Part shown: positions 1 through 64,000 of the stretch, piece by piece | Layout of the letters: the number at the start of each line of letters is the position of its first letter | Position numbering within the stretch: the stretch's first letter is position 1 | NCBI GenBank assembly: GCA_019748395.1 | Contig: JAIEPM010000047.1 | Location: forward strand, 15,084-79,083 | Length of the DNA: 64,000 bases | Direction: 5' to 3' | Source: Candidatus Obscuribacterales bacterium | GTDB lineage: Bacteria > Cyanobacteriota > Vampirovibrionia > Obscuribacterales > Obscuribacteraceae | Notes under the pieces: generated by a model | What the model saw: the letters and a program-made list of their open reading frames with translations, nothing else | What the model was told of the DNA's origin: nothing | Databases searched by the model: none | Position numbers and translations under genes: made by a program

Positions 1-2081
1 GGGCACCACAGGCAGATATAAGGGTAGACTTTTCGTGCGCTCATCAGCATCATTTTCCAGATTTTTTTCGACACCTGGTTAAGCGGAACCCACTGGCATA
101 GCAGTCCGTCTTCATTCAGATGCTTTTGGGTGAGAGCGTAAAACTCGGTGGTATAAAGATTGACCGTTCCTGCAAATGCCGGTGGCGGTGGCTCAAATGT
201 AATGACGTCGTATTTTTGCTCAGTCGTTAACAAAAAATTTCGCACGTCGTTTATCCGTACCGTAACTTTCGGATTATTCAAGACCCCGTAATTCGTTTTC
301 TCAAACCACTTTGCTGCATTGATGACCATTTGAGAAATTTCCACAAGCTCGACATTCTTTACTTTGTGGTAAAGGGGGATTACACCGGCAGTGGTGCCGG
401 TGCCGAAGCAGCCAAGGAGAATCTTTTCCGGTTTTTTATGCAGTAATAGAGGCAAGCCGGCCAGCAGTCGCATGTAACGCCGCCCGCCCAGAAAAGTGTT
501 TGCCATGGATAGACCATTAAGTTCCAGTGCTACGCCGTCGACTTTTGGATAGCCTATAATTCTCATCTTTCCTACCGTATCGTCTTCTCCTGAAGCCAGG
601 ATGACGCTTCCCGGAGCGCAGTCCGGCAAAGATTGAAAATTTTGGGAGAGGAAAAATGTAGAAATGCATAAGGGCAAGCCTATTAAAATCATCCGCATTC
701 TATGGCTTGGTTTTTCGGAAAGAACGATGCAGAAGGCGCCGATCAGGACTCCAACAAAGACGGTCCATTGATATGCTTGCACGGAACCTATGCTTGGTAT
801 CAGGACAAACCCGCAGCAGAGCGAGCCGCTTAGACAACCCAGAGTGTTGAATGCGTATACTTTGCCCACAGCTTCGGGGGCCATGCCGTTTTTGAAACCG
901 GCTGCAAGTGTGCCGAGCATGGGAAAAAGAAATCCGATGAAAATTGCCGGAAGAAAAATTGTAGGAAGGGCGAGCAAGATCAAATAGCTAAGATAGAGCA
1001 GCGCCTTATTGGAAAGGAAAGTCAGGACCGGCAAAAGAACCGTTTTTAATTGAAAGAGCAAGAATGCTGCAAAATGGGGGAAGATTGCCAGGCTGAGGGC
1101 GCAGAATGCGGCAGCACAGTATTGCATCAAAGCGAAGTCAAGGAATGGACACTCTTGAAGGTGTCCTTTTCTAAGCACTTTCTGTTTATGTAAGAAGCTG
1201 CCGAAAGCAAGACCTAGTAAGAACAGGCATATCATTAGCGTGAAAGCATAAGTGAGCGATGCCACATAGCAACGTAAGATGCTGGTCCACAGCAGCTCAA
1301 AGCTCAATGCCGTATATCCCGAAAGAAACGCAATGCAGCCCAATTTGTACAAGGAGAAGGATTGACTGTTTTTAGCACTGCTATTGCTGCTCACCGCCAG
1401 CTCTGAAGGCTCTGCTCTAAGTACATGATCAGGTTGATTTGCTGTTTCTTCCGTGGTCTCTAGCCTGGATTTTTCTTGGGTAGACAAATACATCGACATG
1501 CCGCCGATTGCCAGGTTTATTGCGGAAGCCGAGAGGAGAGTCTCTTTTACGCCCAGATAAGTGAACCCTATGAAACACGCATAGGCACTCCCTGTAGCTG
1601 CTCCCAGAGTGTTGACGCCGTACAAATAGCTGAACAATTTTGTCGATAACGAATGTTTCTCAAGATAACAAAGCATGACCGGCAAACTGGCACCCATGAG
1701 AAGCGAAGGTATCAGCAAAATTGCCACTGAGATCAATAGCCTGATTGCTTCAATCCCGGCTATTCCAAAATTGAGATGCCGAACCAGCCAAACATAAGTT
1801 TCAGTTGCTAAACCGAGCGCGGAGCTTGCTGTAAAAGCAAACAAGGCAACAGAAATTTCCAGAAGACCATAAAACTTCAGAGAATTGGTTTCTTTGCTTT
1901 TGATTTGCTTGCCTGCAAAATAGGACCCCGCGGCCAGCCCACCCAGAAAAACGGCTAAGACGGTGGCTGTAGCCTGCGCCGTGTTTCCCAGTATCAGCGC
2001 CAACTCGCGAAGCCAGACCTGTTCAAAAACAAGCGCGCTGAATCCTGAAAGGAAGAAGAAGATAAAGACGATTGGGCGCAT
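1..2081 (-). CDS. Fused polytopic-membrane (MFS-like) / spermidine-synthase-like protein, C-terminal end cut by window edge
   Basis: Absent from the ORF track because its stop lies left of position 1. My translation of the minus strand from ATG 2081-2079 reads MRPIVFIFFFLSGFSALVFEQVWLRELALILGNT... followed by many hydrophobic segments. In the same frame, codons at 440-380 give HKKPEKILLGCFGTGTTAGVIPLYHK (Gly-rich SAM/polyamine loop) and codons near 215-180 give EQKYDVITFEPPPP. Both are typical of spermidine-synthase-like domains fused to membrane modules. No other >=60-aa minus ORF is listed in 1-2455. Confidence 0.7.
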   Translation of the reverse strand, partial: MRPIVFIFFFLSGFSALVFEQVWLRELALILGNTAQATATVLAVFLGGLAAGSYFAGKQIKSKETNSLKFYGLLEISVALFAFTASSALGLATETYVWLVRHLNFGIAGIEAIRLLISVAILLIPSLLMGASLPVMLCYLEKHSLSTKLFSYLYGVNTLGAATGSAYACFIGFTYLGVKETLLSASAINLAIGGMSMYLSTQEKSRLETTEETANQPDHVLRAEPSELAVSSNSSAKNSQSFSLYKLGCIAFLSGYTALSFELLWTSILRCYVASLTYAFTLMICLFLLGLAFGSFLHKQKVLRKGHLQECPFLDFALMQYCAAAFCALSLAIFPHFAAFLLFQLKTVLLPVLTFLSNKALLYLSYLILLALPTIFLPAIFIGFLFPMLGTLAAGFKNGMAPEAVGKVYAFNTLGCLSGSLCCGFVLIPSIGSVQAYQWTVFVGVLIGAFCIVLSEKPSHRMRMILIGLPLCISTFFLSQNFQSLPDCAPGSVILASGEDDTVGKMRIIGYPKVDGVALELNGLSMANTFLGGRRYMRLLAGLPLLLHKKPEKILLGCFGTGTTAGVIPLYHKVKNVELVEISQMVINAAKWFEKTNYGVLNNPKVTVRINDVRNFLLTTEQKYDVITFEPPPPAFAGTVNLYTTEFYALTQKHLNEDGLLCQWVPLNQVSKKIWKMMLMSARKVYPYICLWC

Positions 2082-2239
2082 TGGTAAATCCGCAGATCCG
2101 CCGCCAAGAGATTCTACATTATTCACGGCGTTAGCAAGCTGCGGCTTGTCATGTGAATTTTGCTTATGTTCAGGACTTTTAGCTCCCAAAAAATACTCTT
2201 CTCTAAAAGCTGAGAGTTCAGAAATGCTAATATATTTCC

Positions 2240-3214
2240 ATGAGTCAAGCAGCCAATCACAAGCCTGGACAGTGTCTCTGGTGTCGAATCGACTCCCCGG
2301 AGCCGGGGGGCTATGCCATTACAATTGTTAAAAGTGGTATCAAAGGATTTCTGCCCAGCGCAAGCCCTCTGGATATCGGACGTTTTGTACCCAGCACCTT
2401 TGTTTGCATGAACGGAAATCGCGCTCTAATGACCTTTGCGTTTACGCTGGGAACTTCAGCCAGGGTCCAAAACAGCACTGCCAGCGAGCAAGAAAATGCT
2501 TTTGTAGTATGGACTGAAGCTCACTCGGATGCGACTGTATTCAGGCGCGCTGTCGATATCATCATGCCGCCAATCGGTGCGCCGCCGATCATTAGTAAGC
2601 TTAACGAGAATTCCGCCACAGAGATCTTTTCGACACTTGAAGAAACTAATTTTACCGGCTGTATAAAAATTTACTGTCAGAGTACATTGTCTCGATCTGC
2701 TCTGATTTTCTTGAACGGCAGAGTAGTCGGCAGCATTTATACCGCAAAAACTCCAGCCGACGCCTGTTCTACCGGTGTAGAAATCAGGAAAATGCTCGAT
2801 GATATTTCGACTCCGGATGTGGACGCAAATATGGAAATGTACGAGCTGCCTCATGGGGTTGTGCTTTCATTATCTGCACTTTTTCTGGGCTATGTAGACC
2901 AGCCTCAAGCTCAAGTGAACAATCTGGCATACGCTGAAACGATGCTTGCGCATCTGGCTTCGACAAAGGCAACGGCTTGCTTTAACCTCTTGAATCCAAA
3001 GAGCCAGTCGCCCTTTGCTCTTGGCTTTGTTGCCGATGGAAGTTTTCGAGGAATATACACGGTCGATCAAAAAGCATTCGCCGAGGAGTCGGGCTTCCTC
3101 TTAAATTTACTTCTCAGTCAAATGCAGCTAAAAGTGCAAACTCACATCTTGCCTGCTGCGATGACCTCTGAGTCCGTCAGCTTCGGTTTCAGACTGAGTT
3201 CCCTCCACTCTTGA
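2240..3214 (+). CDS. Hypothetical protein (possible DUF4388-type regulatory domain)
   Basis: 324-aa ATG ORF, divergent from the 1-2081 gene with a 158-bp spacer. The central segment FTGCIKIYCQSTLSRSALIFLNGRVVGSIY...MEMYELPHGVV resembles DUF4388-like domains by eye only. Three antisense ORFs inside it are shorter and of odd composition. Confidence 0.55.
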   Translation: MSQAANHKPGQCLWCRIDSPEPGGYAITIVKSGIKGFLPSASPLDIGRFVPSTFVCMNGNRALMTFAFTLGTSARVQNSTASEQENAFVVWTEAHSDATVFRRAVDIIMPPIGAPPIISKLNENSATEIFSTLEETNFTGCIKIYCQSTLSRSALIFLNGRVVGSIYTAKTPADACSTGVEIRKMLDDISTPDVDANMEMYELPHGVVLSLSALFLGYVDQPQAQVNNLAYAETMLAHLASTKATACFNLLNPKSQSPFALGFVADGSFRGIYTVDQKAFAEESGFLLNLLLSQMQLKVQTHILPAAMTSESVSFGFRLSSLHS

Positions 3215-3435
3215 TCGACGCTATGCTCCACTCCACTCCATGCGTACCCTTCAATTTCTAATTTCCTGTCCATCAAATTCTGATGTCCCGTCCATTTTGA
3301 TTCGATGGTAGGGGCCACGCCATGCGTGGCCATGATTTCCCCAGCGATCCATGCAAGATCGCTAGTTCTAAGAAAACCACCAATCAGTGATGAGATAATA
3401 TCTCGAGACTTATTTCAAAAGGGAAAACCAGCCAT

Positions 3436-3888
3436 ATGTGGAAAAATCTGCTCTTAGCTGCTCTTCTAATAGCAAGCTTAACCCCGCTTACCGCTGCCGC
3501 TTACGACTTGACAATGTTGAAAGGTACCTACGTTCAGTTCTCCGATATTGGTGTCCCTTATGTGAAAAAGCTGATTCTGGCGCAAGGTGAACACGGCAAG
3601 GTTAAAGTCAGTGCCGTACTCAGTCATATGCCGAATGAGCAAAGCGTCACCGCAGAAGCCGAGGCCTATATTCAGCGCGATGCAAAACTCATGCAGGATA
3701 AACGAACCGGCGATAGGTTGCTTGTTACCTTTACTACGCCGAAGTTTTCAAATTTCATGGAGATAGACACAGGCAGGCGTGCGGCCGGACAAGAGCCTGA
3801 CTGGGCGACCGTAAATGTTCGCAGCTTTATCAAGCACGCCGATGGTCATAATGAGTATTTCGACGAGGTGCTTGATCGAACCGAATAG
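3436..3888 (+). CDS. Secreted hypothetical protein
   Basis: 150-aa ORF with AAGGGA upstream of the ATG. Classic Sec signal peptide MWKNLLLAALLIASLTPLTAAAYD. Confidence 0.6.
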   Translation: MWKNLLLAALLIASLTPLTAAAYDLTMLKGTYVQFSDIGVPYVKKLILAQGEHGKVKVSAVLSHMPNEQSVTAEAEAYIQRDAKLMQDKRTGDRLLVTFTTPKFSNFMEIDTGRRAAGQEPDWATVNVRSFIKHADGHNEYFDEVLDRTE

Positions 3889-5872
3889 ATTGTGCCGCGG
3901 AGTAGGATAATTTTTTGCCTGTGCTGAGCGACTCTTTTGGTTTGCTAATTATTTCACCCAGTGTTTTCATAAGCTCGGGATCGTCAATTTTTTCGGACTT
4001 CAAACGCTTTGCATAATCAGCGGCTACAAAATCTGCATTGGGTAATTTGCCTGCGTCGGCAAGACGCCGAATTACGCCCGCATAGTACTTTCTAACGGGG
4101 TTCGAGCTTCTTAGATAATCACCTTGCACAGCGTATTGGTGGTCGGCTTCCATTTTGTCATATCCGGATAAAGCCAGAACATACCTTGCCATAGCTATTT
4201 CCTTTCGATGTCTTAGCTTAAGATCACCATTCAATAATTTCTCGTTCAATTCGGCTGCTTGATTTAGCAGTTCCGATGTGGCGGAAATGCGGCCCCACTC
4301 AAAACACTGTGCCCCATGTTGCAATAGTCTTTTTGTCAGGTTCTCTAAGGGGGTATCCGAACTGTCGAGTGTGCTTATTAATTTCTCCAAGATTTGTTTG
4401 TGTCTGTTTGCTGCTTGCTTGTCGTCCAGAGCAGCGTCGAGAGCAAGCAGTCGGCAGAGGTGATAACTTTCACCACCAAGATGTTTTAGCAGACTGAGTT
4501 CGTAACTGACATAGGCCTCTTCTAAGAGTTTTCTAGCACGTAGGAGCTCTTTGTTTATTTCTTCATCTTTTAAGTCAACGCATCTGGCACATAGTAATTC
4601 GGCCAGCTCTCCTTTGACCGATGCCGTGATTCCAGGATTTTGTTTGTGTTTGGCTAAGAGTAGCAAAGCCTTCTCCAGGCTGAGTCTGGCGCCGTCCTGA
4701 TTATTTTCCTCAATTTGCAAACGAGACAATAAGCGGTAGTACTTAATTTGCTGTTCTGCTTGCTCATTTTTAATTCTATTGTCGAGCTGCATTAGGGATT
4801 TCTTGAGCTGAGTGAAGTCTTCCTTTCGCGCAGCCTGTTCTGCCGTGTAAATGACATTTTTCACGTAGTTGTTATTGAGCTTTTCAACTTTAGCGCCGTC
4901 GTTTTTGTCTTGCAGTTTGAAAAGACAAGTCGAAATCAGGACGCTTGCAGCTATAAGCACTAGGCCGGTTCTTTTTGAAATCGATTTTGCGTTGGCTTCC
5001 TTTGCTGAGCGGAATGCGATTTTTTCATTGTTCTCTACTGCTTCCAGAGCGGCGTCAAAATCGAGCATCGTTTGAAAGCGATTCTTCGCGTACTTGCTCA
5101 TGCCGATTTTTACGACCTCGCTCAGGGCTTTGTTTTTTTCGGAGCTTTCCAATTTCCTCAGTATCGGTGTCGCTTCCTCGTGCGTATGCATGCGCAGTAT
5201 AGCGATTGGCGAATCGGCTTTGAATGGTGGCTCTCCTGTCAGCATAAAGTAGAGTAAGCAGCTAAGTGAGTATATGTCGGAGCGCTCATCTGCTTTGTCT
5301 CCCCGGCATTGTTCAGGGCTCATATATAACGGGCTGCCCATTAAAGTGCCGGTGTTTGTGAGTTTCTGATCGCTGCTTTGAATTGAACTGAGCCCAAAAT
5401 CCATGACTTTTATTTGATTCTTCTCGCAGAGCATGATGTTTGCCGGTCCGAGATCTCTGTGAATTACTCCGGCTTTGTGAGCCACGCTCATGGACTGGCA
5501 GATTTGTCTTGCTATATCTATTGCCTTTTGAGCTTCGAATTTTCCGGCGCTTTGAACAGCCGAAAGCAAGGTGGAACCGGAGACCAATTCCATGACAAAG
5601 AATGGTAGATTTGCCTGATTAGCACTTTGAGGACAGTTTCCAAACTGATAAAAGGACGGTATGGAAATGTGCTCCAGTCCTGAGAGTATTTTTGCTTCGC
5701 GCTGAAAGCGAGCCATTGCATCTGGATCTACCGAGTTGCGAAGTACCTTTATTGCAACATCGCGGTCTAAATCAATTTGCCGGGCAAGATAAACTGTGCC
5801 CATGCCGCCTTCGCCGAGAACTTTGACGATGCGGTATTTGTTTAGCAGAATGTCGCCTGGGCTAAGCATCAT
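3830..5872 (-). CDS. Hanks-type Ser/Thr protein kinase with TM helix and large helical-repeat (TPR-like) extracytoplasmic domain
   Basis: Kinase motifs are present: GEGGMGTVYLA, AIKVL, HRDLGPANIM, DFGLS, SPEQ. A hydrophobic helix (LVLIAASVLISTCLF) follows at about residue 305, then about 360 aa of helical repeats. Confidence 0.9.
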   Translation of the reverse strand: MMLSPGDILLNKYRIVKVLGEGGMGTVYLARQIDLDRDVAIKVLRNSVDPDAMARFQREAKILSGLEHISIPSFYQFGNCPQSANQANLPFFVMELVSGSTLLSAVQSAGKFEAQKAIDIARQICQSMSVAHKAGVIHRDLGPANIMLCEKNQIKVMDFGLSSIQSSDQKLTNTGTLMGSPLYMSPEQCRGDKADERSDIYSLSCLLYFMLTGEPPFKADSPIAILRMHTHEEATPILRKLESSEKNKALSEVVKIGMSKYAKNRFQTMLDFDAALEAVENNEKIAFRSAKEANAKSISKRTGLVLIAASVLISTCLFKLQDKNDGAKVEKLNNNYVKNVIYTAEQAARKEDFTQLKKSLMQLDNRIKNEQAEQQIKYYRLLSRLQIEENNQDGARLSLEKALLLLAKHKQNPGITASVKGELAELLCARCVDLKDEEINKELLRARKLLEEAYVSYELSLLKHLGGESYHLCRLLALDAALDDKQAANRHKQILEKLISTLDSSDTPLENLTKRLLQHGAQCFEWGRISATSELLNQAAELNEKLLNGDLKLRHRKEIAMARYVLALSGYDKMEADHQYAVQGDYLRSSNPVRKYYAGVIRRLADAGKLPNADFVAADYAKRLKSEKIDDPELMKTLGEIISKPKESLSTGKKLSYSAAQSIRFDQAPRRNTHYDHRRA

Positions 5873-5877
5873 GTGAC

Positions 5878-6381
5878 TTACGCCTTGTTTTTCTTGCCCT
5901 TTTTCTTTTCTGGAACGCTTATTGCGTCTGCTTTCAAGACTTTAATACCGTCAAGTGTGAGTTCTTCCTTGGCGCCGTTAACTAAAACGATTATTGGAAC
6001 TCGAGCTTTGCTGCATCTCAGGACGGCTTTGACTTCGAGCACATGCGTCGGTATGAATGAAAAGGGCTCCGGGGATAATTCGAATGATTCAAGATCGATG
6101 AACTCACCCAAAAGCTCGGCTCGCTCATCGAGGACTTTGTTCAAGTGGCTGCGGTTCTTATACATATGCGAGGCCAGTTCCGGCGCCGCATGACCATAGA
6201 GCCTAGTGTAATATTCATCGTGATCCCAGTTGCTGCTTAAGACTTCATTTGCTGCAGTGCTGGCATAGCGAATTAGTTTTGCGCTCGAGTGCTTCAGTTT
6301 CTGGCGTGAACGCCAGTTTATATAGCCGAATATCACGGCTGCAAGTACAAGTATCGCAATGATTATGCCGCCGGAGTCCAT
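5878..6381 (-). CDS. N-terminally membrane-anchored hypothetical protein, probably co-transcribed with the kinase
   Basis: 167-aa ORF with N-terminal helix GGIIIAILVLAAVIFGYINW. Its stop lies 5 nt upstream of the kinase start on the same strand. Confidence 0.6.
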   Translation of the reverse strand: MDSGGIIIAILVLAAVIFGYINWRSRQKLKHSSAKLIRYASTAANEVLSSNWDHDEYYTRLYGHAAPELASHMYKNRSHLNKVLDERAELLGEFIDLESFELSPEPFSFIPTHVLEVKAVLRCSKARVPIIVLVNGAKEELTLDGIKVLKADAISVPEKKKGKKNKA

Positions 6382-6519
6382 CGGTTCCCTGTTTAGCTGT
6401 CCTTTGCAAGCGCTGCCTGGTTTTCAGACGGAAGTTTGGAATGAGCCTAATAATATCAAAAGCCAGATCTTCTTTCTTGGGAACGGAAGCCTCAAATATG
6501 GCTTTGTTTTCAGCGGAAT

Positions 6520-6556
6520 ATCAAAAGGAAAGGGGCTACGCATGGCATAGCCCCTA
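6520..6556 (-). terminator. Rho-independent terminator-like hairpin downstream of the TPR gene
   Basis: AGGGGCTA (6531-6538) pairs with TAGCCCCT (6548-6555) around a 9-nt loop. On the minus strand the hairpin is followed by TTCCTTTTGAT. Confidence 0.55.
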
Positions 6557-6612
6557 CCGCTAGATTTTGTTGTCTATGATGCCGGGAGCGCTAGGCGCCG
6601 CCTGGGTTTATA

Positions 6613-8541
6613 TTACTTGCGCGTTTTGTCTTCTTTCTGCTTCAGCTTGGCTGCCTTGTCTGTGAGTTTGTCGACGTTTTTGACAAGGTTGGCTTTATCT
6701 TTGGCTGTCAGATCGGTCTTCAGCAGCAAGTAGTTTTGGTATTGAACTACGGCTTCAAGCAGCATGCTCGAGCTGGCCTTGGGAGTTTTTTCCAGAGCCT
6801 GACCTAGTCCATAGTGAGCATCTGCTTGCATCGGATTTGCAGCCAATGCTTGACGGAAACGCTCAACAGCTCCGTCCCATTGTTTCTTGGTCAGGAGTTC
6901 GTTGCCGACGGTTGTTGAATCTTGCGCCGTTTTTCTGGCTGCCGCTACCGCATCAAGCCCTCTTTTACCGCGCTCGGGAGCGCCCGAGAGAGTCAGTGCC
7001 TTATTGTAAGCAGCTTGCGCATTATCGAGATCGTGCATCATCAAAGCAATGTCGGCAACTGCAAAAGTTTGCTTGGCGTCTGCGACATTCATCAGGACCG
7101 TTTTCATCATGTTTGAGGCTTCGATGAACTCGCCGTTTGCCATCAAGGCTTGTGCATAAGCAATACGTTCGCCGTCGTTGCCTGGTTGACCCATGGTTGA
7201 AAGATCAGGCTTGGTGCCGGAAAGCGACATGAGCTTTGCTTTTGATAGGCGCAACTCCATATCATTTGGATTCAACTGAATGGCATCATCCAGAGTTTTC
7301 AATGCCGATTCGTAATCGTTTGAAGCCAGTAAGGCGCCAACTGCGGCCTTTTGAGCCTTCATATAGAGGGCTTGAGAAAGTCCCTTGATTGCAGATGGGT
7401 TATTGGGACTCATTTGTAAAATGGTCTTATAGGCTTTGATTGCATCATCCGGCTTTTCCAATCGCAATGTTATGTCTGCGATACGCTGGCGCAAGTCCAG
7501 ATTGTATGGGGCTTGCGTTAAGCCTGAACGCAAGTCTGCAAGCGCTAATTCGTTATCGCCGCGTTCTTGATGAATGTCGGCCATTGCAAGATAAGGCTCG
7601 ACGTTTTCAGGCTTGATCAATGTCGAAAGTTGAAACTCTTTCATGGCAGCGACAGTGTTACCCTGCTTGGCATAAGCTTTTCCAAGCTCCATGCGTGTGG
7701 GCCAGCTGTTCGGGAACTGATACAAAGATGTATTCAATTCTTTGATTGCATCATCAAGCTGACCGAGCTGCGAATAGGCTGCACCAAGCCCGAAGTGGGC
7801 TTGCGAGTTGCCTGAGTTCAATTCAATGGCGCGTTTGAAATTCTCAACAGCTTCTCCCAGGCTCTTCTGGTCTAGCTTGATTGTTCCCAGACCGGAGTAA
7901 GCATAAGATTGGTTTGGATCAAATTGAATTGCAGTTCTCAATTCGCTTGCAGCTTGATCAGTCTGTCCTTCTTCTTTGTAAACCAGACCCAGCGTCAGGT
8001 GACCTTCGGCTCCGGCCGGTTGCAAGCGGCAAGCTTGCTGGGCATATTGTTCGGCTTGCTTCAAATAAGAATCGCGATTGGCTCTAATTGTCCCAGCCGA
8101 TGACTGCATACGATTCAATAGGACTGTGGCTTTGCCAGCAAATGCCAGGGCATTGTTTGGATCCTGTCCGAGAACTCTGTCGAAAAGATCGTCGGCGCCA
8201 TCAAGTTTGAACTGCTTTGCAAGTGACAGACCCAGACCTACAGTAGCTTGCAAGTCTTGCGGATTGTTGACAAGTAACTCTCTGAACATGCCTTCGGCAT
8301 CTGCGTATTTGCCTTCTGCCAGGGCTTTTTCAGCCGGTGCGATATCTGTTTTGACTTGACCGCTGAGAATTTGATTGTTTGAACTGGGTGTCGGTGCCGT
8401 GTTAGCTCCGGAGTTCGGATAGCTTCCTGTGCCGGGAACTCCCGGAATCTGGGCGTTAGCTGGTAGCAGGCTAAACGCGACGCTCAATGCCAATGTTGTA
8501 ATTGGGAGCTGCTTGGTAAAACGGCGATATGCTGCGTTCAT
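6613..8541 (-). CDS. Secreted TPR-repeat protein
   Basis: Many 34-residue TPR-like units, e.g. AIELNSGNSQAHFGLGAAYSQLGQLDDAIKEL. I prefer the ATG at 8541 (MNAAYRRFTKQLPITTLALSVAFSLLPANAQ, a signal peptide), which has GAGG 8 nt upstream. The track ORF extends to 8598. Confidence 0.85.
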   Translation of the reverse strand: MNAAYRRFTKQLPITTLALSVAFSLLPANAQIPGVPGTGSYPNSGANTAPTPSSNNQILSGQVKTDIAPAEKALAEGKYADAEGMFRELLVNNPQDLQATVGLGLSLAKQFKLDGADDLFDRVLGQDPNNALAFAGKATVLLNRMQSSAGTIRANRDSYLKQAEQYAQQACRLQPAGAEGHLTLGLVYKEEGQTDQAASELRTAIQFDPNQSYAYSGLGTIKLDQKSLGEAVENFKRAIELNSGNSQAHFGLGAAYSQLGQLDDAIKELNTSLYQFPNSWPTRMELGKAYAKQGNTVAAMKEFQLSTLIKPENVEPYLAMADIHQERGDNELALADLRSGLTQAPYNLDLRQRIADITLRLEKPDDAIKAYKTILQMSPNNPSAIKGLSQALYMKAQKAAVGALLASNDYESALKTLDDAIQLNPNDMELRLSKAKLMSLSGTKPDLSTMGQPGNDGERIAYAQALMANGEFIEASNMMKTVLMNVADAKQTFAVADIALMMHDLDNAQAAYNKALTLSGAPERGKRGLDAVAAARKTAQDSTTVGNELLTKKQWDGAVERFRQALAANPMQADAHYGLGQALEKTPKASSSMLLEAVVQYQNYLLLKTDLTAKDKANLVKNVDKLTDKAAKLKQKEDKTRK

Positions 8542-8664
8542 AGAATGAGCCTCGTAAATTCCAAATCGATTGGCTCTCAAGCATATAACGTCCGGCATTA
8601 CAAAATACGCTCAGGCAAGTTTCGTAAACTTCGAAGCTTAGCTGATTTCCAGCCTGCCAATTCG

Positions 8665-9507
8665 TCACTGGTTGCTGTAATGCAGGCTGTTTGAGCGATC
8701 CAGGGTTCCATAAAGTAAAACTTTATTTTGGAATTTTCCATCGCTTCTATAACTAACTGTTGCAGCCTGCAAATAAAGACGATTTCTGTCCAGCCTTGTA
8801 AAGCGCAAAACATTCTCTGAGTAACCTGTTTTGACTTTTCCGCTTCTTGGATTTCGATCAAAATCTTCAGTAACTACTTCCTGTTCGAGAACCGTTTTTG
8901 ATAGCTGCTTCAAATTGTTTTTCATGAGCTTGCAACTGAGTTCGTTGCCCGTAACGCCTCTTCCGGAGCTGAGATCACCAAGGTGAAGTGAATAGAAAAA
9001 GGGAAGACCAGGCTGCCCGTTTGCAGTCTGGCTGACTTTTGCAAAAATCACCGAGCAGGGCTCTAACTCTGTTTCCTCGCCTTTGCCCTTGTAAAAGGTC
9101 ACGGAACAGCGCCCGCGGATGCCTGCTCTTAAAAGTTCGGATTGTTCATCCGCTTCTGCAGGATCGAATTCCCAGAACGATTTGTCGAAGCTGCAGGATG
9201 AAATGGTCAGCTCACCGGTCCATGTGCCTCTGAAGTCAGTGGGATAAGATTGCAGACTGCTCTTTCCTTCAAGCTTCGTGTCAAGGCTGCCGTCTCTGAT
9301 CGGTGTCAGGGATTGAAGTTTAATTGGAATTTTAGCGCCAGCTTCATCTCGAAGTTCTTCAATACGTCCATAGAGAAGATGGGTTCCGCCGGCTTTTTTG
9401 CTTTCATTTTCACTGCTTGCTGAATGTACATCCTTTGCAGGTTGCGAGCTTGCAGAGCTTGCCGAAAGCATTGCAATGAAAAGGAACAAGCAAGGTCTCC
9501 AATTCAT
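8665..9507 (-). CDS. Secreted protein of unknown family, paralogue B of the 10054-11391 product
   Basis: Signal peptide MNWRPCLFLFIAMLSASSASS. It aligns by eye over about 240 aa with the C-terminal part of the 10054-11391 protein: YGRIEEL..GAKIPIK..TPIRDGSLDTKL, SYPTDFRGTWTG, FDKSFWEFDPAEA, SLHLG, LEQEVVTEDFDRNP..GK..TGYSENVLRFT, LYLQAA..YRSDG, LYGTLDRS. Confidence 0.8.
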   Translation of the reverse strand: MNWRPCLFLFIAMLSASSASSQPAKDVHSASSENESKKAGGTHLLYGRIEELRDEAGAKIPIKLQSLTPIRDGSLDTKLEGKSSLQSYPTDFRGTWTGELTISSCSFDKSFWEFDPAEADEQSELLRAGIRGRCSVTFYKGKGEETELEPCSVIFAKVSQTANGQPGLPFFYSLHLGDLSSGRGVTGNELSCKLMKNNLKQLSKTVLEQEVVTEDFDRNPRSGKVKTGYSENVLRFTRLDRNRLYLQAATVSYRSDGKFQNKVLLYGTLDRSNSLHYSNQ

Positions 9508-9523
9508 AACTAGTCACCGCAAC

Positions 9524-10039
9524 TTAGACCACATAAGCGCCCAGTTTGCGCAGTGCTTTCTGTGCTTTCCAGCGGACTTCGTGATTGCTATCTTCAGCAG
9601 CTTTATGCAGGGCATCTATAACAACCTGCGATTTGCCGCCAAGTTTGCCGAGAGCCTTTGCTGTGGATTTCCGAACTTCATCATCGGGATCTAAAATTAG
9701 GGTACAGAGTTCTTCCAGAACAGTTTCCTCAAGTCCGTCGATTTTTTCCAGACAATGAACTGTTTCGCGGCGAACCCATTCGTCGCTGTCTTTCAGTGAT
9801 TCGTGAATCAGTCGCAAATGTGATTTTGCGATGCCGGGTCTTTCCTGAAACCAGCGCAATGCCGCAAGCTTTACCAGCGGATTATCGTGTTTCAGAGCCT
9901 GTGCGTATGTTTTTGGGTGATATTTACTGATTGCATCAGGCAAGCCTAATTTCAGTGAGCGTTCTTCGAAACCCGGATAGCTCAACTGAGTGATCATGTC
10001 GAGTACAACTTCCGCGAAATTCTCTAATTCTTTTTCCAT
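9524..10039 (-). CDS. HEAT-repeat (PBS-lyase-like) protein, cytoplasmic
   Basis: Repeated D..VR..a..aL..lG units: DEWVRRETVHCLEKI, DDEVRKSTAKALGKLG, NHEVRWKAQKALRKLG. GGAGA lies 5 nt upstream of the ATG. No signal peptide. Confidence 0.8.
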   Translation of the reverse strand: MEKELENFAEVVLDMITQLSYPGFEERSLKLGLPDAISKYHPKTYAQALKHDNPLVKLAALRWFQERPGIAKSHLRLIHESLKDSDEWVRRETVHCLEKIDGLEETVLEELCTLILDPDDEVRKSTAKALGKLGGKSQVVIDALHKAAEDSNHEVRWKAQKALRKLGAYVV

Positions 10040-10053
10040 CGCTTCTCCAGGCT

Positions 10054-11391
10054 TTATTGCCCTTGTAACTGTTTCATCATTTTTTGCATTAGTTGCATTT
10101 GCTGCTGTAGATTCCCAGCACCATTATTGCCGCCTCCGCCATAGGGGTTGGCACCGCCCTGCATCAGGCTGCCGAAGGGATTGGCTGCTCCGTAAGGGTT
10201 TTGTGCAGGACTCGGGCTTGAGTTTCCGTAGGATCTGTCAAGTGTTCCATACAAAATATATTTCGTTTGCCAGTGTCCGTCGTTTCGGTAGTAAACGAAA
10301 GCTGCTTGTAAGTAAAGTTGATTGTTGCTTATTTTGGTAAATCGCAAAACGCTTTCAGAATAGCCTGTTTGGGTTTTGCCTGTACTGGGGTTTCTGTCGG
10401 TATCCCGGGTTACAACCTCTTGCTCAAGCACTCCTTTTGTGAGTTCTTTCAACTCATTTTTCATGAGCGTATTGCTTATCTGGTTTCCGGTTATGCCGAT
10501 TGTATTGGCACCAATCGGGGCTCCCAGATGCAGAGAGTAAGTTACCGGAACCTGCATGTTTGCGAGCATGGAGTTGTTGGCGCCGCCGAACATCGCTCCC
10601 ATTGGTGTTCCCTGCATGATCTTCATTTGATCTGCGGCGCTATCCATTGCCGTGAAGAAAACTTCGCATGGTTGCGCTGCAACGCGGTTGTTGGCCGTTT
10701 GATAGAAATTTACAGTCACCTGACCCTTGTTTCCGGGTCTCATCCAGCGCATTTCTTTTTCGGCTTCGGCACGGTCGAATTCAAAATAGCTCTTGTCGAA
10801 ATTGGCCGACCATAAGTTCATCGTGCCGGACCATGAGCCGCGATAGTCGACAGGGTAAGACTGAACAACAGCCTTTCCGGCTTCTATACTCGCAGAGGAC
10901 TTCAGCTTGCTGTCTAAACTGCTGTCGCGAATCGGTGTCATTGCCACCATCTTTAGTGGCAGCTTCGCTCCGACGCCGCTTGAAAGCTGTTCGATTCTTC
11001 CGTAGAGCTTTATCGGCTGCGCGGCTGGATGAGCCGGCGGTGCTGCTTTTGCTGTTTCTTTCGGCAATTCTGAACTGCTTTTGTGCAGCTCAGGCTCTTT
11101 ATTCACTTTTTCATGAACAGCTTCTTTGGGGGGAGTTTCGTTATGTGTTGGCGAGACTGCCGTTTCAGTAGATTCACCCGGACTGTTTTTGCTTTGCTCG
11201 GGAGAAGCAGCTGGAGAGCCTGCGGCTGTCTCGTTTGAACTTGAAGATCCGCTGCTGCCGCTTTGCGCTGCTGCCGATGTTCCGCTGCTGTTTGCTGCCG
11301 ACGGGTCATCTGCATAAGCCGTGCCTGTAGAGAGCAAAGCCGCGCTCAGTGCAAGAACGAGCCACTTGTCCTGCTCACCGCTAAAGAACAT
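10054..11391 (-). CDS. Secreted protein of unknown family, paralogue A (S/A/G/P-rich N-region, G/N/Q/M-rich tail)
   Basis: 445 aa with a signal-like N-terminus, then a low-complexity Ser/Ala/Pro linker. The conserved core is shared with 8665-9507. The C-terminal tail is NPYGAANPFGSLMQGGANPYGGGGNNGAGNLQQQMQLMQKMMKQLQGQ. Its ATG (11391-11389) directly abuts the stop of the upstream gene (11394-11392). Confidence 0.8.
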   Translation of the reverse strand: MFFSGEQDKWLVLALSAALLSTGTAYADDPSAANSSGTSAAAQSGSSGSSSSNETAAGSPAASPEQSKNSPGESTETAVSPTHNETPPKEAVHEKVNKEPELHKSSSELPKETAKAAPPAHPAAQPIKLYGRIEQLSSGVGAKLPLKMVAMTPIRDSSLDSKLKSSASIEAGKAVVQSYPVDYRGSWSGTMNLWSANFDKSYFEFDRAEAEKEMRWMRPGNKGQVTVNFYQTANNRVAAQPCEVFFTAMDSAADQMKIMQGTPMGAMFGGANNSMLANMQVPVTYSLHLGAPIGANTIGITGNQISNTLMKNELKELTKGVLEQEVVTRDTDRNPSTGKTQTGYSESVLRFTKISNNQLYLQAAFVYYRNDGHWQTKYILYGTLDRSYGNSSPSPAQNPYGAANPFGSLMQGGANPYGGGGNNGAGNLQQQMQLMQKMMKQLQGQ

Positions 11392-12309
11392 TTAGGGCTT
11401 CACCTCTATTTTGCCGGTGCCGTCTACTAGCTGCTGCAACTTCTTGAAATTGCCGTGCAGCTCAATAGTACCATTGCCTTCCACCGTGGCATTGCTCATT
11501 TCAGCCTTGCCTTTTTTGACTCGGATAGCAGCATTGCCCTGTCCTCTGATGCTGGCAACAAAGATCTTGGCGTCCAGTTCGCTTATTTCAGCCGCACCCT
11601 GTCCTCTGTTGTCAAAAGCTGCTTTGGCCAGAGATTCAAGCTTGCCGCTTGTCAGTGAACTGCTGCCCAGCATGGTGCATTCGACTGCACCGTCTTTCCA
11701 TGTGTCCAATGCAATTACGGATTTGCCGCCGCTGCCGATTTTTAAATCGCCTGTATAACTCTGAGGTACATTGATGACCAGCAGATCTTCACCGCTGCAG
11801 TTACAAGGAATGTCTGAGCCCTTCAATGGCTCAATCGCCTGTCCGCCTACTGTCACGCCGCTTGGACCCATGCTCAGCCCTTTCATCGGACCGGGTGGGA
11901 AGAGATAAACGTGTCCATTCACGATCGCTCTGGAGCCGAGATCATCGGCCAGCAAAGATGTGCCCTTTCTGACTTCTGCAAAGCCGGCCTGCCGAATCAT
12001 AGAACCCTTGACCCACCAGTTGCGCGGGCAGTTACTGAAAACTGTTATTTCGCTTATGCCAGCCACCCTCTTGATATGGACTTTGGCGCTTTCGGCAACA
12101 ACCGTTATATTTGCGGCGCTGCTCGGTATCGATGCGAAGCGGGCTGTAGTCTGATCGTTTTCAATGCCTGCGGAATTAAGTGTATTGGCGTTGGGATCGG
12201 ATTCCACCTTGTCTCCCCCTTTGGATGCAGTCGCTGCGCTGATGTAGCCAAGCACCAGAGACAGTGAAACAGCGGCTCCAAGAGCCAGGACTCTGTTTTT
12301 TATAAACAT
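11392..12309 (-). CDS. Secreted beta-helix-like repeat protein (tentatively DUF2807/GIN-like)
   Basis: Signal peptide MFIKNRVLALGAAVSLSLVLGYISAATA. The C-terminal half has repeated xGxGxxxI(x)V units: GSGGKSVIAL, RGQGAAEISEL, RGQGNAAIRV, EGNGTIELHG, DGTGKIEVKP. GGGAGA lies upstream of the ATG. Confidence 0.7.
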   Translation of the reverse strand: MFIKNRVLALGAAVSLSLVLGYISAATASKGGDKVESDPNANTLNSAGIENDQTTARFASIPSSAANITVVAESAKVHIKRVAGISEITVFSNCPRNWWVKGSMIRQAGFAEVRKGTSLLADDLGSRAIVNGHVYLFPPGPMKGLSMGPSGVTVGGQAIEPLKGSDIPCNCSGEDLLVINVPQSYTGDLKIGSGGKSVIALDTWKDGAVECTMLGSSSLTSGKLESLAKAAFDNRGQGAAEISELDAKIFVASIRGQGNAAIRVKKGKAEMSNATVEGNGTIELHGNFKKLQQLVDGTGKIEVKP

Positions 12310-12528
12310 TCGGAATTCTCCCGCCCGTGCCGGACTATAGACCTACCTAATCATAGCAGTATTGACGGCCGCCCCCGGCGGATGTGCCCGGTTGTCGGTG
12401 GGGCTGGCTGCCGACCGTTCACCGGGGCGGCGGAGAGGACTGTCGGGGTCTTGGTCGGAGCTCTATCTGGCTTGAGATCTCTTGATATGGTGAGAACGGA
12501 GCAATTTAGAGATTTACGCGAGAGCCCT

Positions 12529-13498
12529 TTAGGGTTTTACGGGAGAGCCATGAAGAACTTTTTCGATGCGCTCAAGGGCGGAGGCCGGCAGCGCGACGCC
12601 GCTGGCTTTTATGTTCTCTTCGATTTGTTTTGTGCTTGTGGCGCCGATGATTACGCTTGAAACGCTGGGCAGCCGTAAGCACCAGGCCAGTGCCAGCACC
12701 GGCATTGAAATACCGAGATCATTGGCAATCGGGATCAACTCTTGAACTTTGTAGAGTGTTTCGTCCGACAGCAAATCGCCGCGCAGCCAGTGACCTTCCT
12801 TTTCCAAACGGGCTCGAGAGCCTTCCGGATGCGGTTCTCCCGGTTTGTACTTGCCGGTGAGAGCGCCCTGAGCCAGCGGAGAGTAAACAAGCTGACCCAT
12901 GCCGTATTTTTCGGAGGCCGGCAGAATTTCCGGTTCGATGTTGCGGGCAAACATGTGATAGCAGGGTTGATTTGAAATCGGCGGCGCGGCGTTCATTTTG
13001 CGCGACAGTTCGCTCACTTCAATAATTTTGTCGGCCGGCCACTCACTGACACCCCAGTAAAGTATTTTTCCCTGTCTGGTCAGGATGTCCATGGTCATCA
13101 CCAGCTCTTCAAGTGGTGTTCCCGGGTCATAACGATGGCATTGATAAATGTCGATATAATCAGTATCGAGGCGTTTGAGGCTGGCATGACATTGTTCCAT
13201 TACATGCTTGCGTGAAAGTCCTCTGTCGTTAGGACCGCTGCCCATTTCGAAAAAAAACCTTGGTTGCAAGCACGAGCGATTCGCGGCGCAATGATTTCAC
13301 CGCTTTGCCGACCACCTCTTCAGACTTGCCCTGTGCGTAGACATTTGCAGTATCAATGAAATTTATGCCTTTCTCGTAAGCATAAAAAATCTGCTCGATG
13401 GAGTTGATTTCATCAACGTGTCCACCGTAAGTCAGCCAGCTGCCAATGCTGATTTCGCTGACTTTAATACCCCATTTGCCAATCTTCCTGTAACGCAC
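12529..13498 (-). pseudogene. Aldo/keto reductase (Kv-beta/YghZ-like) interrupted by a +1 frameshift in an A8 (T8 on coding strand) run
   Basis: Two overlapping ORFs in different frames, 13229-13498 and 12529-13269, together make a normal AKR. The upstream ORF ends ...LVLATKVFFRNGQRS*. The downstream frame reads ..FFFEMGSGPNDRGLSRKHVMEQCHASLKRLDTDYIDIYQCHRYD. Removing one A from 13250-13257 gives the canonical LVLATKVFFEMGSGPNDRGLSRKH. Confidence 0.85.
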
Positions 13499-13507
13499 GA
13501 AGCTACC

Positions 13508-14887
13508 TCACGAGACTGCGGCTTTGGTTTCCTTTTTCCAGACTGGTAGGAAACAAATGGAAATCATACCAGGTACGGTAATTAAGAAGCTCAGGAGGAA
13601 GAAGTTAGCATAACCAATTGCTTCATATACGTAACCGCTGGCCATGCCCGGTACCATCAAGCCAAGAGCCATCAAGGCCGTGGCGACGGCGTAATGCGCT
13701 GCCTTGTATTCCTGGCTGACCGTACTGAGCAGGAATACTGTGTAAGCCGCCATGCCGAAACCATAGCCGAATTGTTCAAGAGAGTTGACTACATAAATCC
13801 ATAATATGGATTGGGGATGGAAAACAGCCAGCAGCCAGTACAAAACTATGGTGCCGTTCATTACAAGCGTTGCCGGCCAGAACCAGCGCTTTAAGCCTTG
13901 CTTGCTTACAAGATATCCGCCTACGATTCCTCCTAACAAAAGGAATCCGACACCAACAGTGCCGTAGATCTGACCGACTGTTTGCACTGAAAGATTCATT
14001 CCGCCTTTGGCTATTGGATCTTGCAAGAAGGGCGGAATCATTTTCATGACCATGGCATCGCCGAGACGAAAAAGCAATATGTAGAAAACAATTGCAATTG
14101 CGCCCGGTTGTGCAAAGTAGGAGAGGATCGCGTTTAAATAATTGCGAGGTGGATGCTGTGTGCGAGAACTTGTGCTGCTGCCGTTGACGCCGTTGTTGCT
14201 GCCGTTGTTTGCGGCTGCGTCATCGCGACCGTTGCTTGCTTTTGAATCGGCAAGAGCAAGAGCCAGGGCTGCTGCCTGCGGGACTTCCTCTTGTTGCTCC
14301 TGCGATTTGTTTGGCAAGTAGAATGCATGTAAAACTGTTCCAAGCAGCATCACTGCTGCAATAACCAGAAAGGCCGTCATCCAGGCTAAACTCTTGCCGG
14401 TTTGGGCTGTGAGTGAGCCTGCCAGGCAGACCATGGCACCGCTTCCGAAGATCATCGATAAGCGAAATGCCGTGTTGCGAACGCCGACAAAAAGCGCTTG
14501 CTGTGAAGGTTCCAGTGCTTCCAGATAATAACCGTCGATTGATGCATCATGCGTTGCAGAAGCCAGGGCTGTTATAGCCAGGACAGCAATACCGAAATTG
14601 ACCGGGTCTGTCGAGATGCTGCTCAGTGCAAGTGCAATAAAAAGAATGGTGAGCACCACCTGTGCCACCACAATCCAGTGTTTCTTTCGTCCGAAAAAAT
14701 CAATTAGTGGAGCCCAGGCAAATTTGAGCATCCAGGGCAATTGCAGAGCGCTTGTCAAACCGATAAGCACATTGCTTGCACCGAGGTCCTTAAAATAAAC
14801 CGCCGACATCATCATCACGACGGTGTAAGGAAGCCCCTCCGCAAAGTATAGAGTTGGGATATACACCCAGGGACTGCGTTTTGCCAT
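13508..14887 (-). CDS. ampG: AmpG-like MFS (muropeptide-type) permease
   Basis: The N-terminal pattern YFAEGLPYTVV...LQLPWMLKFAWAPLIDFFGRKKHW matches the AmpG signature (G.P......lPy.lKflWaP.vD..grrr.W). About 12 to 14 hydrophobic segments, with a long Asn/Gly/Ser-rich central loop. I prefer the ATG at 14887; the track ORF starts at a TTG at 14911. Confidence 0.8.
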   Translation of the reverse strand: MAKRSPWVYIPTLYFAEGLPYTVVMMMSAVYFKDLGASNVLIGLTSALQLPWMLKFAWAPLIDFFGRKKHWIVVAQVVLTILFIALALSSISTDPVNFGIAVLAITALASATHDASIDGYYLEALEPSQQALFVGVRNTAFRLSMIFGSGAMVCLAGSLTAQTGKSLAWMTAFLVIAAVMLLGTVLHAFYLPNKSQEQQEEVPQAAALALALADSKASNGRDDAAANNGSNNGVNGSSTSSRTQHPPRNYLNAILSYFAQPGAIAIVFYILLFRLGDAMVMKMIPPFLQDPIAKGGMNLSVQTVGQIYGTVGVGFLLLGGIVGGYLVSKQGLKRWFWPATLVMNGTIVLYWLLAVFHPQSILWIYVVNSLEQFGYGFGMAAYTVFLLSTVSQEYKAAHYAVATALMALGLMVPGMASGYVYEAIGYANFFLLSFLITVPGMISICFLPVWKKETKAAVS

Positions 14888-15106
14888 AGAAATCACCAGC
14901 CAGCTTGCCAAGGCAATAGCTTAGCAAATTAGAGCGTCTTTTACTCCAATCAACCCCGCAAAACTTCCTCATTTTGAAAATGCAAGCAATCGCGCAGGGC
15001 ATCTGTAGGGGGGACGCCATGCGTCACTCTGCAAAAGTCTCTGGTCTAGTTGACCGTTCTTATCTGCTATTATCAGGACCTCAGGAATTCGGAGCGCATT
15101 TGAAAG

Positions 15107-16474
15107 ATGAGCTGTTCAGGAAAAAAACGCCTGTTTTTCCAGGCTAAATTCGGCTCTGCACTGACCGCTCTTGCGACGATGCTATGCTCGGTATCGCAAG
15201 CCGCGTTTTCCGAACAAGAGCTCAAAGGCGGCTCGGATGCAAACAGTGACTCCAAAACCAATTCTACGGACAACACAAAGATTGATTTTAGTTTGACTGA
15301 AGCTGCTGCAAACGAACTCACAATGAAGTTGAATGAGCTCGTGAGCAGCAAGTATTTTGACAAGGCTATTGTCGAGAAAACCTGGAATCCGGCATTTGCT
15401 GTTTACAAACCGGTTTTGCTAAGCCAGAGAAATCTGCTTCAATTTTCGAAAAAAGCAAACGAGTTGCTGGCTATCCTGCATACAAGCCACACCCAGTTTT
15501 TGACTCCTAATGACGAAGCCTTTTACTTCATGCGCAGTTTGTTCGGATCGTTCAATAAAGACGAGAAAGATCCACATAAGAACGATGCAGATTTCACCGG
15601 ATTGGGTGTCGGCGGTGCGCAGGCAGACTCAAATCAAGTTCGCTATGTTTTAGATGCCAGTCCGGCTGCTCTTGCCGGATTTAAGAGAGGCGACAAGATT
15701 CTTAGCGTAGATCGCAAGGCTTTTTCCGGATATGCCGACTGGTTTCAGCGATCCGGAAAAGTAACTGCAGTGGCAGTTGAAAGAGGCGGCAAAATCATTG
15801 AGCTGAAAATTACGCCCAAGAAGCAAGACTTTCTTGAAGGCTATGTTACTGCGACCGAACGAAGTGCGCGTGTGATCGAGAAAAACGGAAAGCGTATAGG
15901 CTATCTGCATTTCTGGAGCGGCGGCAATGGCAGTCATGATGCTCTGGAAGCTGCAATTTCAGAGAAATTTTCTGGCACAGACGCTCTGATTCTCGATCTG
16001 AGAGATGGTTATGGCGGCGCTTCTTTGGATGATCTGGATATTTTCTTTCGACCTAAATCTGCATTTCCGGACATTCGAACTTATGGACGTGGCGAATACA
16101 GATTTGAACGTTCTTATTACGATAAGCCTCTGGTTGCGCTTGTGAACGGCGGTGTTCGCAGCGGCAAAGAACTGCTGGCATATGGTTTGAAGCGCAGTCA
16201 TCGTGCTACGTTGATCGGGGTGCCAACTGCAGGTTTTGTCGTAGCAGGGCAGTTCAATCCGCTAACTAAGAATGCGATTCTTTATCTGGCGGTCTTGGAC
16301 ATAAAGCTCGATGGCTTGCGTTTAGAAGGTAAGGGCGTCGCTCCCGATATCCTGCTTGAAGATAAATTGGGAGCCGATGATCCGCTTCTGAATCGCGCAC
16401 TCGCCTTTCTTTCTTCTCAAGTTAAAACAAGCTCCGCGCCTGCTCTTCGACCGCGACCTTCCAAACGGCACTGA
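15107..16474 (+). CDS. S41-family (tail-specific/C-terminal processing type) peptidase with PDZ-like domain
   Basis: Signal peptide, then PDZ-like GVGG...VLDASPAALAGFKRGDKILSVD. The S41 core follows: DALILDLRDGYGGAS, LVALVNGGVRSGKELLAYGLK, LIGVPTAG. Confidence 0.8.
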   Translation: MSCSGKKRLFFQAKFGSALTALATMLCSVSQAAFSEQELKGGSDANSDSKTNSTDNTKIDFSLTEAAANELTMKLNELVSSKYFDKAIVEKTWNPAFAVYKPVLLSQRNLLQFSKKANELLAILHTSHTQFLTPNDEAFYFMRSLFGSFNKDEKDPHKNDADFTGLGVGGAQADSNQVRYVLDASPAALAGFKRGDKILSVDRKAFSGYADWFQRSGKVTAVAVERGGKIIELKITPKKQDFLEGYVTATERSARVIEKNGKRIGYLHFWSGGNGSHDALEAAISEKFSGTDALILDLRDGYGGASLDDLDIFFRPKSAFPDIRTYGRGEYRFERSYYDKPLVALVNGGVRSGKELLAYGLKRSHRATLIGVPTAGFVVAGQFNPLTKNAILYLAVLDIKLDGLRLEGKGVAPDILLEDKLGADDPLLNRALAFLSSQVKTSSAPALRPRPSKRH

Positions 16475-16688
16475 AAAGGAAAATAGTGAGGATGGTCTGA
16501 GAAGCCGGCTGGAAGCCGGCGCTGCCGGGCTAGAGTGAGTGTTTGATGTCAAGAAGGGGCGGGGATTCAGGGCTTTGTCTGCTGTTTGTAATTGGCTTTC
16601 TCTAAGCGGATATAAATAGAAGTAGAAAATTCGAGCTGATCGCCGCTAACTCGGCGAAAATCTTTTTGTACCGTTCCAGGAGAGTAAG

Positions 16689-18965
16689 ATGAGCCAGTTG
16701 AAACTTGAGGATATCAAGAAGCTTTATGAAAGCGCGCCGTCAAAACTAGAGAAGGCGCGGAAGTCACTCGGGCGTGGACTCACCCTGGCTGAAAAGATTT
16801 TGTATGCTCATCTTGATGACACAAATGAGAAGCCGGTTCGTGGCGAATCAGTGGTTATGCTCAAGCCCGATCGCGTAGCCATGCAAGACGCAACAGCTCA
16901 AATGGCTTTATTGCAGTTCATTCAAGGTGGATTCAAAACAGTTGCAGTTCCTTCGACTGTTCATTGCGATCACTTGATTCAAGCTCGTCGCGGCGCAGCT
17001 GAAGACATGAAAGTTGCTCTAGATGAAAACAAAGAAGTCTATGAGTTTCTGCGCACTGCAAGTGCCAGACACGGCATCGGTTTCTGGAAACCGGGCTCGG
17101 GCATCATTCACCAGGTTGTTCTGGAAAATTACGCATGTCCCGGCACACTCATGATCGGTACCGATTCGCACACCCCCAACGCAGGCGGTCTGGGGATGCT
17201 GGCTATCGGCGTCGGTGGCGCCGACGCTGTAGATGTGATGGCCGGCGAAGGTTGGGGCTTGAAGTGGCCTAAGCTCATCGGTGTTAAGCTGACAGGCAGC
17301 CTCAAAGGTTGGACGGCACCCAAGGATGTAATTCTCAAGCTGGCAGGATTGCTGACGGTTAAGGGCGGAACCAACGCTATTATTGAATACTTCGGACCGG
17401 GCACCAGATCAATCAGTTGCACAGGGAAAGCTACGATCACCAACATGGGTGCCGAGCTTGGTGCCACCACTTCCGTCTTCCCCTTCGACGAGCGCATGGT
17501 CACTTATCTTCAGGCAACGGATCGCGCTGATATCGCTAAACTTGCTCAGGATCACAAAGATTACCTGGTGGCTGATTCGGAAGTCGAACAAAATCCGGAG
17601 AAGTATTTCGATCAAGTAGTCCATATAGATCTCGATACGCTTGAACCGCATGTAGTCGGTCCGCACAGCCCCGACCTGGCAAGACCTATTTCCCAGATGG
17701 CCAAAGATGTAAAAGAAAATGGCTATCCGGATGAGTTGAAATACGGTTTGATTGGCAGCTGCACAAACTCTTCTTATGAAGATATGGGACGCGCTGCAGA
17801 CCTGGCTAAACAAGCTGCTAAAGCCGGTATCAAGGCTAAAATGGGACTGATGGTCTCTCCCGGCTCAGACCAGATTTACGAGACTATTAAGCGCGACGGT
17901 CAGATGGAAGCTCTTGAAGCAATCGGAGCTACTGTTCTGGCTAATGCTTGCGGACCCTGTATTGGTCAATGGAAGCGTGACGATATCAAAACCGGCGACA
18001 AAAACTCAATTGTTTCGTCTTTCAACCGCAACTTCAGTGCTCGTAACGATGGCAATCCCGAAACACTGTCCTTTATCACCAGCCCTGAACTGGTAATTGC
18101 TTTTGCACTTGCCGGAAAGCTTTCGTTCAATCCTTTGACTGATAGCATCAAAACCGATAAAGGCGAAATTAAACTGGAAGCACCGGCGGTGGCACCTGAA
18201 ATTCCGGCCAAGGGATTTATCAGCCGTCTTGAAGGATTCATTCAAGCACCGGCCGACGGCAGCAAAGTTGAAGTCAGCGTCAATCCTGCAAGTGAAAGAT
18301 TGGCTTTGCTTGAACCTTTTAAAGCCTGGGACGGTAAGGACTATACAGAACTTGCCGTTCTCATGAAAGCCGAAGGAAAGTGCACCACAGATCATATTTC
18401 GCCGGCCGGAAAATGGTTGCGCTTCCGCGGACATATTGATCGAATCAGCGACAACATGTTCACCGGAGCACTCAACGCCTTTACCCACAAGAACGGTGAA
18501 GGTCTGAATGTTCTTGACGGCAGCACCGGCACATATCCGCAAGTTGCCCGCGACTACAAGAAGAATGGTCTTGGTTGGATAGCCGTCGGCGATCAAAACT
18601 ACGGTGAAGGCTCCAGTCGCGAACACGCCGCTATGTCGCCGAGATATCTTGGTTGCAAGGCTGTTATTGTACGCAGCTTCGCTCGAATTCACGAAACTAA
18701 CTTGAAGAAGCAGGGCATTCTGCCTTTCACTTTCGAAAATCCTGATGATTACAACAAAATCCAGGAGAAAGATCGTGTAACTTTGATCGGCTTGAATCAA
18801 CTCAAGCCCGGTCAGAATGTGGAAGCGAAGTTGAAGCACGCCGATGGCAGTGAAGATACAATCAGTCTGAAGCACAGTCTGACTCACGAACAAATTGAAT
18901 GGTTCAAAGCCGGTTCAGCTCTCAATCTAATTCGCATGCGCCGCGAAGGTGTCTTGAGCAAGTAA
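16689..18965 (+). CDS. acn: Aconitate hydratase (about 758-aa, mitochondrial-type length class)
   Basis: AGGAGAG lies upstream of the ATG. Hallmark motifs are present: GTDSHTPNAGGLG, GSCTNSSYEDM, NACGPCIGQW, DQNYGEGSSREHAA. Confidence 0.95.
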   Translation: MSQLKLEDIKKLYESAPSKLEKARKSLGRGLTLAEKILYAHLDDTNEKPVRGESVVMLKPDRVAMQDATAQMALLQFIQGGFKTVAVPSTVHCDHLIQARRGAAEDMKVALDENKEVYEFLRTASARHGIGFWKPGSGIIHQVVLENYACPGTLMIGTDSHTPNAGGLGMLAIGVGGADAVDVMAGEGWGLKWPKLIGVKLTGSLKGWTAPKDVILKLAGLLTVKGGTNAIIEYFGPGTRSISCTGKATITNMGAELGATTSVFPFDERMVTYLQATDRADIAKLAQDHKDYLVADSEVEQNPEKYFDQVVHIDLDTLEPHVVGPHSPDLARPISQMAKDVKENGYPDELKYGLIGSCTNSSYEDMGRAADLAKQAAKAGIKAKMGLMVSPGSDQIYETIKRDGQMEALEAIGATVLANACGPCIGQWKRDDIKTGDKNSIVSSFNRNFSARNDGNPETLSFITSPELVIAFALAGKLSFNPLTDSIKTDKGEIKLEAPAVAPEIPAKGFISRLEGFIQAPADGSKVEVSVNPASERLALLEPFKAWDGKDYTELAVLMKAEGKCTTDHISPAGKWLRFRGHIDRISDNMFTGALNAFTHKNGEGLNVLDGSTGTYPQVARDYKKNGLGWIAVGDQNYGEGSSREHAAMSPRYLGCKAVIVRSFARIHETNLKKQGILPFTFENPDDYNKIQEKDRVTLIGLNQLKPGQNVEAKLKHADGSEDTISLKHSLTHEQIEWFKAGSALNLIRMRREGVLSK

Positions 18966-18990
18966 GCGGATTGAGGTAGTTAAAGCAGAG

Positions 18991-19024
18991 GAGCCCGACC
19001 GGATTATGGTCGGGCTCTATCTCT
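18991..19024. terminator. Hairpin terminator between convergent genes
   Basis: GAGCCCGACC (18991-19000) pairs with GGTCGGGCTC (19008-19017) around a 7-nt loop, followed by TATCTCTT. It lies between the acn stop (18965) and the stop of the minus-strand gene at 19039. Confidence 0.6.
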
Positions 19025-19038
19025 TAGCGGTTATCGGC

Positions 19039-19827
19039 TCAGTTCTTGTTCTTGCTTTTATTCAGTTGAGATTGAACCGAATGTAAATCCACATCAGCTG
19101 CGATGCCGAATCCGTTTTTGGGTGGAGCTGGGAACTTCATTTTCTCAACCATTGAGATGGCTTTATCGTCGATTGATCTTGATCCCGAACTGACCGAAAG
19201 GAAGACTACATTCACTTTGCCCTCAGGGTTCAGTCCTACTCGAATAAACGGTCCGGGAGTTCCGGGCATGAGTTCTCGCCATTGCTTGTTGACTTGGCTT
19301 ATCATCGATTCTTTGTATAAGAGCTGTTCAGGGGTATCTGGTGGCGGTCCGGCTGTCAGTCCTCCGGCTGCTCCACCAGGAATGCTATTGAATTTGGGCG
19401 TCTGAGCCGGTGGCGTTGCTGTTTTGCTGCAAGCTGAATCCATGATCACTGTTTTTTTGCTTTGCTGCGGTTTGGCCGCTTTGGAGCTGGGGCTTTGAGA
19501 GAATGCTGGAATATTTGCAAGCAGCAGACTCGCTATCGCTGCTGCCCACTTAAGTGTTTTTCGCGCTGCGTTGCGGACCCGGCGCAATGCTAGCGGGCAG
19601 TCGTCCGTAATTATGGTGCCGTCCTGTCGTCGAAATATACGACCGCAAAATTTTCCTTCGGTTTGAATTATCAAATCACTCAGTTCTTTAGAGCTGAGTT
19701 CCGAGCAGTTGTATACATTTTTTTGACAGCCTCCGCAAAAACGAACTCTTTCGTCGCCCTCGAGTTCATCCCAATTCATCGCACAGGGAGTTGCGATATA
19801 AAACTTGTCTATTTCTTTTGTCATCAA
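19039..19827 (-). CDS. Cys5 zinc-ribbon-like / single-TM / TolA-TonB-C-like protein, tandem paralogue 1
   Basis: 262 aa. N-domain PCAMNWDELEGDERVRFCGGC...EGKFCGRIFRRQDGTIITDDCP, basic stretch LRRVRNAARK, then helix WAAAIASLLLANIPAFSQ. The C-terminal module is YKESMISQVNKQWREL...GKVNVVFLSVSSGSRSIDDKAISMVEKMKFPAPP. Confidence 0.85.
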   Translation of the reverse strand: MMTKEIDKFYIATPCAMNWDELEGDERVRFCGGCQKNVYNCSELSSKELSDLIIQTEGKFCGRIFRRQDGTIITDDCPLALRRVRNAARKTLKWAAAIASLLLANIPAFSQSPSSKAAKPQQSKKTVIMDSACSKTATPPAQTPKFNSIPGGAAGGLTAGPPPDTPEQLLYKESMISQVNKQWRELMPGTPGPFIRVGLNPEGKVNVVFLSVSSGSRSIDDKAISMVEKMKFPAPPKNGFGIAADVDLHSVQSQLNKSKNKN

Positions 19828-19835
19828 AATCAGTC

Positions 19836-20642
19836 CTATTTCCGGGTTTTGTCGGTTTTTGAGTAAACAGTCTGAAGATCTATTTCAATTTTTGTGCGCT
19901 CGGCAGGTGGATTTTCGTATTTGAGTTTCTTGATTAACTCAAGTGCTTTGGTATCAAGCACAAGATCTCCGGAGCTCCTGCTAATTTTCGCGCTCAATAT
20001 AATTCCGCCTTTGCCTATCTCTGCATTTACGATGGGACCAGCTTTTGCGCCTGCTTGAAGCCTCCATTCATCATTTATCTTTTTGATTGTGCTTTCTCTG
20101 TAATGACTGTCTTGTAAAGCTTTCACGGCCGGTGGTGTTGCTCCGATGCCGCCGTCGTATATTTCAATGTCTTTCCTGGCTCTGACTCTGCCTTCAATGA
20201 AATCGCGAGCAGGCTGTGTTTTTGAACTGTTTTTTGAGGAGCAAGATGAATCAATAAAAAAAGTTTTTTTGTTTTTGACGTCGGCTTCAGATTTTGATCC
20301 GGCGTTTGTGTTTTGAGCAAAGGCCGGCAAAGCTGTAAGCAGAAAAGCTGCAAAAGTTGCGGCAAAGTTCAAAGTCTTTCTGGCTGCATTGCGCAGCCGG
20401 CGAAGACCAATGGGACAGTCGTCAGTGAGAATGGTTCCGTCAGAGCGCCGATAGATGCGGGCACAAAATTTTCCTTCAGTATCCTGAATTAAGGCGCGCA
20501 GTTCATTTGAAGTCATTTTGGAAGTGTTATAAACGTTCTTACTGCAAACTCCACAAAAACGGACGCGTTCATCCCCGGTCATATTCTCCCAGCCCACCGA
20601 GCAGGGAGAGGCTATGAAAATTTGTTCTATCTCAATCGACAT
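19836..20642 (-). CDS. Cys5 zinc-ribbon-like / single-TM / TolA-TonB-C-like protein, tandem paralogue 2
   Basis: 268 aa with the same N-domain and the same Cys spacing (PCSVGWENMTGDERVRFCGVC...EGKFCARIYRRSDGTILTDDCP). A TM helix follows, and the C-terminal module is diverged. It lies 8 nt upstream of paralogue 1. Confidence 0.85.
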   Translation of the reverse strand: MSIEIEQIFIASPCSVGWENMTGDERVRFCGVCSKNVYNTSKMTSNELRALIQDTEGKFCARIYRRSDGTILTDDCPIGLRRLRNAARKTLNFAATFAAFLLTALPAFAQNTNAGSKSEADVKNKKTFFIDSSCSSKNSSKTQPARDFIEGRVRARKDIEIYDGGIGATPPAVKALQDSHYRESTIKKINDEWRLQAGAKAGPIVNAEIGKGGIILSAKISRSSGDLVLDTKALELIKKLKYENPPAERTKIEIDLQTVYSKTDKTRK

Positions 20643-20654
20643 CTACGCATACCT

Positions 20655-21458
20655 CTATTTGCCTTTCTCTTGATTTTTGGAATGAACCGTGTGTAAATCT
20701 ACCCTAAGGTTTGAATAGTCGGCAGCCTGTGTAGGAGCGGAAAATTTCATATTGCGCAGCATATTCAATGCTTTTGTGTCGACTAGCAGATCGCCGGAAC
20801 TAACGCTGATACTGCTACCGGCCAGCTTCCCCTCGGCTGTCAATGTTATCAACATTATCGGACCTGCTTTGCCGCCCTCCTCCTTCAACCATTGTGCGTT
20901 TATTTGCTGAATGCTTGATTCGATGTAGGCGCTAACCTGTGGACTTGGAGCTCGCGAAACCGCTACTTTTCCTCTCATAACCGCAGGCGGTGCTGCAACC
21001 ATTTCACCTTTTACCAACCTGGGCTGATCTGAAGGTGACTTCTTATCGGAACTGGAGCAAGTTGTGTCCATTAGAATCGTTGTTTTGCCCTTTCCGTCTT
21101 TTTTCTTGCTCGGCTCATCCTTTGCGGACTGAGCAAGCGCGGGCAAGGAGGCCAACAGTAAGGCTGATATTGCGGCTGTCCATTTGAGAGCCTTACGAGC
21201 TGCGTTTCGAACTCGGCGAAGCCCCTTTGGACAGTCGTCGGTAATTATTGTGCCGTCCGACCTTCGGTATATTTGAGCGCAAAACTTTCCTTCGGTTTTG
21301 ATTATTAACTCATTGAGCTCTTTTCGGCTCATTTCAGAAGCGTTATATACGTTTTTCCGGCAAAGACCGCAAAGTCGCTGGCGTTCGTCGCCGTCCATTT
21401 CGTCCCAGTCAGCCGCGCAGGGAGTAGCGATGTACATGCGCTCTATTTCGTAAATCAA
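20655..21458 (-). CDS. Cys5 zinc-ribbon-like / single-TM / TolA-TonB-C-like protein, tandem paralogue 3
   Basis: 267 aa with the N-domain PCAADWDEMDGDERQRLCGLC...EGKFCAQIYRRSDGTIITDDCP. A TM helix follows, and the C-terminal module is diverged. It lies 12 nt upstream of paralogue 2. Confidence 0.85.
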   Translation of the reverse strand: MIYEIERMYIATPCAADWDEMDGDERQRLCGLCRKNVYNASEMSRKELNELIIKTEGKFCAQIYRRSDGTIITDDCPKGLRRVRNAARKALKWTAAISALLLASLPALAQSAKDEPSKKKDGKGKTTILMDTTCSSSDKKSPSDQPRLVKGEMVAAPPAVMRGKVAVSRAPSPQVSAYIESSIQQINAQWLKEEGGKAGPIMLITLTAEGKLAGSSISVSSGDLLVDTKALNMLRNMKFSAPTQAADYSNLRVDLHTVHSKNQEKGK

Positions 21459-21577
21459 AATCAGACCTCAAGCTTGGAGCCACGCAATAAAGTATTCCAC
21501 GGGCGGACTTTGAGGTAACTGGGGTAAAGCCGGTGCCCTCTTCAGGGAACTGAGGGGCTATCCTTGCGGCAGTGTTC

Positions 21578-22999
21578 TTATAGCGAGTTCGGGTCGCTCC
21601 AATAAATGGCGTCTGCATGTTTAAAACAGGACCGAGCGCGGTCCGGGTCTTGCGATTGTTCAAAAAGTCGCCCCAGGAATCGCCAGAGCTGGTCGTTTTT
21701 TGGTTCTTGATCCAGCAGTTCTTGAACCCGGGCGATGCTGTCTTTTAGTTTTCCGCTCAGCAGAACGGATGGGTCGGCTGAGGCTGTTTGAAAAACGATT
21801 TGTGCGGCAGAGAGGCGCTGGTCATCCGGTGAGCAACGCTTGCATTCGTTGTATTCCACTTCTGCCCTGCCGAGGTCGCCCTTTATTAAATGTCCTGCAG
21901 CCAGCATCATGTGGTTGTTGGCTTCGTGGGGCATGTTATTCACAGCTTCACTGGCGCATCTAATCAGAAGGTTGACTGCCTCCTTATTTCGCGGATTCAG
22001 CGTGACTGCTCGCCGCGCATCCATGCTTGCATTCTCAAGCAAGATAAAGCGAGTTTCTGTTGCTGCTCTGGCTGCGAAATAACGAGAATTTTCCAGAAAA
22101 AGCTTCGCCAAAAGACAATGAGCAGTCGAGAGCTTTAGCTTGTTTGCGTCCGGCCAATTGCTATTGACGATTTTGCGCAGCTCGACAATTGCCTGCCGGT
22201 CGCTTCCGGCTTCAATAAGGGCATTGGCAAGTCTAGAGCGGTTTTCGCAGGAGTTTTTGATTTTTACGACAGCCTGCCATTCGGCTGCTGCCAGTTGGTA
22301 ATCGGCTTGATTTTCGAAATTTTCAGCAAGCGAAATACGAAAGTCTAAATTGTAAGGATCCTGGTCTTGCTCAAGCAATTCATGATTTAGCAAGCTGGAG
22401 ATTTCTTTGTTCGACGAATCATAAAATAAGGCAAGACGCAGCAGGTCGGCTCTAAGTCTGCTTTTCTTTTCATTAGTTGCCAGCTTGCTCAGCTCAGTGC
22501 TGATGCGCTCAATCATGCCTTGTTCATCCGAAGACTTTTTCATCGCTCCGTCAAACTCTTTGGCCGCAAGGGTCAGATGACCGTGAGACGCAAATTTTCG
22601 CGCCCTGTCGAAATATTTTCCGGCTTTCTTATCCTGATTCTTAGGCTCAAAAATATCGGGATCTTGAGTATCCTCAGGTAAACTGACTACCTGCGGCATG
22701 GGTGGAAACATGCCGGGAACTTCCGGCTCAGAGCAATTCACCGGTTTAATCAGCAGGCTTCTGAGGCGTATGTCGCCGTTTGAGATCTCGTAATCATCCT
22801 TCTCTCCGACTGTCCCGAATGTTTCACCCTGCAGTTGCGGGGCATCGCCTGAATCGAAACTGTCGCCGGTGTAAGTCTGAGTCTGAGTGCCCGTGTATTC
22901 ACAGGTGGAGTCGAAAGCATCCTGCGCACCGGCTTTCAGAGCCGGGTTCGCCAGTAATAATGATATGAAGACGGCGGCATAAGAGTTGCTGAATTTCAT
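21578..22999 (-). CDS. Secreted helical-repeat (TPR-like) protein
   Basis: 473 aa with signal peptide MKFSNSYAAVFISLLLANPALKAGAQD and AAGGA upstream of the ATG. The C-terminal two thirds are TPR-like helical pairs. Same strand as, and upstream of, the triplicated genes. Confidence 0.75.
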   Translation of the reverse strand: MKFSNSYAAVFISLLLANPALKAGAQDAFDSTCEYTGTQTQTYTGDSFDSGDAPQLQGETFGTVGEKDDYEISNGDIRLRSLLIKPVNCSEPEVPGMFPPMPQVVSLPEDTQDPDIFEPKNQDKKAGKYFDRARKFASHGHLTLAAKEFDGAMKKSSDEQGMIERISTELSKLATNEKKSRLRADLLRLALFYDSSNKEISSLLNHELLEQDQDPYNLDFRISLAENFENQADYQLAAAEWQAVVKIKNSCENRSRLANALIEAGSDRQAIVELRKIVNSNWPDANKLKLSTAHCLLAKLFLENSRYFAARAATETRFILLENASMDARRAVTLNPRNKEAVNLLIRCASEAVNNMPHEANNHMMLAAGHLIKGDLGRAEVEYNECKRCSPDDQRLSAAQIVFQTASADPSVLLSGKLKDSIARVQELLDQEPKNDQLWRFLGRLFEQSQDPDRARSCFKHADAIYWSDPNSL

Positions 23000-23155
23000 C
23001 CACGGTCCTTTAGACCCCGGTGAAAAATCCGGGGTCTGCCTGAGTTACTCTGGTAAATCAGTTCAGATTAGCTTGCCTATCCTGAACTGAACCGCGAGTA
23101 TCCCAAAAAACAGCCGAAAAGAGACCGGGGAAAATACTGATATTTGACAACCTGA

Positions 23156-25909
23156 TTAATTGGCTTCTTTGGGCGCAAATTTCTTGGCTTCAGCCTCAAT
23201 TTTCGCTGCTTCGGAATCACGGCTGCTTTTGCGTAAAAACGAAGCGTAGTTATGCATGGTCATCCATTTAATGGTCGCATTTCGGATTGAGTTTTGCAGA
23301 TTCATCGCTTTTTGCAAGAGCGACTCTGCTTCCTGCTCTTTTCCTTTGGCCGCTAAATCAAGTGCGTATTTGTTGTAAGCTTTGCTCAAATTCTCTTTGG
23401 CAAGATCGTAATTTGGATCAAGCTTAAGTGCTGCTTCGAACTTCTCGATTGCTTGCGAATAGGCATTTGTGGACATGAGGGCAACGCCTTCATTGTTAAT
23501 GGCGTTTTTGTCCGAACTGCCGACACCTGTTGATTTTGGCTTGATCGCAATTTGAACGTCAGGAGCATATAGATGGCGAATGGTGCCGAGGTCTCTTTGC
23601 GATAGGGCAATCTTGGCGTCAGCGGCAGGCATACTGCAGAACATGATATCGCTTGGATTGGGGCTGTGTCCGACAAGACCGATGGAATGCCCTATTTCAT
23701 GCAAGCATACTGCTTGAATTTGATTTTGGGTCAACGGTGAATCCGGTGTCGGGTCTGCGGTCAGAATCACTACTTTAACGTGCTCGATTCCTTTCGAACT
23801 CCAGGACACTTGTGCTTCTCCGCCTTCAGAGGGCGAGCTGACTTTTGAATAATCATTTGTCCATAAGCATTCTATGTCTGCCAATTCGGCTTTGTTGACG
23901 AATTCAAATTTGACTTTGTCTTGCGATGCAGTCGACCAGGCTTTGAAAGCATCGTTCATGATGCCCTGATATTCGGTTTTGAATCCCGGCACACGCGAAC
24001 CGTTGGCTACAAAAACTTTTAGCGGCAGCTTGTTGTCCGGCCATTTTATGGTGCCACTAGCAGTGGTGTAAGGGAAATAGTCGCTGTTTGATGCTCCGCT
24101 TGCAGCAATCGCTTTTTCAACTGCTTCTTGCTCATCGGCTTCTTCTTGCAAATGAGCTACGAGATCTTTGGCTTTGACTGCCAGACTGTCGTTGGGAAAA
24201 CGACGCAGGTATTCTTTATAAGTTTCGACGCAATCTTTCAATCTGCCGCTTGTCTGGAAGCTGCTGGCCAGGTTGACCCATGGCGCAGAACGGCTTGGAT
24301 CAAGAGCAATTGCCTGTCGCAGTTCTTCAATAGCTTCATCATTTTTGCCAAGCCGATTAAGCGCCAGTCCAAGGTTTGTATGAGCTGAAGGCAGCTCCGG
24401 GCAAATTTCCAGAGCTTTAGTCAAAATGTCTGCCGCCATGCGGAATTTTTCCTGGCGCATGGCTTCATAAGCTTCATTGGCTAAGAGCAAAGCTTTGTAT
24501 TCTTCGGCGCTTATTAAGCGACCTTCGGCAAGATAGCGCACTTTGCCCCATTGTTGTGATTTGTCGGCGCTGGGTTTCTTAATGACCCTGTCCGTGTGCC
24601 AGGGTCGCGGTCCTTTGCTGCTGTCGATTTTGTCGCCGCTTGCCTCTTGCTTGTTTTGTGCAATGAGAGCTTCTTCTTGAGCTTTCTTTTCCTTCAATTG
24701 ACGCTCAGCCTGAGCTGCGGCAAGTTTCTTTTCCTCAGCTTCCTTTTCGGCTTCTTTAGAACGCAGCTCAGCTGCCAGGCGTGATTTCTCTGCTGCTTCC
24801 GCTTTTTCAGCTGCAAGCTTAGCTTCAAGATCTGCTTTGGCCCTTTCAGCAGCTAATTTAGATTGCTCAATGGCTTTTGCGTTTTCGGCAGCGATTTTGG
24901 CCTGCTTGGCTGCTTCTGCTTTCTCCGCGGCCAACTTTGTTTGCTCTTCCGCTCTGGCTTTTTCAGCAGCGAGCCTGGCTAATTCTTGAGCTTTAGCTTT
25001 CTCGGCTGCTATTTGCGCCAGTTCTGCGGCTTTTGCTTTTTCGGCAGCAAGTTTGGCTTGTTCTGTTGCTTTAGCTGCAGCCAGCCTGTCTTTTTCTATC
25101 TGTTCCGCTGATTTTTCCTGATTTATGTTTACGGTAATAGTCGGCTTCTCACCGGTTTTACTTCTTATAATTGCCAGGTTGTCTTCGGCGCTGTCGATTG
25201 CGATTGCTGATTCATTGGATTTTTTCAAGTTGTCGACGGCACGCGAAGCCAGGTCTTTTGCTTCGCCGAACTTACCTTCATTTCCTAGAATCGTAGCCAG
25301 AACGTTCATGTATGAACCGAGCTGAGCCTGATTGCCGCTTGCCTGCGCAATGTCCACCAGTTGTCTGTAATAAGATTCAGCTGATCCAAGATTGCCCTTC
25401 ATCGAAGCATAAGCCGCCATGGACGGCAGGATGCTTATTAATTTCGGGTCGCGGGGTCCCAATTTTTTGCGCCAGATCTCATCGACTCTTTTCAGGAAGA
25501 TTTCGGCAGCAAGATGATCTCCCAGTTGTTGATTACAAAGTGCGATGCCATATAAGGAATTGGCTGCTTCGATTGATTCGGCACCCAGCAATTTTTGCTG
25601 AGAGGCAAGGGCCCGTTCATAATATTCTTTGGCAAGAGTGTAATTTTGAATGCGAACATTCAATTCACCCATCTCAAAGTAAGTACTGCCCAGTCTTGGA
25701 TCATCGTCCTTGAATTTGCGAGTGTCTTCCATCGCATCTTTCAAAGAACGAGCAGCCGAGTCGAAATCGCCGGAGTTGAGGGCAGTGCGAGCTGCTTCAA
25801 TGTGCTCTTCCCAGGGACCCTTCCCTTTGGCGAGAGCGCCGGGTGAAAGCATAATCAGGCTCAGGCAAAGAGCCAGAATGCGTTCGTTGTGTTTGGCTGA
25901 GCTAGTCAC
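23156..25909 (-). CDS. Secreted multidomain protein: TPR / Ala-Glu-Lys 13-residue-repeat coiled coil / TPR / metzincin (matrixin-like) Zn-protease / TPR
   Basis: GTG start with GAGGA 9 nt upstream, and a signal peptide (ILALCLSLIMLSPGALA). Zinc site CLHEIGHSIGLVGHSPNPSDIMF fits HExxHxxGxxH plus a Met-turn. TPR units flank it on both sides. The central repeat is described separately. Confidence 0.85.
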   Translation of the reverse strand: MTSSAKHNERILALCLSLIMLSPGALAKGKGPWEEHIEAARTALNSGDFDSAARSLKDAMEDTRKFKDDDPRLGSTYFEMGELNVRIQNYTLAKEYYERALASQQKLLGAESIEAANSLYGIALCNQQLGDHLAAEIFLKRVDEIWRKKLGPRDPKLISILPSMAAYASMKGNLGSAESYYRQLVDIAQASGNQAQLGSYMNVLATILGNEGKFGEAKDLASRAVDNLKKSNESAIAIDSAEDNLAIIRSKTGEKPTITVNINQEKSAEQIEKDRLAAAKATEQAKLAAEKAKAAELAQIAAEKAKAQELARLAAEKARAEEQTKLAAEKAEAAKQAKIAAENAKAIEQSKLAAERAKADLEAKLAAEKAEAAEKSRLAAELRSKEAEKEAEEKKLAAAQAERQLKEKKAQEEALIAQNKQEASGDKIDSSKGPRPWHTDRVIKKPSADKSQQWGKVRYLAEGRLISAEEYKALLLANEAYEAMRQEKFRMAADILTKALEICPELPSAHTNLGLALNRLGKNDEAIEELRQAIALDPSRSAPWVNLASSFQTSGRLKDCVETYKEYLRRFPNDSLAVKAKDLVAHLQEEADEQEAVEKAIAASGASNSDYFPYTTASGTIKWPDNKLPLKVFVANGSRVPGFKTEYQGIMNDAFKAWSTASQDKVKFEFVNKAELADIECLWTNDYSKVSSPSEGGEAQVSWSSKGIEHVKVVILTADPTPDSPLTQNQIQAVCLHEIGHSIGLVGHSPNPSDIMFCSMPAADAKIALSQRDLGTIRHLYAPDVQIAIKPKSTGVGSSDKNAINNEGVALMSTNAYSQAIEKFEAALKLDPNYDLAKENLSKAYNKYALDLAAKGKEQEAESLLQKAMNLQNSIRNATIKWMTMHNYASFLRKSSRDSEAAKIEAEAKKFAPKEAN
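24710..25084 (-). repeat. In-frame 39-bp (13-codon) tandem repeats encoding (L/I)AAEKAKAxExxK units
   Basis: Seven in-phase units occupy residues 287-377 (24779-25051): LAAEKAKAAELAQ, IAAEKAKAQELAR, LAAEKARAEEQTK, LAAEKAEAAKQAK, IAAENAKAIEQSK, LAAERAKADLEAK, LAAEKAEAAEKSR. Degenerate units lie on both sides. The composition is like TolA domain II. Confidence 0.85.
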
Positions 25910-25930
25910 TGTTTTATTTCCTCAAATGGG

Positions 25931-26392
25931 CTATTTGCTTGTGTACTTGCTTTCTATGGCGAGAACTTTGTTGAGGCGGCGCTGATGCCGTTCCAGACCG
26001 GTGAATCGTGCTTTTAAGAAGCTGTCTAAAATTTCAAAGGCGAGATTTGGACCGATAACTCTGGCGCCCATGCACAAAACGTTTGTGTCGTCGTCTTCCC
26101 GGCCTTGATGAGCAGAAAATGTATCGTGACACAATCCGGCGCGCACACCTTTGATTTTGTTGGCGGCCACGCAGGCGCCGACTCCGCTTCCGCATAAGAC
26201 GATGCCTATGTCTGCTTTTCCCGAGCTTATCGCCTCCCCTACTGCCAGTGCGTAATCCGGATAATCTACCGGGTCTTCATTGAAAGTACCGAGGTCTTGC
26301 ACCTCGTACCCTTTCTTCTTTAGATACTCAAGCACCTGAACTTTTAGGGGGTAACCGGCATGGTCTGCCCCAAGCGCTATTCTTTCGGCCAT
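25931..26392 (-). CDS. rpiB: Ribose-5-phosphate isomerase B
   Basis: MAERIALGADHAGYPLK...GIVLCGSGVGACVAANKIKGVRAG is the RpiB/LacAB signature. I prefer the ATG at 26392, which has GGGAG upstream. The track ORF extends to 26464 through a non-homologous leader. Confidence 0.9.
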   Translation of the reverse strand: MAERIALGADHAGYPLKVQVLEYLKKKGYEVQDLGTFNEDPVDYPDYALAVGEAISSGKADIGIVLCGSGVGACVAANKIKGVRAGLCHDTFSAHQGREDDDTNVLCMGARVIGPNLAFEILDSFLKARFTGLERHQRRLNKVLAIESKYTSK

Positions 26393-26556
26393 TGCTCGCT
26401 CCCGGCTATGCTGAACAGGGCTCATTATAAACTGCCGACGCCTGCAAGCCTTCGTCACAATCACGGGCTGTTAAGTGGATGAGACTAAAGCTTCTGTGAC
26501 TGCTTGCTATACTGTTAGGGTTCTTCCGGGCATTTGATGAGCAGCGCTTAAGTGGC

Positions 26557-27642
26557 ATGATGAGCACGCAGGGCACACTGCAAAACCGATATCGTATTGA
26601 AAGTGTCCTCGGCCAGGGCGGCATGGGCACTGTTTACCTGGCCAAGGACATCAGGCTCGACGAGCGGCTTTGTGTTGTAAAGGAGCTGCGTGACGATTTT
26701 TATCGCGATGAAGACAAGCAGCGGGCTTTGAGTTTTTTCGACCGAGAGGCGCGCATGCTTGCGCGTTTGAAGCACGGCAGCATCGTCCAGGTCAGCGACT
26801 ATTTTAGTGAACAGGGTAAGTATTTCCTGGTCATGGAATATGTGGAAGGTGAAAATCTCCACAGCATCATGCAAAAACGCGAAGGCGAGGCATTTGATGA
26901 AAAGCAGGTTGTCAGTTGGGCGATTGAAATTTGTGATGTACTGAGTTACCTGCACGCTCAGGACCCGCCGGTTATTTATCGGGACCTCAAACCGAGCAAT
27001 ATCATGATCAGCTCAGGCGGTCAGTTGAAGCTTGTTGATTTCGGTATCGCCAGAAAAATTGAAGCCGACGACGAAAATACCCGGGTTGTTTCTGCCGGTT
27101 ATTCTCCACCCGAGCAGTATTGGGGTGCGGCTAATATTCAATCGGATCTTTACGCGCTGGGTGCCACCATGTTTTTCCTCTTAACAGGAAAAGACCCGGA
27201 GCCTTTGAAAATAAACTCTCCTTGCGAGCATAACTCCGAAGTTTCCGAATATCTGGATTCGGTTGTGCAAAAATGCATGGCGCAAGAAACTGCTCAGCGC
27301 TACTCAAGCGCCCGAGAACTTCGCGAAGCGCTTTTATATGATGATTATGAGGAAGAGCCGGACAATCCGAAAGGCTGGTTTACTCGAAATGTGGCTGCGG
27401 TGATTTTCATCGTGGCGGTGGCACTGGTATTTATTGGTTGGGAACCAATCGTAAACAGCTTCAAGTCCGATCCCAAGCCTGCAAAAGTAAATGCTCCGCT
27501 GGGGTCAAGCGAGAAAGCCGTGGACGATCCTACTTATTCAGATCCGCTTCTGGGCGGCGTAGCACCACAGAAGGGCTTTGCTTTGCAAGTCACTGACGAA
27601 GCCAGTCTGACCGATCTGGAAGCAAGGCCGAAGCAAAAATAG
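26557..27642 (+). CDS. Hanks-type Ser/Thr protein kinase with one TM helix and short Pro/Ser-rich external tail
   Basis: Kinase motifs GQGGMGTVYLA, VVKEL, YRDLKPSNIM, DFGIA, SPPEQ. TM helix VAAVIFIVAVALVFIGW. Confidence 0.9.
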   Translation: MMSTQGTLQNRYRIESVLGQGGMGTVYLAKDIRLDERLCVVKELRDDFYRDEDKQRALSFFDREARMLARLKHGSIVQVSDYFSEQGKYFLVMEYVEGENLHSIMQKREGEAFDEKQVVSWAIEICDVLSYLHAQDPPVIYRDLKPSNIMISSGGQLKLVDFGIARKIEADDENTRVVSAGYSPPEQYWGAANIQSDLYALGATMFFLLTGKDPEPLKINSPCEHNSEVSEYLDSVVQKCMAQETAQRYSSARELREALLYDDYEEEPDNPKGWFTRNVAAVIFIVAVALVFIGWEPIVNSFKSDPKPAKVNAPLGSSEKAVDDPTYSDPLLGGVAPQKGFALQVTDEASLTDLEARPKQK

Positions 27643-27676
27643 TCGGGACAATTGCTGCTCATTTTGAGAATTGCGC

Positions 27677-28540
27677 TCAGTGAATTATGCCTGATGCGGC
27701 CAGTGCAATAATGCTTGCTCCGAATACAAGTCTGTAGATCACAAACACAAGCGTCGAGTGCTTGTTCAGGAACTTGAGCATCCACCAGATCGCTAAATAA
27801 CTGACGATAGTTGAAACTATTAAACCGACGATCAAGCTGCTCATCGCCGTGCCTTCCAGCCCGTGTTCGGTCATATGTTTTAATTCCATCAAACCGCTCA
27901 AAACAATAGCCGGTATGCCGAGCAAAAAGCTGAAGCGGGCAGCTTCGTCGCGCTTGAAACCAAGAAACAATGCGGCTGTCAGTGTGGAACCGCTGCGTGA
28001 GCAACCCGGAATTAGAGCCATTGCTTGACCAAGACCAACTATCAAGCCGTCTTTGCCTGCAACTTCATTTATGCCTTTTGCATGCTTGGCTATCTTTTCA
28101 GCCAGGAGCAAAAGCAAGCCCATAAAAATAGAAGCGCCACCGATTACATTCAGCGAGCGCAATGGGCTGTCGTCCGCTTCAAGAGTGGATTTTAGGAGCA
28201 GTCCCAGAACACAAATGGGAATTGTGCCGACAATAATTGAACCTAATAAACGAAGATCCTGACTTGAATAATCTTTGTTTTTGAGTGCGGCTAAGGAGCC
28301 TGTGGCGATTTGCAGCAGGTCTTTAAAGAAATAGCTGAGAACCGCAAGCACCGAACCAAGCTGAATAACTGCTGAATAAGCCACTCCCGGATCATTGAAA
28401 CTTGGATCTGCTAAATGCAAGATTGTCGGCACGACGCGCAAATGGGCCGAACTGCTAATCGGCAAGAACTCCGTTGCGCCTTGAACTATTCCCAGAATTA
28501 CAGCTTCTAATAAAGGTATGCCGGTGCTGCTTGTCATCAT
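27677..28540 (-). CDS. uppP: Undecaprenyl-diphosphate phosphatase
   Basis: Motifs EFLPISSSAHL and PGCSRSGSTLT, in a polytopic membrane protein. Its start overlaps the upstream PilZ gene stop by 4 nt (ATGA). Confidence 0.9.
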   Translation of the reverse strand: MMTSSTGIPLLEAVILGIVQGATEFLPISSSAHLRVVPTILHLADPSFNDPGVAYSAVIQLGSVLAVLSYFFKDLLQIATGSLAALKNKDYSSQDLRLLGSIIVGTIPICVLGLLLKSTLEADDSPLRSLNVIGGASIFMGLLLLLAEKIAKHAKGINEVAGKDGLIVGLGQAMALIPGCSRSGSTLTAALFLGFKRDEAARFSFLLGIPAIVLSGLMELKHMTEHGLEGTAMSSLIVGLIVSTIVSYLAIWWMLKFLNKHSTLVFVIYRLVFGASIIALAASGIIH

Positions 28541-29439
28541 TCTTCGCTCTCTTCGGTTTGTGTATTCAGTCCTGTTTCGCCCGTTTTTTCAATCGATGAG
28601 TCTTCGGGCTTTTGTTCAATGAGATCATCAATATTTACACTTATGTATTTAGCCTTTGATTCACTAGCTTGCTTTTCAGCTTGCTCAGCTGCCTTGCTGT
28701 CTGAGGCGCTCTCTTTTTGTTCTCCTTTTACAAAGCGAGTTTGATCTTTTCCGGCTTTTACCCAGCGAGCAAGCGAGCCTGAGTCTGTTAGTTCTGCTCT
28801 TGTTTCGGGAATGGCTTTATTGCCGAGCCAGGTCAAAATGCGTTCCAGATTTTTTGTTGATTCTAGATCCATATCAATGAATTCCGCGCCGACTTCGGTT
28901 CGATTCAAGAGCCAGTTGAAACGGCTGTTAACTACGCGGATTTTTGCATGCAGCGGAATGCTGCCGATGTAAATGGTCAGCATGATCTGACTATCTATGC
29001 TGAATTCTTGATGGCATTGGTTGGGAAGCGAGAAACCCAGACCCAATCTGGAAATATTGCGAGTCATGGCTTTCAGTCTGTAGTTTCGCCACTCATCCCC
29101 GAGAATTTCCATTGGAGCGCTTATTTCGGATCTTGCTTGTGAGCGTTTTTGCTGTGTTTGTTCAAACTTTGGTGTTCGGCATTCGAATACGTTGATGCCG
29201 TTTAGAATACGGTTGCCCTTTATTTCGGAAGTCCATAAGCCGTTAAATCTGTTTGCTGCAGTTCCTGTGACAAACCAGATTTTTGCGCCGACCGGCAGAT
29301 TCAGTTTGTTGCCTTTACTGCTGCGAAGCTGAACATATATACGATTGGGCTCTACAGCGACGACTGTAGCTCTTCCGAAACCAATCAAGTCCGGGGACAA
29401 CTCAAGCTTGACTTTGTAGACCTGTCCTTCTTTAAACAT
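28537..29439 (-). CDS. PilZ-domain protein (YcgR-like two-barrel layout) with acidic C-terminal tail
   Basis: c-di-GMP binding motifs are present: RxxxR (RSQAR) and (D/N)xSxxG (NISRLG). It lies between rsmI and uppP on the same strand. Confidence 0.7.
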   Translation of the reverse strand: MFKEGQVYKVKLELSPDLIGFGRATVVAVEPNRIYVQLRSSKGNKLNLPVGAKIWFVTGTAANRFNGLWTSEIKGNRILNGINVFECRTPKFEQTQQKRSQARSEISAPMEILGDEWRNYRLKAMTRNISRLGLGFSLPNQCHQEFSIDSQIMLTIYIGSIPLHAKIRVVNSRFNWLLNRTEVGAEFIDMDLESTKNLERILTWLGNKAIPETRAELTDSGSLARWVKAGKDQTRFVKGEQKESASDSKAAEQAEKQASESKAKYISVNIDDLIEQKPEDSSIEKTGETGLNTQTEESEE

Positions 29440-29485
29440 CTTCAGCGCAAAGAAACGGCAGCTCGATTATCGCATGACTGCGCCT

Positions 29486-30322
29486 CTAGACCGTGTTTTT
29501 TAGTTTCAATCCAAGTTTATATACATCGGATGCATTCCAGCCCGATTCTTTTGCAAGTACTGCGGAAGCATCTTTCAGTCTAGCGCCTGAAGCAAGCAGC
29601 TCTGAGAGTCGTTTGCTCAGTTCTGCTTCGCTCATCAATTCACTTGCCTGCCTTGCACCTTCAATTACGAGGACGCACTCACCCTTTAACTGCCGCTCTT
29701 TCAGGATTTCAAGCAAGTCCAGGACGGGTTTGCGTATATATTCTTCGTGCAATTTAGTCAGCTCCCGGCAAATGCAGGCTGCTCGATTGCCCATGATTTC
29801 GTTAATGTCCTTGAGAGTTTTCTCTAAGTCGTGAATTGATACAAAAAAGATTAGTGTACGGTCGTCGTCTTTTAGCTTCTGCAATCTCTCTTTTCGCTCG
29901 CCTGCTTTGTCCGCTAAAAAGCCTTCAAATGCAAAGCGCTCGCAAGGCAAGCCGCTGCCTACCAGAGCTAAAAGGACTGAACTTGGTCCTGGGATGCCGA
30001 TAACTTCCATCTCGAGTCTAAGAGCTTCTTGCACAAACTTGTAGCCCGGGTCTGAGACCAGAGGCATGCCCGCGTCTGAAATGAGTGCAACCGAGCGACC
30101 GCTTTCGGCATACCGTTTCAGCTCGTTGCTGCGTGCTGCTTCGTTGTAATCATGACAGCTGATCAGCGTTTTGCTCACGCCTATATGACTGAGGAGTTTA
30201 ATTGAAACGCGAGTGTCTTCTGCAAAAACCACATCAACTTCGTTGAGTATGTTTTTCATGCGCTGAGATATGTCTTCGAGATTACCTATTGGTGTTCCAA
30301 CTATATACAACTTGCCAGCCAT
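29486..30322 (-). CDS. rsmI: 16S rRNA (cytidine1402-2'-O)-methyltransferase
   Basis: MAGKLYIVGTPIGNLEDIS...VFAEDTR...SDAGMPLVSDPG is the tetrapyrrole-methylase-fold RsmI signature. I prefer the ATG at 30322; the track ORF extends to 30424. Confidence 0.9.
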   Translation of the reverse strand: MAGKLYIVGTPIGNLEDISQRMKNILNEVDVVFAEDTRVSIKLLSHIGVSKTLISCHDYNEAARSNELKRYAESGRSVALISDAGMPLVSDPGYKFVQEALRLEMEVIGIPGPSSVLLALVGSGLPCERFAFEGFLADKAGERKERLQKLKDDDRTLIFFVSIHDLEKTLKDINEIMGNRAACICRELTKLHEEYIRKPVLDLLEILKERQLKGECVLVIEGARQASELMSEAELSKRLSELLASGARLKDASAVLAKESGWNASDVYKLGLKLKNTV

Positions 30323-30431
30323 GGCTATACCCCATATTAACTCGGGTTGGAGGCTTGAAACGCTTGCTGTGGTGCCTTCGGGGAGCTTAGCACAAACAAG
30401 ATTAATCCAGGGTCCTACTGACAAGCCCGAG

Positions 30432-30463
30432 TTATCTACAGGCTTATCTACAGCTGTAGATAA
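30432..30463. promoter_or_regulatory. Operator-like element: TTATCTACAG half-site three times (two direct copies, the second forming a 20-bp perfect palindrome)
   Basis: TTATCTACAG occurs at 30432-30441 and again at 30444-30453. 30444-30463 reads TTATCTACAGCTGTAGATAA, its own reverse complement. The element lies in the divergent spacer between rsmI and the methyltransferase gene. Confidence 0.4.
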
Positions 30464-30606
30464 TTTAATAGGGCAACTGAGTGCGATCTACTTGCGCTGA
30501 AATCGATCTATCTGTAACTGCTGCCTGCAAATGAATAGTGGTTCTCGTTTTTGTTTGATTGCTGTAAGATGGGCTGATTAAGCCAAACTTGAGTCAGCGA
30601 AACCCC

Positions 30607-32766
30607 ATGCGCAAGTCGGACAAAGCTAAATCGCTCAAAAGAAGAATTGCCGATTTTCGCTTGACTGCGGCTTCCGTAATACTCGGTAACCTGCCTCATA
30701 TCTCCCACGGCACAAGGGATATGCGTCATATTAGCCATATGGCAGAACTATGCGAGCAATATAGCTTGCTTATAGTTTTAAATTGGATAGCCACCAAATA
30801 TGGTTTTCCTGTATGTGCCGAGTCTATATCGTCGGCCTCGACGCAAAATGCTTTGCCTTTGCTTAGTTGGCCTTCACTAGCCGATCGATATCCTCTGCAA
30901 GTCTACGGAGATCCTCGTGAGCTTGTCCGTACATTTGAAGAGCTCAAAACTCTTCTTGAGCAGTTGTTTGAAGCGAATTTCGAGCTTGTGGGCAGTATTT
31001 ATCAGCAGATGCTTTCTGCTCCTCTTGCCATCAAAAATGATGCCATTCCCTATATCGATCTCAAATCCGATCAGCGACTAAGTGGTGAGTTTTATACACC
31101 GGATTGGGTCGCTGATTATGCATTCGAGCAGTGGCTTAACGCTGATTCAGCTGCTTTATTGTCGCGCTTTAAGGAGCAAGATCCATCTCTATATCCGAAG
31201 ATTATCGACCCGTCCTGCGGCAGCGGTAACTTTTTGCATGCAGCATTGAGGCTCAGTTCTCGCCTGGAAATCTCTGCTCAGTCAAGAATTGAATTTCTGG
31301 CTAACGCTCTATATGGACGGGATATAGATGGAAGAGCCGTTCAACTGACGAAGCTTTGCTTATTGATCGCCGTTGGCGGAGAGCTTAACCGGTCGGCCGA
31401 AAAAGAAATCGAGACTTCGATAAACAGGCTCATCAAAACTCTCGATCGCAATATTCTTGTTGATGACAGTCTGCTTGCTGCAATTTCAGAAGGCGAGCAA
31501 GAAAAGTTCGATCTGGTAATTACAAACCCTCCATATATAAGTTTTGGTTCCAGAGATCAGCAAAATATCGGGGCTGTCTGGCAAAAGCTGTTGAAAAGGC
31601 GATTTCCTGCCTCAAGCGAATACAAAATCAGGTTTACATCGATTTTTCAGGAAATCGCCATAGACTGGAGCCGCCTTTCGGGGCGGTTTAGATCAGAGAG
31701 GCGCGGACAGGCAATTTTGCTTGTGCCCGATGCTTTCTTGAGCGGTCGCTACTACGAAAAACTGCGAAATTTGCTGCTTGAGAAAGTAAATTTGGAAGCT
31801 TTCACTGAACTGCCGGAAAGCACCATATCTGATGCCACTGTCGGTCGCTGGTGTCTGGCTCATTACAGTGAAAAGCCTGTCGACGATTCTGTTGACGAAA
31901 AACTGAAGCAGGTGAAGCTCTCTTCCATAGCCAGTCAGGAAGAGCTGAATAGCAGGCTGACATTTACATTGCCGAAAGTTTCTCTGGTCAGCACAGATCG
32001 GCAGCGCTTTCAATTGCTTTTTTCCGAAGCAGATCTTGAAATTTTTGAGTATTGCCGAAAGCTGCCCTGGCTGAAGTCGAAGCTGCAAGGTCATACAGGA
32101 ATTCGGGCCCGGCGCGGGCAGTCCTCTATAATTGCCGAGCATAAAAAAAATGAGCAGTGCTTTGCCGGTATCATATCCGGTGCCGAGCTTGCGCCTTACA
32201 GAATTGATTGGCAGGGAAAATGGCTTGAGATAGTTCCGGAGAATCTTTATGCCGGTGGATTTGCGGCAGAGACAATTAATGGTCCGAAAATTCTGCTCAG
32301 GCAAACCGCTGATTCTTTAATTGCGGCAGTAGATCAGTCCGGGCTCTATCATTTGAATAATGTTCATAGCTTCGTGCCGCTTTCCGGAAAGCTCAGAGAA
32401 TCTCGAACTTATTTTTTCTGTGCTCTTTTGAACTCGGCTTTCTATAGATACTTTTACCGGTTGAAAACAAGAGAGTACAAACGAGCTCTTGCTCAGGTCG
32501 ATATTGAAACTGTTGAGCACATGCCGCTGGCGCCTGAGAATGCTGCGCTTGAAGGCGAGCTTGAAGAGCTGGGCAGGAAGTTGCACTTGTTTCCCAGGAA
32601 GCATGATTTGTTTGAACAAATTGAAAGACTGGTTTTTGAACTTTTCGGATTTTCCGAGTCGATGCGCCTGCATATCATGAAGGACAGTCACACGGCAGCA
32701 TCAGGCCGGCGCCCGGCAGCCGGATGCTTCAGCCAAGTTCAGGAAATCGGCGGGCAATGGCGTTAA
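30607..32766 (+). CDS. N6-adenine DNA methyltransferase, gamma-class (Eco57I/TaqI-like) with TaqI-C-like target-recognition region; no nuclease recognised
   Basis: Motifs GEFYTPDWVADY, DPSCGSGNFL (motif I) and DLVITNPPYISFG (motif IV, NPPY). The C-terminal part includes LYHLNNVHSFVP...ALLNSAFYRYFYRLK. The start is uncertain: TTG at 30589, first ATG at 30607, further ATGs downstream. Confidence 0.85.
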   Translation: MRKSDKAKSLKRRIADFRLTAASVILGNLPHISHGTRDMRHISHMAELCEQYSLLIVLNWIATKYGFPVCAESISSASTQNALPLLSWPSLADRYPLQVYGDPRELVRTFEELKTLLEQLFEANFELVGSIYQQMLSAPLAIKNDAIPYIDLKSDQRLSGEFYTPDWVADYAFEQWLNADSAALLSRFKEQDPSLYPKIIDPSCGSGNFLHAALRLSSRLEISAQSRIEFLANALYGRDIDGRAVQLTKLCLLIAVGGELNRSAEKEIETSINRLIKTLDRNILVDDSLLAAISEGEQEKFDLVITNPPYISFGSRDQQNIGAVWQKLLKRRFPASSEYKIRFTSIFQEIAIDWSRLSGRFRSERRGQAILLVPDAFLSGRYYEKLRNLLLEKVNLEAFTELPESTISDATVGRWCLAHYSEKPVDDSVDEKLKQVKLSSIASQEELNSRLTFTLPKVSLVSTDRQRFQLLFSEADLEIFEYCRKLPWLKSKLQGHTGIRARRGQSSIIAEHKKNEQCFAGIISGAELAPYRIDWQGKWLEIVPENLYAGGFAAETINGPKILLRQTADSLIAAVDQSGLYHLNNVHSFVPLSGKLRESRTYFFCALLNSAFYRYFYRLKTREYKRALAQVDIETVEHMPLAPENAALEGELEELGRKLHLFPRKHDLFEQIERLVFELFGFSESMRLHIMKDSHTAASGRRPAAGCFSQVQEIGGQWR

Positions 32767-32782
32767 ACTATGCTTACTCCTG

Positions 32783-32810
32783 GCGATTGAGCCGTCTCAA
32801 TTGCTTTTGA
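32783..32810 (+). terminator. Weak hairpin / possible attenuator between methyltransferase and caspase-like genes
   Basis: GCGATTGAG (32783-32791) pairs with CTCAATTGC (32796-32804) with one mismatch and a 4-nt loop, followed by TTTTGA. The stem is AT-rich. Confidence 0.3.
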
Positions 32811-32832
32811 GCAAGATAGAGGTCCTTTTCTG

Positions 32833-34230
32833 ATGACAATTAAGCTTCCACGCCTGATCAAAATTGCCTGTTTGACTTTCGCATTGAGTCTTTCGGCTCT
32901 GCCTGGCTTGCCTGCTCAGGCGCTTGGAGCTAAGAAAGCTGCAGCTGCTCCCGGCGAAGATATGGAAATCCGTGATAAATGGGCAATTGTGGTTGGTGTA
33001 AATAGATTCAATGATGCTGAAATACCGGCTCAGAAATTCGCTCAGAAAAGTTCGGCAGACCTGGCCAGGGCTTTGAAAGATCCTGATTCCGGACACTTCG
33101 GGCTGGATCATGTTCTGCTTGTAAACGGTAAAGATGCCACTAAAGCCGGTATAGAAAAGGCTTTTGAGCAGTGGCTCTATAAAAAAGCTTTGCCCGGCGA
33201 TCTGGTAATTATTTACTTTAATTCGCGTTTGCTGAAAAATTCAGCCGGAGATCCGGTTATCTGCGCTGTGGACTCGGTGATAACCGACCCCGATAAAACC
33301 GGTATCAATGTTCAAGAACTTCTGAAAACAGCAAAACAGCGCATCGGCTCCCCTCACATTTTGTGCATGATGGATTGCAGCCCGATGGGCAACAGTGCCG
33401 AGAAAGCTCCCCATGACTTGAAATGGCTGGCTAACAGCAGTGGCGTATCTGTATTTGCGGCTTCCGAGTTCAATAAAGTATCTCAGGATGACCCGCTCAA
33501 CATGCAGTCGATGTTCTTGCATTATTTTGTCGAGGCGCTTAAAACCGGTGCCGGCAATTATCCTCTGGCTATGACTGCCGAGTATGTCTGGCAGAAGGTT
33601 CAGGAAGCAAGTAAGGTTTCGGGTAATCCTCAAACACCGATTCTTTCCCTGGCAAGCGAAGACTCTCAGATTGTCGCTATCCCTGTGGGCATAATGGTTC
33701 GCAGCTCATTGCCCGACAAAGGCATCGCGATCGGACACCCGATCGAAAACCTGGGCATGGAGCGCCCGGACATTGTCGCGCCGACGCTCAACGCCACAAA
33801 GCCTGCCATAAAGATTCAATCGCGAGCTCCTGTCAATAGCAAAACTGTCGCAACAGCCAAGGCTCCCAGTCAGATCGCGCCGCCCACTAAAACGAAAGCT
33901 GTGGCGGCAGATGACGATGAGGAAGATGATTTTGACCCGAATTTGGACTTGCGCCCTTATGTAGCTAAAATAAAACAAGATATACAGAAAAAATGGCAGG
34001 CACCAAAAGGTTTTGAAAGTCGTCGGGTTACAACCATGTTCAGCATTATGAGAGACGGTAAAATCGAGAATGCCTCCGTAGTTGAGAGCTCCGGAAATGA
34101 AGATGTCGATAAGTCGGCTCTGGCTGCCCTACAAGCTGCTTCACCTCTAGATCCTCTTCCTAAAGGTTCGCCGCGCTCAGTAGATCTAAAATATGTGTTT
34201 GACTGGAAAACGAAAGTCACAACACCCTGA
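32833..34230 (+). CDS. Secreted caspase-like (peptidase C14/orthocaspase-like) domain fused to TolA/TonB_2-like C-terminal domain; catalytic His apparently missing
   Basis: Signal peptide (IACLTFALSLSALPGLPAQA). The p20-like region is KWAIVVGVNRFND...DLVIIYFNSRLL...HILCMMDCSPMGN. The Cys position is kept (DCS), but the expected SGHG reads NSRL. After an Ala/Pro/Lys linker, the C-terminus is LRPYVAKIKQDIQKKWQAP...IMRDGKIENASVVESSGNEDVDKSALAALQAASPLDPLP. Confidence 0.75.
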   Translation: MTIKLPRLIKIACLTFALSLSALPGLPAQALGAKKAAAAPGEDMEIRDKWAIVVGVNRFNDAEIPAQKFAQKSSADLARALKDPDSGHFGLDHVLLVNGKDATKAGIEKAFEQWLYKKALPGDLVIIYFNSRLLKNSAGDPVICAVDSVITDPDKTGINVQELLKTAKQRIGSPHILCMMDCSPMGNSAEKAPHDLKWLANSSGVSVFAASEFNKVSQDDPLNMQSMFLHYFVEALKTGAGNYPLAMTAEYVWQKVQEASKVSGNPQTPILSLASEDSQIVAIPVGIMVRSSLPDKGIAIGHPIENLGMERPDIVAPTLNATKPAIKIQSRAPVNSKTVATAKAPSQIAPPTKTKAVAADDDEEDDFDPNLDLRPYVAKIKQDIQKKWQAPKGFESRRVTTMFSIMRDGKIENASVVESSGNEDVDKSALAALQAASPLDPLPKGSPRSVDLKYVFDWKTKVTTP

Positions 34231-34256
34231 CGGTTCAGAAAGGCTCAGCTTTAATC

Positions 34257-34844
34257 ATGGACGAAGTAAATCCCTCCGAGCAGATTCAATCAGAAGATAT
34301 GAGCGAAAAGCGCTCGCCGCACCGCTCAGCTTCGATGCCTGCTTCATCGGCTATGCCCGAGTTCTTAAGCCAATATATCGAAGTCTCTAAGCGGGTTTTG
34401 CTGAGCCCGAATCTGTTTTTTAGCGAAATGAAGCTTGAAGGAGGGCTGAAAGAACCAGCCGTCTATCTGGCTATCAGCGCGGCGGGTCATGCTCTGCTTT
34501 CTGCCGTTATGAAGTTCAAGCCTCTGTCCATTCCTTCCGATTTTACTTTTGAGCTTGTGGCCGGTTTCTTAATTGCCGGTGTGGCTTATTTTCTGGGCAC
34601 GGCAATGGGCGCTAAATCTTCTTACGAGGCTACTTTTAAGGTGATTGCCTACACAAGTTGTGTGCGCATTCTGGCTGCGCTGCCCGGCATCGGCGCGCTT
34701 GTCCCGCTCTGGTCTCTGGTGCTGCATTTTCTGGGTCTGCGGAAGGTTCTGGGGCTCAACCCGGTGCAAATAGTCAGTATTATGGTGATGAGCAGTTTGC
34801 TCATGGCTGTTCTACAATTAGCCAAGTTTTTCCATCTCTTTTAA
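34257..34844 (+). CDS. Yip1-like polytopic membrane protein
   Basis: 195 aa. The hydrophilic N-terminus leads into LLSPNLFFSEM, followed by about five hydrophobic helices, which is the Yip1-domain layout. It starts 26 nt after the caspase-like gene. Confidence 0.6.
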   Translation: MDEVNPSEQIQSEDMSEKRSPHRSASMPASSAMPEFLSQYIEVSKRVLLSPNLFFSEMKLEGGLKEPAVYLAISAAGHALLSAVMKFKPLSIPSDFTFELVAGFLIAGVAYFLGTAMGAKSSYEATFKVIAYTSCVRILAALPGIGALVPLWSLVLHFLGLRKVLGLNPVQIVSIMVMSSLLMAVLQLAKFFHLF

Positions 34845-35003
34845 GCTTCCAAGTAGAAACTTTGCTCATTTAAGCAATCCACTACGTATTCTCCGCATTG
34901 ACGATCTCGCCCCCTGAAGATAAGTTAGAGAGTGGTGAGTATCTTTTAAGCACCAGGCAAACTTAGTAAAAGGGTCAGGCGTCAGGGAGTAACCAGGGAA
35001 ATT

Positions 35004-35423
35004 ATGAGCGCGGAATTCGAAGACTTTAAGCCGGCAACCAAGGGTGTTGAAAACAACGCCAAAGAGGATGCTGCTGAAACCCACGATCCTTTCGTCAATG
35101 ACAGGCTCTCTAAGCCGGAGACCCCTAAGCTTGCCGAGAGTAAATCCAGCGAAGCTGATAACAAGATTGGCGACAAAACTGTTGCCGACCTGAGAAAGGC
35201 GATTTCAGGATTTGATGAAGCCAAGCACGGCTCAGACTATGGTAAGTATTGTCTTGAGAACTGCACGCCGGAGCAGAATCAGAAAATCGTTTCGGACTTG
35301 ATCAAGTCTATGCAGGACAAAATGGCTAAGTTGAGTGGTCCTCACTCTGATGCGACGATCACCAATGAAACCAAGCAAGGCATTGAGAATCTGATGGCAG
35401 CTTTCAAAAAGGCTTCCAACTAA
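35004..35423 (+). CDS. Small acidic hypothetical protein
   Basis: 139-aa ORF with AGGGA upstream of the ATG. No signal peptide and no recognised family. A strong terminator follows it. Confidence 0.55.
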   Translation: MSAEFEDFKPATKGVENNAKEDAAETHDPFVNDRLSKPETPKLAESKSSEADNKIGDKTVADLRKAISGFDEAKHGSDYGKYCLENCTPEQNQKIVSDLIKSMQDKMAKLSGPHSDATITNETKQGIENLMAAFKKASN

Positions 35424-35445
35424 ATTCTGAATCAAAAGCATTTTG

Positions 35446-35480
35446 AAGTCCCGTCTGAAAAGGCGGGACTTTAGTTTTGT
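35446..35480 (+). terminator. Rho-independent terminator
   Basis: AAGTCCCG(T)C (35446-35455) pairs with GGCGGGACTT (35462-35471) around a GAAAA loop, followed by TAGTTTTGTG. Confidence 0.65.
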
Positions 35481-35657
35481 GTTATCTAGCTGCTTCGGGT
35501 TGCTCTTGATAGCCGCTAAGCCCGGCTGCAAGCGAGAATTGCTGCTGCTGCCTTCTCTAGTTTACAAAAGAGCCCGCTGGAAAAGCGGCTCCCCGTCGCT
35601 GTGCTATCATTATCATTCGTTATTTTCATATTCATAAATCGATGGGAATTCCTAGCC

Positions 35658-35927
35658 GTGCCTAGAATCAAATCCGCTATTAAAAGAGTCGATGTCGCAG
35701 AACGCAACCGTGAACGCAATCGCTCCTGGAAATCAAGTATCCGTACAGTCCGCAACAACGTCGAAGACGCTGCTGAAGGACCGGACGCCGCCGCCTCCGC
35801 TGAAGCGCTGAAAGAAGCTTATTCAGTGATTGATCGCGCTGTTTCCAAGGGTGTTCTGCACAAAAACACGGCTGCTCGCCGCAAAGCCAGGCTCGTTAAG
35901 TTCGTTCGCAAAGCTAAAGGTTCCTAG
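35658..35927 (+). CDS. rpsT: 30S ribosomal protein S20
   Basis: (V->M)PRIKSAIKRVDVAERNRERNRSWKSSIRT...GVLHKNTAARRKARL is the S20 signature. I place the start at the GTG at 35658, which is in frame with the longer track ORF (35601). Confidence 0.9.
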   Translation: MPRIKSAIKRVDVAERNRERNRSWKSSIRTVRNNVEDAAEGPDAAASAEALKEAYSVIDRAVSKGVLHKNTAARRKARLVKFVRKAKGS

Positions 35928-36050
35928 TTCAGGAAATTTGGCCTGCATTTAACGGCTCTTTTGCAATAAAAAACTCTGCCCGGGTTATGCTGTCGGCAGG
36001 GTCAGATTCTGGCGAGGAAACGAAATTTGGAACTCAACACTTCCCGGACC

Positions 36051-37499
36051 ATGGACACTGTGCAGAGCTCCTCGACTCAGGCTGGAACAGAGTCCGGGAA
36101 AGAATCGCTCAGTCGGCTTGCAGGTCCGGTTCATTTTGTAGGTGTGGGCGGCATAGGCATGTCGGCGCTCGCCAGGTTATTGCTGGCTGAGGGTATCGAA
36201 GTATCGGGCTCGGATAAAGCTGCAAGCCCTATTACAGAAGAGCTTCAGGCTTTAGGCGCTGAGATTTTTATAGGTCATAAGGCTGAAAACGTAGCCAGGG
36301 CGGAGTCGCTGGTTTTGTCTACGGCAATCAGCAGTGAAAATCCTGAATTGAAACTGGCAAAAGAGAGAAATTTGCCTGTTTACCATCGCTCCGAGATTTT
36401 GCGCTATCTTGCTGAGAAAAAGAAAGCGATTGCCGTTTCCGGTACGCACGGCAAAACTACCACCACCGGCATGATTGCTCAAATGATGCTTGCTGCAGGC
36501 TATGACCCATCAGTAGTGGTCGGCGGCGTATTTGCCTACATGAACTCGAATGCTCATGCAGGCAAAGGAGAGTTTTTCGTGGCGGAGGCTGACGAAAGCG
36601 ACAGAAGCCATGCGCAACTGTCTTCGCAAATCGCTGTCGTCACCAATATCGAAGCAGACCACATGGAAAACTATCCAGGCGGCATGGAGCAGATTCTTGT
36701 TACCATGGCCAGTTTCGCCAATCGAGCCAGGCAATGTATTGTTCTTTGTAAGGATGATCCGGGCTGCATGCAGCTCTTGCCTTTGCTCGAAAAGAAAGTC
36801 GTAAGCTACGGGCAAGCTGAAGATGCTGACTATTCGATGAAGCTTGATGCAGACGGTTTGCAATTTCAGGTTTTCAAAAAAGGCAATTTGCTTGGTCCTG
36901 TCGAAATGAAAGTGCCGGGCTTGCATAATAAAATGAATGCGCTGGCTTCGATTGCAGTTTGCATGGAGTCGGGCATGAGTTTTGCACAGGCGGCCGAGGC
37001 TATATCTGCGTTCAAAGGAGTCGCCCGGCGCTTTGAACATATCGGTGAAAGCCACGGTGTGCTGGTGGTTGATGATTACGGGCACCACCCCACAGAAGTG
37101 AAAGCAACTCTTGAGGCTGCCAGGCAGTTCAAGAAAAACAGCGGACGCAAGGGGCGTACAGTGGCGGTGTTCCAGCCTCACCAGCCTGGACGCTTGCGCG
37201 ATTTATGGAATGAGTTTTGTCTGGCTTTTGAAAATGCCGACCTTGTGTTGCTGGCGGATATTTATGTGGCTCGCGGCGGTCAAATTGAAGGCATTAGTTC
37301 TGAACGCTTTTGCCGGGAACTGAATCACAAGAATGCGCATTATCTCTGCGGAGCAACAAAAGAGCTGCCCGCAAAAATTAAAGCCCACCTCTTAAACGGC
37401 GACCTTGTTTTGACAATCGGCGCCGGCGATATTACTTCTGTAGGTAAACCGCTTCTAGAACTGATTGAGAATGAAGGATTAGATGGAAGAATCGACTGA
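36051..37499 (+). CDS. murC: UDP-N-acetylmuramate--L-alanine ligase
   Basis: Motifs VHFVGVGGIGMSALA, SGTHGKTTTT, DESD and DDYGHHP. I prefer the ATG at 36051; the track ORF begins at a TTG at 36027. Confidence 0.9.
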   Translation: MDTVQSSSTQAGTESGKESLSRLAGPVHFVGVGGIGMSALARLLLAEGIEVSGSDKAASPITEELQALGAEIFIGHKAENVARAESLVLSTAISSENPELKLAKERNLPVYHRSEILRYLAEKKKAIAVSGTHGKTTTTGMIAQMMLAAGYDPSVVVGGVFAYMNSNAHAGKGEFFVAEADESDRSHAQLSSQIAVVTNIEADHMENYPGGMEQILVTMASFANRARQCIVLCKDDPGCMQLLPLLEKKVVSYGQAEDADYSMKLDADGLQFQVFKKGNLLGPVEMKVPGLHNKMNALASIAVCMESGMSFAQAAEAISAFKGVARRFEHIGESHGVLVVDDYGHHPTEVKATLEAARQFKKNSGRKGRTVAVFQPHQPGRLRDLWNEFCLAFENADLVLLADIYVARGGQIEGISSERFCRELNHKNAHYLCGATKELPAKIKAHLLNGDLVLTIGAGDITSVGKPLLELIENEGLDGRID

Positions 37500-38391
37500 T
37501 ACTCCCCTCTGGCGTTTTAGCACGATGAAACTGGGCGGTGAGGCAAGGCGCCTCTGCCAACCTCAATCCGCTGATGAACTGATCGGCTTAATCGAACAGC
37601 TTAAGCGTAACTCCGAGCCCTGGTTCATTTTAGGTGGCGGCTCCAACACTCTGGTTTCATCGGAGGGCGTGAACGGCACTGTTATTCGTATGACGCAAAT
37701 GACCAGACTGGCAACTCCTGAACCTGAGTTGCTGATTGCCGATGCCGGAGCAAGATTACCTCATCTGGCAAAGTACGCTGCCGGACTCGGACTTTCAGGG
37801 CTTGAATTTGCCGTCGGCATTCCTGGCACCGTGGGTGGTGCGGTCGTAATGAACGCCGGCGCTCATGGCAGCTGTATGGCAAACGTGGTGGAATCGGCTA
37901 CCGTGCTCGATTGCCGTAGCGGCAAAATAACAGAAATGAACAATGCCGATTTGCAATTTGTTTATCGCAATTCTGCAATTGACCCAAATACGCAAGTTGT
38001 TCTCTCTGCCAGGCTCAGGCTGAAGCCAGGTCCTGAAGAGGAAATTAAGAAGATCACCCAGCACAATGAAGAATATCGCTGGCGGACGCAGCCCCTCGGT
38101 TGGCCCAATCTGGGCAGCACTTTCAAAAATCCTTCAGCCGATAAATCTGCCGGACTTTTGCTTGATCAATCCGGTGCCAAGCAGTTCAAGGAAGGAAATG
38201 CGGCAGTTTCAGCCATACACGCGAATTTTGTAATTAATCTCGGTGGCGCCTCCAGCACCGAAGTGCTTCGACTCTTGCGCCGAATGCAAGAAGTCGTTTT
38301 TGAAAAACATGGATTGCACTTGCATCCTGAATGGAAAACCCTGGGCAATTTCTCTGAAAATCTCGCCGATATCTGGAATGGTGAATCATGA
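37483..38391 (+). CDS. murB: UDP-N-acetylenolpyruvoylglucosamine reductase
   Basis: MKLGGEA..., ILGGGSNTLV, GLEFAVGIPGTVGGAVVMNAGAHG and STFKNP. It overlaps the murC 3' end by 17 nt. Confidence 0.9.
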   Translation: MEESTDTPLWRFSTMKLGGEARRLCQPQSADELIGLIEQLKRNSEPWFILGGGSNTLVSSEGVNGTVIRMTQMTRLATPEPELLIADAGARLPHLAKYAAGLGLSGLEFAVGIPGTVGGAVVMNAGAHGSCMANVVESATVLDCRSGKITEMNNADLQFVYRNSAIDPNTQVVLSARLRLKPGPEEEIKKITQHNEEYRWRTQPLGWPNLGSTFKNPSADKSAGLLLDQSGAKQFKEGNAAVSAIHANFVINLGGASSTEVLRLLRRMQEVVFEKHGLHLHPEWKTLGNFSENLADIWNGES

Positions 38392-39368
38392 AAACAGCAC
38401 AGAACATCAACAAAAAGACTAAAGTAGGAGTTCTATGTGGCGGACTTTCCAATGAAAGGGAAGTCTCCCTGCGCTCCGGCAACAATTGTTTGAATGCGTT
38501 GAAGCGCCTTGGATACGAAAACGCCGAGTTAATTGATGTCGGCAAAGACGTATCTCAGGTATTGCAATCGAAAGGTATCGAAGTCGCTTTTATGGCCCTG
38601 CATGGTCGTTATGGTGAAGACGGCGCTATGCAAGGCGTGCTGGAATTGCTTGCTATTCCGTATACCGGCTCAGGCGTTCTTTCCAGTGCGGTGGCAATGA
38701 GCAAGCCGCTTACTAAGAAGCTGCTTTCCGCCAACAATATTTCATCGGCTCCGACCATCGTAATTACGGAAAGAGAACGAGCTCAAATTGACCAGATTCT
38801 TGCGGGCATAGATTGGCTGCCTGCCATGGTAAAACCACTGAACGAAGGGTCTTCCGTGGGCGTGCACAAAGTTACCGAGAAGTCCGAGATCAAAAAACTG
38901 GTTCTGGAAACGCTTGATCAGTTTGGTGGAGTTTTACTTGAAAAATTCATCAGTGGTCAGGAAATTACAGTCGGAGTTCTGGAAGAAAGACCGGAGAATC
39001 GCAACGGTAAAGATATATGGGCTCTGCCGATTCTGGAATTGCGTCCCAAATCAAAAGCCGGATTCTATGATTACGAAGCCAAATATACCAAAGGCATGAC
39101 CGAGTTTATTTTACCTGCCGAGCTTTCCAAGGAACTGAGCAAAAGCTGTCAGGAAACTGCAGTCGCCACATTTAAAGCGCTCAATTGCAGCGGCTATGCA
39201 CGGGTCGACATGATTGTCGGCAGTGACGGGCAAGCCTATGTTCTTGAAGTGAATACTTTGCCCGGAATGACCGACACTTCCGATTTGCCTGCAATGGCGC
39301 AGGAAGCAGGTATCGATTACGATCAGCTGGTTGAACGTATTTTGATGAGTGCCGGTTTGGACAAATAA
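38388..39368 (+). CDS. ddl: D-alanine--D-alanine ligase
   Basis: Motifs ALHGRYGEDGAMQGVLE, VKPLNEGSSVGV and EVNTLPGMT. ATGA start/stop overlap with murB. Confidence 0.9.
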   Translation: MKTAQNINKKTKVGVLCGGLSNEREVSLRSGNNCLNALKRLGYENAELIDVGKDVSQVLQSKGIEVAFMALHGRYGEDGAMQGVLELLAIPYTGSGVLSSAVAMSKPLTKKLLSANNISSAPTIVITERERAQIDQILAGIDWLPAMVKPLNEGSSVGVHKVTEKSEIKKLVLETLDQFGGVLLEKFISGQEITVGVLEERPENRNGKDIWALPILELRPKSKAGFYDYEAKYTKGMTEFILPAELSKELSKSCQETAVATFKALNCSGYARVDMIVGSDGQAYVLEVNTLPGMTDTSDLPAMAQEAGIDYDQLVERILMSAGLDK

Positions 39369-39373
39369 GCGAA

Positions 39374-39748
39374 CTAGGCTTCCATCAGCCAGTTTGTATG
39401 CGCCTTCGAATTCAATTGTGCATAACAACCGAACTCGGCAGGTAAATCGGAGAGCCCTTCCTTAGCCATCGCAACGGCTCTCAAAGCTTGCTGTGCTTTG
39501 ATCCTGGTTGCTTGCGGCACACCGGGTGCATCATAGATGAACTGGAAGAGTCTTTGCGCACTTGGGTACTGAGCTGTTTTGTAGTAGCATGCGCCTAAAA
39601 GCAGCCGTGCATCCCAGTTCTTGGGCTCCACGTCCAGGATTTCCTGCAACGCCGGGATTGCCTCTTTGTACTTCTTTGCTTTATAGAGCTGTAGCGCTTT
39701 AAGTGCGACTGATGCATCAAGATTACAGGTGTTAAATGTGATTTCCAT
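39374..39748 (-). CDS. Small TPR protein
   Basis: 124 aa with two to three TPR units (ALQLYKAKKYKEAIPALQEILDVEPKNWDARLLLGACYYKTAQYPSAQRLF). Its stop is 5 nt from the ddl stop (convergent). Confidence 0.65.
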   Translation of the reverse strand: MEITFNTCNLDASVALKALQLYKAKKYKEAIPALQEILDVEPKNWDARLLLGACYYKTAQYPSAQRLFQFIYDAPGVPQATRIKAQQALRAVAMAKEGLSDLPAEFGCYAQLNSKAHTNWLMEA

Positions 39749-39883
39749 TGGGTTCTCTACTTTCTCGATATAACAGTCTCTGGGCGCCGGACCAGAGTCT
39801 CTTGTGGATAGTCAGCATGGGAGATGCTTATACTAGTCAAGCAGTTGCAGGCTAAAAGCGTAATCAGCGAATTGCAGGACAAA

Positions 39884-39910
39884 AGGGTCCGTCAGCTGAC
39901 GGATTTATTA
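39884..39910 (-). terminator. Possible bidirectional hairpin terminator
   Basis: TCCGTCAGCTGACGGA (39888-39903) is a perfect 16-nt palindrome, i.e. a 6-bp stem with a 4-nt loop. An A-run lies on the left and TTTATTA on the right. Confidence 0.3.
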
Positions 39911-40126
39911 TGCCAATCTAATTTATCGGCTATGCCGGGGGAATTCTTCAAGGCATAGTTTGCAAGTTGTCTACAGTGACAATTTGAATGATTGAAGATT
40001 TTTTCGAGGCTCAATGCCTGCTTCTTTGCTCTTGATCCTTTTACAGAGTAGTTGCCAGTGCAATGCGCTCTCTGCAGAAAAATGGAGCTGCCCGAAAAAT
40101 TCCACAATCTGAAAAACGAATTTGAT

Positions 40127-40315
40127 TTAGCGTTGTCGGATCAAAATAAGTGGTTTCAAGAGCATGCAAAAAAAGAAGATACCCGATAGCACCACTGCAT
40201 CAAACTTGGGGGGAACCAGCGTATTGCTCAAAACACCAAACGCTACAAGCGCCACCAGAACCCAGTAGAGGACCTCATCCAGATATTCAATCTTCGCGCG
40301 AAGACTAATTTTCAT
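40127..40315 (-). CDS. Small two-helix membrane protein (hypothetical)
   Basis: Internal ATG at 40315 with GGAG 8 nt upstream. The product is MKISLRAKIEYLDEVLYWVLVALVAFGVLSNTLVPPKFDAVVLSGIFFFCMLLKPLILIRQR. The longer track ORF (to 40426) adds a Cys/Arg-rich leader that looks non-coding. Confidence 0.4.
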   Translation of the reverse strand: MKISLRAKIEYLDEVLYWVLVALVAFGVLSNTLVPPKFDAVVLSGIFFFCMLLKPLILIRQR

Positions 40316-40485
40316 CGTTATACTCCGGGGGGAAGAGTCAGATTCGCCAAGCCGTGCCATCCAGCAACAGTATGCATTCTGCATTGACTGCCTGCAAGAT
40401 ATTAGTATGCGTAGATTCGCTGACATCTACGTTACTTAGTTGTGGGAGAACTACTAGTGAGTCTTTCTCGTTTCCTTATCTGTGC

Positions 40486-41565
40486 TTAATCCAGCTTGCG
40501 CCCGGTGAGGTTGCCAAGCCATTGCCGAATTTTTGCCACAAGAGTGTTGCCACCAGTTTCGGTATCATCAAATTCGTTTAGTCGACCTTTGCTGTCTTTG
40601 CTCGGTTTGGCGGCTTTGAGATTCATATTTCGGAAGCGCGCAGATTGAAGGGCTTCCTGTTTTCTCTCTTCCAGCTCCAGCTCAGCATCTTCATCAATGC
40701 CGAGTTCCGGAATTTCGAACTCTGGATGGATGCTTTTGTATATTTTGAAGAGTTCGAATTGTACTGCTCTGGCGGATGGTGGTCTTTCATCCTTTTCGTG
40801 CGATGTGCACCTTGTAATCAAGGAATCGAGAGCCGGGAGAACATTTGGATTCAAGTGCATCGGCTTGCAAGGTGTAAGCGGTTTCGGTCTGACGCCCGTG
40901 AGCAAGTGGTGCATGGTGGCACCGAGAGAGTAGAGGTCGCCCCTTGGCTCCGGTTGACCGAAGTATTGTTCGGGAGGAGAGTAGCCTGAAGTAATAACTC
41001 TGGTTGCAGGTCCCTTCGGCTCGAAATCTCGGGCAATACCGAAATCAACAAAGACTACGAGTCCGTCCGGCCGGAGCATGAGATTGCTTGGTTTTAGATC
41101 TCTATAAATGATTGGAGGTTTTTCGCTGTGCAGATATTCAAGCACGTCGCAGCACTGAATCCCGATGCGAACTACTGTTTCAGAATCCAGCGAGCCTTCC
41201 TTTTGCACGACTTCTTCCAGGTTGCTGCCGGGGATATATTCCATCACTACATAGAGACCTTCCTCAGAATAGTGGTCATCCAGAAATTTGACTATGCCGC
41301 GATGATTCAGCTTGCGAAGTAGCTCGGCCTCTCGCTGGCAGATTTTGATCATTTCAATTTGAGCGTTGAGATCTTTCTTTTCGTTCAGGATTTTCTTGAC
41401 AACGCATTGTCTGTCGTCGTGCAGCGTATCTTCAGCAAGATAAACCTCACCCATGCCTCCTCCTCCGAGAGGCTGAATGAAGTTGAAGCGGTCGATCCAG
41501 TTTTCGCTTTGCTCGTGCATTTTGTACTTTATCTGTAGCCTGGATTCAGCAATAGAATCCAACAA
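40486..41565 (-). CDS. Hanks-type Ser/Thr protein kinase, soluble (no TM helix)
   Basis: Kinase motifs GGGGMGEVYLA, VVKKI, YRDLKPSNLM, DFGIA, SPPEQ. The C-terminal tail is charged. The start is either the TTG at 41565 or the ATG at 41520. Confidence 0.85.
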   Translation of the reverse strand: MLDSIAESRLQIKYKMHEQSENWIDRFNFIQPLGGGGMGEVYLAEDTLHDDRQCVVKKILNEKKDLNAQIEMIKICQREAELLRKLNHRGIVKFLDDHYSEEGLYVVMEYIPGSNLEEVVQKEGSLDSETVVRIGIQCCDVLEYLHSEKPPIIYRDLKPSNLMLRPDGLVVFVDFGIARDFEPKGPATRVITSGYSPPEQYFGQPEPRGDLYSLGATMHHLLTGVRPKPLTPCKPMHLNPNVLPALDSLITRCTSHEKDERPPSARAVQFELFKIYKSIHPEFEIPELGIDEDAELELEERKQEALQSARFRNMNLKAAKPSKDSKGRLNEFDDTETGGNTLVAKIRQWLGNLTGRKLD

Positions 41566-41652
41566 CTATCTACCCTGAAATGGCAGAGAATGAACGTTTT
41601 GGCTCAATCTTGCGCTGTTTTGCGCTTTTCAAGAGGAGGCTTGAAAATTGCG

Positions 41653-41681
41653 TTGACATACGAATGTATGGGTGCTATGTT
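41653..41681 (+). promoter_or_regulatory. Sigma70-like promoter candidate for ssb
   Basis: TTGACA (41653-41658), a 17-nt spacer, then TATGTT (41676-41681), about 90 nt upstream of the ssb ATG. Confidence 0.35.
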
Positions 41682-41770
41682 TTAAACATCTCCCCAACGT
41701 ATTAACAACTAAGAAACAGCTCGAGCGGCGGGTCCTACTGCTCGTTGAGTTTTTGTCGGAGGATTTTTTT

Positions 41771-42256
41771 ATGAGCATGGTAAACGTATCACTCGTTGGG
41801 AATCTGGTTCGTGCTCCCGAGCAAATCTGTTTTGCCAGCGGGCGTGTGAAGACTGTTCTGGTAATTGCTGTCAATTCTCAGAGCCACAAATCCGCCGACA
41901 AGCCAAGTGAGCCGCTTGCAGATTTCTACAGAATTGAAACCTGGGGAAAGCTGGCAGAGCTGGCGCAAAAATATCTGAACAAAGGTAACCAGGTCGGAGT
42001 AAGCGGCAGGTTGATCATGGAGCACTGGACTGATAAACAGGGGCGGGAAAGACTCACACCGGTCGTCTCGGCTACTCAATTGTCTTTTCCTCCGCGCAAC
42101 AATCGGGAGTCTGACTCAGCTTCGGCAGAAAACTCTGCGTCAAAAACAGATTATGAAGACGACGATCTTTTTGCCGGAGCCAGAGCCGTCACGGTTGCCG
42201 AAGCACCGGCTCACTATTATCGCAGTCGATTGAAAAGCGCATCGGCACGTCGCTGA
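41771..42256 (+). CDS. ssb: Single-stranded DNA-binding protein with a non-canonical basic C-terminal extension
   Basis: GGAGG lies 7 nt upstream of the ATG at 41771. The OB-fold start is MSMVNVSLVGNLVRAPE...FYRIETWGKLAE...VGVSGRL. The acidic tip EDDDLF (42155-42172) is followed by 27 more residues. Confidence 0.85.
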   Translation: MSMVNVSLVGNLVRAPEQICFASGRVKTVLVIAVNSQSHKSADKPSEPLADFYRIETWGKLAELAQKYLNKGNQVGVSGRLIMEHWTDKQGRERLTPVVSATQLSFPPRNNRESDSASAENSASKTDYEDDDLFAGARAVTVAEAPAHYYRSRLKSASARR

Positions 42257-42658
42257 ATTGACTTTCAAAGTTTTTGATTTTGAGCCCTGGCGATGATGCT
42301 GAGCTTCGCCTGTGCTCAAACACTTCAAATTTTTTCCCAGCTATGAAAGGAGCAAATAGAATGATTGAGCCATTGCTAAAAGGAATCAATGCTCTGAGCT
42401 GTCCTATATCCGGACTGCCACCCTAAGGGCTTTGTAATTGTTTTTCTTTCGCTCCTCGCGAATTGACCAGGTGCCGGAAATTTTCAATTCCGGGCATAAG
42501 CATGCTCTGTATTTTCACCAATAAATTCCGGTATGCCTGAGTCTTCGCCCAAATTTAGAACTCCTATTTGTCCTGTCCCGCAGTCAGCAAAAGTTCCATT
42601 CAGGAAATCCAAATTGCAATCTCTGGCTTTGCGGGTCAGGGCTCATGGAGTTTTTCAA

Positions 42659-43972
42659 TCAGAATCTTTGTGAGAAAGCAAATGTCGCCTGGTGATCCCA
42701 GTAAGTTACCTGTTTGTCTTGCCAGCGTATAAAGCGAACACCGCCGTCTTGTGAAATTACAATTGCCAGCGTTTCTCTTAGCTCATGGCACATGTCGTAA
42801 GCCGAGCGGTGTCTGGTGCCTACCCCTCTTGTTGATTCAAGTTTGAATCTTTTCCCCTCAAGGTCAAGTGCTCTGGCCACGGTCGAGACATTCGCCAGGT
42901 CACAGCGAATTTCCGCACCAAATCCCAGGAGTTCAAAGCGGCGTGTCATCACAACTGCGCCATCCACTGTCGATAGTGCTGCAATTAAATGCGACATTTC
43001 AAAAATCGCTTCATCGAGAGCGCTTACTCTTGGGTCTCCTGAATCTTGATAATCTTGCCAGCTAATTTGATGTTTTTCTTTTTGCGCATTTTCGGCAAGA
43101 GTGTTCATCATCGAAACAATGAGTGTGCGAAAGCGTGCTCTAGGTTCATCTTGCACGAATTTGTATCTAAGATTGATATAGCGGTTCGAAGCTGTCAGCT
43201 CCGGAGCAAGAGCCGGCGGGACCATGATCAATGTGCCACCATGTCTGAATGCTCGAATTGCCGCAAGTACCCTTTTCACCATATGTTGATCGATCAAATG
43301 GGTTAATTCAGGATCAAGAGTCGCCCAGTCTGCATCTGCATGTTCCTTGGCTTGATTATGTAGCTCTGTTCTTTCGGCTCTAGTTTCGGCAAAAAGCTCT
43401 TGCAGCCATACTGAATGAAAAACATTGGTGGATGGTCCAAACACACGACCTTCGCTTAATTGTCCTACCGTAACCGAGCCCTTGCAGACTTCGATGCATC
43501 CCGGGCCTGTGACATTTATTACTAAAGTGGAAGGCAGTTTTGGTGCTGAGCCTTTGCCTCCAAGCTGAGTATGCAGCCAGCGTGTTCCGGAGTGAACGAT
43601 TCCCCAGATTTGAGGTCCGCTATTTCCGTCAAGTCTGATTCCCAATAATGAACGATAAAAATTGGCTGCATGAACCAGAGATTTCAATTCTTGGGGCACG
43701 CAAGGAACGTATTCGTCGAAAATAAGTCGATGCAATCCCAGCGGTGGTCCATCATCTGCCGGGAAACTTTCCGGTTCGCACAGTACCATTCTGAACATCA
43801 AAGGGCGTTCTTCTTCTCGCAATAAACTTGCTTGATAGGCTGTGGATATAAGCGCTTCAAGCATAGGCAGTCCCGGCAGTTCACTTTCTTCCGCGTCTCC
43901 GTTTGAAACTTCAAGCCAGTGTTCATGAACGAAGGCTGCTAATTGCTGGGGATATCCATGATTAGTCCACAT
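42659..43972 (-). CDS. Diadenylate-cyclase-fold (DisA_N/DAC) protein with about 220-aa N-terminal uncharacterised (DACNV-like?) sensor region
   Basis: AGAGGA lies 9 nt upstream of the ATG. The C-terminal half contains FRHGGTLIMVPP, STVDGAVVMTRRFELLGFGAEI (DGA motif) and GVGTRHRSAYDMCHELRETLAIVISQDGGVRFI (RHR motif plus SE-etG-like strand). No TM helices. Confidence 0.75.
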   Translation of the reverse strand: MWTNHGYPQQLAAFVHEHWLEVSNGDAEESELPGLPMLEALISTAYQASLLREEERPLMFRMVLCEPESFPADDGPPLGLHRLIFDEYVPCVPQELKSLVHAANFYRSLLGIRLDGNSGPQIWGIVHSGTRWLHTQLGGKGSAPKLPSTLVINVTGPGCIEVCKGSVTVGQLSEGRVFGPSTNVFHSVWLQELFAETRAERTELHNQAKEHADADWATLDPELTHLIDQHMVKRVLAAIRAFRHGGTLIMVPPALAPELTASNRYINLRYKFVQDEPRARFRTLIVSMMNTLAENAQKEKHQISWQDYQDSGDPRVSALDEAIFEMSHLIAALSTVDGAVVMTRRFELLGFGAEIRCDLANVSTVARALDLEGKRFKLESTRGVGTRHRSAYDMCHELRETLAIVISQDGGVRFIRWQDKQVTYWDHQATFAFSQRF

Positions 43973-44274
43973 CTATCTCAGTCCTCTTGCGTTCCTGCCT
44001 TAAATCGCTGTCTGGCTTGACCATTGACTGCTTATAAAAGGGCGCAATCGTATTTTAGAGCATTCATTTCCATACAGACGAATCCAGTATTTTGAAGCTC
44101 AAAAGAGTCGTCGCTTCCTCTTGCCATCGTTTGGTCCAGCTAAATTTATGGTTCTGCCTGTCTAAAGAGTATATGCTGCCACCGAACTCCACCGGGTCGA
44201 GCTTTTCCAGTTAGAAAGCTTCTCAGGAAGCAAAGTGATAGTATGGGCAAATCTCTTTTGACAGGACTTTTGAA

Positions 44275-45639
44275 ATGAATCTCGCTTTGAAAAACAGACT
44301 GAGGCTACTATTCTCGAGTGCGTTTTGTTTGCTTGCTTTGACTGCCTGTGACGACGCCTATCTCAGTTGGTCTCCCGATGGTAATTCAATGGCTTTTATC
44401 GGTAATGATGGACTTCATTTTGCAGATGCCGACGGCAATTTATCAGGCACCATTGGTGAGGCAGAGCAAGTCGCCTGGCTTCCTGATTCCAAAAGAGTAG
44501 TGATCACCGATTCTTTCCGACGAGCCCGCTGGACTGATGCTAAAGAATATTTGACGGCAACACAGCAGAAAGAAGCCATTGAACTTGCAAGTTACATAGA
44601 AAGGCAAATTGAACTTCGTGGTTTGGATGCGCTGGATAAGGACGAAAAATTCAAGCAAGCTCCGCAATATTTGACTAGCGCCGCAATGCTTTATTTGCTG
44701 GAAACCGATGCTCCGCATCTTAAAGTGATCATCGGCAAGTCTTATGATGACATTGTGAAATTTTGCGCACTTGAGATTCATCGACTGAAAGTTCGAGAAG
44801 CAAATGTGGCTTCTGAATCTAAGGAACTATGGCATGGTTTGGCCGACATTGTAGGCGCCCGCATTTCGCCGGATGGTCGATTTGCATTAATTGTACAGAA
44901 GAAGCAAAGTGAATCGGATCTTTATGATTTGATGTTGATGCCTCTCGAGCCGAATGCAAACCCGATAAAAATTGCAGATATTGCTGCTGAGAATCCAGCC
45001 TGGACTCCGGATTCGCGAAATGTCATCTTTATGGAAGCGCTCGATAAAAATAACTCTCGAACCAATCTTGCTTCGCTTTCATTGTTGGCTGTCCGCGGTG
45101 ATGACGGCGCTCTTCTGAAAACGTTTTCCAGTCCAAGCAAATTGCTTTATCTCGTACAAAGTGCAAATTCCGATATTCATTGTTTGAAAGATGGAAGAAT
45201 TCTATTCAGCTCAGCTTCTGTCGAATTGCCTGCAACGGGCCGCGAATTGTCCGGGAAAGAAAATGTCTTTTCCTTTAAGCTCGGCGAGCATTTTGCCAGA
45301 AAGCTAATGTCGACCAATGATGCCGAAAACGAGCATGGCGTCAGCCCAATGCAAGTAAACTCCGATGAAACTAGATTGATTTTGGGACGGGATCACTACT
45401 TGCATATTTTGAATTTGCAAAGCGGTAATGTGGATACAGTTGAAATCAAAGAAACTTTCAAACCCTGCTGGCGTAACGCTGATGAACTCTGCTTCGCTCA
45501 GCCTGTAAAAGAGAAATCAGCAAATCGTCACGATGCTGAAATCGTGCTTCACTCAATGTCCACCGGCAAGGAGCGAATAATTAGCAATAACTGGCCTGCA
45601 ACTGCGGTTGACGGAATCCTAATAGAGAAGAAAAAATGA
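44275..45639 (+). CDS. Lipoprotein with TolB-like (PD40/WD40-like) beta-propeller repeats
   Basis: Lipobox LLALTAC. Repeated WSPDGNSMAF, WLPDSKRVV, ISPDGRFALI, WTPDSRNVIF. Confidence 0.75.
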   Translation: MNLALKNRLRLLFSSAFCLLALTACDDAYLSWSPDGNSMAFIGNDGLHFADADGNLSGTIGEAEQVAWLPDSKRVVITDSFRRARWTDAKEYLTATQQKEAIELASYIERQIELRGLDALDKDEKFKQAPQYLTSAAMLYLLETDAPHLKVIIGKSYDDIVKFCALEIHRLKVREANVASESKELWHGLADIVGARISPDGRFALIVQKKQSESDLYDLMLMPLEPNANPIKIADIAAENPAWTPDSRNVIFMEALDKNNSRTNLASLSLLAVRGDDGALLKTFSSPSKLLYLVQSANSDIHCLKDGRILFSSASVELPATGRELSGKENVFSFKLGEHFARKLMSTNDAENEHGVSPMQVNSDETRLILGRDHYLHILNLQSGNVDTVEIKETFKPCWRNADELCFAQPVKEKSANRHDAEIVLHSMSTGKERIISNNWPATAVDGILIEKKK

Positions 45640-45825
45640 CTCTCCGTTGATTGGCTAAACATTTCGGTTTTATAAAGTTCTTACACTTAGACACTATTCT
45701 GCTTTTCAAAGAAATTGATTCTTTGTGCGGAGCTCTGTTTCTGATTGAGCTTTCTGCAAAAGAGCTTGAAGAATCAACAAAAATGTCATTTATGGCAGCT
45801 ATTGTCAGTGCAGGAGTAATCTGAT

Positions 45826-47256
45826 TTGAAGCAGCCAATCACAGCAGAAGTTAAATTGAAATGTGCAGTACCCGCTGCAAATTCGTGTGCATCTAAACTC
45901 ACCACGGATGCCGACAACTTTCGATCAGATTGCCCCGTCAAGGTCTCGTGCCGGAAATCTCGAGCACAAGACTCGGAGGTGAATCGGAGAATCTCAAAAG
46001 GAATTCAGATCGTTGCATTGATGACGGTTTTGGCCGTTTTTTACATTTCCACGATTAAGGATCTTTCTGTTGTCTCATTATTGCAAAATCTCAATTTGAA
46101 TTTTATGCCGCTCTGTAAAATTTGCGAAGAACCCAGGTTGCCTTTGGATGAGAGCTCATGGACTTCGCAGCAAATAGAATTAAGTGAGCGGATAGACCAG
46201 CATCCTGACGATTTAATCTTGCGCAGCCAACGTGCCAGCCTGTTCTTTCTTCAACGCCCCGATGTTTATACTCGAGGAAACGACCTGGCTTGTGCTCTTG
46301 CGGACATGGAATTTGTTGTTTCTCGAAGAGGCAATGCTGATGATTGGATTCAGCTTGCTTTACTTCAGGGAATGGCGAACGACCAGCGCTGGGTGTACAG
46401 CATTAGGCGAGCAAAAAAACTTGGTGCTAAGATTCCCGTCTTACCCAATAAGGGTGTGATGGCTTATGTCCAGGCTTGCTTGTATGACGGAAACTTCCGA
46501 CAAGCCAATATTATTCCATGGATTCGCTCAATGTCGGAGCTTAGCGGCGACCACTCGCTGGATTTTTATATTGCTAGAATTTATCTCCAAACAGGAAAAT
46601 ACAAACAGGCTCTTGCCGAATTCAGTCGCCTGATTAGACTTGGTGGTGAAGATTCTGAGCTTTGCTATTATTATCTGATGCGTGGTGCCTGTCATAAATG
46701 GTTGGGGCATGGTGAACTCGCCAAAGCTGATTTCCGAAGTTGCGTCAAGCATGCAAGAGCGGAGGAAGAAGAGACCTTTAAAGCAACTGCAATGGCCGCT
46801 CTGGGCGATTTTAGTATGGAAAGGTGTCTTGAAGGAAAAGAACTTTCCGAGCGAGTTCTGTATTATCTGCTTTCCGATCAATACCAGAAAGCTTTGTCGG
46901 TTACTGTCACAGCGAAGCCATCGAATTATTCCGATGGCGCTTTTGATAGGTTTATGTGGGCCGATTCTAATTCGCAGTTTGATTGTTGCGTGAAGCTGTC
47001 GGATTCCAAAGATGAGCAATTTTATCTTGCTACTGGATTGCTCTCTCCGCGACCGATTGGTTCTCTTGAGAGCAATTATTTGCCAGGCGGACCTGTCTTA
47101 CTATCTCCTTGTTTTGCCGGAGAGCCACTCAGTTTGCATCTCTTGCGCGAAATGGCTTATAAAAAGCTGAACAAGCTTCAGATGGCTGAGCAAGAGCACC
47201 GTGCTGCCATTGCTTTCATTCCGGCAAATATAAGACGTGAACTTGATGTTCGCTAG
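45826..47256 (+). CDS. Membrane-anchored helical-repeat (TPR-like) hypothetical protein
   Basis: 476-aa ORF from a TTG, with a hydrophobic helix IQIVALMTVLAVFYIST at about residue 60. TPR-like pairs follow (FYIARIYLQTGKYKQALAEFSRLIRL...). The start is uncertain. Confidence 0.6.
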   Translation: MKQPITAEVKLKCAVPAANSCASKLTTDADNFRSDCPVKVSCRKSRAQDSEVNRRISKGIQIVALMTVLAVFYISTIKDLSVVSLLQNLNLNFMPLCKICEEPRLPLDESSWTSQQIELSERIDQHPDDLILRSQRASLFFLQRPDVYTRGNDLACALADMEFVVSRRGNADDWIQLALLQGMANDQRWVYSIRRAKKLGAKIPVLPNKGVMAYVQACLYDGNFRQANIIPWIRSMSELSGDHSLDFYIARIYLQTGKYKQALAEFSRLIRLGGEDSELCYYYLMRGACHKWLGHGELAKADFRSCVKHARAEEEETFKATAMAALGDFSMERCLEGKELSERVLYYLLSDQYQKALSVTVTAKPSNYSDGAFDRFMWADSNSQFDCCVKLSDSKDEQFYLATGLLSPRPIGSLESNYLPGGPVLLSPCFAGEPLSLHLLREMAYKKLNKLQMAEQEHRAAIAFIPANIRRELDVR

Positions 47257-47317
47257 CCGTAGCTCCTGCGACAAGACTGGCTGATTTAGACTTGCGTCGA
47301 TCTCAAAGGATTATTAT

Positions 47318-47629
47318 TCAGGCTGTTTTGCGCATTGCATTCAATGAATCAACATCTTTTAGCTCATAATCATGAAGCATTCTTTCAGTCTTTACTTCGG
47401 TGACCCGATTTATCAATTTGCGAGACTCGTGATTATCGCGTACTGTTTTAGCAAGCATAAAACACGAGCCGACGCTGAACATCAATCCCATAATCATGTA
47501 ACCTTTGATCCAGAGCTCTGTCGGCATATTGTAAATTCCAAGAGCTGTGAGACCCAGTGAGGTCGTGAAAGAAATCCATACACAAGCCATCCAACCTGCA
47601 CTATTTTCACTTATTAATGGACGATCCAT
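47318..47629 (-). CDS. YiaA/YiaB-family small inner-membrane protein
   Basis: GGAGG lies 7 nt upstream of the ATG at 47629. Two pairs of hydrophobic helices (WMACVWISFTTSLGLTALGIYN, WIKGYMIMGLMFSVGSCFMLAKTVRD) are typical of the YiaAB two-helix domain. Confidence 0.7.
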   Translation of the reverse strand: MDRPLISENSAGWMACVWISFTTSLGLTALGIYNMPTELWIKGYMIMGLMFSVGSCFMLAKTVRDNHESRKLINRVTEVKTERMLHDYELKDVDSLNAMRKTA

Positions 47630-47850
47630 ATGCAACCCTCCAAGGCGTTTCAAGTATTCTATTGCGACTTGTTAGTCGAATAGTTTTGATAGGACAGTTC
47701 GAAAACTGTTCTGGTATCAGAAGCAGGAAATACCTTAGTAAGGTGCTGCGAATTTTCAATCGGATCTACGGAGCCGGCTGCTGAATTCACCTTTGGACAG
47801 CATTGCTGCTATGATGGTTAGTGTTGGCTGCGGAAGCAGGGCTGCTTGAA

Positions 47851-48567
47851 ATGAAAAGCTTGATTCTGGCTTATGGCACAGTTTCCTATTTGAGTTTTCT
47901 GGCTGTCATTCTTTACATGATCGGCTTTGTCGAAGGGCTGTCTGTTCCGAAGGACATTAATAGCGGAGTTTCGGGACCATTGCTTGAGTCGATTCCGATT
48001 GACTTTGCCCTGATCTTGCTTTTTGGACTTTCACACAGTGTCATGGCTCGTCCTGCTTTTAAAGAACGAGTTACGAAGTTTATGCCGCATGCCGCCGAGC
48101 GAAGCACTTATGTACTTGTGGCAAACATTGCTCTTGCTATTTTGTTTTGGCAGTGGCGACCAATCAGCACTCCCATTTGGAGCTTTTCAGGTATAGCTTC
48201 GATAATTTTGCTTGCGATTTCGATGCTGGGTTGGGTGCTAGTCTTTTGGTCGACTTTCTTAATTGACCATTTTGACTTGTTCGGAATGCGTCAGGTCTGG
48301 CTCAATTATCGTGGTATTGAATACAGTGCGCACCCTTTTGTTGTGCGAGGTCTATACAAATATGTTAGGCACCCACTAATGCTGGGATTTCTAATTGCAT
48401 TCTGGGTTACGCCAAATATGACTCTTGGGCACTTGTTGTTTGCCCTGTTGATGACTGTCTATATTTTCATCGGCGTTATTCATGAAGAACGCGATCTTGC
48501 CAGATCTCTGGGTGACAATTATGCGAGCTATAGAGAGCGAACATCCATGATTATCCCGTGGAGATAA
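47851..48567 (+). CDS. ICMT/PEMT-superfamily membrane methyltransferase (MddA/NnrU-like)
   Basis: Polytopic protein. The C-terminal signature FVVRGLYKYVRHPLMLGFLIAFWVTPNMTLGHLLFALLMTVYIFIGVIHEERDL matches the ICMT-type SAM-binding region. Confidence 0.7.
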   Translation: MKSLILAYGTVSYLSFLAVILYMIGFVEGLSVPKDINSGVSGPLLESIPIDFALILLFGLSHSVMARPAFKERVTKFMPHAAERSTYVLVANIALAILFWQWRPISTPIWSFSGIASIILLAISMLGWVLVFWSTFLIDHFDLFGMRQVWLNYRGIEYSAHPFVVRGLYKYVRHPLMLGFLIAFWVTPNMTLGHLLFALLMTVYIFIGVIHEERDLARSLGDNYASYRERTSMIIPWR

Positions 48568-48833
48568 CTCACCTGGATAGCGCTGAGCTGAGATGCTCCT
48601 TTCAGGTTGCTATTGAGAGGTCCCACCCGGGTACCGCTTATAGAGCTTTGCGGTTAACGAAAAGGAAAGAAAAGCGCCTTGCGATCTTTTGTCAACAGTT
48701 TTCTTTTTGAGTATTTCCTTCACCCGACGTTAACCCTGTCTTGAAATGATTGGCCGGGATGACCAATGACTTAGTCATCTCGGCAACCAAGAGTTCAAGC
48801 ACGTTACAACTAGCTCCCCTGACTGGAGATTCT

Positions 48834-50240
48834 ATGAACACAAGAATTGTGTCCATCGGCTTTTCTGCGCTTATTTCGCTCTTCACCGCAAGCCAGCCAT
48901 CGCAGGCCTTAGTTCCAACGAGTACGGGAGTTCGATTATCGGAAGTTGATAATCTGTCTTCTGCTTTGTTGGCTAAAGAAATTGAATTGCTAAAACTAAA
49001 TACAAGATTGAAGCTTTATCTGCTCCCTCGCAATCCCTGGTCCGCACGGCGGCAGTCGGGAATCGGTTTTACAAACGCGACTCTCACCGCTGTCGGTGCC
49101 TTTACTAACGGCATTGGGCGTTTTCACTACTTGAACAGCCCGAAAAAAGCTCCATCGCCGCTTTTTGAAAATGCAGGCATAGTTCGCTTCCTCGCAAATT
49201 CAATAACTGCGGGGGCTCAAGTCGTAGAGTTCTGCAACGATACTATTACAGACATCAAAGACAGAAGGCAAGGTGTCAGTCTTTCTATCATGCGTAAGCG
49301 TGCGAATGTTCTTGCGAAGGAGATTGACGAACTCCTCGAAAAACGACACGCCGTTGCTCTAGCTGAACGAGATTCATATTCCGTCTTTGCAAAAGAAGAG
49401 AGTGTTCTTCGAGATCTTCGTGATCTTGCTGCTAACGAATTCGCGATTTACTACTCGGATGCCAGAGGAAATCGCTTCTCGCGGAGGCTGGGCTACCTGA
49501 TTTCCTTTACAAGTAACTTCGCTTCCGGCGCCGGGACGCTGGTCGGTATTGAGGCTGCACACCTGCATGGATTGAAATCTGTACGAAGAAACCACATGGG
49601 TGGAGTAGGCGGTATTACAGATATTGTGACAGGATCGATTAACGTTCTTGCTCCCTTTGCGATCAAAGGCGGGCAGGTATTGCAAACTCGATTGACAAGA
49701 AATCGCATATGCGAGGAACTTAGCTGCAAGCAGATGGAGAATCTGGATTCATTTCTCAGCCATCAGCGTGAATGTGCACAAGCCATTGCCCGTGAATCCG
49801 AGCTGGATGTGCATGGTCTGGTGCTAAGACAGCCTGCATTGAATGCGGCAAGCGAGATTCTTCAGAAAAGATATTCAATGCTTGACTCAGAACGAGTAAA
49901 TGCAAGGAAGCGCTTTTACGAGAACGTAGCTGTTGCAACTATTGCAGGCGCCAGCAAAATCACTAACGGAATTGGCGGTACCGTGGGCGGATTTAAATAT
50001 GCCAAAGATGCCTATCATCGTTTTGAGCTGCAGGGAGCAACTGCGATTAGTTACGGCACCGGAAACGCTCTGGCTGCCCTTGAGACTGCTCGTTTTCGCC
50101 TCACAGACGAATTTAAAATGCTTGAATCGCAGAAAGCCAAAACAGGCAAGAGAGACATATTGAACCGGCAGCTCAAGCAGCTTGATGAATTGCAATCCGC
50201 TCCGCAATTTGCAAGCAATCCAATTATTCCAACAATGTGA
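48834..50240 (+). CDS. Secreted hypothetical protein with recurrent Gly-rich amphipathic segments and coiled-coil stretches
   Basis: I prefer the ATG at 48834, which has GGAG 5 nt upstream and gives signal peptide MNTRIVSIGFSALISLFTASQPSQA. Recurrent segments include GIGFTNATLTAVGAFTNGIGRF, FTSNFASGAGTLVGIEAAHLHG and ATIAGASKITNGIGGTVGGFKY. Confidence 0.65.
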   Translation: MNTRIVSIGFSALISLFTASQPSQALVPTSTGVRLSEVDNLSSALLAKEIELLKLNTRLKLYLLPRNPWSARRQSGIGFTNATLTAVGAFTNGIGRFHYLNSPKKAPSPLFENAGIVRFLANSITAGAQVVEFCNDTITDIKDRRQGVSLSIMRKRANVLAKEIDELLEKRHAVALAERDSYSVFAKEESVLRDLRDLAANEFAIYYSDARGNRFSRRLGYLISFTSNFASGAGTLVGIEAAHLHGLKSVRRNHMGGVGGITDIVTGSINVLAPFAIKGGQVLQTRLTRNRICEELSCKQMENLDSFLSHQRECAQAIARESELDVHGLVLRQPALNAASEILQKRYSMLDSERVNARKRFYENVAVATIAGASKITNGIGGTVGGFKYAKDAYHRFELQGATAISYGTGNALAALETARFRLTDEFKMLESQKAKTGKRDILNRQLKQLDELQSAPQFASNPIIPTM

Positions 50241-50293
50241 GTAGCTGCAATTTTTAGCTGCTGTCGACTTAATTAGAGGAGGTCCTGAAACTT

Positions 50294-51400
50294 ATGTCCG
50301 TACCGGAGTTGGTCGCTATATTTGCGATTGTACTTGCCCTGGCTTTCGATTTCGTGAATGGCTTTCACGATACCGCCAACGCCGTGGCCACTGTGATTTA
50401 CACCAAAGCGCTTAAACCAAGAACAGCAATTATATTAAGCGGATTGTTCAATTTTGCCGGAGCTGTTCTGGTTGGAACAGCCGTAGCTAAAGTGATTACG
50501 CATATTATTCCCCAAGAGAGTTTGTCCTTGCTCATAGTCCTTGCCGTGCTGCTGGCCGGTTTAGTCTGGAATCTTCTAACCTGGTATTTTGGAATTCCGG
50601 TAAGTTCTTCGCACTGCCTGATCGGAAGTCTCTTTGGGGCTGGAATTGCGGCTGGAGGCATGAGCGGAGTTAGCTGGGGGGAATTCAATAAGGTAAGCAT
50701 GGCGCTTCTCCTTTCACCGATTGCAGGCTTCGCCGGTGGTGCCCTTTTGTCGTGGTTTGCAGCAGTTTTAGTCAAGAAGAATGCCTGCGATCGGCAGATG
50801 CCGTTACTTCGATTCGCTCAGATTCTCTCATCTGCCTGTGTCAGTTTCAGTCATGGCGGCAATGATGGGCAGAAAACAATGGGAATCATCACGCTGATTC
50901 TGGCAATTGCGTTTCCTGCAGCCGGTTATTCTCTCAGTCATGTTCCCTTCTGGGTGATGGTGGCAGCAGCCCTGGCCATGGGGCTCGGTACTACAATCGG
51001 TGGTGGTAGGGTTATCCGAACTATCGGCGAAAAATTGACTCAAGGCGAGTGGCACTATACTCATGGCTTCGGTGCTGAAGTCAGTACGGCTATGATCATC
51101 TCTTTGGCATCTGCATTTGGTGCCCCAATCAGCACGACCCATACACTTACATCAGCAGTGGCTGGCGGCGCAGTATCCAGCTATGGAGCCAAACAACTAA
51201 ACAGGTCGATTTTGCAAGTTATTCTTCTTGCCTGGGTGGTCACTTTGCCTGCCGTTGCTCTGATTTCAGCAGGAACATATACGGGCTTGCGCTATCTCTT
51301 CCCTCGTACATTGAATATCACAGTTAAAACTGCACCCGCTAAACCTGCAGCTCCGACTGAGCCGTTTAAGTTTATGCCTCCGGCCAGAGCAGCTTTTTGA
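50294..51400 (+). CDS. pit: Inorganic phosphate transporter, PiT (PHO4) family
   Basis: GAGGAGG lies upstream of the ATG. The PiT signature GFHDTANAVAT is present, with the repeat half HGGNDGQKTMG, in a polytopic protein. Confidence 0.9.
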   Translation: MSVPELVAIFAIVLALAFDFVNGFHDTANAVATVIYTKALKPRTAIILSGLFNFAGAVLVGTAVAKVITHIIPQESLSLLIVLAVLLAGLVWNLLTWYFGIPVSSSHCLIGSLFGAGIAAGGMSGVSWGEFNKVSMALLLSPIAGFAGGALLSWFAAVLVKKNACDRQMPLLRFAQILSSACVSFSHGGNDGQKTMGIITLILAIAFPAAGYSLSHVPFWVMVAAALAMGLGTTIGGGRVIRTIGEKLTQGEWHYTHGFGAEVSTAMIISLASAFGAPISTTHTLTSAVAGGAVSSYGAKQLNRSILQVILLAWVVTLPAVALISAGTYTGLRYLFPRTLNITVKTAPAKPAAPTEPFKFMPPARAAF

Positions 51401-51434
51401 TGAACTTAATGCCGAAGCGAGAGTCACTCAGCTT

Positions 51435-52553
51435 ATGCGGGGTGACTTCTTGCTTTGGAAAGACGTCCGAAATGTTTGTGGCTCAACGAATTTGACAGTA
51501 TCTAAGAAATTAGATAGGATTGAATTATCGCAAAAATTAGATATGGTTTTCCTCCTGGGAGATTTCAATATGTCAATATGTGCAGGGCCATTGGGCTCAA
51601 TGCCTGATCTTTCAGTCGGCCAGTTAATACAAACGCTGTGGCGCGGAGCGGTTTTTGGCTTCATTTTCCTTTCGCTTTCAACAAGTGTACTGGCGCCTTC
51701 TTTTGGCGAGGAATCCCCGGAGATGACAAAAAAAAGGAAGGCAGGCAGTGCTGATTCACAGGAATTCAACAGCGCGCTAAAGCAAACCAAAAACAAATTC
51801 ACCGTTTATGACCCGTCAGGTAGTCGCGTTACAGACATAAAGCGCGGTTTGATGGTTAAAGTCGCTGAGCTCATTAACAAGCGAGGATGGACGCAAGTAA
51901 AATCCGCAGCGTTTTTTGGTGTTACGCAATCTCGCATTTCTGATTTGATGCGCGCGCATGATGAAAAGTTCAGTATAGATATGCTTGTTTATTGGCTCTC
52001 GCTTCTAGGGGAGGACGTAAAAATTACTGTCGGCGGACAGCAAATCAGTTCCTCTCCTGGAGTGAAAGATCCGCAGAGTATTGAGGAAAGCATAGCCTAC
52101 TATTCAAGAGCAATTGATTTGAACCCGAGTGACTTTGGACCGCTTACCGAGCGAGCTTTTGTTTATCATGATGCCGGTCGCTTTGATCTTGCCATTGCCG
52201 ACATGAGCAGATGCATTGAGTTAGAACCGGAGCGACCCGGACCGAAATTTAATCGGGCGCTTTTTTATTTTGATGCGGGAAAATTTGACTTGAGTCTTGA
52301 AGACTGCGATCGTCTGATAGCTCAGCACCCTGATTATGCTTTCGGCTGGGGATTACGCGGTCAGGTTTATGAAAAGCTTGGCAAGAATGATCATGCTCTG
52401 GCCGATTACAGCAAAGCCATCGAAATAGAACCGGAAATTCCCGGTGCATATTATCGAGAAAGGGCTGCGCTATACAAAAAGCTTGGACAAAGCGGCAAGG
52501 CCGATGCTGATTTGCTTAAGCTGAGCAAACTTCAACAGAAAGACAAGCGTTAG
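51435..52553 (+). CDS. XRE-type HTH (HTH_37/HigA-like) domain fused to C-terminal TPR repeats; start uncertain
   Basis: HTH region IKRGLMVKVAELINKRGWTQVKSAAFFGVTQSRISDLMRAHDEKFSIDMLVYWLSLLGEDVKITV. Four to five TPR units follow (AIDLNPSDFGPLTERAFVYHDAGRFDLAIADMSRCIELEP...). An alternative ATG at 51723 removes a hydrophobic N-terminal segment. Confidence 0.7.
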   Translation: MRGDFLLWKDVRNVCGSTNLTVSKKLDRIELSQKLDMVFLLGDFNMSICAGPLGSMPDLSVGQLIQTLWRGAVFGFIFLSLSTSVLAPSFGEESPEMTKKRKAGSADSQEFNSALKQTKNKFTVYDPSGSRVTDIKRGLMVKVAELINKRGWTQVKSAAFFGVTQSRISDLMRAHDEKFSIDMLVYWLSLLGEDVKITVGGQQISSSPGVKDPQSIEESIAYYSRAIDLNPSDFGPLTERAFVYHDAGRFDLAIADMSRCIELEPERPGPKFNRALFYFDAGKFDLSLEDCDRLIAQHPDYAFGWGLRGQVYEKLGKNDHALADYSKAIEIEPEIPGAYYRERAALYKKLGQSGKADADLLKLSKLQQKDKR

Positions 52554-52581
52554 CTGCTTGTTCTTTGTTTGTCAAAACTTG

Positions 52582-53472
52582 TCAATTGATAGTGCGTTGT
52601 TTAATTGCTTTTGCAATTGCCGCGGCAATTAAACTGCCTGCTACGACAATCGAAAGCCCTATACCAACTGCTACATAAATGAGCGTTTTTGTTAGATCGT
52701 TTACCGCTTTGTCGAGCCCCTCAACCTGCGTCTCTAAGCTCTGCACAGGTGTTGCTAGATTCCTGGGAATTGACTCTAATGGCTGTTTTAATTCTGCTAT
52801 TGAACGGTTCAATGAAATTACATTGGCGTTCAAACTTCTAATTGGTTTGGCTAGATCATCAGTCGTCCTTGAAAGTCCGGATAATCTGGGGCTTAAGTCA
52901 TTCAGTTCGGAACTTATGCCATTAATTGGTTGGCTTAGATTCCGAATTGGATCTCTTAACTGAGTTATTGGAGACTGAAGCTCGCTAAGCGGTTTCTCCA
53001 GTTTTGATAGCGGCTGTTGCAGCATAGTAAGCGGCTGTTGTAGAGCGGCAATGGGCTGCTGTAGTTTTGAGATTGGCTGTTGAAGATTGTTAATAGGCAA
53101 CTGCAAGTTTGTAATTGGATCTTTCAAATCAGCTATAGGCTTCTGCAAATTGTAGATTGGGACTTCCAGACCTTCTATGGGGCGCTCCAGCTCTTCAATT
53201 GGACGTTTGAGTTCTATAACATTGGCTTTGAAGCCTTCGACTACCCGACCAATCTTCAGCTCATGAAGCATCTTAACAAATTTCAGTGGGTGGAATGCGT
53301 AGTCACATTCGGACGAACTCTCTGTAACTTGACGAGAGTTCGTCTTGGGCTGCGCGGCACTCGTTTTAGCTTCCATCCCTGAGCTTGCAATCTTTGCTTC
53401 AGCAGAAGATACAGAGATGGCAGAAAAGACGGCGAGAAGAGTAGCAGAAATAGCTGTGTTTGCATGATTCAT
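52582..53472 (-). CDS. Secreted, C-terminally membrane-anchored protein made of LxxP(I/L)xx heptad repeats
   Basis: Signal peptide MNHANTAISATLLAVFSAISVSSAEA. There are 14 in-phase heptads plus about 10 degenerate ones. The C-terminal helix is LIYVAVGIGLSIVVAGSLIAAAIA. Confidence 0.8.
   Translation of the reverse strand: MNHANTAISATLLAVFSAISVSSAEAKIASSGMEAKTSAAQPKTNSRQVTESSSECDYAFHPLKFVKMLHELKIGRVVEGFKANVIELKRPIEELERPIEGLEVPIYNLQKPIADLKDPITNLQLPINNLQQPISKLQQPIAALQQPLTMLQQPLSKLEKPLSELQSPITQLRDPIRNLSQPINGISSELNDLSPRLSGLSRTTDDLAKPIRSLNANVISLNRSIAELKQPLESIPRNLATPVQSLETQVEGLDKAVNDLTKTLIYVAVGIGLSIVVAGSLIAAAIAKAIKQRTIN
52687..53211 (-). repeat. In-frame 21-bp (7-codon) periodic repeats
   Basis: Residues 88-185 (52918-53211) read LKRPIEE LERPIEG LEVPIYN LQKPIAD LKDPITN LQLPINN LQQPISK LQQPIAA LQQPLTM LQQPLSK LEKPLSE LQSPITQ LRDPIRN LSQPING. 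Degenerate heptads continue to about residue 262. Confidence 0.85.
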
Positions 53473-53707
53473 CGTCTAGCCTCTTTTAAGGGACTGCCAT
53501 TATCAATAGACTAACTTTTAGTCGTGAGGACGATGTGAGTGCCTTTGCTTTCGTTCTACATTCGTCTGACCTGAATTTAGCGCCGATTTAACGCAAGGCG
53601 CAATTCCGCTTAACCTCGCAGCGACTATCATTCCGGCATGCTCAATTTTTCAGTTGTCATTGAAAGACAAGAGCATTTTCTATTCTCAATTAACTCGGGG
53701 AAAAACA

Positions 53708-54637
53708 ATGTCACTAAATCGCAAAAGACTATTGTCCATAAGTGCGGCTTCAGCGTTCATGATTTCATCAATCCTCGCTCTGCCCGGCATATCTTCACCT
53801 GCCGATCACCTTAGTGCCGGCTTGAGCAAAAGTGAACTCGCTAAAGTTCAAGGGGAAGTCGGTATTGCTGTCATTGACACAGCAAGAAACAAACAATTTC
53901 TCGTTAATGAAACAAAGCAGTTTCCGATGCAAAGTGTAATTAAGTTGCCGATTTCATTAGCAGTATTGAGGCTGGTGGATGAAGGAAAACTTTCCTTACA
54001 GGATAAGATCACGGTGCAGAAGAAGGATATCATTCCTACAAACAGTCCTATAAAGGAAGTGTTGAAAGCTAAGCAAGCTGATTTCACAGTGCAAGATCTG
54101 ATAAGTCGAACTATTCGAGACAGTGATAATACTGCTTGCGACGCTCTGGTAAATCATGTCGGCGGAGCGGGCGTTATAAATGAAAAACTGGTAGAAGCGG
54201 GCATCAAAGGTATAAGAGTAGATCGCCCAATTAAGACCATGGCGACTGATTGCATGCAGATTTCCAAGTTTCTATCAGATCCAAGAGATACTGCCGAACC
54301 GGAAGCAATCACCGATCTCCTGCAAAAGCTGAATAGCGGCAATTTGCTTTCCAAAAGTTCAACAGCTTTACTTATGGAAGATTTGTTCAACTGCAAGACA
54401 GGAACAAACCGGTTGAAAGCCGGTCTTCCTGCGGGCTGGACTCTGGCGCATAAAACAGGAACCGGTGCTGATGTTTCCGGAAAGAACATTGCCACTAACG
54501 ACGTAGGTGTAATGGTGGGTCCCAAAGGCGAGACTATTTACATTGCCGTATTCACAAAAGGTTCTCAGGCAAAAATAGAAGTGCGCGAGGCTTTAATGGC
54601 AAAAATTGCTGCCAAAGCCGCAGCGGGTGAACTATAA
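53708..54637 (+). CDS. Class A beta-lactamase-fold serine protein, apparently lacking the Omega-loop Glu166 (PBP-A-like)
   Basis: GGGGA lies upstream of the ATG at 53708, which gives signal peptide MSLNRKRLLSISAASAFMISSILALPGISSP. Motifs SVIK (SxxK), SDN and KTG are present. The Omega-loop region reads VDRPIKTMATD, where class A enzymes have R-x-E-x-x-L-N. Confidence 0.8.
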   Translation: MSLNRKRLLSISAASAFMISSILALPGISSPADHLSAGLSKSELAKVQGEVGIAVIDTARNKQFLVNETKQFPMQSVIKLPISLAVLRLVDEGKLSLQDKITVQKKDIIPTNSPIKEVLKAKQADFTVQDLISRTIRDSDNTACDALVNHVGGAGVINEKLVEAGIKGIRVDRPIKTMATDCMQISKFLSDPRDTAEPEAITDLLQKLNSGNLLSKSSTALLMEDLFNCKTGTNRLKAGLPAGWTLAHKTGTGADVSGKNIATNDVGVMVGPKGETIYIAVFTKGSQAKIEVREALMAKIAAKAAAGEL

Positions 54638-54832
54638 AGTCAGAGCTTTAACTCATTCGGCTGCTCGCTTGTCTTGTTGGAGGCAGGCGAACAGCCTTAT
54701 GCATAGAGCAGCATGGTTTATGCAAAGAATGCCAAAGCCTTGCTGAATATCTTCAAAAGACGGGGCGACAGGTTGTATACTGCTAAGTTTGCTGCTGCCC
54801 CTCCTCGGCGCTTGAACATAAAGGAATAAGCC

Positions 54833-55930
54833 ATGGTGGAATCTTCTACATCTCAGGGAAAACAAGAAACTGCTGCAATTCAGGGGGACTTTGATCCCAA
54901 CAGTCTTGCGCAGAAAGATTCCAGTATTTTTGGTTTGCCTTTTAGTCCTGAAAGCGCTCAGCAAGTGCTGATTCCAGTGCCATGGGAGGTCACGGTTTCA
55001 TACAATGCCGGTACTGCAGACGGACCCTCCGCCATTTTGGAAGCCTCCAGGCAAGTTGATCTTTTCGATCTCGATGTGGCCGATGCCTGGAAGTTCGGGC
55101 TGGCTATGTTGGACATTCCTGAAAGTCTTCTTGAACTGAACGCTTTCATGAGAAAGAAAGCGGAGACCTATATTTCACTTCTTCTCGATGGGGAAGTTCC
55201 TGAAAGCAATGAAGAATGTCGGAACTTGCTCAGTGAAATAAACACTAGTTGCGAAAAAATGAACGGCTGGGTTTTTGAAAAAGCAGAACAATTGCTCGAC
55301 CAAAATAAACTTGTTGGCTTAATTGGTGGAGATCACAGCACACCTCTGGGCTTAATGCGGGCTCTGGCGAATAAATATGATGATTTCGGTATTTTGCATT
55401 TTGATGCACATGCAGATTTGCGGGATGCTTATGAAGGATTCAAATACTCACATGCCTCGATCATGTTTAACGCTCTGGAAATCAAGGCAATTAGAAAACT
55501 GGTTCAAGTTGGTATTAGAGATTTCTGCGAGCAAGAGTATGAGCTCGTAAAAAATTCAAACGAGCGAGTTATCTCTTATTACGACAGAGATATCAAAGCT
55601 AAATTATATAACGGTGAAAGTTGGCGAGATATAAGCGATGCCATCATCGCGCATTTGCCTCAAAATGTGTATGTGAGCTTCGATGTGGATGGACTTGATC
55701 CGAAATTATGCCCTCACACCGGCACTCCTGTTCCCGGCGGATTAGAGTTTGAGCAGGCCGTTTATCTGGTGAAGCGGCTCGTTGAGCATGGCAAAACGAT
55801 AATCGGGTTTGACGTAAACGAAGTTGCTCCGGGTGAAGATGATGAATGGGATGCCAATGTCGGCGCCCGCCTTGTTTACCGATTGGCAAATTTAGCAGCG
55901 CTCAGCCGTGGGCTTGCGCCGCTTTTCTAG
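54833..55930 (+). CDS. Ureohydrolase (arginase/agmatinase/formiminoglutamase) family protein
   Basis: Mn-binding motifs GGDHSTPLG, HFDAHADLRD and VSFDVDGLDP, plus EVAP. Substrate specificity cannot be decided by eye. Confidence 0.85.
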   Translation: MVESSTSQGKQETAAIQGDFDPNSLAQKDSSIFGLPFSPESAQQVLIPVPWEVTVSYNAGTADGPSAILEASRQVDLFDLDVADAWKFGLAMLDIPESLLELNAFMRKKAETYISLLLDGEVPESNEECRNLLSEINTSCEKMNGWVFEKAEQLLDQNKLVGLIGGDHSTPLGLMRALANKYDDFGILHFDAHADLRDAYEGFKYSHASIMFNALEIKAIRKLVQVGIRDFCEQEYELVKNSNERVISYYDRDIKAKLYNGESWRDISDAIIAHLPQNVYVSFDVDGLDPKLCPHTGTPVPGGLEFEQAVYLVKRLVEHGKTIIGFDVNEVAPGEDDEWDANVGARLVYRLANLAALSRGLAPLF

Positions 55931-55948
55931 ATTTTGTCAGTTACGCAT

Positions 55949-56587
55949 TTAGCGATTTGACCAGGCAATGGAGGTCCAGGAATTGCAAGCTGCCGTTGTT
56001 TTGCTAAGCGAAATAATAAAGTCTGTATCGCCTTGCCTTGTTTGGCTTGAACTCGGGTCGTACATTTGGGCGATATTGCAATTGTAAGTACCCGCTTGCA
56101 GGCTGAAACGACAATATTCGAGATGCTTCTCCGGCAATTGTTTATTTGGGAATTGTGCTGCCATAGTTAGAGATTCATAGTTGATCAAACTTAGTCCGCC
56201 ATCCGTGACGACAATTGGTCCTGAAATTTCCCTGAAGGCGCTGCTTGCATTCGAGTCGCCTAATTCGACTCTGATCTTAAGATCGCCTTCAATGCCTGTG
56301 CCCCAGAGAAGAAGCGTTCGTTTGCTCATTTCGGTTCTGAAATGCTGAAAAAGCTGATCGAGTTCCCAATCTTCGTGCACGAAAGAGCTGTAGATTGCCG
56401 GATTTATTAAGCCTAGAAATCCGGAATCATCGGAGAGAGAATCTGCCCATAGCTGCATTTTGCTTGACCTTGAATAAATTAGGACGATATTAGCATGGCG
56501 GGTTTTTGCAAGCTGTTTGCGAGTCAAAGACTTCGCTGATTTATGAAAAGTCTTCAAGGTGCCAGTTTCTAATGCAGAGTGGTTCAA
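55949..56587 (-). CDS. Hypothetical cytoplasmic protein
   Basis: 212-aa ORF from a TTG; the first ATG at 56458 gives MQLWADSLSDDSGFLGLINPAIYSSFVHEDWELDQLF.... No family recognised. Divergent from the DUF900-like hydrolase gene. Confidence 0.5.
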   Translation of the reverse strand: MNHSALETGTLKTFHKSAKSLTRKQLAKTRHANIVLIYSRSSKMQLWADSLSDDSGFLGLINPAIYSSFVHEDWELDQLFQHFRTEMSKRTLLLWGTGIEGDLKIRVELGDSNASSAFREISGPIVVTDGGLSLINYESLTMAAQFPNKQLPEKHLEYCRFSLQAGTYNCNIAQMYDPSSSQTRQGDTDFIISLSKTTAACNSWTSIAWSNR

Positions 56588-56703
56588 TTACGACTAAATG
56601 GTTAGTGTCGGCTTGTGCTTAAGTTAGTATTCGCTCAAGAAAGGAGGCTCGCAAGAGCCGTATATTTCATCTGGAAATCTTTTCTTAAGGACTCTTTTGG
56701 TAA

Positions 56704-57951
56704 ATGCGAATATTGGTATTGGTCCTGCTGCTTTGTCTTAGCTTCTATGTATCAACACCCTCTTCCTTGGCTGAAGCACCAAAAAGTAAAAAGGCTCAGT
56801 CATTTCTCAGTGTTCCGGTTTTCTTTGTTACCGACCGAAAACTTGAGGGCAATTCTTTTACTGGCGAGCGCAAATATGCTGCGGACTGCAAGCACGATCC
56901 CTACATGGGCAAACTGAATTTCGTTATTGCAAGTCCCGAAAAAGTAGAGCTTAGTTCCGAGCAAAAGGAACTTGGCTTGGCTATTGCAGACAAGACTAAG
57001 GAGCCCATTTCAAACCTTCAAATTCTAAACAATGGTTTGGAATACACTGAGGCAAAAGAAAAGTTTCTGGATGCGGTTGCAACTGAGTGCACTAAGCCCG
57101 GTCAAAACGGCGAGCTGGTTGTATTCGTGCATGGTTACAATACTCCGTTTGCAGGGGCTATTCGTCACGGGGCGGAATTCTCTCGTTGTTTTGGTCGACC
57201 AGCTATCGTTTACTCCTGGCCGTCCGTATCTAAGCTTAGAACCTATACTTCAGACGAGGCAAATAACGAGTGGAGCCAGGAACATTTCAACCAGTTTCTT
57301 GACGATCTCGGAGAGCTCCATAAAAGAAATCCTGCCATTAAGGTTATTCTTGTTGCACATAGCCTTGGCAGCCGTCTTATTGTCAGAGCTGCACCTATTT
57401 TGAAAGAAAATGAGATGCTGAAGGATGTCGCACTGGTCTGTCCTGATATCGACTATGAAACTGTACGGCATTATCTTCAGCGCTACGCAACCGGAAAAGG
57501 CAAATTCAATGTCTGGCTCTACACTTCAACGCGAGACAACGCTCTGGCTTTCTCGCAAATAATGCATGGTGGATATTTCCGGCTTGGTGAATGCGGTAAT
57601 TCGATTGTGGAATTGTTTCCAGGGTTGAAACCAGCCGAAGCCAGCACTCATGTTTCCGATGCGGATAAACAGCGGGTAGAGACAGTAAAGGCTGGTTTAG
57701 CTAAGCGAATGCACACTATTGATTTTACGGAGCTGGACAGCGGACTTCTGGGTCATAAGATTCCGCATGAGCTGATTGAACAAATGTGTCAAACCGGTGC
57801 ACCAGGACCGGGCTTAAGCATGGTCGAAACCGATGCAGGTGAAACCAGCAAGCTGGGTAAAATGTTGTTCAAATCTCATGGTAAGGAATCGTTTCCTGCA
57901 GAAAGAGGACGCTGCAATAAGGTGGTGCGCAATGAGCAAAAGACACAATAA
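56704..57951 (+). CDS. Secreted alpha/beta hydrolase (DUF900-like, lipase/esterase-type nucleophile elbow)
   Basis: Signal peptide MRILVLVLLLCLSFYVSTPSSLA. VVFVHGYNTPF and VAHSLGSRL (GxSxG-type elbow AHSLG) are typical of the DUF900 family. Confidence 0.75.
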   Translation: MRILVLVLLLCLSFYVSTPSSLAEAPKSKKAQSFLSVPVFFVTDRKLEGNSFTGERKYAADCKHDPYMGKLNFVIASPEKVELSSEQKELGLAIADKTKEPISNLQILNNGLEYTEAKEKFLDAVATECTKPGQNGELVVFVHGYNTPFAGAIRHGAEFSRCFGRPAIVYSWPSVSKLRTYTSDEANNEWSQEHFNQFLDDLGELHKRNPAIKVILVAHSLGSRLIVRAAPILKENEMLKDVALVCPDIDYETVRHYLQRYATGKGKFNVWLYTSTRDNALAFSQIMHGGYFRLGECGNSIVELFPGLKPAEASTHVSDADKQRVETVKAGLAKRMHTIDFTELDSGLLGHKIPHELIEQMCQTGAPGPGLSMVETDAGETSKLGKMLFKSHGKESFPAERGRCNKVVRNEQKTQ

Positions 57952-58051
57952 CATGCGCTTGTTCTAAATTTGCCTTGCCTTTTGTTTAGCAGCTCAAGGA
58001 AGCTTCGAGTGGAAGTTCCGCAATTTGTTCGAATGGAAGCCGCGCTGAAGT

Positions 58052-59371
58052 TTAGCCCGGTATACGGAACAGGTTGTTTCCGAAATGCAGAATAAATCCG
58101 GCCATGGAAAAGTAAATCACTAATCCTGTGACGTCAACAAGTGTCGCCACAAATGGCGCTGAAGCGCTGGCTGGATCTAAACCCAGCTTTCTTAAAATGA
58201 AAGGCAGCATAGAGCCTGAAATGCCTCCCCAGAGGACTATACAGATAAGACTGAGTGCAACAGTCGCGGCTATGAGAATGTAATGAGGTCCGTAAGCTTG
58301 CGGGAAGATTTGCTGCCATGCAAGAATGCGAATCAAGCCGATTGCTCCGATTATTAGCCCAAGTGCCAGTCCGACCATGAGCTCTCGGCGGAAAACTTTC
58401 CACCAATCTTTCAAGTCGACCTGTCCAAGAGCCATTGCGCGAACCACAAGCGTACTTGCCTGCGAGCCTGAGTTGCCTCCGCTGCTAATAATGAGAGGTA
58501 TAAAAACTGCCAGAACGACAGCTTTTGCTATTTCGCTCTGATACTGAGCCATTGCGTTTGTAGTGAGCATTTCACTCAAGAAAAGAAGTACCAGCCAACC
58601 GGCACGCTTCTTGATCATGTCCAACAAGCTTATTTCAAGATAAGGAGCATGCAAAGCTTCCGAACCACCGATTTTTTGGATATCTTCAGTTGCCTCTTCC
58701 TGTACCACGTCCACGATGTCATCGATGGTGACTATGCCTTTCATTTTTCCCTGGCTGTCTACAACCGGTATGGCAAGAAGGTCATGCTCTGCGAATAGTC
58801 GGCTCAATTCCTCTTGATCCATCTCTTCTCTTGCTCTGACGAAATCATGTTTCATGACGCTTTTAATAGGAGCTTCGGGCGGTGCAGCAAACAGTTCTCT
58901 CAGTGAGGAGACACCGATCAGACATTCTTGAGCGTTTACGATGTAAACGTAGTAAACCGTTTCCACGTGCTCACGAGCCTGACGTCTCAAATAAGCAAGT
59001 GCCTGCGCTACAGTCATGTTTGCGCGCAGAGTGGCGAAGCGGGGGCTCATCAGACCGCCTGCAACGTCTTCTCGATAAGCGAGCAATCCCGTAACTTCAT
59101 TGTGGGTGGACGGATCTAGGCAACTGAGCAGCGCCTGTCTGCTTTCAATCGGCGCCTCTTGTATGGCGTCGGCTGCGTCATCAGGTTCAAGAGCGCGCAT
59201 CCAGAAGAAGCGTTGATCGACGGGCATTGAAAGAAGCAAATGCGCCTGATCTCGGCTGCTCAATTCCCAGAAAAACTGCTGCGATTGCTCGCTCGGCATC
59301 TTGCGAAACTGCTCAAGTTGTTCGTTTTGCTGGAGTTCGCTCCAGATTTTATTGATATTCGTGTGGAGCAT
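58052..59371 (-). CDS. mgtE: Magnesium transporter MgtE
   Basis: AAGGAG lies upstream of the ATG at 59371. MgtE N-domain, then a CBS pair (HDLLAIPVVDSQGKMKGIVTIDDIVDV), then a TM domain with SSGGNSGSQAST. The track ORF extends to 59524 through an unlikely Cys/Arg/Phe-rich leader. Confidence 0.9.
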   Translation of the reverse strand: MLHTNINKIWSELQQNEQLEQFRKMPSEQSQQFFWELSSRDQAHLLLSMPVDQRFFWMRALEPDDAADAIQEAPIESRQALLSCLDPSTHNEVTGLLAYREDVAGGLMSPRFATLRANMTVAQALAYLRRQAREHVETVYYVYIVNAQECLIGVSSLRELFAAPPEAPIKSVMKHDFVRAREEMDQEELSRLFAEHDLLAIPVVDSQGKMKGIVTIDDIVDVVQEEATEDIQKIGGSEALHAPYLEISLLDMIKKRAGWLVLLFLSEMLTTNAMAQYQSEIAKAVVLAVFIPLIISSGGNSGSQASTLVVRAMALGQVDLKDWWKVFRRELMVGLALGLIIGAIGLIRILAWQQIFPQAYGPHYILIAATVALSLICIVLWGGISGSMLPFILRKLGLDPASASAPFVATLVDVTGLVIYFSMAGFILHFGNNLFRIPG

Positions 59372-59563
59372 GTTTTGTACTCCTTGGTCAAATATTTGGG
59401 CTCTGAAAAGACAGCTTGAACTCTGGAGACGTAGTTTTCGCCAAAGTGATTCCTGAATTCGGAAAAATCGACAAAAAAAAGACAAGCAACGGACGACTCT
59501 TGGACAGTTCATCGCTAAATTCAATTTAGGCCTGAGTGAAAGGACGGACTGGAGGTTAGTGAA

Positions 59564-61801
59564 GTGATTATCAATTCAAGACGTAACCAGAGAGGCTCTA
59601 TGATTGCGATGTCGGCTGCATTCCTATTTGGAATTCTAGCTCTGGGGCTTGGCATAATCTCCTTAATGGGACTTTTTGGCGGTGCCAATGAGCTGCAATC
59701 TGCTGTTGATTCCGGCAATCTCAACGTGGCTGGCAAAGCGCTGGATTATCCCTATGTGCTTATCGACGATAAGTCCAGTGAGCTTCGCAAGCAGTTTTTG
59801 CCTCTGAGCAATAACGGCAAAATCTGTCTTCGCAATATCAACAAAGTTATGGCTTTTGAACTTATTACCCAGGTCAATTTACGTTCTATGCAAATTAAAG
59901 GCATTTCGACTCCTGAGGCTGAGGCGAATGTCAAAAAACTTTCTGACGAGGCGGAAAAAATAGCTGCAGAACTGGCTCAAAAGCTGAAAGATCAATCCTA
60001 TTTCAAAAGCAATTTTGAAGACCTTGCAAATAAAAATTCTCTGCGTATGCTGCCCTGCTGCTCTCAGAATACCGTCATTCTGAAGGAACACAAGGTTTCC
60101 TATGTTAATCGCGGTGAAGCATCAAATGTCAGCTTCAGCTATGACGAAGTTCCGGAAAATGTGAAATCAATGTTTCAGCAAAACGAGAGCCAGTGGTTCA
60201 AGAAAATCGGCAGTCGCCTTTATTTCAGAGGTTATACCGACGGAATCAAGATTCTTGATCGTGAAATTCATTTTGTGCCGCTTTACGAAGGCTCTGATGA
60301 TCCATTGAGTTCAGCAATGCGATCGCTGCCTCATTTAATTTCAGGCAAAGATTTTTCAAAAGAATCCTCACCTGCTGAAGGTTCAACCCCATTCAGCTGG
60401 GACAGCGCCGTGCCCAATGCCTTCCTGAATACTGCATCTGTTCCTATTTCCGATGCAAAAGAGCAGGCTCTGATTCTCAGCTCTTGTGCTGTCGCCAACG
60501 ACAGAAAAGTCAGCAGCCTTGCGCCTCAACTTTATATCAAAATCAATAATCCCAGAGGGTACAATCCCGAAAATACCATGCCCTCCAATGATTCAATCTT
60601 CAATGCCGAGCTCATGTCAGGTATCTACCTGCTTGAAGATGCTAGTGGTGTTATTGGTTTTTCAACCGATCAATCGGCTCAAGAGGCTCTCATTGCATAC
60701 AATAAAGACCCGATAAATGCTCCAAAACCGAAAATCATGGACGACGACAGCAATCCCATATTTTTTGATCGCAGCGGTAGTCCGGTATCCGACCTTTCGA
60801 GTCTGTCAACTGCGAGCAAACTGGGCTCGGTTTGCACATGTACCAACACTCTGCCGTCGCCGGGATCTGAACCGGAGAAAAATTGCTCAAGCAGTCTTGG
60901 AGCTTTCTTTAATGCCTATCCGCACATAGGAGGCGATTTGCCGACTGGCGACAATCACAGCGATTTGCTTGCGGTGGAGGAAGCTCGCTTCAAATTATTT
61001 CAAGTAATGGCTGCCGCCCACAAAAAATGGGAAGCTTTGGCCGCTCAGGGACTGACTCCTCAGCAAGCCAATGTCAAAGGAGTCTATCCGTCGATCAGTA
61101 CAGTATTGCCTTGCTATAGCGGTTTGAGAAAGTTTGACGGCAAGTCGATTCAGTCCACGCTGAACACAAAAAGTATGATTTTTTCGCAAGCCGGTACGGT
61201 AGATGACTACTTGAAGCAAATAGCCCTGGCAACTAAGGCTCCAAGTTTCAGCTCTGCTCAGGCTGATATTGCCGGTGAGGTTCTGATTAGCTCCAGCTTT
61301 GATCGGACCGGCAATACCGATCAAAAAGTACAAGAGAAAATTGACCGCACACTTAGCGAGGTTCTTGAAGCAGTCAAGCAAATGGCTCCCGAAATGACGA
61401 TGGATGAACTGAAAAAACTTTTTGCAGATTCCAGCAAAACATTGCAACTCGGAAGCTCTGCCTATATCTATAAAGATGGTGATAGCGGCAAAGTTCTTCT
61501 CAGTTTAAGCGCGCCATCCTGGCTGGCTGAAAGCGGTGAAAGTGCAAAAGCTGACGGCAAGGTTCGCATTATCGAATCAGATACCTATCATCTGCTGGAT
61601 TGTGTTGTGAATGCTCCCGGGGACAATGCACATGACGTTCTTTTCTATGTCAATCCCAAGTGGAACAGCACTGCGCTTGCTAAAGACCAGTTGCTCTGGA
61701 CCAGTTCAACAGGAAGCAATAAACTGCTCGGCATCCTCGAATTCAGAAACTTTTGCTACAACACGAATAACCAGAGCGCTGAATTCTATCAACCAAACTG
61801 A
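59564..61801 (+). CDS. Large TadE/G-like N-terminus protein (TadG-like pilus-associated?), otherwise unknown
   Basis: GTG start. The N-terminus RRNQRGSMIAMSAAFLFGILALGLGIISLMGLFGGANELQSAVDSGNLNVA fits the TadE/G-like (Flp pilus assembly) N-terminal motif. The remaining about 690 aa were not recognised. Confidence 0.65.
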   Translation: MIINSRRNQRGSMIAMSAAFLFGILALGLGIISLMGLFGGANELQSAVDSGNLNVAGKALDYPYVLIDDKSSELRKQFLPLSNNGKICLRNINKVMAFELITQVNLRSMQIKGISTPEAEANVKKLSDEAEKIAAELAQKLKDQSYFKSNFEDLANKNSLRMLPCCSQNTVILKEHKVSYVNRGEASNVSFSYDEVPENVKSMFQQNESQWFKKIGSRLYFRGYTDGIKILDREIHFVPLYEGSDDPLSSAMRSLPHLISGKDFSKESSPAEGSTPFSWDSAVPNAFLNTASVPISDAKEQALILSSCAVANDRKVSSLAPQLYIKINNPRGYNPENTMPSNDSIFNAELMSGIYLLEDASGVIGFSTDQSAQEALIAYNKDPINAPKPKIMDDDSNPIFFDRSGSPVSDLSSLSTASKLGSVCTCTNTLPSPGSEPEKNCSSSLGAFFNAYPHIGGDLPTGDNHSDLLAVEEARFKLFQVMAAAHKKWEALAAQGLTPQQANVKGVYPSISTVLPCYSGLRKFDGKSIQSTLNTKSMIFSQAGTVDDYLKQIALATKAPSFSSAQADIAGEVLISSSFDRTGNTDQKVQEKIDRTLSEVLEAVKQMAPEMTMDELKKLFADSSKTLQLGSSAYIYKDGDSGKVLLSLSAPSWLAESGESAKADGKVRIIESDTYHLLDCVVNAPGDNAHDVLFYVNPKWNSTALAKDQLLWTSSTGSNKLLGILEFRNFCYNTNNQSAEFYQPN

Positions 61802-61847
61802 TCGTTGATTTAGTGCCCCTGGTCTCAGCAATAAAAGGTGAAAGCAT

Positions 61848-62309
61848 ATGAAAAAATCAAGTCTTAAAATTACAGGCTCGCTGCTCAATCTTCTTCTATT
61901 CAGTCTTGCATTTTTAAGTCCGGCGGTGGCTGATAACGACTCGTTTGGGGCTAACAGGAAATATGTCCCGGCTCGTTATGAAGTACTTAGATCAGACAAG
62001 CCGCAGAACATTCCGGCTCTGCCCCGCTATCAAGGACCTGCAAAGCTCCTGGTTTCGCTCAAAATGCCATACACTCCCGGCGGTGTCACATACAACGAAC
62101 GTTATGTAACCACCGATAGCCCTGAGCGAGTTATTCAATATTTTCAGCAGGCATTGAGCAGCGGTAACTGGCAATCCCAGCAATGCGGATGGTCAATTAA
62201 TGCCCGTGATCAAAATAAGAATTTCTGCCGGGTGCATGTTCTTTCTTTTGATACCTCTACTGCGCAGCCAAGCACCCGTTTCATTATTGAGTACAAAGAA
62301 CACAATTGA
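61848..62309 (+). CDS. Small secreted hypothetical protein
   Basis: 153 aa with signal peptide MKKSSLKITGSLLNLLLFSLAFLSPAVA. It starts 46 nt after the TadG-like gene. Confidence 0.6.
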   Translation: MKKSSLKITGSLLNLLLFSLAFLSPAVADNDSFGANRKYVPARYEVLRSDKPQNIPALPRYQGPAKLLVSLKMPYTPGGVTYNERYVTTDSPERVIQYFQQALSSGNWQSQQCGWSINARDQNKNFCRVHVLSFDTSTAQPSTRFIIEYKEHN

Positions 62310-62452
62310 GTTGGATGAGATTTTGAAACTAAGCAAGATGCTTCTCCGGTATTTTTTAAATGCGGATTTCAGCAATTGGGAATTCTCCCCCTTATAGCAT
62401 GACAAGCAATGGCAATTTACATAGACTGGGAAAGTTCAAGTACGCTCGGGGA

Positions 62453-62815
62453 ATGAATATGGAAAGACTTAGGCTCAGCGAGGAGCAAGCGCTGTGCGCT
62501 GTGCTTGATGATGAAATTGACGAGACGCTAGCGGCACATTGTGAGCGCGCACCGGTATATATGCCCGGCAGAGAGAAGCCTGTTTACGACGTGATTTTTG
62601 ACGTGGAAGCATCGAATGCCTTAGTTATTGCCCATCAGGAGAAGATGGCGCGGCGAAAAAAGGCGGAGGAAGCTCGGCGTCTGGAAAAGGAAGCCTGCGT
62701 GCAAACTTGGAAAGCGGGCATCTGGGAGCGTCTCGGGACTCGTTTGATAGCTATAGCCATTGGACTTGCTATAGGCGTCGTTTATGTCTGGTTGAAAGGT
62801 ATATTCAAGTTTTGA
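62453..62815 (+). CDS. Tail-anchored hypothetical protein
   Basis: ATG at 62453 or 62459 (GGGGA upstream) gives MNMERLRLSEEQ.... A coiled charged segment (ARRKKAEEARRLEKEA) follows, then the C-terminal helix LIAIAIGLAIGVVYVWL. The track ORF starts earlier, at 62360. Confidence 0.45.
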   Translation: MNMERLRLSEEQALCAVLDDEIDETLAAHCERAPVYMPGREKPVYDVIFDVEASNALVIAHQEKMARRKKAEEARRLEKEACVQTWKAGIWERLGTRLIAIAIGLAIGVVYVWLKGIFKF

Positions 62816-62847
62816 CATAATCACAGCGTCCAAGGAGTTATGGAGCC

Positions 62848-63552
62848 GTGGTGATCAGTAAATATTTTTCCGCAGAGCGCCCTTTGCTTCTTTGTGCTGC
62901 GTCTAGTGCGGAAACCGAGCTGGTTTTAAGTGTTTTCGATGAAAAATCTAAGTCCTCAGGAGCCTGGCAGACCTTCCATTTCGGCTGCTGCACCGTTATG
63001 GAAACCGGCGTGGGAAAATCCAATGCGGCCGGTGCTGTTGCGGTGGAGTTGCTTCGTGCGGAAGTAAGGCAACGAAAATACGCCTCTGTTCTGGTTATTG
63101 GAATAGGTGGTGGGCTTTCCAGAGAACTCGCTCTTGGTGATGCCGTTTTGGCGGATTCTTGCGTGCTGGTTGATGAAGGCACACCTCTAAAAGGGGCTTC
63201 GAAGTGGCGTTCGCTCGAAGAATCCGGTTTTGCCCAACTGGAGTTTAGTTCCAGGAAAAGCGAATGGTGGCATGAATTAGCCGGGCATGTTGATCGGGTT
63301 GGAAAAATCGCCACTGTTTCGACGATTTCCGGTTTTCCTGAGATTGCAGAGGCCTATGAAGAACGCAGTCATGCTCTGGTGGAAGCAATGGAAGGCGCCG
63401 CCGTAGCTCAAGTTTGCGCACGATTCAATGTCGATTTCGCTGAATTGAGAAGCATCTCCAATATCTGTGGCAATAGCGACCGTGAAGAAAACCCCTGGGA
63501 TATTGGGAAAGCCTTTGCTCGCTTGAAGAAAATTTTGGAGCGCATCAGGTAA
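62848..63552 (+). CDS. mqnB: Futalosine hydrolase (MTAN/PNP_UDP_1 fold)
   Basis: GTG start with AAGGAG 10 nt upstream. ETGVGKSNAAGAV, VEAMEGAAVAQVCARFNVDFAELRSISNICGNSDREENPWDIGKA matches the MqnB-type pattern (..MEg.A.a.v....g.p....R.ISN.vG.rd...W....A). Confidence 0.7.
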   Translation: MVISKYFSAERPLLLCAASSAETELVLSVFDEKSKSSGAWQTFHFGCCTVMETGVGKSNAAGAVAVELLRAEVRQRKYASVLVIGIGGGLSRELALGDAVLADSCVLVDEGTPLKGASKWRSLEESGFAQLEFSSRKSEWWHELAGHVDRVGKIATVSTISGFPEIAEAYEERSHALVEAMEGAAVAQVCARFNVDFAELRSISNICGNSDREENPWDIGKAFARLKKILERIR

Positions 63553-63587
63553 TGGGAAGCGGACTCCCTTATACCGGATGCTTGCAG

Positions 63588-64000
63588 CTAACGATGTCTT
63601 AGTCTGTCTCGGGCCATGGCTTCTAAAGAGTGCGGGTCTGTCACTGGAATGGCGGTTTGCCATTCTATGCCTTCTTCGTGTCCGGCGCGGACATGATCGT
63701 GATGATTCAAAATAAGGGGGCGGTAAGACTGAACGACCTGCCGTGCGCTTCGTTCTAGCTCGCTGCGGCTGGCGCTCGAGCTTAATTGAGCGATAGTGTT
63801 ACCTTCAGTGCCGAATAGATTTGGTGCTATAAACAAATAGCCGGATGAAATCTGAACTCCTTTGATCTGCTTTAGATCATGACCGTCTCCGCTGGCGTAT
63901 ATCAACTTCCCGATCAGCTCATTAGACCACGCCAAGGGCGCCAGTGCTGAAATCAGCTTCTGGCGTTCTTCGGGAGTTCTTCCCAGGACGACAGCTAAGG
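63588..64000 (-). CDS. Hypothetical protein, N-terminal part outside the window
   Basis: The minus-strand frame stays open from the window edge (...LAVVLGRTPEERQKLISALAPLAWSNELIGKLIYASGDGHDL...LILNHHDHVRAGHEEG...) to the stop at 63588. No family assigned. Confidence 0.55.
   Translation of the reverse strand, partial: LAVVLGRTPEERQKLISALAPLAWSNELIGKLIYASGDGHDLKQIKGVQISSGYLFIAPNLFGTEGNTIAQLSSSASRSELERSARQVVQSYRPLILNHHDHVRAGHEEGIEWQTAIPVTDPHSLEAMARDRLRHR

Follow-up and report, generated by a model that had tools for sequence, protein, structure and literature searches.

Three tandem paralogues with a conserved five-cysteine cytoplasmic domain and a TonB/TolA-like C-domain in a Candidatus Obscuribacterales bacterium

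Candidatus Obscuribacterales bacterium is a non-photosynthetic relative of the cyanobacteria, and in a 64,000-nucleotide stretch of its DNA (the window) three adjacent genes encode envelope proteins for which the public annotation in use is 'energy transducer TonB'. The question raised by this locus is whether these proteins are indeed energised transducers or serve the envelope in another way. The first-pass annotation had described three head-to-tail minus-strand ORFs of 262, 268 and 267 aa, and both their coordinates and their lengths were recovered. The spacers between the genes are 8 and 12 nt, the shorter becoming 11 nt in the NCBI model of paralogue 1, which begins one codon later. The genes and their immediate surroundings are as follows.

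21578..22999 (-), secreted TPR protein, 473 aa, upstream of paralogue 3
20655..21458 (-), paralogue 3 gene, 267 aa from a TTG start; NCBI P0001 ('TonB family protein', from a Candidatus Obscuribacterales MAG) has the same sequence
19836..20642 (-), paralogue 2 gene, 268 aa, ATG start (P0009)
19039..19827 (-), paralogue 1 gene, 262 aa from TTG 19827 (NCBI P0002 is 261 aa from ATG 19824)
18991..19017 (-), terminator-like hairpin directly past the paralogue 1 stop, 10-bp stem with 8 G-C pairs

The three paralogue genes probably form one operon, and the paralogues are probably lineage-specific. The hairpin, which stands between convergent genes, is likely to mark the 3' end of the transcription unit. 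The secreted TPR gene lies upstream on the same strand, as first described, at a distance of 119 nt, and its co-transcription or partnership with the paralogues is possible. At least five TPR genes were found in the window and, TPR genes being common there, this adjacency may be due to chance; the neighbourhoods of relatives of the family described below held no conserved counterpart of the TPR gene. Genes for periplasmic proteases are also close by, that of a TPR-M10 protein (23156-25909) and that of an S41-PDZ protein (15107-16474), and a PD40-repeat protein is encoded 23 kb from the paralogues.

Pairwise BLASTP showed the three proteins to be 41-48% identical over their full length, with E values of 1e-66 to 1e-79 that place their paralogy far beyond chance. 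Identity between them is unevenly distributed along the chain:

N-domain, 62-69%
juxtamembrane stretch, 79-86%
TM segment, 50-61%
linker, 28-38%
C-domain, 28-40%

These region-by-region values show that the asymmetry proposed earlier is real, the cytoplasmic part being better conserved than the periplasmic part. A common cytoplasmic partner combined with diversified envelope targets would be a reasonable reading of this pattern.

In the N-domain the spacing C-x15-C-x2-C-x26-C-x15-C is exact in all three paralogues.

21225..21458 (-), paralogue 3 Cys5 domain, residues 1-78, Cys 14, 30, 33, 60 and 76
20409..20642 (-), paralogue 2 Cys5 domain, residues 1-78, Cys 14, 30, 33, 60 and 76
19591..19827 (-), paralogue 1 Cys5 domain, residues 1-79, Cys 15, 31, 34, 61 and 77

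The predicted fold runs from a beta strand through a CxxC knuckle hairpin, a helix and a beta hairpin to a CP that leads into the membrane helix, in a model of moderate confidence (pLDDT 76). All five cysteines were held by 153 of 155 related sequences and were invariant in an alignment of 149, where the invariant family residues are C14, W18, G23, R28, C30, C33, V37, C60, R66, D68, C76 and P77. The ORFs of the window matched the profile of this Cys5 family at E values of 5e-38 to 7e-40 and conform to its pattern C-x15-C-x2-C-x26-C-x15-CP. The first-pass annotation could not name the N-domain, and it matched nothing in Pfam, in NCBIfam or, searched by sequence and by fold (Foldseek), in the PDB. 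The label 'zinc-ribbon-like' given to it should be dropped, as the domain has about 78 residues and only one CxxC, and nothing in the PDB matched it by sequence or by fold. From the invariant cysteines alone we infer metal binding, and the Cys5 domain is probably a Zn site built on the CxxC knuckle. ZitP and MJ0042 proteins likewise carry an N-terminal cytoplasmic zinc module on a membrane helix, serving protein recruitment, but they differ from the Cys5 domain in cysteine pattern, length and predicted secondary structure, and no PDB fold match joins them.

The basic stretch LRRxRNAARK was confirmed in all three paralogues and is followed by single hydrophobic segments, which end ALAQ, AFAQ and AFSQ as reported.

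Just before 21129..21182 (-), paralogue 3 basic stretch LRRVRNAARKALK
21129..21182 (-), WTAAISALLLASLPALAQ, the hydrophobic segment of paralogue 3 (residues 93-110), free of His and of S-x3-H
20313..20366 (-), FAATFAAFLLTALPAFAQ, the hydrophobic segment of paralogue 2 (residues 93-110)
19495..19548 (-), WAAAIASLLLANIPAFSQ, the hydrophobic segment of paralogue 1 (residues 94-111)

The N-in topology agrees with the charge distribution in the family, the roughly 12 residues before the helix averaging 4.4 K/R and 0.15 D/E, and a second hydrophobic segment is missing in 150 of 154 members. A ladder of A/S/G residues in the helix is conserved family-wide, and the helices of the window are A/S-rich.

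Past the helix comes a disordered periplasmic linker of about 60 residues with a beta-prone segment inside it that carries a sixth, periplasmic cysteine. This segment, K(K/T)T-x-(I/F/L)(M/I)D(S/T)xCS, was found in all three paralogues in agreement with the earlier description, and lies 12-14 residues after the helix.

21054..21086 (-), paralogue 3 conserved segment KTTILMDTTCS, 14 residues past the helix, with the sixth conserved Cys
20238-20270, equivalent segment of paralogue 2
19426-19458, equivalent segment of paralogue 1

The C-terminal module had been likened to the TonB/TolA fold, and this was borne out both by profile and by AlphaFold/Foldseek comparison.

20685..20927 (-), paralogue 3 C-domain, residues 178-258, alpha-beta-beta-alpha-beta
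19866..20102 (-), paralogue 2 C-domain, residues 181-259
19075..19317 (-), paralogue 1 C-domain, residues 171-251

All three paralogues exceeded the TIGR01352 cut-off (28.5-30.5 bits against 27.1), and Pfam TonB_2/TonB_C matched their C-domains at or near threshold. The AF2 model of the C-domain had a pLDDT of about 90, and the top 19 Foldseek matches in the PDB were all C-domains of TonB, HasB, FusB or TolA (probability 0.30-0.99, 17 of the 19 at 0.7 or above). The highest TM-scores among them, 0.56-0.62, belong to TolA domain III, and TolA III of P. aeruginosa is the nearest sequence in the PDB, though its E of 0.044 is marginal. By analogy with TolA and TonB, the C-domains would most likely bind their partners by beta-strand addition. 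One more TonB_2 domain, the fourth in the window, belongs to an ordinary secreted protein with a signal peptide, so that the module is used here also outside motor-coupled proteins. The first-pass annotation had staked its reading on three points, and on each the result went its way: the N-domain fell into no named family, its cysteines were kept in relatives, and the C-terminal fold is related to TonB/TolA.

The N-domain and helix together define a huge, modular, multi-phylum family with no match to Pfam or NCBIfam models. It comprises 15,103 representative clusters (50% identity) at E <= 1e-3 and 2,037 at E <= 1e-30, and is spread over Acidobacteriota, Melainabacteria, Myxococcota and Planctomycetota. 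Common to its members are the cytoplasmic Cys5 domain, an Arg-rich stretch and a helix rich in small residues, while the periplasmic tails are variable, usually short, sometimes with CarboxypepD_reg and rarely with TonB-C. Among 149 members the C-terminal Pfam domains were TonB_C in 8, TonB_2 in 4 and CarboxypepD_reg in 13, the majority having none. TonB-C fusion is thus a rare variant of the family, found in only 13 different proteins among the representatives and in two family genes across 80 genome loci. Tandem arrays of family genes recur (10 of these 80 loci; L085, L087).

The resemblance to GltG and GltJ of the Myxococcus xanthus Agl-Glt machinery that was suggested earlier holds for the overall layout and fails at the domain level. 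Both have a cytoplasmic interaction domain, one helix, a long disordered periplasmic segment and a TonB-CTD-like domain, and the two Glt proteins are a paralogous pair in one machine, as there are paralogues here. The GltJ ZnR is a domain of 42 residues with the pattern CxxC-x19-CxxC (C5, C8, C28 and C31; PDB 7Z0K), stated to resemble that of ZitP (PMC11135422), and it is followed in GltJ by a GYF domain, GltG having instead two FHA domains, in cytoplasmic regions of 330-385 residues (PMC11761067). The N-domain was rejected as such a ZnR, with about 78 against 42 residues, one CxxC, no GYF or FHA domain by Pfam and no PDB match. Docking of the GltJ and GltG C-domains on periplasmic TPR proteins (GltD) has been predicted (PMC11761067), and TPR proteins are likewise encoded just upstream of the paralogues. 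No AglRQS or other Glt genes were found in the window, where the sole Glt match, to GltE, is weak and of a generic TPR kind, scoring 30.5 bits where the cut-off is 225.

The reading that we prefer, though with as much doubt as confidence, is that the paralogues are tethers or adaptors of the envelope that work without a stator and have a new metal-binding anchor in the cytoplasm as their base. Each protein would span the envelope from the Cys5 domain through the Arg-rich stretch, the small-residue TM helix and the disordered linker to the TolA-III/TonB-type C-domain, which, by beta-strand addition, would take hold of a strand from a partner in the periplasm or the outer membrane. The Cys5 domain and helix would pass this contact on to a conserved partner in the cytoplasm or inner membrane, or they may instead serve oligomerisation via the small-residue face of the helix. 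Duplication followed by divergence of the periplasmic half would have produced three partner specificities on one common anchor.

It is unlikely, in our judgement, that the three are genuine TonB/TolA energy transducers, pulled by an ExbBD/TolQR/AglRQS-like proton-driven motor encoded elsewhere in the genome and serving, as three copies, different outer-membrane receptors. The likeness to TolA and TonB is nevertheless substantial, since the paralogues are also N-in, single-pass inner-membrane proteins with a flexible periplasmic linker, and their C-domain has the alpha-beta-beta-alpha-beta order of TolA III/TonB (TonB_2 PF13103; TonB_C PF03544; TIGR01352); the TIGR01352 score, the fold and the public annotation all favour this explanation. 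The differences begin at the N-terminus, where TolA and TonB place a helix at the extreme end before domain II and the C-domain, whereas the helix of the paralogues stands at residues 93-110 and a folded 78-residue Cys5 domain replaces the short N-terminal stub. In an energy transducer the latter would be a regulatory add-on, like the FHA and ZnR-GYF parts of GltG and GltJ. The Ser-x3-His (SHLS) motor-binding motif common to TonB and TolA (PMC12204202) is missing from all three helices, which have no His at all, and among 286 family members only 2 have S-x3-H and 5% a His anywhere in the helix. The linker is neither a Pro-X repeat nor helical, and most family members lack a TonB-C domain.

In TonB/TolA transducers ExbD/TolR captures a beta-prone strand with flanking prolines that closely follows the helix, the D-box or motor box (PMC10907165). 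In the energy-transducer explanation this part would be played by the TILMD segment or by a motif of the family's periplasmic tails, the MG motif P-x-x-[VTL]-M-G-x-[IVM]-A-x-P-P. The beta-prone segment of the paralogues sits soon after the helix, at the D-box position, but does not reproduce the hydrophobic/hydrophilic alternation of the E. coli D-box. The linkers do have D-box-like, beta-prone stretches between prolines, which would suit coupling to a motor. The MG motif is, like the D-box, proline-flanked, and is strongly enriched, occurring in 131 of 238 tails (about 55% of members) against about 13 in shuffles; its median distance past the helix is 28 residues. Clear copies are present in the nearest relatives, at locus L085, and the window proteins have only degenerate forms (VKGEMVAAPP / VMRGKVAV; GGIGATPPAV; GGLTAGPPP).

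The gene neighbourhood bears on the same question. Every non-overlapping ORF of 100 aa or more was scanned, which confirmed that a motor (stator) gene is missing from the 64-kb window: there is no ExbB, ExbD, TolQ or TolR, no TolB/Pal, Plug or TonB-dependent receptor gene, and no ECF sigma factor (Sigma70_r2/r4). In a cross-genome survey of family relatives, which covered, over 80 loci, the families listed for the 150 nearest neighbours, no stator, receptor or sigma gene recurred, and no conserved neighbour of any kind was found beside the family genes. Two distant TonB-C-bearing members do lie near TBDT-type outer-membrane barrel genes, which would fit a motor-coupled role; P0018 is 151 nt downstream of a CarboxypepD_reg + Oar-like barrel gene and P0048 is 3.5 kb upstream of an STN-Plug-TBDT gene, but the 20-kb loci around both are again free of ExbB, ExbD, TolQ and TolR. 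The tonB gene of E. coli is itself unlinked to exbBD, and tonB genes often lie apart from their motor, so a missing nearby stator is compatible with energisation. The paralogues are probably not classical ExbBD/TolQR-energised transducers.

An improbable explanation is that the helix is an internal cleavable Sec signal peptide, cut by signal peptidase I after ALA, AFA or AFS, which would set the TonB-C part free in the periplasm as a soluble protein, with a Cys5-plus-helix remnant of about 110 residues staying in the membrane. Residues 79-110 do have an n-h-c build, with a basic n-region, a hydrophobic core of 12-13 residues, Pro at -4, small residues at both -3 and -1, and then Gln (LPALA/QS, LPAFA/QN and IPAFS/QS, the slash marking the supposed cut). 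The same small-x-small/Q ending occurs in the L087 subfamily (AFSQT, TFSQT, SFSQT), the nearest relatives end ALA/G and AQA/Q, and the fourth TonB_2 protein of the window is an ordinary secreted protein. Against cleavage, the uncharged run around the helix is 20, 22 and 27 residues in the window proteins (family median 22), which is typical of anchors, the AF2 model gives one continuous helix from residue 77 to 112, and the family-wide ladder of small residues suggests a lasting role in helix packing. The AxA-type pattern seen in 114 of 154 members is a loose one, and the figure is a raw count.

Very improbable is an anti-sigma-like or ToxR-like transducer, in which the Cys5 zinc domain would hold back a regulator, or itself attach to DNA, and be freed or activated upon periplasmic engagement or regulated intramembrane proteolysis: a cytoplasmic Cys-bearing, probably Zn-binding domain, one helix and a variable extracytoplasmic sensor part are the layout of many anti-sigma factors (PMC7826278), ZAS (zf-HC2) proteins are a multi-copy modular family as the Cys5 family is, periplasmic proteases are encoded nearby and 20 of 88 N-domains gave recurrent matches to a GATA-like zinc-binding domain, but every one of these was below threshold, the domain core has a net charge of about zero (mean -0.3), unlike a DNA-binding finger, no ECF sigma gene was present in the window or among the listed neighbour families, and in other Melainabacteria the association with M10 does not take the form of an operon. 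The N-domain was also rejected as a ZAS domain, the three proteins having no zf-HC2 (PF13490) match at E <= 1 and no H-x3-C-x2-C motif, and zf-HC2 was not among the families listed for the 88 N-domains.

Beyond the tether or adaptor reading of the triplet, we put forward tentatively, and with more doubt than belief, that the Cys5 domain, Arg-rich stretch, small-residue helix and MG motif may together define an unrecognised, very widespread class of envelope-spanning proteins with interchangeable periplasmic heads, acting as a third kind of periplasmic transducer, of force or of signals, or as metal- or redox-gated adaptors. If so, the heads would be TonB-C, CarboxypepD_reg or none, and members would dock to a motor or partner via the MG strand in place of SHLS, or act as gated membrane adaptors. 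Such a class would occur in Acidobacteriota, Myxococcota, Planctomycetota, Melainabacteria and others, and the triplet of Candidatus Obscuribacterales would be its TolA/TonB-headed version.

Three minus-strand genes, arranged head to tail with spacers of 8 and 12 nt, make up the triplet in this Candidatus Obscuribacterales (Melainabacteria) MAG:

19039-19827, minus strand, paralogue 1, 262 aa
19836-20642, minus strand, paralogue 2, 268 aa
20655-21458, minus strand, paralogue 3, 267 aa

The arrangement, coordinates, lengths and cysteine spacing described in the first-pass annotation were all reproduced; the NCBI model of paralogue 1 (P0002) starts one codon further in and gives 261 aa. Pairwise identity over full length is 41-48% (E 1e-66 to 1e-79), and all three proteins share the pattern C-x15-C-x2-C-x26-C-x15-C, the basic stretch LRRxRNAARK, a single hydrophobic segment with ALAQ, AFAQ or AFSQ at its C-terminal end, a K(K/T)T-x-(I/F/L)(M/I)D(S/T)xCS segment with a sixth cysteine 12-14 residues past the hydrophobic segment, and a conserved module at the C-terminus. 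The proposed asymmetry, with the cytoplasmic part more conserved than the periplasmic part, was also recovered: identity is 62-69% in the N-domain (the N-terminal five-cysteine, or Cys5, domain of about 78 residues) against 28-38% in the linker and 28-40% in the C-domain, and it is 79-86% in the juxtamembrane stretch.

A GAGG or AGGA motif lies 5′ of each gene, no terminator-like element was found in the triplet spacers and a G+C-rich hairpin of 10 bp follows the stop codon of the last gene, so that the layout fits one transcription unit as judged from sequence. No match to a sigma-70-type promoter was found in the 119-nt gap between the triplet and the TPR gene upstream, so that this gene may be co-transcribed with the triplet. 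The closest relatives of each triplet member are the other two, and the next full-length relatives are 30-36% identical, which suggests local duplication of an ancestral gene in which the architecture was already complete. Neither the 185,579 species genomes searched nor the metagenome collection yielded an orthologous triplet locus, and all matches in both were confined to the N-domain. Tandem arrays of two or three members of the Cys5 family, that is, proteins bearing the N-domain and the helix, occur at 10 of 80 genome loci in several phyla. Such arrays recur in Myxococcota, Acidobacteriota, Planctomycetota and Melainabacteria, each array with a tail type peculiar to it, and local duplication seems to be a habit of the family. 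Examples of such arrays are:

L087, 1668-3861, tandem triple with CarboxypepD_reg-like tails
L031, 9031-11282, tandem array
L061, 9782-12129, tandem array
L023, 243-2517, tandem array
L085, 2277-3853, tandem pair with the full TonB-C architecture

The C-terminal module had been proposed to adopt a TonB/TolA-like fold, and this was supported by profiles and models alike. With TIGR01352 (tonB_Cterm) each protein scores above the curated cut-off, and the Pfam models TonB_2 and TonB_C match at threshold or close to it. In the AlphaFold2 model of paralogue 3, computed from a 149-sequence alignment, residues 173-254 form an alpha-beta-beta-alpha-beta domain (pLDDT about 90), preceded by a long helix (residues 77-112) and a disordered linker (118-164). 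The top 19 Foldseek matches of the C-domain model in the PDB were C-domains of TonB, HasB, FusB and TolA, with probabilities of 0.30-0.99 (at least 0.7 in 17 of the 19), and the best target-normalised TM-scores, 0.56-0.62, were to TolA domain III. The nearest solved protein by sequence was likewise P. aeruginosa TolA domain III, at a marginal E of 0.044. The fold assignment thus holds, and the module leans to the TolA/TonB_2 flavour. A fourth TonB_2/TonB_C C-terminal domain in the window (Pfam E 5.5e-14) belongs to a 465-aa protein (32833-34230, plus strand) that has a classical signal peptide and lacks a Cys5 domain; its C-domain is distantly related, being 26% identical to that of paralogue 3. 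Since TonB_2 is found here on an ordinary signal-peptide protein, the module in this organism is not restricted to motor-coupled anchors.

The N-domain proved as difficult to name as first thought. Pfam and NCBIfam searches at E ≤ 1 gave no assignment, weak KDM6 GATA-like and TIGR03905 leads apart; a nine-sequence profile found no relative among PDB sequences; a dedicated structure model (pLDDT 76) matched neither PDB folds (best E 0.49, probability 0.15) nor viral fold models; and full-text literature searches found no description of the domain. The KDM6 GATA-like zinc domain, the commonest weak Pfam match (20 of 88 N-domains, all below threshold), was rejected and gives no more than a hint of a possible Cys-driven metal site. 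The four-cysteine TSCPD/TIGR03905 family, suggested by a weak match (E 0.022) and a T-x-D-C-P motif, was also rejected, with just one N-domain in 88 matching. In the predicted secondary structure the CxxC sits on a beta-hairpin turn, a zinc-knuckle arrangement; next come a helix and another hairpin, which C60 and C76 flank. The domain is a putative metal binder.

The zinc ribbon of GltJ, a protein whose layout the triplet had been said to recall, comprises 42 residues with the pattern CxxC-x19-CxxC (PMC11135422) and is followed by a GYF domain (PMC11761067), unlike the C-x15-C-x2-C-x26-C-x15-C of the triplet. A GltJ/ZitP-type ribbon was ruled out by cysteine pattern, by length and by the absence of any match to PDB sequences or folds. 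A ZAS anti-sigma factor with a cognate ECF sigma, named at the outset as an identity that would refute the reading, was rejected as well, its motif being absent, with no Pfam match and no sigma gene among the neighbours. The triplet proteins belong to neither the GltJ/GltG nor the ZAS families. Of the initial reading, paralogy, asymmetric conservation and the TonB/TolA C-fold were upheld and the zinc-ribbon label of the N-domain was not.

A search of 1.84 billion representative proteins with the N-domain profile gave 15,103 clusters (50% identity) at E ≤ 1e-3, of which 2,037 reach E ≤ 1e-30. The cysteines, whose conservation in relatives had been made a test of the reading, were all five retained in 153 of 155 sequences examined. 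Invariant columns of the 149-sequence alignment are C14, W18, G23, R28, C30, C33, V37, C60, R66, D68, C76 and P77, and mean column identity over 88 N-domains is 63%. Species-genome matches are mostly from Pyrinomonadaceae and other Acidobacteriota, with further carriers in Obscuribacterales/Melainabacteria, Myxococcota, Planctomycetota and others, often with several copies per genome; Minicystis rosea DSM 24000 (Myxococcota, L057; CP016211, near 15.056 Mb) is a cultured carrier. The domain is N-terminal in effectively all members, and 'internal' copies look like ORF calls extended too far. Rosetta-stone fusions were not found: an N-domain-only profile retrieved 1,559 proteins, the best 120 of which carried no Pfam domain or informative name.

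Downstream of the N-domain come about 12 residues with on average 4.4 K/R against 0.15 D/E, then a single hydrophobic segment, then a tail whose median length is 75 residues. This arrangement supports a predicted N-in topology. A family-wide survey of the region from +3 to +30, counted from the invariant CP, shows recurrent arginines at +4, +7, +9 and +12; the Arg-rich stretch and helix correspond to residues 79-110 of each paralogue. The helix carries a ladder of small residues throughout the family (A16, A/S19, A/S/G23, S/G26-G27, A/G30), which suggests that it may pack against other helices or oligomerise. Most tails lack a Pfam domain; CarboxypepD_reg was found in 13 of 149, TonB_C in 8 and TonB_2 in 4. 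A purpose-built TonB-C tail HMM, searched on post-helix tails only, picked out TonB-C tails on 13 distinct representative-set proteins and on just two family genes across the 80 genome loci.

Tails of the Cys5 family (surveyed in P0003-P0156 and L001-L133) are enriched in the motif P-x-x-[VTL]-M-G-x-[IVM]-A-x-P-P, often in 1-3 copies. The MG dipeptide was observed 303 times against 57 expected, and 131 of 238 tails contain MG-x-[VIML], where shuffles give about 13. The nearest full-length relatives carry clear copies, and those of the triplet are degenerate:

about 20985-21030, minus strand, degenerate MG motif of paralogue 3
about 20130-20160, minus strand, degenerate MG motif of paralogue 2
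about 19350-19390, minus strand, degenerate MG motif of paralogue 1

A scan of all non-overlapping ORFs from 100 aa upwards found no gene for ExbB/TolQ/MotA, ExbD/TolR, Plug/TBDT or an ECF sigma in the 64-kb window. BLAST clustering of 515 neighbours across the 80 loci revealed no neighbour conserved beyond lineage synteny; the largest cluster spans 12 loci, and such clusters are housekeeping genes syntenic in Pyrinomonadaceae. Among the Pfam families listed for the 150 nearest neighbours in these loci there was no stator, sigma or receptor family. The gene directly upstream of the triplet encodes a secreted TPR protein (21578-22999, minus strand, 473 aa), and a conserved association with it was rejected, there being no match to this protein in any fetched locus; given the abundance of TPR genes in the window, the adjacency could be chance. 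The window encodes unusually many Ser/Thr protein kinases (three) and, besides the two upstream of the triplet, at least five TPR proteins; kinase and TPR genes together include 3830-5872, 26557-27642, 40486-41565, 6613-8598, 39374-39748 and 51435-52553. The second gene upstream of the triplet, likewise on the minus strand (23156-25909), encodes a secreted 917-aa protein with TPR repeats, a C-terminal matrixin-type Peptidase_M10 domain and an Ala/Lys/Glu-rich repeat region of about 150 residues (AAEKAKAAELAQIAAEKAKAQELARLAAEKA...), which we take to recall the helical domain II of TolA. An association with the M10 gene was rejected, the matches in L069 and L078 not being operonic. Two plus-strand genes of the window encode a 725-aa Eco57I/MmeI-like N6-DNA-methyltransferase whose specificity domain is TaqI-like and which may be a type IIG restriction-modification enzyme (30589-32766), and, about 23 kb from the triplet, a 454-aa protein containing PD40 repeats of the TolB-like beta-propeller type (44275-45639).

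TonB and TolA are characterised by an N-terminal helix with the SHLS motif (the Ser-x3-His motor-binding motif), a motor box/D-box, a periplasm-spanning domain II and a C-domain acting by beta-strand addition (PMC12204202; PMC10907165). Only the C-domain is clearly shared by the triplet: the fold is present, the SHLS motif is absent and the helix is not at the extreme N-terminus. Candidate D-box-like motifs occur, and no motor gene was found in the 64-kb window. This combination favours stator-independent tethers or adaptors, a reading to which we give about an even chance. In this reading the C-domain would engage a partner in the envelope, the conserved Cys5 domain and helix would link this contact to a conserved cytoplasmic or membrane partner, or oligomerise, and periplasmic specificity would differ among the three copies.

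That the proteins are instead motor-coupled transducers, with the motor encoded at a distance, is unlikely. It gains from D-box-like motifs, as the proline flanks and beta-prone character of the MG motif recall the TonB D-box, and from receptor adjacency of two distant TonB-C-bearing relatives: P0018 lies 151 nt downstream of an Oar-like gene (CarboxypepD_reg and OMP_b-brl_4), and 3.5 kb separate P0048 from a downstream STN-Plug-TonB_dep_Rec gene, which belongs to an iron-uptake-like cluster.

L083, 6842-9850 and 10001-10903, barrel-adjacent locus of P0018
L081, 10001-10924 and 14404-16851, barrel-adjacent locus of P0048

The missing SHLS motif counts against such coupling; in the family, His is almost absent from the helices and S-x3-H occurs in 2 of 286 members. 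ExbBD genes were found in neither barrel-adjacent locus. Still less probable is that the hydrophobic segment (19495-19548, 20313-20366 and 21129-21182) is the cleavable signal peptide of a precursor. Its ends resemble signal peptidase I sites, with Pro at -4, small residues at -3 and -1 and then Gln (LPALA|QS, LPAFA|QN, IPAFS|QS), and like endings occur in L087, L085 and L058, including the L087 triple of an unrelated subfamily (AFSQT, TFSQT, SFSQT), but the length of the segment and the conservation of the helix argue against cleavage. Anti-sigma-like or ToxR-like signalling, for which the layout is the sole support, is very improbable.

TonB/TolA-type C-domains are the standard inner-membrane link of diderm bacteria to outer-membrane processes. 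In the triplet such a head is placed on an anchor without the motor-binding motif and with a conserved cytoplasmic five-cysteine domain instead, and the database label 'energy transducer TonB' for these genes is probably overstated. The size and conservation of the N-domain family and its MG motif are a more notable result than the triplet, and this large family, for which our searches found no matching Pfam/NCBIfam model, structure or fold, offers a well-delimited object for defining a new family and for experimental work. If the tether or adaptor reading is true, envelope contact would be coupled to the cytoplasm by a route unlike those of Ton/Tol and Glt.

Follow-up and report, generated by a model that had tools for sequence, protein, structure and literature searches.

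Caspase-fold proteins that have lost catalysis, such as c-FLIP and Trypanosoma brucei MCA4, act by binding, alongside an active partner protease. Pseudo-orthocaspases have been defined as p20 homologues in which one or both residues of the His-Cys dyad are substituted and in which no metacaspase p10 is recognizable (Klemencic et al. 2019, PMC6426788), and a bacterial representative is SyOC of Synechocystis 6803 (PMC7889975). The dyads described for Cyanobacteria are of the Tyr-Ser and Tyr-Asn types, and both S1-pocket Asp residues are reported to be conserved (PMC6426788). The docking mechanism of the fold shared by the TonB C-terminal domain (TonB-CTD) and TolA domain III has also been described (PMC7066135). 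A literature search returned no paper combining "orthocaspase" or "Peptidase_C14" with "TonB," and a 2012 survey (PMC3501461) makes no mention of TonB.

The window analyzed here, a 64,000-nucleotide stretch of a contig from a Candidatus Obscuribacterales bacterium, contains a gene predicted to encode a fusion of these two folds (protein P0001). Like the bacterial pseudo-orthocaspases, which may possess extra C-terminal domains, P0001 is a C14 homologue with a substituted dyad, a retained fold, and an Asp kept at the second position ahead of the Cys column. Unlike the pseudo-orthocaspases of Cyanobacteria, the fusion family has a dyad of Arg or Lys with Ser, Ala, Gln, or Asn, has also lost the first S1 Asp, and carries a Sec-type signal and a TonB_C domain. 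The proposed link of pseudo-orthocaspases to photosynthesis cannot apply here, since the host lineage is nonphotosynthetic. Shared with TolA III and TonB-CTD (6s3w, 1lr0, 6sly, and 5lw8; PMC7066135) are a C-terminal alpha-beta-beta-alpha-beta domain, a long extended linker, and a predicted periplasmic location, and the S-S-G...D...A-A signature of Pseudomonas aeruginosa TolA is also found in P0001. Unlike TolA and TonB, the fusion has a globular dead protease as its N-terminal part, has no motor-coupled membrane helix, and has no tolQR/exbBD, tolB, or pal neighbors; the classical partners were not detected in the genome.

Gene layout and domain architecture

The gene is real, being an uninterrupted ORF of 465 codons that fills exactly the interval given in Table 1, and all of the motifs quoted in the initial annotation were located in its product (IVVGVN at residues 52 to 57, DLVIIYF at 123 to 129, YFNSRLL at 128 to 134, and MMDCS at 179 to 183). 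P0001 was divided into four parts, namely, a signal peptide, a caspase-fold domain, a linker, and a C-terminal domain of the TonB_2/TolA-III type. Sequencing runs containing the gene were drinking-water and sediment DNA metagenomes, with no RNA run among those shown.

Table 1. Features of the fusion gene and its surroundings (positions are those of the window)
Feature	Position	Strand	Basis
Whole coding sequence with TGA stop, protein P0001 (465 aa)	32833..34230	+	Homologues of like architecture in ~120 clusters
Residues 1-30, predicted Sec signal peptide (A-Q-A preceding L31, after a basic n-region and a hydrophobic core)	32833..32922	+	Read from sequence; cleavage inferred
Caspase-fold (C14) pseudo-protease domain, residues 45-295, p10-like half included	32965..33717	+	AF2, Foldseek, Pfam matches of orthologues
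Ser73, first S1-pocket Asp column ("KDA/NDA" Asp)	33049..33051	+	Aligns to NDA of Yca1 and AtMC4
Arg132 (CGT), catalytic His column	33226..33228	+	Alignments; Arg in 93/122 and Lys in 12/122 fusion proteins
Asp181-Cys182-Ser183, counterpart of canonical D-x-C; Ser183 at catalytic Cys column, Cys182 at D+1	33373..33381	+	
Linker, residues 296-372 (G301-H302-P303, R-P-D motif, Ala/Pro/Lys/Thr stretch, acidic patch DDDEEDD)	33718..33948	+	
TonB_2/TolA-domain-III-type domain, residues 373-460, alpha-beta-beta-alpha-beta	33949..34212	+	Pfam, PDB, model
Context: N6-adenine methyltransferase (Eco57I/TaqI_C type), upstream and co-directional, facultative neighbor	30589..32766	+	
Context: multi-pass membrane protein with a Yip1 domain, its start 26 nt downstream of the stop, facultative neighbor	34257..34844	+	
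Context: strongest terminator-like hairpin (14 pairs and a T-run), where the run of co-directional genes likely ends	35443..35474	+	

The export signal put forward in the initial annotation was apparent as a predicted n/h/c layout at the N terminus of P0001, with A28-Q29-A30 ahead of L31, and nearly all family members listed likewise begin with a hydrophobic segment, often with an A-x-A-type site behind it. Export had also been regarded as unusual, but all seven C14 paralogues (7/7) in the same genome likewise have hydrophobic, signal-like N termini. Envelope domains (BamE and TPR, for example) also occur in caspase clusters of Melainabacteria (Atlas).

The caspase (C14) fold proposed for the N-terminal domain was borne out by structure prediction, and the possibility that the region is not a C14 fold fell away. 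AF2 pLDDT was mostly >94 over residues 50 to 290, with a single 10-residue block at 84, and Foldseek matches of this domain, covering 245 to 290 aligned columns, were to MALT1 (4e-12), GSU0716, caspase-9, caspase-8, caspase-7, and Yca1, with dimeric MALT1 and the caspase-8:c-FLIP complex (PDB 3h11) among the structural neighbors. By both methods, the domain has the caspase-haemoglobinase fold of the Peptidase C14 superfamily, and in the predicted structure the C-terminal half of that fold is present as well.

Sequence profiles placed the domain less directly. P0001 alone did not match Pfam PF00656 at an E value of ≤1, and 29 of 71 orthologues matched Peptidase_C14 (best, 2.9e-10). A profile of the N-terminal domain matched 8056 proteins at an E value of ≤1e-10, the lower-ranked matches among those listed being canonical H/C proteins, and the predicted C14 homology holds at the level of the family. 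The match to NF047832 (NCBIfam caspase, EACC1-associated type) reached 57.7 bits (E = 1e-15) versus a cutoff of 140. Searches of the PDB with P0001 (phmmer) and with profiles A1 and A2 gave only marginal caspase p10 matches (E = 0.5 to 3), and Yca1 and AtMC4 were reached only by profile A4, which was dominated by canonical relatives and had P0001 as its first row. A phmmer search of the PDB with one canonical relative returned designer-PPR repeat matches only, which were rejected as spurious.

The C-terminal module, annotated initially as TolA-C/TonB_2-like, was matched by Pfam TonB_2 (residues 374 to 450, E = 5.5e-14) and TonB_C (4.8e-8), and its sequence matches in the PDB were to TolA and TonB. 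Its model (pLDDT of ~90) resembled Helicobacter pylori TonB-CTD (TM score of 0.70) and P. aeruginosa TolA III (TM score of 0.58 to 0.65) in Foldseek, so the TonB_C/TonB_2 fold that ends TonB is present. Full-length TolA models scored below their cutoffs: TIGR02794 (tolA_full) reached 38.9 bits (E = 5.9e-10) versus 59.45, and NF007065 reached 16.6 bits versus 213, with only the C-terminal part matching. Three tandem genes at positions 19039 to 21458, also annotated as ending in such a module, all matched TonB_2/TonB_C at their C termini, weakly (E = 5e-5, 1e-5, and 1e-2, the third below the Pfam cutoff). The linker was described as an Ala/Pro/Lys/Asp linker, and its composition agreed, while a pLDDT of <50 for residues 318 to 361 indicates disorder and hence flexibility; within it, G301 is invariant, and H302 and P312 are nearly so.

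Active-site residues of the caspase-fold domain

The alignment register was set by canonical paralogues from the same genome, 86 canonical H/C proteins, yeast Yca1 (4f6o), and AtMC4 (6w8s). In the initial annotation, the catalytic His was thought to be replaced by Arg, and Arg132 did align with the invariant His of the seven canonical paralogues and the 86 H/C proteins and with the His of HYSGHG in Yca1 and AtMC4. A catalytic His is thus absent from this column, and the next residue is Leu, where canonical (S/T)-H-G has Gly. The His residues of SGHFGLDH, considered as alternative candidates, do not occupy the catalytic column; H88 and H93 fall in a structural F-x-x-D-H-V motif that is common to canonical and pseudo members.

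The motif MMDCS had been read as carrying the catalytic Cys, a placement that proved to be off by one residue, since it is Ser183 that occupies the catalytic Cys column, with Cys182 just ahead of it, at D+1. Canonical proteins have D-[ATSC]-C-[HNY]-S-G, whereas in P0001 Ser183 is followed by P-M-G rather than H-S-G, and the catalytic Cys is missing. Among the 129 non-H/C relatives, D181 was retained in 128, and the Cys182 column held Cys in just 10. Residues in the catalytic Cys column were Ser (60), Ala (21), Gln (14), Asn (11), and others, with Cys in just 1 of 122 fusion proteins. The first S1 Asp column, where P0001 has Ser73, was Asp in all canonical proteins (86/86) and Asn (79), Ser (38), or Asp (6) in the non-H/C set. 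The family as a whole therefore combines p20 homology with a substituted dyad, but of the two acidic S1-pocket residues conserved in described pseudo-orthocaspases, D181 is kept (128/129) and the first is replaced.

The canonical invariants D73, H132, G133, C183, S185, G186, E219, and T229 are all degenerate in the fusion family; among the losses are a Glu on the p10 side, the first S1 Asp, the Gly that follows the His, and the Ser-Gly that follows the Cys. Conserved features that are specific to the family and absent from canonical relatives were found in the same domain, including a basic residue in the His column (86%), K-K-A-L-P at residues 117 to 121, and Pro184. On this predicted alignment, P0001 is a full pseudo-orthocaspase, with both dyad residues substituted and the active-site shell decayed. 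A disulfide between the conserved Cys144 and Cys178 was considered but is not proposed, as the two did not strictly covary (both present in 65 proteins, one only in 48, and neither in 16).

Distribution and genomic context

A domain-architecture search, as suggested in the initial annotation, recovered the fusion in ~120 clusters (50% identity), which formed one clade with a support of 96. Named records were from Obscuribacterales/Melainabacteria MAGs, and the predicted fusion architecture is restricted to Obscuribacterales. The pairing of C14 with TonB_2 had been called unusual, but catalytically intact C14 + TonB_2 proteins (P0161 and P0171) also exist, with both Pfam domains arranged as in the fusion. 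These two proteins and the paralogues from the same genome keep the His, Gly, Cys, and Ser-Gly, are placed by the tree outside the pseudo clade, and are not orthologues of the fusion.

The gene is single-copy family-wide, with a clear orthologue in ~28 of 30 sampled family genomes; the orthologue of the sister family is more degenerate. Its slot, between rsmI and rpsT-murC-murB, was identical in all 20 loci examined. A small acidic ORF ahead of rpsT was constant in position and barely alignable in sequence. The methyltransferase lay upstream in 12 of the 20 syntenic loci (and also in L001, L003, and L005), and a multi-TM ORF lay directly downstream in 7 of them (and also in L001 and L003); as facultative neighbors, the methyltransferase and the Yip1-like protein were rejected as operon partners. 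A "Rosetta-stone" arrangement on contig C465, where a DUF4384+C14 gene is near a TonB_2 gene, was likewise set aside as weak, since 630 bp and a possible opposite-strand ORF lie between the two.

The genome encodes 6 to 7 canonical C14 paralogues with signal-like N termini (~30% identity), which have an R-D-K-W-A start motif and the F-x-x-D-H-V motif in common with P0001, and it contains at least 16 TonB_2 matches. A TonB-dependent receptor barrel and a TolB N-domain were searched for in this 90%-complete genome and neither was found, so that classical ligands of the TonB_C fold seem to be missing. An exbB-exbD pair is located on another contig (C605), beside a different TonB_2 protein with three TM segments. 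P0001 itself has a signal-peptide-like N terminus in place of the membrane helix by which TonB couples to ExbB-ExbD and is not linked to exbBD, and the neighbors of its gene (rsmI, methyltransferase, Yip1, rpsT, and murC) do not form a tolQ-tolR-tolA-tolB-pal context.

Proposed role and alternatives

On balance, P0001 is probably a noncatalytic, un-energized periplasmic adaptor composed of a dead caspase head, a flexible linker of roughly 70 residues, and a module of the TolA-III/TonB-CTD type; the protein almost certainly binds rather than cuts. The C-terminal domain would be the core of the protein, as it is much more conserved than the caspase-like domain (mean pairwise identity of 64% versus 40%) and, with a signal peptide, is all that the slot keeps in one small genome (G045). 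The fusion protein would be exported by the Sec route, and its C-terminal domain would then dock on an envelope partner, one short peptide of which it would bind via beta-strand augmentation, by analogy with TolA-TolB and TonB-TonB box pairs. This docking would proceed without energy input, because there is no N-terminal membrane helix coupling to ExbB-ExbD or TolQ-TolR and no motor genes are adjacent. In the periplasm, the dead caspase head would provide a surface for binding or scaffolding and would not act as a protease. Counted against the adaptor reading were the failure to detect receptor or TolB ligands in the genome and the facultative status of the neighbors, which might otherwise have hinted at a complex.

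More tentatively, the dead caspase and its TolA-III tail might be a structural part of the cell envelope that is peculiar to the Obscuribacterales and has no motor. While the wall grows, for example, it could connect a partner in the outer membrane or at the wall with a second structure of the periplasm, and it could have been recruited in a clade without detectable TonB-dependent receptors or TolB. If so, the caspase fold would serve in the periplasm for structure or binding only, with no need of an active caspase.

The topology of the fusion protein would change if the N-terminal segment were an uncleaved anchor, in which case P0001 would be a passive tether, fixed in the inner membrane and reaching across the periplasm to a partner in the outer membrane, much as a TolA without its motor would. 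This is rather unlikely. The layout resembles that of TolA and TonB (one hydrophobic segment at the N terminus, then a long, extended linker and a tail like that of TolA), the subthreshold tolA_full match points the same way, the TonB_C domains from other orders that come closest belong to membrane-anchored, long-linker proteins, and lipobox-like sites occur in a few members of the family; however, the short hydrophobic core and the Pro/Gly + A-x-A end are typical of cleaved signal peptides and form a family-wide pattern, and the conserved polar motif of the TonB/TolA helix and adjacent motor genes are lacking.

A role like that of c-FLIP, in which the dead domain pairs with an active exported orthocaspase and activates it, inhibits it, or retains it at the outer membrane via the TonB_C tail, is improbable. 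Potential partners are plentiful in some genomes (up to 22 canonical C14 genes per family genome), those in the same genome as P0001 share its signal-like N terminus and R-D-K-W-A motif, and its structural neighbors include partnered caspase folds. The reading is weakened by genomes without any active C14 gene: unlike c-FLIP and MCA4, the fusion persists in a 97%-complete genome with no canonical C14 match (G039) and in a 98%-complete genome in which the fusion itself is the sole C14 match (G062). Moreover, an active paralogue never adjoined the gene in the 20 loci examined. To our knowledge, characterized bacterial and fungal metacaspase-type enzymes are monomers, which also counts against such pairing.

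More doubtful still is a reading in which only the TonB_C domain matters and the caspase domain survives as a relic without function. In its favor are the far stronger conservation of the C-terminal domain, which is the most conserved part of the protein, the reduced gene in the slot of G045, and the further degeneration of the N-terminal domain in the sister-family orthologue. A 250-residue remnant would nevertheless be expected to shrink or disappear, and this one is kept in nearly all sampled family genomes at ~40% identity, with a very confidently predicted fold and its own family-specific conserved features. Proteolysis by noncanonical residues is highly improbable, as the Cys182 beside and the Ser183 within the catalytic column of P0001 are both variable across relatives and the surrounding catalytic and S1-pocket residues are gone.

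The finding as a whole draws on sequence and structure prediction in uncultured organisms. Bacterial caspase homologues, and dead forms above all, have no settled function, and the adaptor proposed here would be a useful case, since the gene is single-copy and family-wide and its product has a predicted compartment (the periplasm) and a putative docking module (TonB_C/TolA III). Because the gene survives in genomes without an active caspase homologue, its role is separated from protease regulation and cell-death schemes. The ligand of the C-terminal domain would offer a concrete handle on the function of pseudo-orthocaspases and on the unusually large TonB_C set of Melainabacteria.

Caspase fold and active-site decay of the N-terminal domain

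The fusion ORF, with an AGAGG sequence 5′ of its ATG, encodes the query protein. All motifs quoted for it in the initial annotation were found in the sequence at the positions assigned to them. The query sequence alone did not match Peptidase_C14 in Pfam, and its NCBIfam caspase match (residues 50 to 259, 1.1e-15) was subthreshold at 57.7 bits versus a cutoff of 140. Full-length homologues of the query numbered 73; 29 of 71 homologues individually matched Peptidase_C14 (best, 2.9e-10), and a profile of the N-terminal domain, run against a representative library, matched 30,197 proteins at E ≤ 0.001, of which 8,056 reached E ≤ 1e-10. In an AlphaFold2 model built from the family alignment, residues 50 to 290 had pLDDT values mostly >94 (one 10-residue block at 84), and the strands followed the order of a full caspase domain with its p10-like half. 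Structural matches (Foldseek versus PDB) were MALT1 paracaspase (4e-12), Geobacter GSU0716, caspases-9, -8, -7, and -3, CED-3, and yeast and Candida metacaspases, all spanning 245 to 290 aligned columns. Feature-based and structure-based look-ups in the ESM Atlas returned caspase-family clusters exclusively. The homologue matches, model, Foldseek, and ESM Atlas results bore out the caspase-like fold initially proposed for this domain.

Three independent routes set the active-site register. The query was aligned with its seven C14 paralogues from the same genome; the full set of 215 retrieved proteins was fitted to the family profile with hmmalign; and A4, a profile dominated by canonical relatives (those keeping the catalytic His and Cys), with the query as its first row, was aligned to solved metacaspases. 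By the first route, F-I-S-S-H-G-S and L-D-A-C-H-S-G of the paralogues corresponded to Y-F-N-S-R-L-L and M-D-C-S-P-M-G of the query; by the third, the A4 columns s-t-H-G-s and l-D-a-C-h-S-G coincided with HYSGHG and DSCHSG of Yca1 (4f6o) and AtMC4 (6w8s). All three placed Arg132 at the catalytic His column, as the initial annotation had it. That annotation also assigned the catalytic Cys to MMDCS, which was incorrect: Asp181-Cys182-Ser183 corresponds to the canonical D-x-C, so Ser183 holds the Cys column and Cys182 lies one residue ahead of it. The feature described was real, but the observation was only partly confirmed, because the Cys claim was wrong. The suggestion that a catalytic His might instead lie within SGHFGLDH failed, because its His residues sit in an F-x-x-D-H-V motif common to canonical and dead members in the alignment.

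Among 122 proteins lacking the dyad and carrying a TonB-type tail, the His column held Arg (93), Lys (12), His (4), or other residues (13), and the Cys column held Ser, Ala, Gln, Asn, or others, with Cys in a single protein. Cys occurred at the Cys182 column in 10 of the 129 proteins without the dyad. Several positions that 86 canonical relatives conserve fully or almost fully were also degenerate in the family, namely, the first S1 Asp (Ser73 in the query), the Gly after His, the Ser-Gly after Cys, Glu219 of the S-W-E motif, and Thr229; Asp181 was the sole such position retained (128/129). Loss of the dyad together with this surrounding decay makes the query, as judged from its sequence, a full pseudo-orthocaspase.

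Coordinates of the fusion gene and of related or neighboring features
Feature	Location	Strand	Remarks
Pseudo-caspase fusion ORF	32833-34230	+	465 codons + TGA, uninterrupted
N6-adenine methyltransferase, Eco57I/TaqI_C type	30589-32766	+	upstream neighbor, 12/20 loci, facultative
Acidic ORF before rpsT	35004-35423	+	equivalents in L009-L028
Three tandem paralogues, weak TonB_2/TonB_C tail	19039-21458	-	
Signal peptide + TonB_C-only protein	L105 6911-7381 (G045:C3)	+	156 aa
TonB_2 examples, window's genome	G000:C605:13568-15394, C600:9530-13098, C625:1435-1920, C269:4993-5619		
Second dead caspase paralogue	G000:C393:5-583	-	truncated at contig end
DUF4384 + Peptidase_C14 gene	L006 2793-6182 (G000:C465)	-	~630 bp downstream of a TonB_2 gene

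Export signal, linker, and TonB_C-type tail

Residues 1 to 30 were arranged as a signal peptide, as initially annotated: the n-region was basic, the hydrophobic core terminated in Pro/Gly, and A-Q-A preceded Leu31, where the signal would be cleaved; nearly all family members listed had a comparable N terminus, a few with lipobox-like sites. The linker (residues 296 to 372) opened with a conserved G-H-P...R-P-D motif, was rich in Ala/Pro/Lys/Thr in its middle (318 to 361, pLDDT <50, modeled as disordered), and ended in an acidic patch, in agreement with the Ala/Pro/Lys/Asp linker previously noted. The tail matched TonB_2 (residues 374 to 450, E = 5.5e-14) and TonB_C (E = 4.8e-8) in Pfam, with subthreshold TolA matches in Pfam and NCBIfam. 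Residues 373 to 460 were modeled as alpha-beta-beta-alpha-beta. Modeled alone, the tail matched the Helicobacter pylori TonB-CTD (TM 0.70) and Pseudomonas aeruginosa TolA domain III, including the TolB-peptide complex 6s3w (TM 0.58 to 0.65); an S-S-G...D...A-A signature was common to the tail and P. aeruginosa TolA. The TonB_2 match and these model matches upheld its annotation as a TolA-C/TonB_2-like module. The protein is neither TonB nor TolA by the defining features of those two.

At least 16 TonB_2 matches were found in the window's genome, in 3-TM, single-TM, and signal peptide-only architectures; three 3-TM proteins shared an L-P-G-L-G-Q-x-Y-N-G start motif. The closest TonB_C domain in this genome (36%) was on the TonB_2 protein of contig C605, beside the single exbB-exbD pair, and the closest beyond the order were on 3-TM, long-linker, TolA-like proteins. 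Neither a TonB-dependent receptor barrel (only a 21-bit Plug match) nor a TolB N-domain was found in this 90%-complete assembly. In each of the three tandem paralogues, a Cys-rich cytoplasmic domain at the N terminus was followed by one membrane helix, a linker, and the tail, consistent with the TonB-type ending initially assigned to them; their tails were just 17 to 24% identical to that of the fusion protein.

Pseudo-orthocaspases account for 8.6% of bacterial caspase homologues and were described from sequence (PMC6426788); one, SyOC, has been studied genetically (PMC7889975). The fusion family differs from those described in its dyad residues (Arg/Lys with Ser/Ala/Gln/Asn versus Tyr-Ser or Tyr-Asn) and its nonphotosynthetic host; it further differs in having lost one S1 Asp and in carrying a Sec-type signal and the TonB_C tail. 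No mention of a TonB_C fusion was found in literature searched for orthocaspases or Peptidase_C14 with TonB, and a 2012 survey (PMC3501461) does not mention TonB.

Distribution and genomic slot

With a threshold of E ≤ 1e-20 and a 151-genome sample of the class, all 30 genomes of the window's own family matched, ~28 with clear two-domain orthologues on inspection. Other families had TonB_C-level matches only, save the sister family within the order; its 476-aa orthologue adjoins rsmI and combines a still more degenerate caspase domain with the R-R-P-D linker motif and a tail of 46% identity. Named carriers were almost all Candidatus Obscuribacterales, Obscuribacteraceae, Obscuribacter, or Melainabacteria MAGs, and the window DNA occurred in drinking-water metagenome runs. 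Four loci (L052, L054, L057, and L068) carried this Obscuribacterales-type gene at 35 to 37% identity in MAGs with titles including Drouetiella sp., Proteobacteria bacterium, and Flavobacterium psychrophilum, bin labels that look wrong.

In a FastTree phylogeny of caspase domains, the fusion proteins formed a single clade (68 rows, local support 96), and canonical proteins fell outside it, including P0161 and P0171, which are catalytically intact C14 + TonB_2 proteins. The second dead caspase paralogue, with Arg at the His column and E-S-S-G-S-G versus the expected D-x-C-H-S-G, was the nearest outgroup (support 84).

The fusion gene occupied one slot in 20/20 genomes examined and on three more contigs, with rsmI upstream and divergent and a small acidic ORF, rpsT, murC, and murB downstream. 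In most loci ddl followed murB (opposite-stranded or undetected in four) and bacA lay beyond rsmI. The methyltransferase gene was not a mobile orphan; it lay directly 5′ of the pseudo-caspase gene in 12/20 related genomes (33 to 49% identity). A Yip1-like membrane protein gene was downstream in 7/20 loci, also facultatively, and both abutted or overlapped the fusion gene where found. The acidic ORF (100 to 175 aa, without a signal peptide) was always just 5′ of rpsT (20/20 loci), with a strong terminator 3′ of it in the window; despite this fixed position, its sequence was almost unalignable even within the genus. No constant neighbor emerged as a candidate partner among the 20 loci. The DUF4384 + Peptidase_C14 gene and its same-strand TonB_2 neighbor (394 aa) may represent the fusion in split form, but they are only weakly linked.

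Putative function of the fusion protein

Neither Cys182 nor Ser183 is conserved, and residual proteolysis through either was rejected on that ground as very unlikely. That the head is a mere relic was suggested by G045 (3.0 Mb, 96% complete), in which the slot before rpsT-murC-murB, directly after ftsY and without rsmI, holds a protein consisting solely of a signal peptide joined by a short acidic linker to a TonB_C domain 54% identical to that of the query; against this stand the retention and confident fold of the head in nearly all other genomes. In a less likely topological variant, the signal would remain as an uncleaved anchor and the protein would be a motor-less TolA-like span. A c-FLIP-like regulator of active exported C14 paralogues is attractive given how many of these there are, but this reading is weakened by missing gene linkage to them and by genomes with no active paralogue: the fusion gene is present in two near-complete genomes that lack a canonical C14 gene (none by Pfam in G039; the fusion itself the sole C14 Pfam match in G062).

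Mean pairwise identity was 64% in the tail, 40% in the head, and 34% in the linker. The fold of the head was constrained, with family-specific conservation of Pro184, of K-K-A-L-P (117 to 121), and of a basic side chain at the former His position. In the reading preferred here, the protein would be exported, and its TolA-III/TonB-CTD-type tail would dock, through beta-strand augmentation, to a short peptide belonging to an envelope partner, as shown for TolA-TolB and TonB-receptor complexes (PMC7066135). Docking would probably be passive, without energy input, because the fusion protein lacks the membrane helix and motor genes that energize TonB and TolA. On its flexible tether, the dead caspase head may then serve as a binding or scaffolding surface.

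Follow-up and report, generated by a model that had tools for sequence, protein, structure and literature searches.

What does the gene at positions 42659–43972 encode, and what is the role of the long region that precedes its catalytic fold? The window, by which we mean the whole 64-kb stretch of DNA that was analyzed, had been predicted to encode at this site a soluble protein with a diadenylate cyclase (DAC) fold behind a large N-terminal sensor region. The presumed product of such enzymes, c-di-AMP, controls potassium and osmolyte homeostasis as well as the integrity of the cell wall, and for many bacteria it is essential or toxic. To our knowledge, everything that is known about DACs mechanistically comes from five classes, mostly from Firmicutes, Actinobacteria and one archaeon. 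Our best explanation is that the gene probably encodes a soluble, cytoplasmic, stand-alone DACNV-class diadenylate cyclase, a putative c-di-AMP synthase for which the N-terminal module would act as a gate. The features on which the following rests are:

42659..43972, minus strand: complete CDS of the predicted DACNV-type diadenylate cyclase, 437 aa (ORF list and full-length homolog alignment)
43331..43972, minus strand: putative N-terminal regulatory module, residues 1–214 (AF2 models, conservation)
43592..43888, minus strand: Pfam DACNV (PF21751), residues 29–127, first part of the N-terminal module (hmmscan)
42683..43330, minus strand: predicted divergent DAC (DisA_N) catalytic domain, residues 215–430 (Foldseek, hhalign, PDB profile search)
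43034..43159, minus strand: family-specific two-helix insert, residues 272–313, between beta2 and alpha3 (AF2)
42956..42964, minus strand: DGA motif D337-G338-A339, in VDGAVVM (translated coordinates)
42821..42907, minus strand: beta-hairpin extension, residues 356–384, in the beta4-alpha4 loop (AF2)
42800..42820, minus strand: GxRHRxA motif G385-T-R-H-R-S-A391 (GTRHRSA, residues 385–391; translated coordinates)
42746..42754, minus strand: S407-Q408-D409, in LAIVISQDGGVRFI (homolog alignment; aligns to CdaA/DisA)
42257..42658, no strand: featureless spacer of 402 nt between ssb and the DAC gene (Rfam, promoter/terminator and ORF scans)

The ORF begins with an ATG preceded by the SD-like sequence AAGAGGA, and its N-terminus, MWTNHGYPQQL, lines up with the starts of the homologs in our alignment. 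The ORF and all motifs quoted in the original prediction are real; the nucleotide coordinates of the motifs were checked. Using hmmscan, residues 29–127 were found to match Pfam DACNV (PF21751) with 90.7 bits (E = 6.8e-26, cut-off 27 bits) over positions 3–98 of the 98 in the profile. The guess that the protein is a fusion of the DACNV/DACNG/DACNH type was a good one, as Pfam gives DACNV itself. The DACNV-DAC proteins have been catalogued as a family computationally (Galperin, 2023, J Bacteriol 205:e0002323, as cited in PMC12901056).

This family is large. We counted 1,372 clusters at 50% identity from at least 440 species in ∼10 phyla, and more than 2,293 homologs align over their full length. 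Query coverage was 96–100% for most of the 120 homologs listed, and most full-length homologs are 402–470 aa long, with a few at 483–510 aa. The closest relatives belong to the Obscuribacterales; identity reaches 80% for the best public relative and 64% for the best match among species-representative genomes, while the homolog from Gloeobacter morelensis, named DACNV-containing, shows 50% identity over 99% of the length. Among the homologs the NCBI names are “putative sensor domain DACNV-containing protein” and “diadenylate cyclase”, the latter including Obscuribacterales entries. Named members align collinearly with the protein over 97–100% of its length. The class occurs widely among little-studied lineages and was found in Obscuribacterales/Melainabacteria, Gloeobacter, Rubrobacter, Geobacter, Polyangium, Verrucomicrobia and Binatia.

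The catalytic half is less readily recognized by sequence profiles. Pfam DAC (PF02457) gave 21.2 bits, below its 27-bit cut-off, and matched only profile positions 65–111. A significant DisA_N hit, proposed in the original prediction as a check, was thus not obtained; the DAC identity itself stood, on the strength of Foldseek, hhalign and the invariant motifs. The full-length AF2 model is a confident one (pLDDT 87.9, pTM 0.80) and resembles CdaA, DisA and DacM, with the DAC fold at residues 215–430. The top 47 Foldseek matches in the PDB are all CdaA, DisA or DacM, the best being CdaA 8ohf_B (E = 1.5e-3, prob 1.00) and the first 46 having prob 0.97–1.00. The target-normalized TM score was ∼0.5 for CdaA and DacM and 0.24–0.41 for the longer DisA chains, and we ascribe the high rmsd of these matches to insertions. 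Comparing the DAC half with verified DisA and CdaA sequences, hhalign gave a probability of 91.8% (E = 7.3e-7) with DGA and GTRHR in register, and a PDB profile search matched DACs only, the similarity being limited to ∼35 residues. As the family falls short of the cut-off of the Pfam DAC model, censuses of DACs must use DACNV.

The hallmark motifs VDGAVVM, GTRHRSA and LAIVISQDGGVRFI are present in this order, as predicted, with SQD at residues 407–409. Across 52 homologs at 49–80% identity, D337, G338, G385, R387, H388, S407 and Q408 are invariant (52/52), A339 is Ala in all but one (51/52), and position 409 holds D in 46 sequences and E in the other 6. The catalytic residues therefore survive a proper alignment, and motifs invariant over such a range of identities are not there by chance. 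They are also kept in a Hymenobacter member that is only 30% identical over 427 residues. The G385-TRHR segment aligns to GTRHR of CdaA and DisA both in the PDB profile search and by hhalign, and S407-Q408-D409 aligns to their VVSEE/VSxx segment. By this alignment S407-Q408-D409 is the predicted counterpart of the nucleotide/metal-binding strand end VVSEE of CdaA. The literature on DAC motifs describes D172 and R203 as essential and S222 as taking part in ATP binding, and it ties the His directly before DGA in CdaA to the use of Mn/Co (PMC12974146). Among the 48 sequences counted, the residue before DGA (position 336) varies between V, A, C and S, with no case of His. Because no His precedes DGA, the protein may use metal like the Mg-dependent DisA and not like the Mn/Co-dependent CdaA, although this is a weak hint.

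The GALI-like strand that had been predicted was found as HGGTLIMV at residues 244–251. hhalign paired the canonical GALIV strand with RARFRTLIV, within the insert, instead; as AF2 has a helix at 276–295 and a strand at 246–251, we regard this as a local misalignment. The predicted long insertion that splits the DAC fold is seen in the AF2 model as the two-helix insert (helices 276–295 and 305–310), accompanied by the beta-hairpin (strands 364–368 and 376–380). All homologs aligned contain the insert, with a central loop of variable length, whereas the hairpin has the lowest conservation of the DAC half (0.58). Both the 42-residue insert and the 29-residue hairpin are absent from canonical DACs. 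As both are close to the surface through which the domains have to pair, the protein might oligomerize by a mechanism other than that of the known DACs.

With these additions altering the pairing geometry, a DAC domain that is intact in sequence might serve as a nucleotide-binding sensor or scaffold, or might make linear pApA or a mixed dinucleotide, and not be a c-di-AMP synthase at all. The DAC half is indeed strongly divergent, being below the Pfam cut-off and 9–15% identical to the solved DACs in the Foldseek matches, and in the literature searched we found no biochemistry for the DACNV-DAC family and no demonstrated activity of any member. However, all residues known to be needed for catalysis are invariant across phyla, as one would expect of an active enzyme but not of a pseudoenzyme that only binds. 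No DAC-domain protein with a product other than c-di-AMP is known to us, and we consider this reading improbable. Taken together, sequence and model show that the C-terminal ∼215 residues adopt a DAC fold with the complete signature DGA, GxRHRxA and S-Q-[D/E].

The region ahead of the DAC fold comprises ∼214 residues, close to the 220 or so predicted. In the AF2 model it is an alpha/beta domain followed by a long connecting helix (188–213), and when modelled alone it reached a pLDDT of 82.8. The Pfam match runs from the helix at 35–49 to the strand at 119–127, which suggests that the Pfam DACNV boundary (29–127) covers about half of a 214-residue module. The N-terminal module is conserved to the same degree as the flanks of the catalytic domain (mean column identity 0.64–0.65 in the homolog alignment). 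The idea of a portable sensor did not hold up: in the 1,372 clusters the module occurs only with a DACNV-type DAC and with no other fused Pfam domain. The motifs were in order in 56 of the 70 complete-length representatives of the clusters with this module; eight representatives without ordered motifs were inspected and turned out to be five motif variants and three frameshifted reads. The putative regulatory module is thus ∼214 residues long, not 98, and exclusive to the DACNV-type DAC.

One possible origin of this module had been set down beforehand, namely that it (∼residues 30–187) arose long ago by duplication of the DAC fold, is catalytically dead and pairs in cis with the live DAC. Such a duplicate would mimic or block the face-to-face dimer, and may bind a nucleotide (ATP, AMP or c-di-AMP, for instance) for allosteric or feedback control. 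A fold search with the module among 350,542 PDB chains returned nothing significant, and its top match was DisA from T. maritima (3c1y_A; E = 0.083, prob 0.63, 140 aligned columns), all other matches having prob ≤0.14. This is the only DAC chain among the fold matches, with a TMq of 0.28 and an rmsd of 6.6 Å over a DisA domain that is unspecified. By eye, the order of the secondary-structure elements matches that of the DAC fold; in a permutation test of low power, however, 123 of 400 shuffles reached the observed score (z = 0.55). Echoes of the motifs can be made out in G129-x-R131 at a helix N-cap, compared with G385-x-R387, and in VTGPG at a strand end, compared with ISQDG, but the SGPRWL/GGRG segment is missing from the Hymenobacter member. 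That the module is never seen without a DAC fits a duplicate as well. At the sequence level an internal duplication was rejected, as hhalign gave 0.7% for the N-terminal against the C-terminal half and 0.13% against canonical DACs, and the profile of the N-terminal half found no match among PDB sequences at E ≤ 10. On balance we think it unlikely that the module is a dead DAC, and this possibility refines the main explanation. If true, it would mean an intramolecular pseudo-dimer in which a dead DAC gates the live one or senses nucleotide for it, a mode of control not described for CdaA, DisA, CdaS, CdaM or DacZ.

For the preferred reading of a DAC gated by its N-terminal module, the architecture suggests how the protein might work. 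Formation of c-di-AMP needs face-to-face pairing of DAC domains (literature on CdaA, DisA and DacM). The DAC domains of two subunits would meet face-to-face, each with a single bound ATP and a divalent cation, and would together yield c-di-AMP. Through the long helix the N-terminal module would control productive pairing, either by autoinhibition or by controlled oligomerization, in response to a cytoplasmic cue. The expectation of a soluble protein was upheld: no CdaA-type transmembrane helices are seen, the maximal 19-residue Kyte-Doolittle hydropathy is 1.39, the segment with this value sits in a buried helix (314–333), and the AF2 model is globular.

We also examined the surroundings of the gene. 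As predicted, it is convergent with ssb (41672–42256, Pfam SSB), and the gap between them (42257–42658) is exactly 402 nt. Rfam gave no match in this spacer at gathering score or at E ≤ 1, promoter- and terminator-like sites are no more frequent than expected by chance, and only short ORFs lie within it. Relatives of the gene that are 80% identical have spacers of 12–58 nt and different neighbors. We accordingly rejected the idea that the spacer holds an ncRNA, a riboswitch or a small gene, and we take the convergence with ssb and the long spacer, both present here, to be local accidents and not traits of the family. The genes around it in the window have housekeeping functions (ssb, a Ser/Thr kinase, murC-murB-ddl and PHO4), and a type IIG-like methylase gene is located 10 kb away. 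Within the 64-kb window we found no canonical cdaA or disA, no c-di-AMP phosphodiesterase (DHH/DHHA1, HD/PgpH or AtaC-type), and no ydaO riboswitch or c-di-AMP receptor.

Beyond the window, 921 ORFs from 80 related loci were clustered, and no gene family was present in more than 10 of the 80. Six loci that were looked at individually have differing contexts and, together with the clustering, show synteny at the level of lineages only. The gene is stand-alone, without a conserved partner. As there is no operon partner, its signal must come from biochemistry and is unreadable from genomic context.

These data also bear on a role in defence. Certain DAC families share their loci with CBASS, and defence depends on one of them (PMC13092281); the protein could by analogy resemble the CBASS-linked DAC of system DS-2 and signal phage infection. 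Such a role would fit the association of other DAC families with CBASS and the methylase gene 10 kb away. Against it, PADLOC gave no hit, and across the 80 loci there is no recurrent CD-NTase, effector or other defence gene. No phage homolog was found, the only plasmid homologs are two from Hymenobacter megaplasmids, and the neighbors are housekeeping genes. The gene-context analysis effectively refutes a defence-associated DAC, and we regard the chance of one as very slight.

Gloeobacter carries CdaA along with one “extremely divergent” second DAC (PMC5986932). By analogy with this pair, the DACNV-DAC is probably an additional, conditionally active source of c-di-AMP and not the housekeeping one.

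When compared with the known classes, the protein differs from CdaA, DisA, CdaS and DacZ. With CdaA/DacA it shares the DAC fold (8ohf_B has the best Foldseek E-value) and the aligning GTRHR...VVS segment; unlike CdaA, it lacks three N-terminal transmembrane helices and the His before DGA, its N-terminal module is soluble, and its loci have no cdaR or glmM neighbors. Its likeness to DisA lies in the DAC fold, in a DGA without preceding His and in a short polar stretch (VSHS/VSRR in DisA at the place of SQD here); DisA also ranks among the best fold matches and has the highest profile-comparison score. In contrast, DisA has its DAC at the N-terminus and not at the C-terminus and lacks the extra insert and hairpin. 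The DACNV-DAC has neither the helical spine nor the HhH DNA-binding domain of DisA, and no octamer-forming elements are evident. No match was obtained for HhH, DisA-linker, CdaS or PYK_C-type domains, the results for HhH and CdaS being in line with the original prediction; for the DisA-type helical linker and HhH this holds in Pfam even at E ≤ 10, and the chain ends 7 residues past the DAC. The DacZ/CdaZ equivalog NF041371 (NCBIfam) scored only 11.2 bits against a cut-off of 430. The CD-NTase and effector neighbors of the CBASS-associated DAC (DS-2) are absent at this locus and at the 80 related loci. CdaS is a soluble DAC whose N-terminal extension controls oligomerization and activity, a concept that the DACNV-DAC would share, and the CdaS structure 2fb5 is among its weak sequence matches; the CdaS extension, however, is a short two-helix domain, whereas the DACNV-DAC has a 214-residue alpha/beta module. 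With the DACNV-DAC family (PF21751 + PF02457) the protein has in common the two-part architecture, a similar length and the conserved motifs, and nothing substantive sets it apart. It belongs, as an ordinary new member, to a widespread and already catalogued family, to which the window adds one more sequence and no new concept.

The DAC gene, originally predicted to encode a soluble diadenylate cyclase (DAC), is preceded by a Shine-Dalgarno-like AAGAGGA. All the peptide motifs on which that prediction was based are present, and their nucleotide positions were verified.

DAC gene, encoded protein and adjoining gene
42659..43972, minus strand: DAC gene, ORF with ATG start, 437 residues
Residues 244-251, minus strand: HGGTLIMV, position checked at nucleotide level
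Residues 337-339, nt 42956-42964, minus strand: DGA, coordinates verified
Residues 385-391, nt 42800-42820, minus strand: GTRHRSA, coordinates verified
Residues 407-409, nt 42746-42754, minus strand: SQD, inside LAIVISQDGGVRFI, coordinates verified
Residues 272-313: two-helix insertion between beta2 and alpha3, extra relative to canonical DACs
Residues 356-384: beta-hairpin in the beta4-alpha4 loop, extra relative to canonical DACs
Start of N-module, predicted: helix 35-49; strands 60-64, 81-90, 108-115 and 119-127
Rest of N-module, predicted: helix 131-136; three-strand meander 150-173
End of N-module, predicted: long helix 188-213, running into the DAC domain
41672-42256, convergent with the DAC gene: ssb (Pfam SSB)

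Using hmmscan against Pfam, DACNV (PF21751, "probable sensor domain DACNV") was found at residues 29-127 (E=6.8e-26; 90.7 bits, with the gathering score at 27), so the original guess of a DACNV/DACNG/DACNH-type family was right. The expected DisA_N match was not obtained at the Pfam threshold: DAC/DisA_N (PF02457), whose cut-off is also 27, scored 21.2 bits, with profile positions 65-111 of 119 matched. As PF02457 fell below its own threshold, the DAC assignment required independent support. A phmmer search against PDB sequences gave no match. A precomputed PF02457 match exists for only about half of the listed homologous proteins (P0001-P0120).

Structure prediction bore the assignment out. 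The full-length AlphaFold2 model, built from 52 aligned homologs of 49-80% identity, was confident (mean pLDDT 87.9, pTM 0.80), and in a Foldseek search of the PDB the first 47 places were all taken by diadenylate cyclases (best E=1.5e-3), the first 46 with a probability of 0.97-1.00. These were CdaA/DacA of B. subtilis, L. monocytogenes, S. pneumoniae and S. aureus, DisA of M. tuberculosis, M. smegmatis and T. maritima, and DacM of M. ovipneumoniae; the target-normalised TM score was ∼0.5 for the CdaA and DacM matches. A profile of the C-half matched only DAC chains among PDB sequences, weakly (E 0.036-0.43) and over the GTRHR...VVS segment only. Against a small canonical DAC profile, built from true DisA and CdaA sequences taken from PDB alignments, hhalign gave 91.8% probability (E=7.3e-7), placing DGAVV on DGAVV and GTRHRSA on GTRHRSA. 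The insertion that had been described as splitting the DAC fold is seen in the model as the two-helix insert, accompanied by the beta-hairpin, and these two elements explain the weak PF02457 score.

In the 52-homolog alignment D337, G338, F351, G385, R387, H388, S407 and Q408 are invariant and A339, T386, R389, S390 and A391 almost so; residue 409 is D or E throughout. The DAC signature consists of DGA and GxRHRxA; in L. interrogans CdaA, D172 and R203 are essential and a contribution of S222 to ATP binding is predicted (PMC12974146). The catalytic machinery of the window protein appears complete. CdaA-type enzymes carry His immediately ahead of DGA, a feature associated with Mn/Co use and absent from the Mg-dependent DisA (PMC12974146). 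Among the 48 homologs counted, V, A, C or S occupies this position and His never does, a point in which the window protein resembles DisA.

The N-module (residues 1-214) forms one alpha/beta unit both in the full-length model and when modelled separately (pLDDT 82.8, pTM 0.75). The Pfam DACNV model covers only about its first half, at residues 29-127. It is conserved to the same degree (mean column identity 0.64-0.65) as the catalytic domain's flanks (0.66), and it has no match among PDB sequences. Searched exhaustively with an N-half profile, 1.84 billion representative proteins yielded 1,372 clusters at E<=1e-3, of which 662 reached <=1e-10 and 151 reached <=1e-30. Among the best 150 matches, the complete-looking proteins are ∼400-460 aa long with the module N-terminal, and the atypical ones carry no other fused Pfam domain. 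The motifs DGA...GxRHR...SQ[D/E] occur in this order in 56 of the 70 proteins of at least 390 aa among these; eight of the 14 exceptions were inspected, and five are near-miss variants (e.g., ISHDG) and three visibly frameshifted. Thus, the N-module is an obligate partner of the DACNV-type DAC and not a portable sensor domain. In one 627-aa homolog (P0182) the module lies at 334-519, after a 330-residue N-terminal extension without Pfam match; its C-terminus is apparently frameshifted (Arg/Ser/Pro-rich), so this architecture may be an artefact.

Before any testing we had noticed that the order of secondary structures in the N-module resembles the DAC fold and that some motifs are faintly echoed, and the top PDB fold match of the module-only model was T. 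maritima DisA (3c1y_A; 140 columns, E=0.083, probability 0.63, all remaining matches <=0.14). That the module is itself a pseudo-DAC, i.e., a degenerate DAC-like fold, nevertheless seems unlikely. Besides the fold match all tests came out negative, leaving this reading weak: hhalign gave 0.7% for the N-half against the C-half and 0.13% against canonical DACs, a permutation test of secondary-structure order gave z=0.55, and the SGPRWL/GGRG segment is lost in a 30%-identity Hymenobacter member.

By every feature that could be tested, the window protein belongs to the DACNV-DAC family. This family is catalogued in a 2023 survey of DAC domain architectures by Galperin (as cited in PMC12901056), and the DACNV name is already in use in NCBI annotation. 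No experimental work on it was found in the searchable literature. The window protein is thus a further sequence of an already catalogued, experimentally uncharacterised family; the original observation and its interpretation are both sound, and the finding is genuine but ordinary. Censuses of c-di-AMP synthases that apply PF02457 at threshold under-count the family.

More than 2,293 homologs exist at 90% clustering, and relatives are encoded in at least 440 species-representative genomes. The closest are from Candidatus Obscuribacterales/Melainabacteria (<=64% identity among reference genomes); other hosts include Gloeobacter, Aphanocapsa lilacina, Oculatellaceae, Rubrobacteraceae, Geobacteraceae/Geomonas, Polyangium, Chthoniobacterales/Verrucomicrobia, Binatia, Pyrinomonadales, Chloroflexota and Nitrospiraceae. 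Together with the window's many TPR, TonB-C and Ser/Thr kinase genes, the relatives of this one protein make an Obscuribacterales-like organism the probable source of the DNA. Six individually inspected gene contexts had nothing in common, and when 921 ORFs from 80 loci were clustered no family occurred in more than 10 loci, the recurring neighbours being lineage-specific synteny or generic histidine kinases. Two copies of the gene, one near each end, lie on a 101-kb contig (JBBPYN010000015.1, Rubrobacterales bin.174; L068 at 87341-100648 reversed, L070 at 375-13682). They are oppositely oriented and their match statistics do not differ, which means either that the contig ends are a long inverted duplication or that the assembly is at fault. 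On a Hymenobacter volaticus megaplasmid (NZ_CP095065.1, locus L088, 3989-5231) the homolog is split, with annotated CDSs of 861 and 276 nt and three separate tblastn matches, and is thus probably a pseudogene undergoing decay; on an H. monticola plasmid (L087) it is intact and adjoins a patatin-like phospholipase. Some DACs are CBASS-associated (PMC13092281). A defence link was rejected here, with no PADLOC match, no phage homolog and only two plasmid homologs.

Convergence with ssb was confirmed, the spacer being exactly 402 nt. Rfam gave no match in it, even with the threshold relaxed to E<=1, and promoter- and terminator-like sites occur in it at chance frequency. Relatives at ∼80% identity have different neighbours, and their 3′ spacers measure 12-58 nt; the arrangement is therefore local. 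The 64-kb window holds no second DAC, recognisable c-di-AMP phosphodiesterase or ydaO-type riboswitch, which has slight bearing on the whole genome.

Other genes in the window
3830-5872 (minus), 26557-27642 (plus) and 40486-41565 (minus): three Hanks-type Ser/Thr protein kinases within 64 kb
27677-28540 and 28537-29439, both minus: a gene pair, one for a PilZ-domain protein and one for BacA/UppP, with a 4-nt overlap at the BacA/UppP start
30589-32766, plus: solitary 725-aa protein with Eco57I/N6_Mtase and TaqI_C specificity domains
35601-35927, plus: 108-aa ORF ending "...VIDRAVSKGVLHKNTAARRKARLVKFVRKAKGS", in an otherwise unannotated gap before murC
36027-39368, plus: murC-murB-ddl, peptidoglycan precursor cluster, 3 kb from the DAC gene
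58052-59524, minus: MgtE magnesium transporter, matching MgtE_N and a CBS domain

One kinase gene directly adjoins ssb and the DAC gene; a kinase is not a conserved DAC neighbour in other genomes. c-di-AMP has a role in cell-wall homeostasis, and a link to murC-murB-ddl is tempting, but this proximity is missing from all other loci examined. In some proteins CBS domains act as c-di-AMP receptors; nothing ties that of MgtE to the DAC gene. The overlap of the genes for the PilZ protein, a presumed c-di-GMP receptor, and BacA/UppP, an undecaprenyl-pyrophosphate phosphatase, suggests a co-transcribed pair joining c-di-GMP sensing to recycling of the cell-wall lipid carrier. The 725-aa protein has a type IIG/MmeI-like methyltransferase architecture, with no separate nuclease gene evident adjacent to it. 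By eye, the 108-aa ORF looks like ribosomal protein S20 (rpsT). The window is also rich in TPR proteins and encodes three TonB-C domain proteins.

The analysis establishes a soluble protein with a DAC fold, a complete invariant catalytic signature and an exclusive, conserved N-module. From established DAC biochemistry we infer that c-di-AMP would be made by DAC domains of two different subunits face to face, each binding ATP and a divalent metal ion. Judging from the architecture, this pairing may be under the control of the N-module; autoinhibition of CdaS and the action of GlmM or CdaR on CdaA are analogues. Gloeobacter species have two DACs, one of them "extremely divergent" (PMC5986932), and G. 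morelensis encodes a full-length homolog 50% identical to the window protein, which suggests that in cyanobacteria-related lineages the family is probably an accessory DAC beside CdaA.

The differences from known DAC classes named in the original prediction were all borne out. The protein lacks a TM segment (maximum 19-residue hydropathy 1.39) and is therefore not CdaA or CdaM. NCBIfam gave no relevant match, and DacZ is ruled out, scoring 11.2 bits where its cut-off is 430. The protein has neither the HhH nor the linker domain of DisA and its DAC sits C-terminally, so it is not DisA, and whereas CdaS has a short helical extension, the window protein carries a 214-residue alpha/beta N-terminus.
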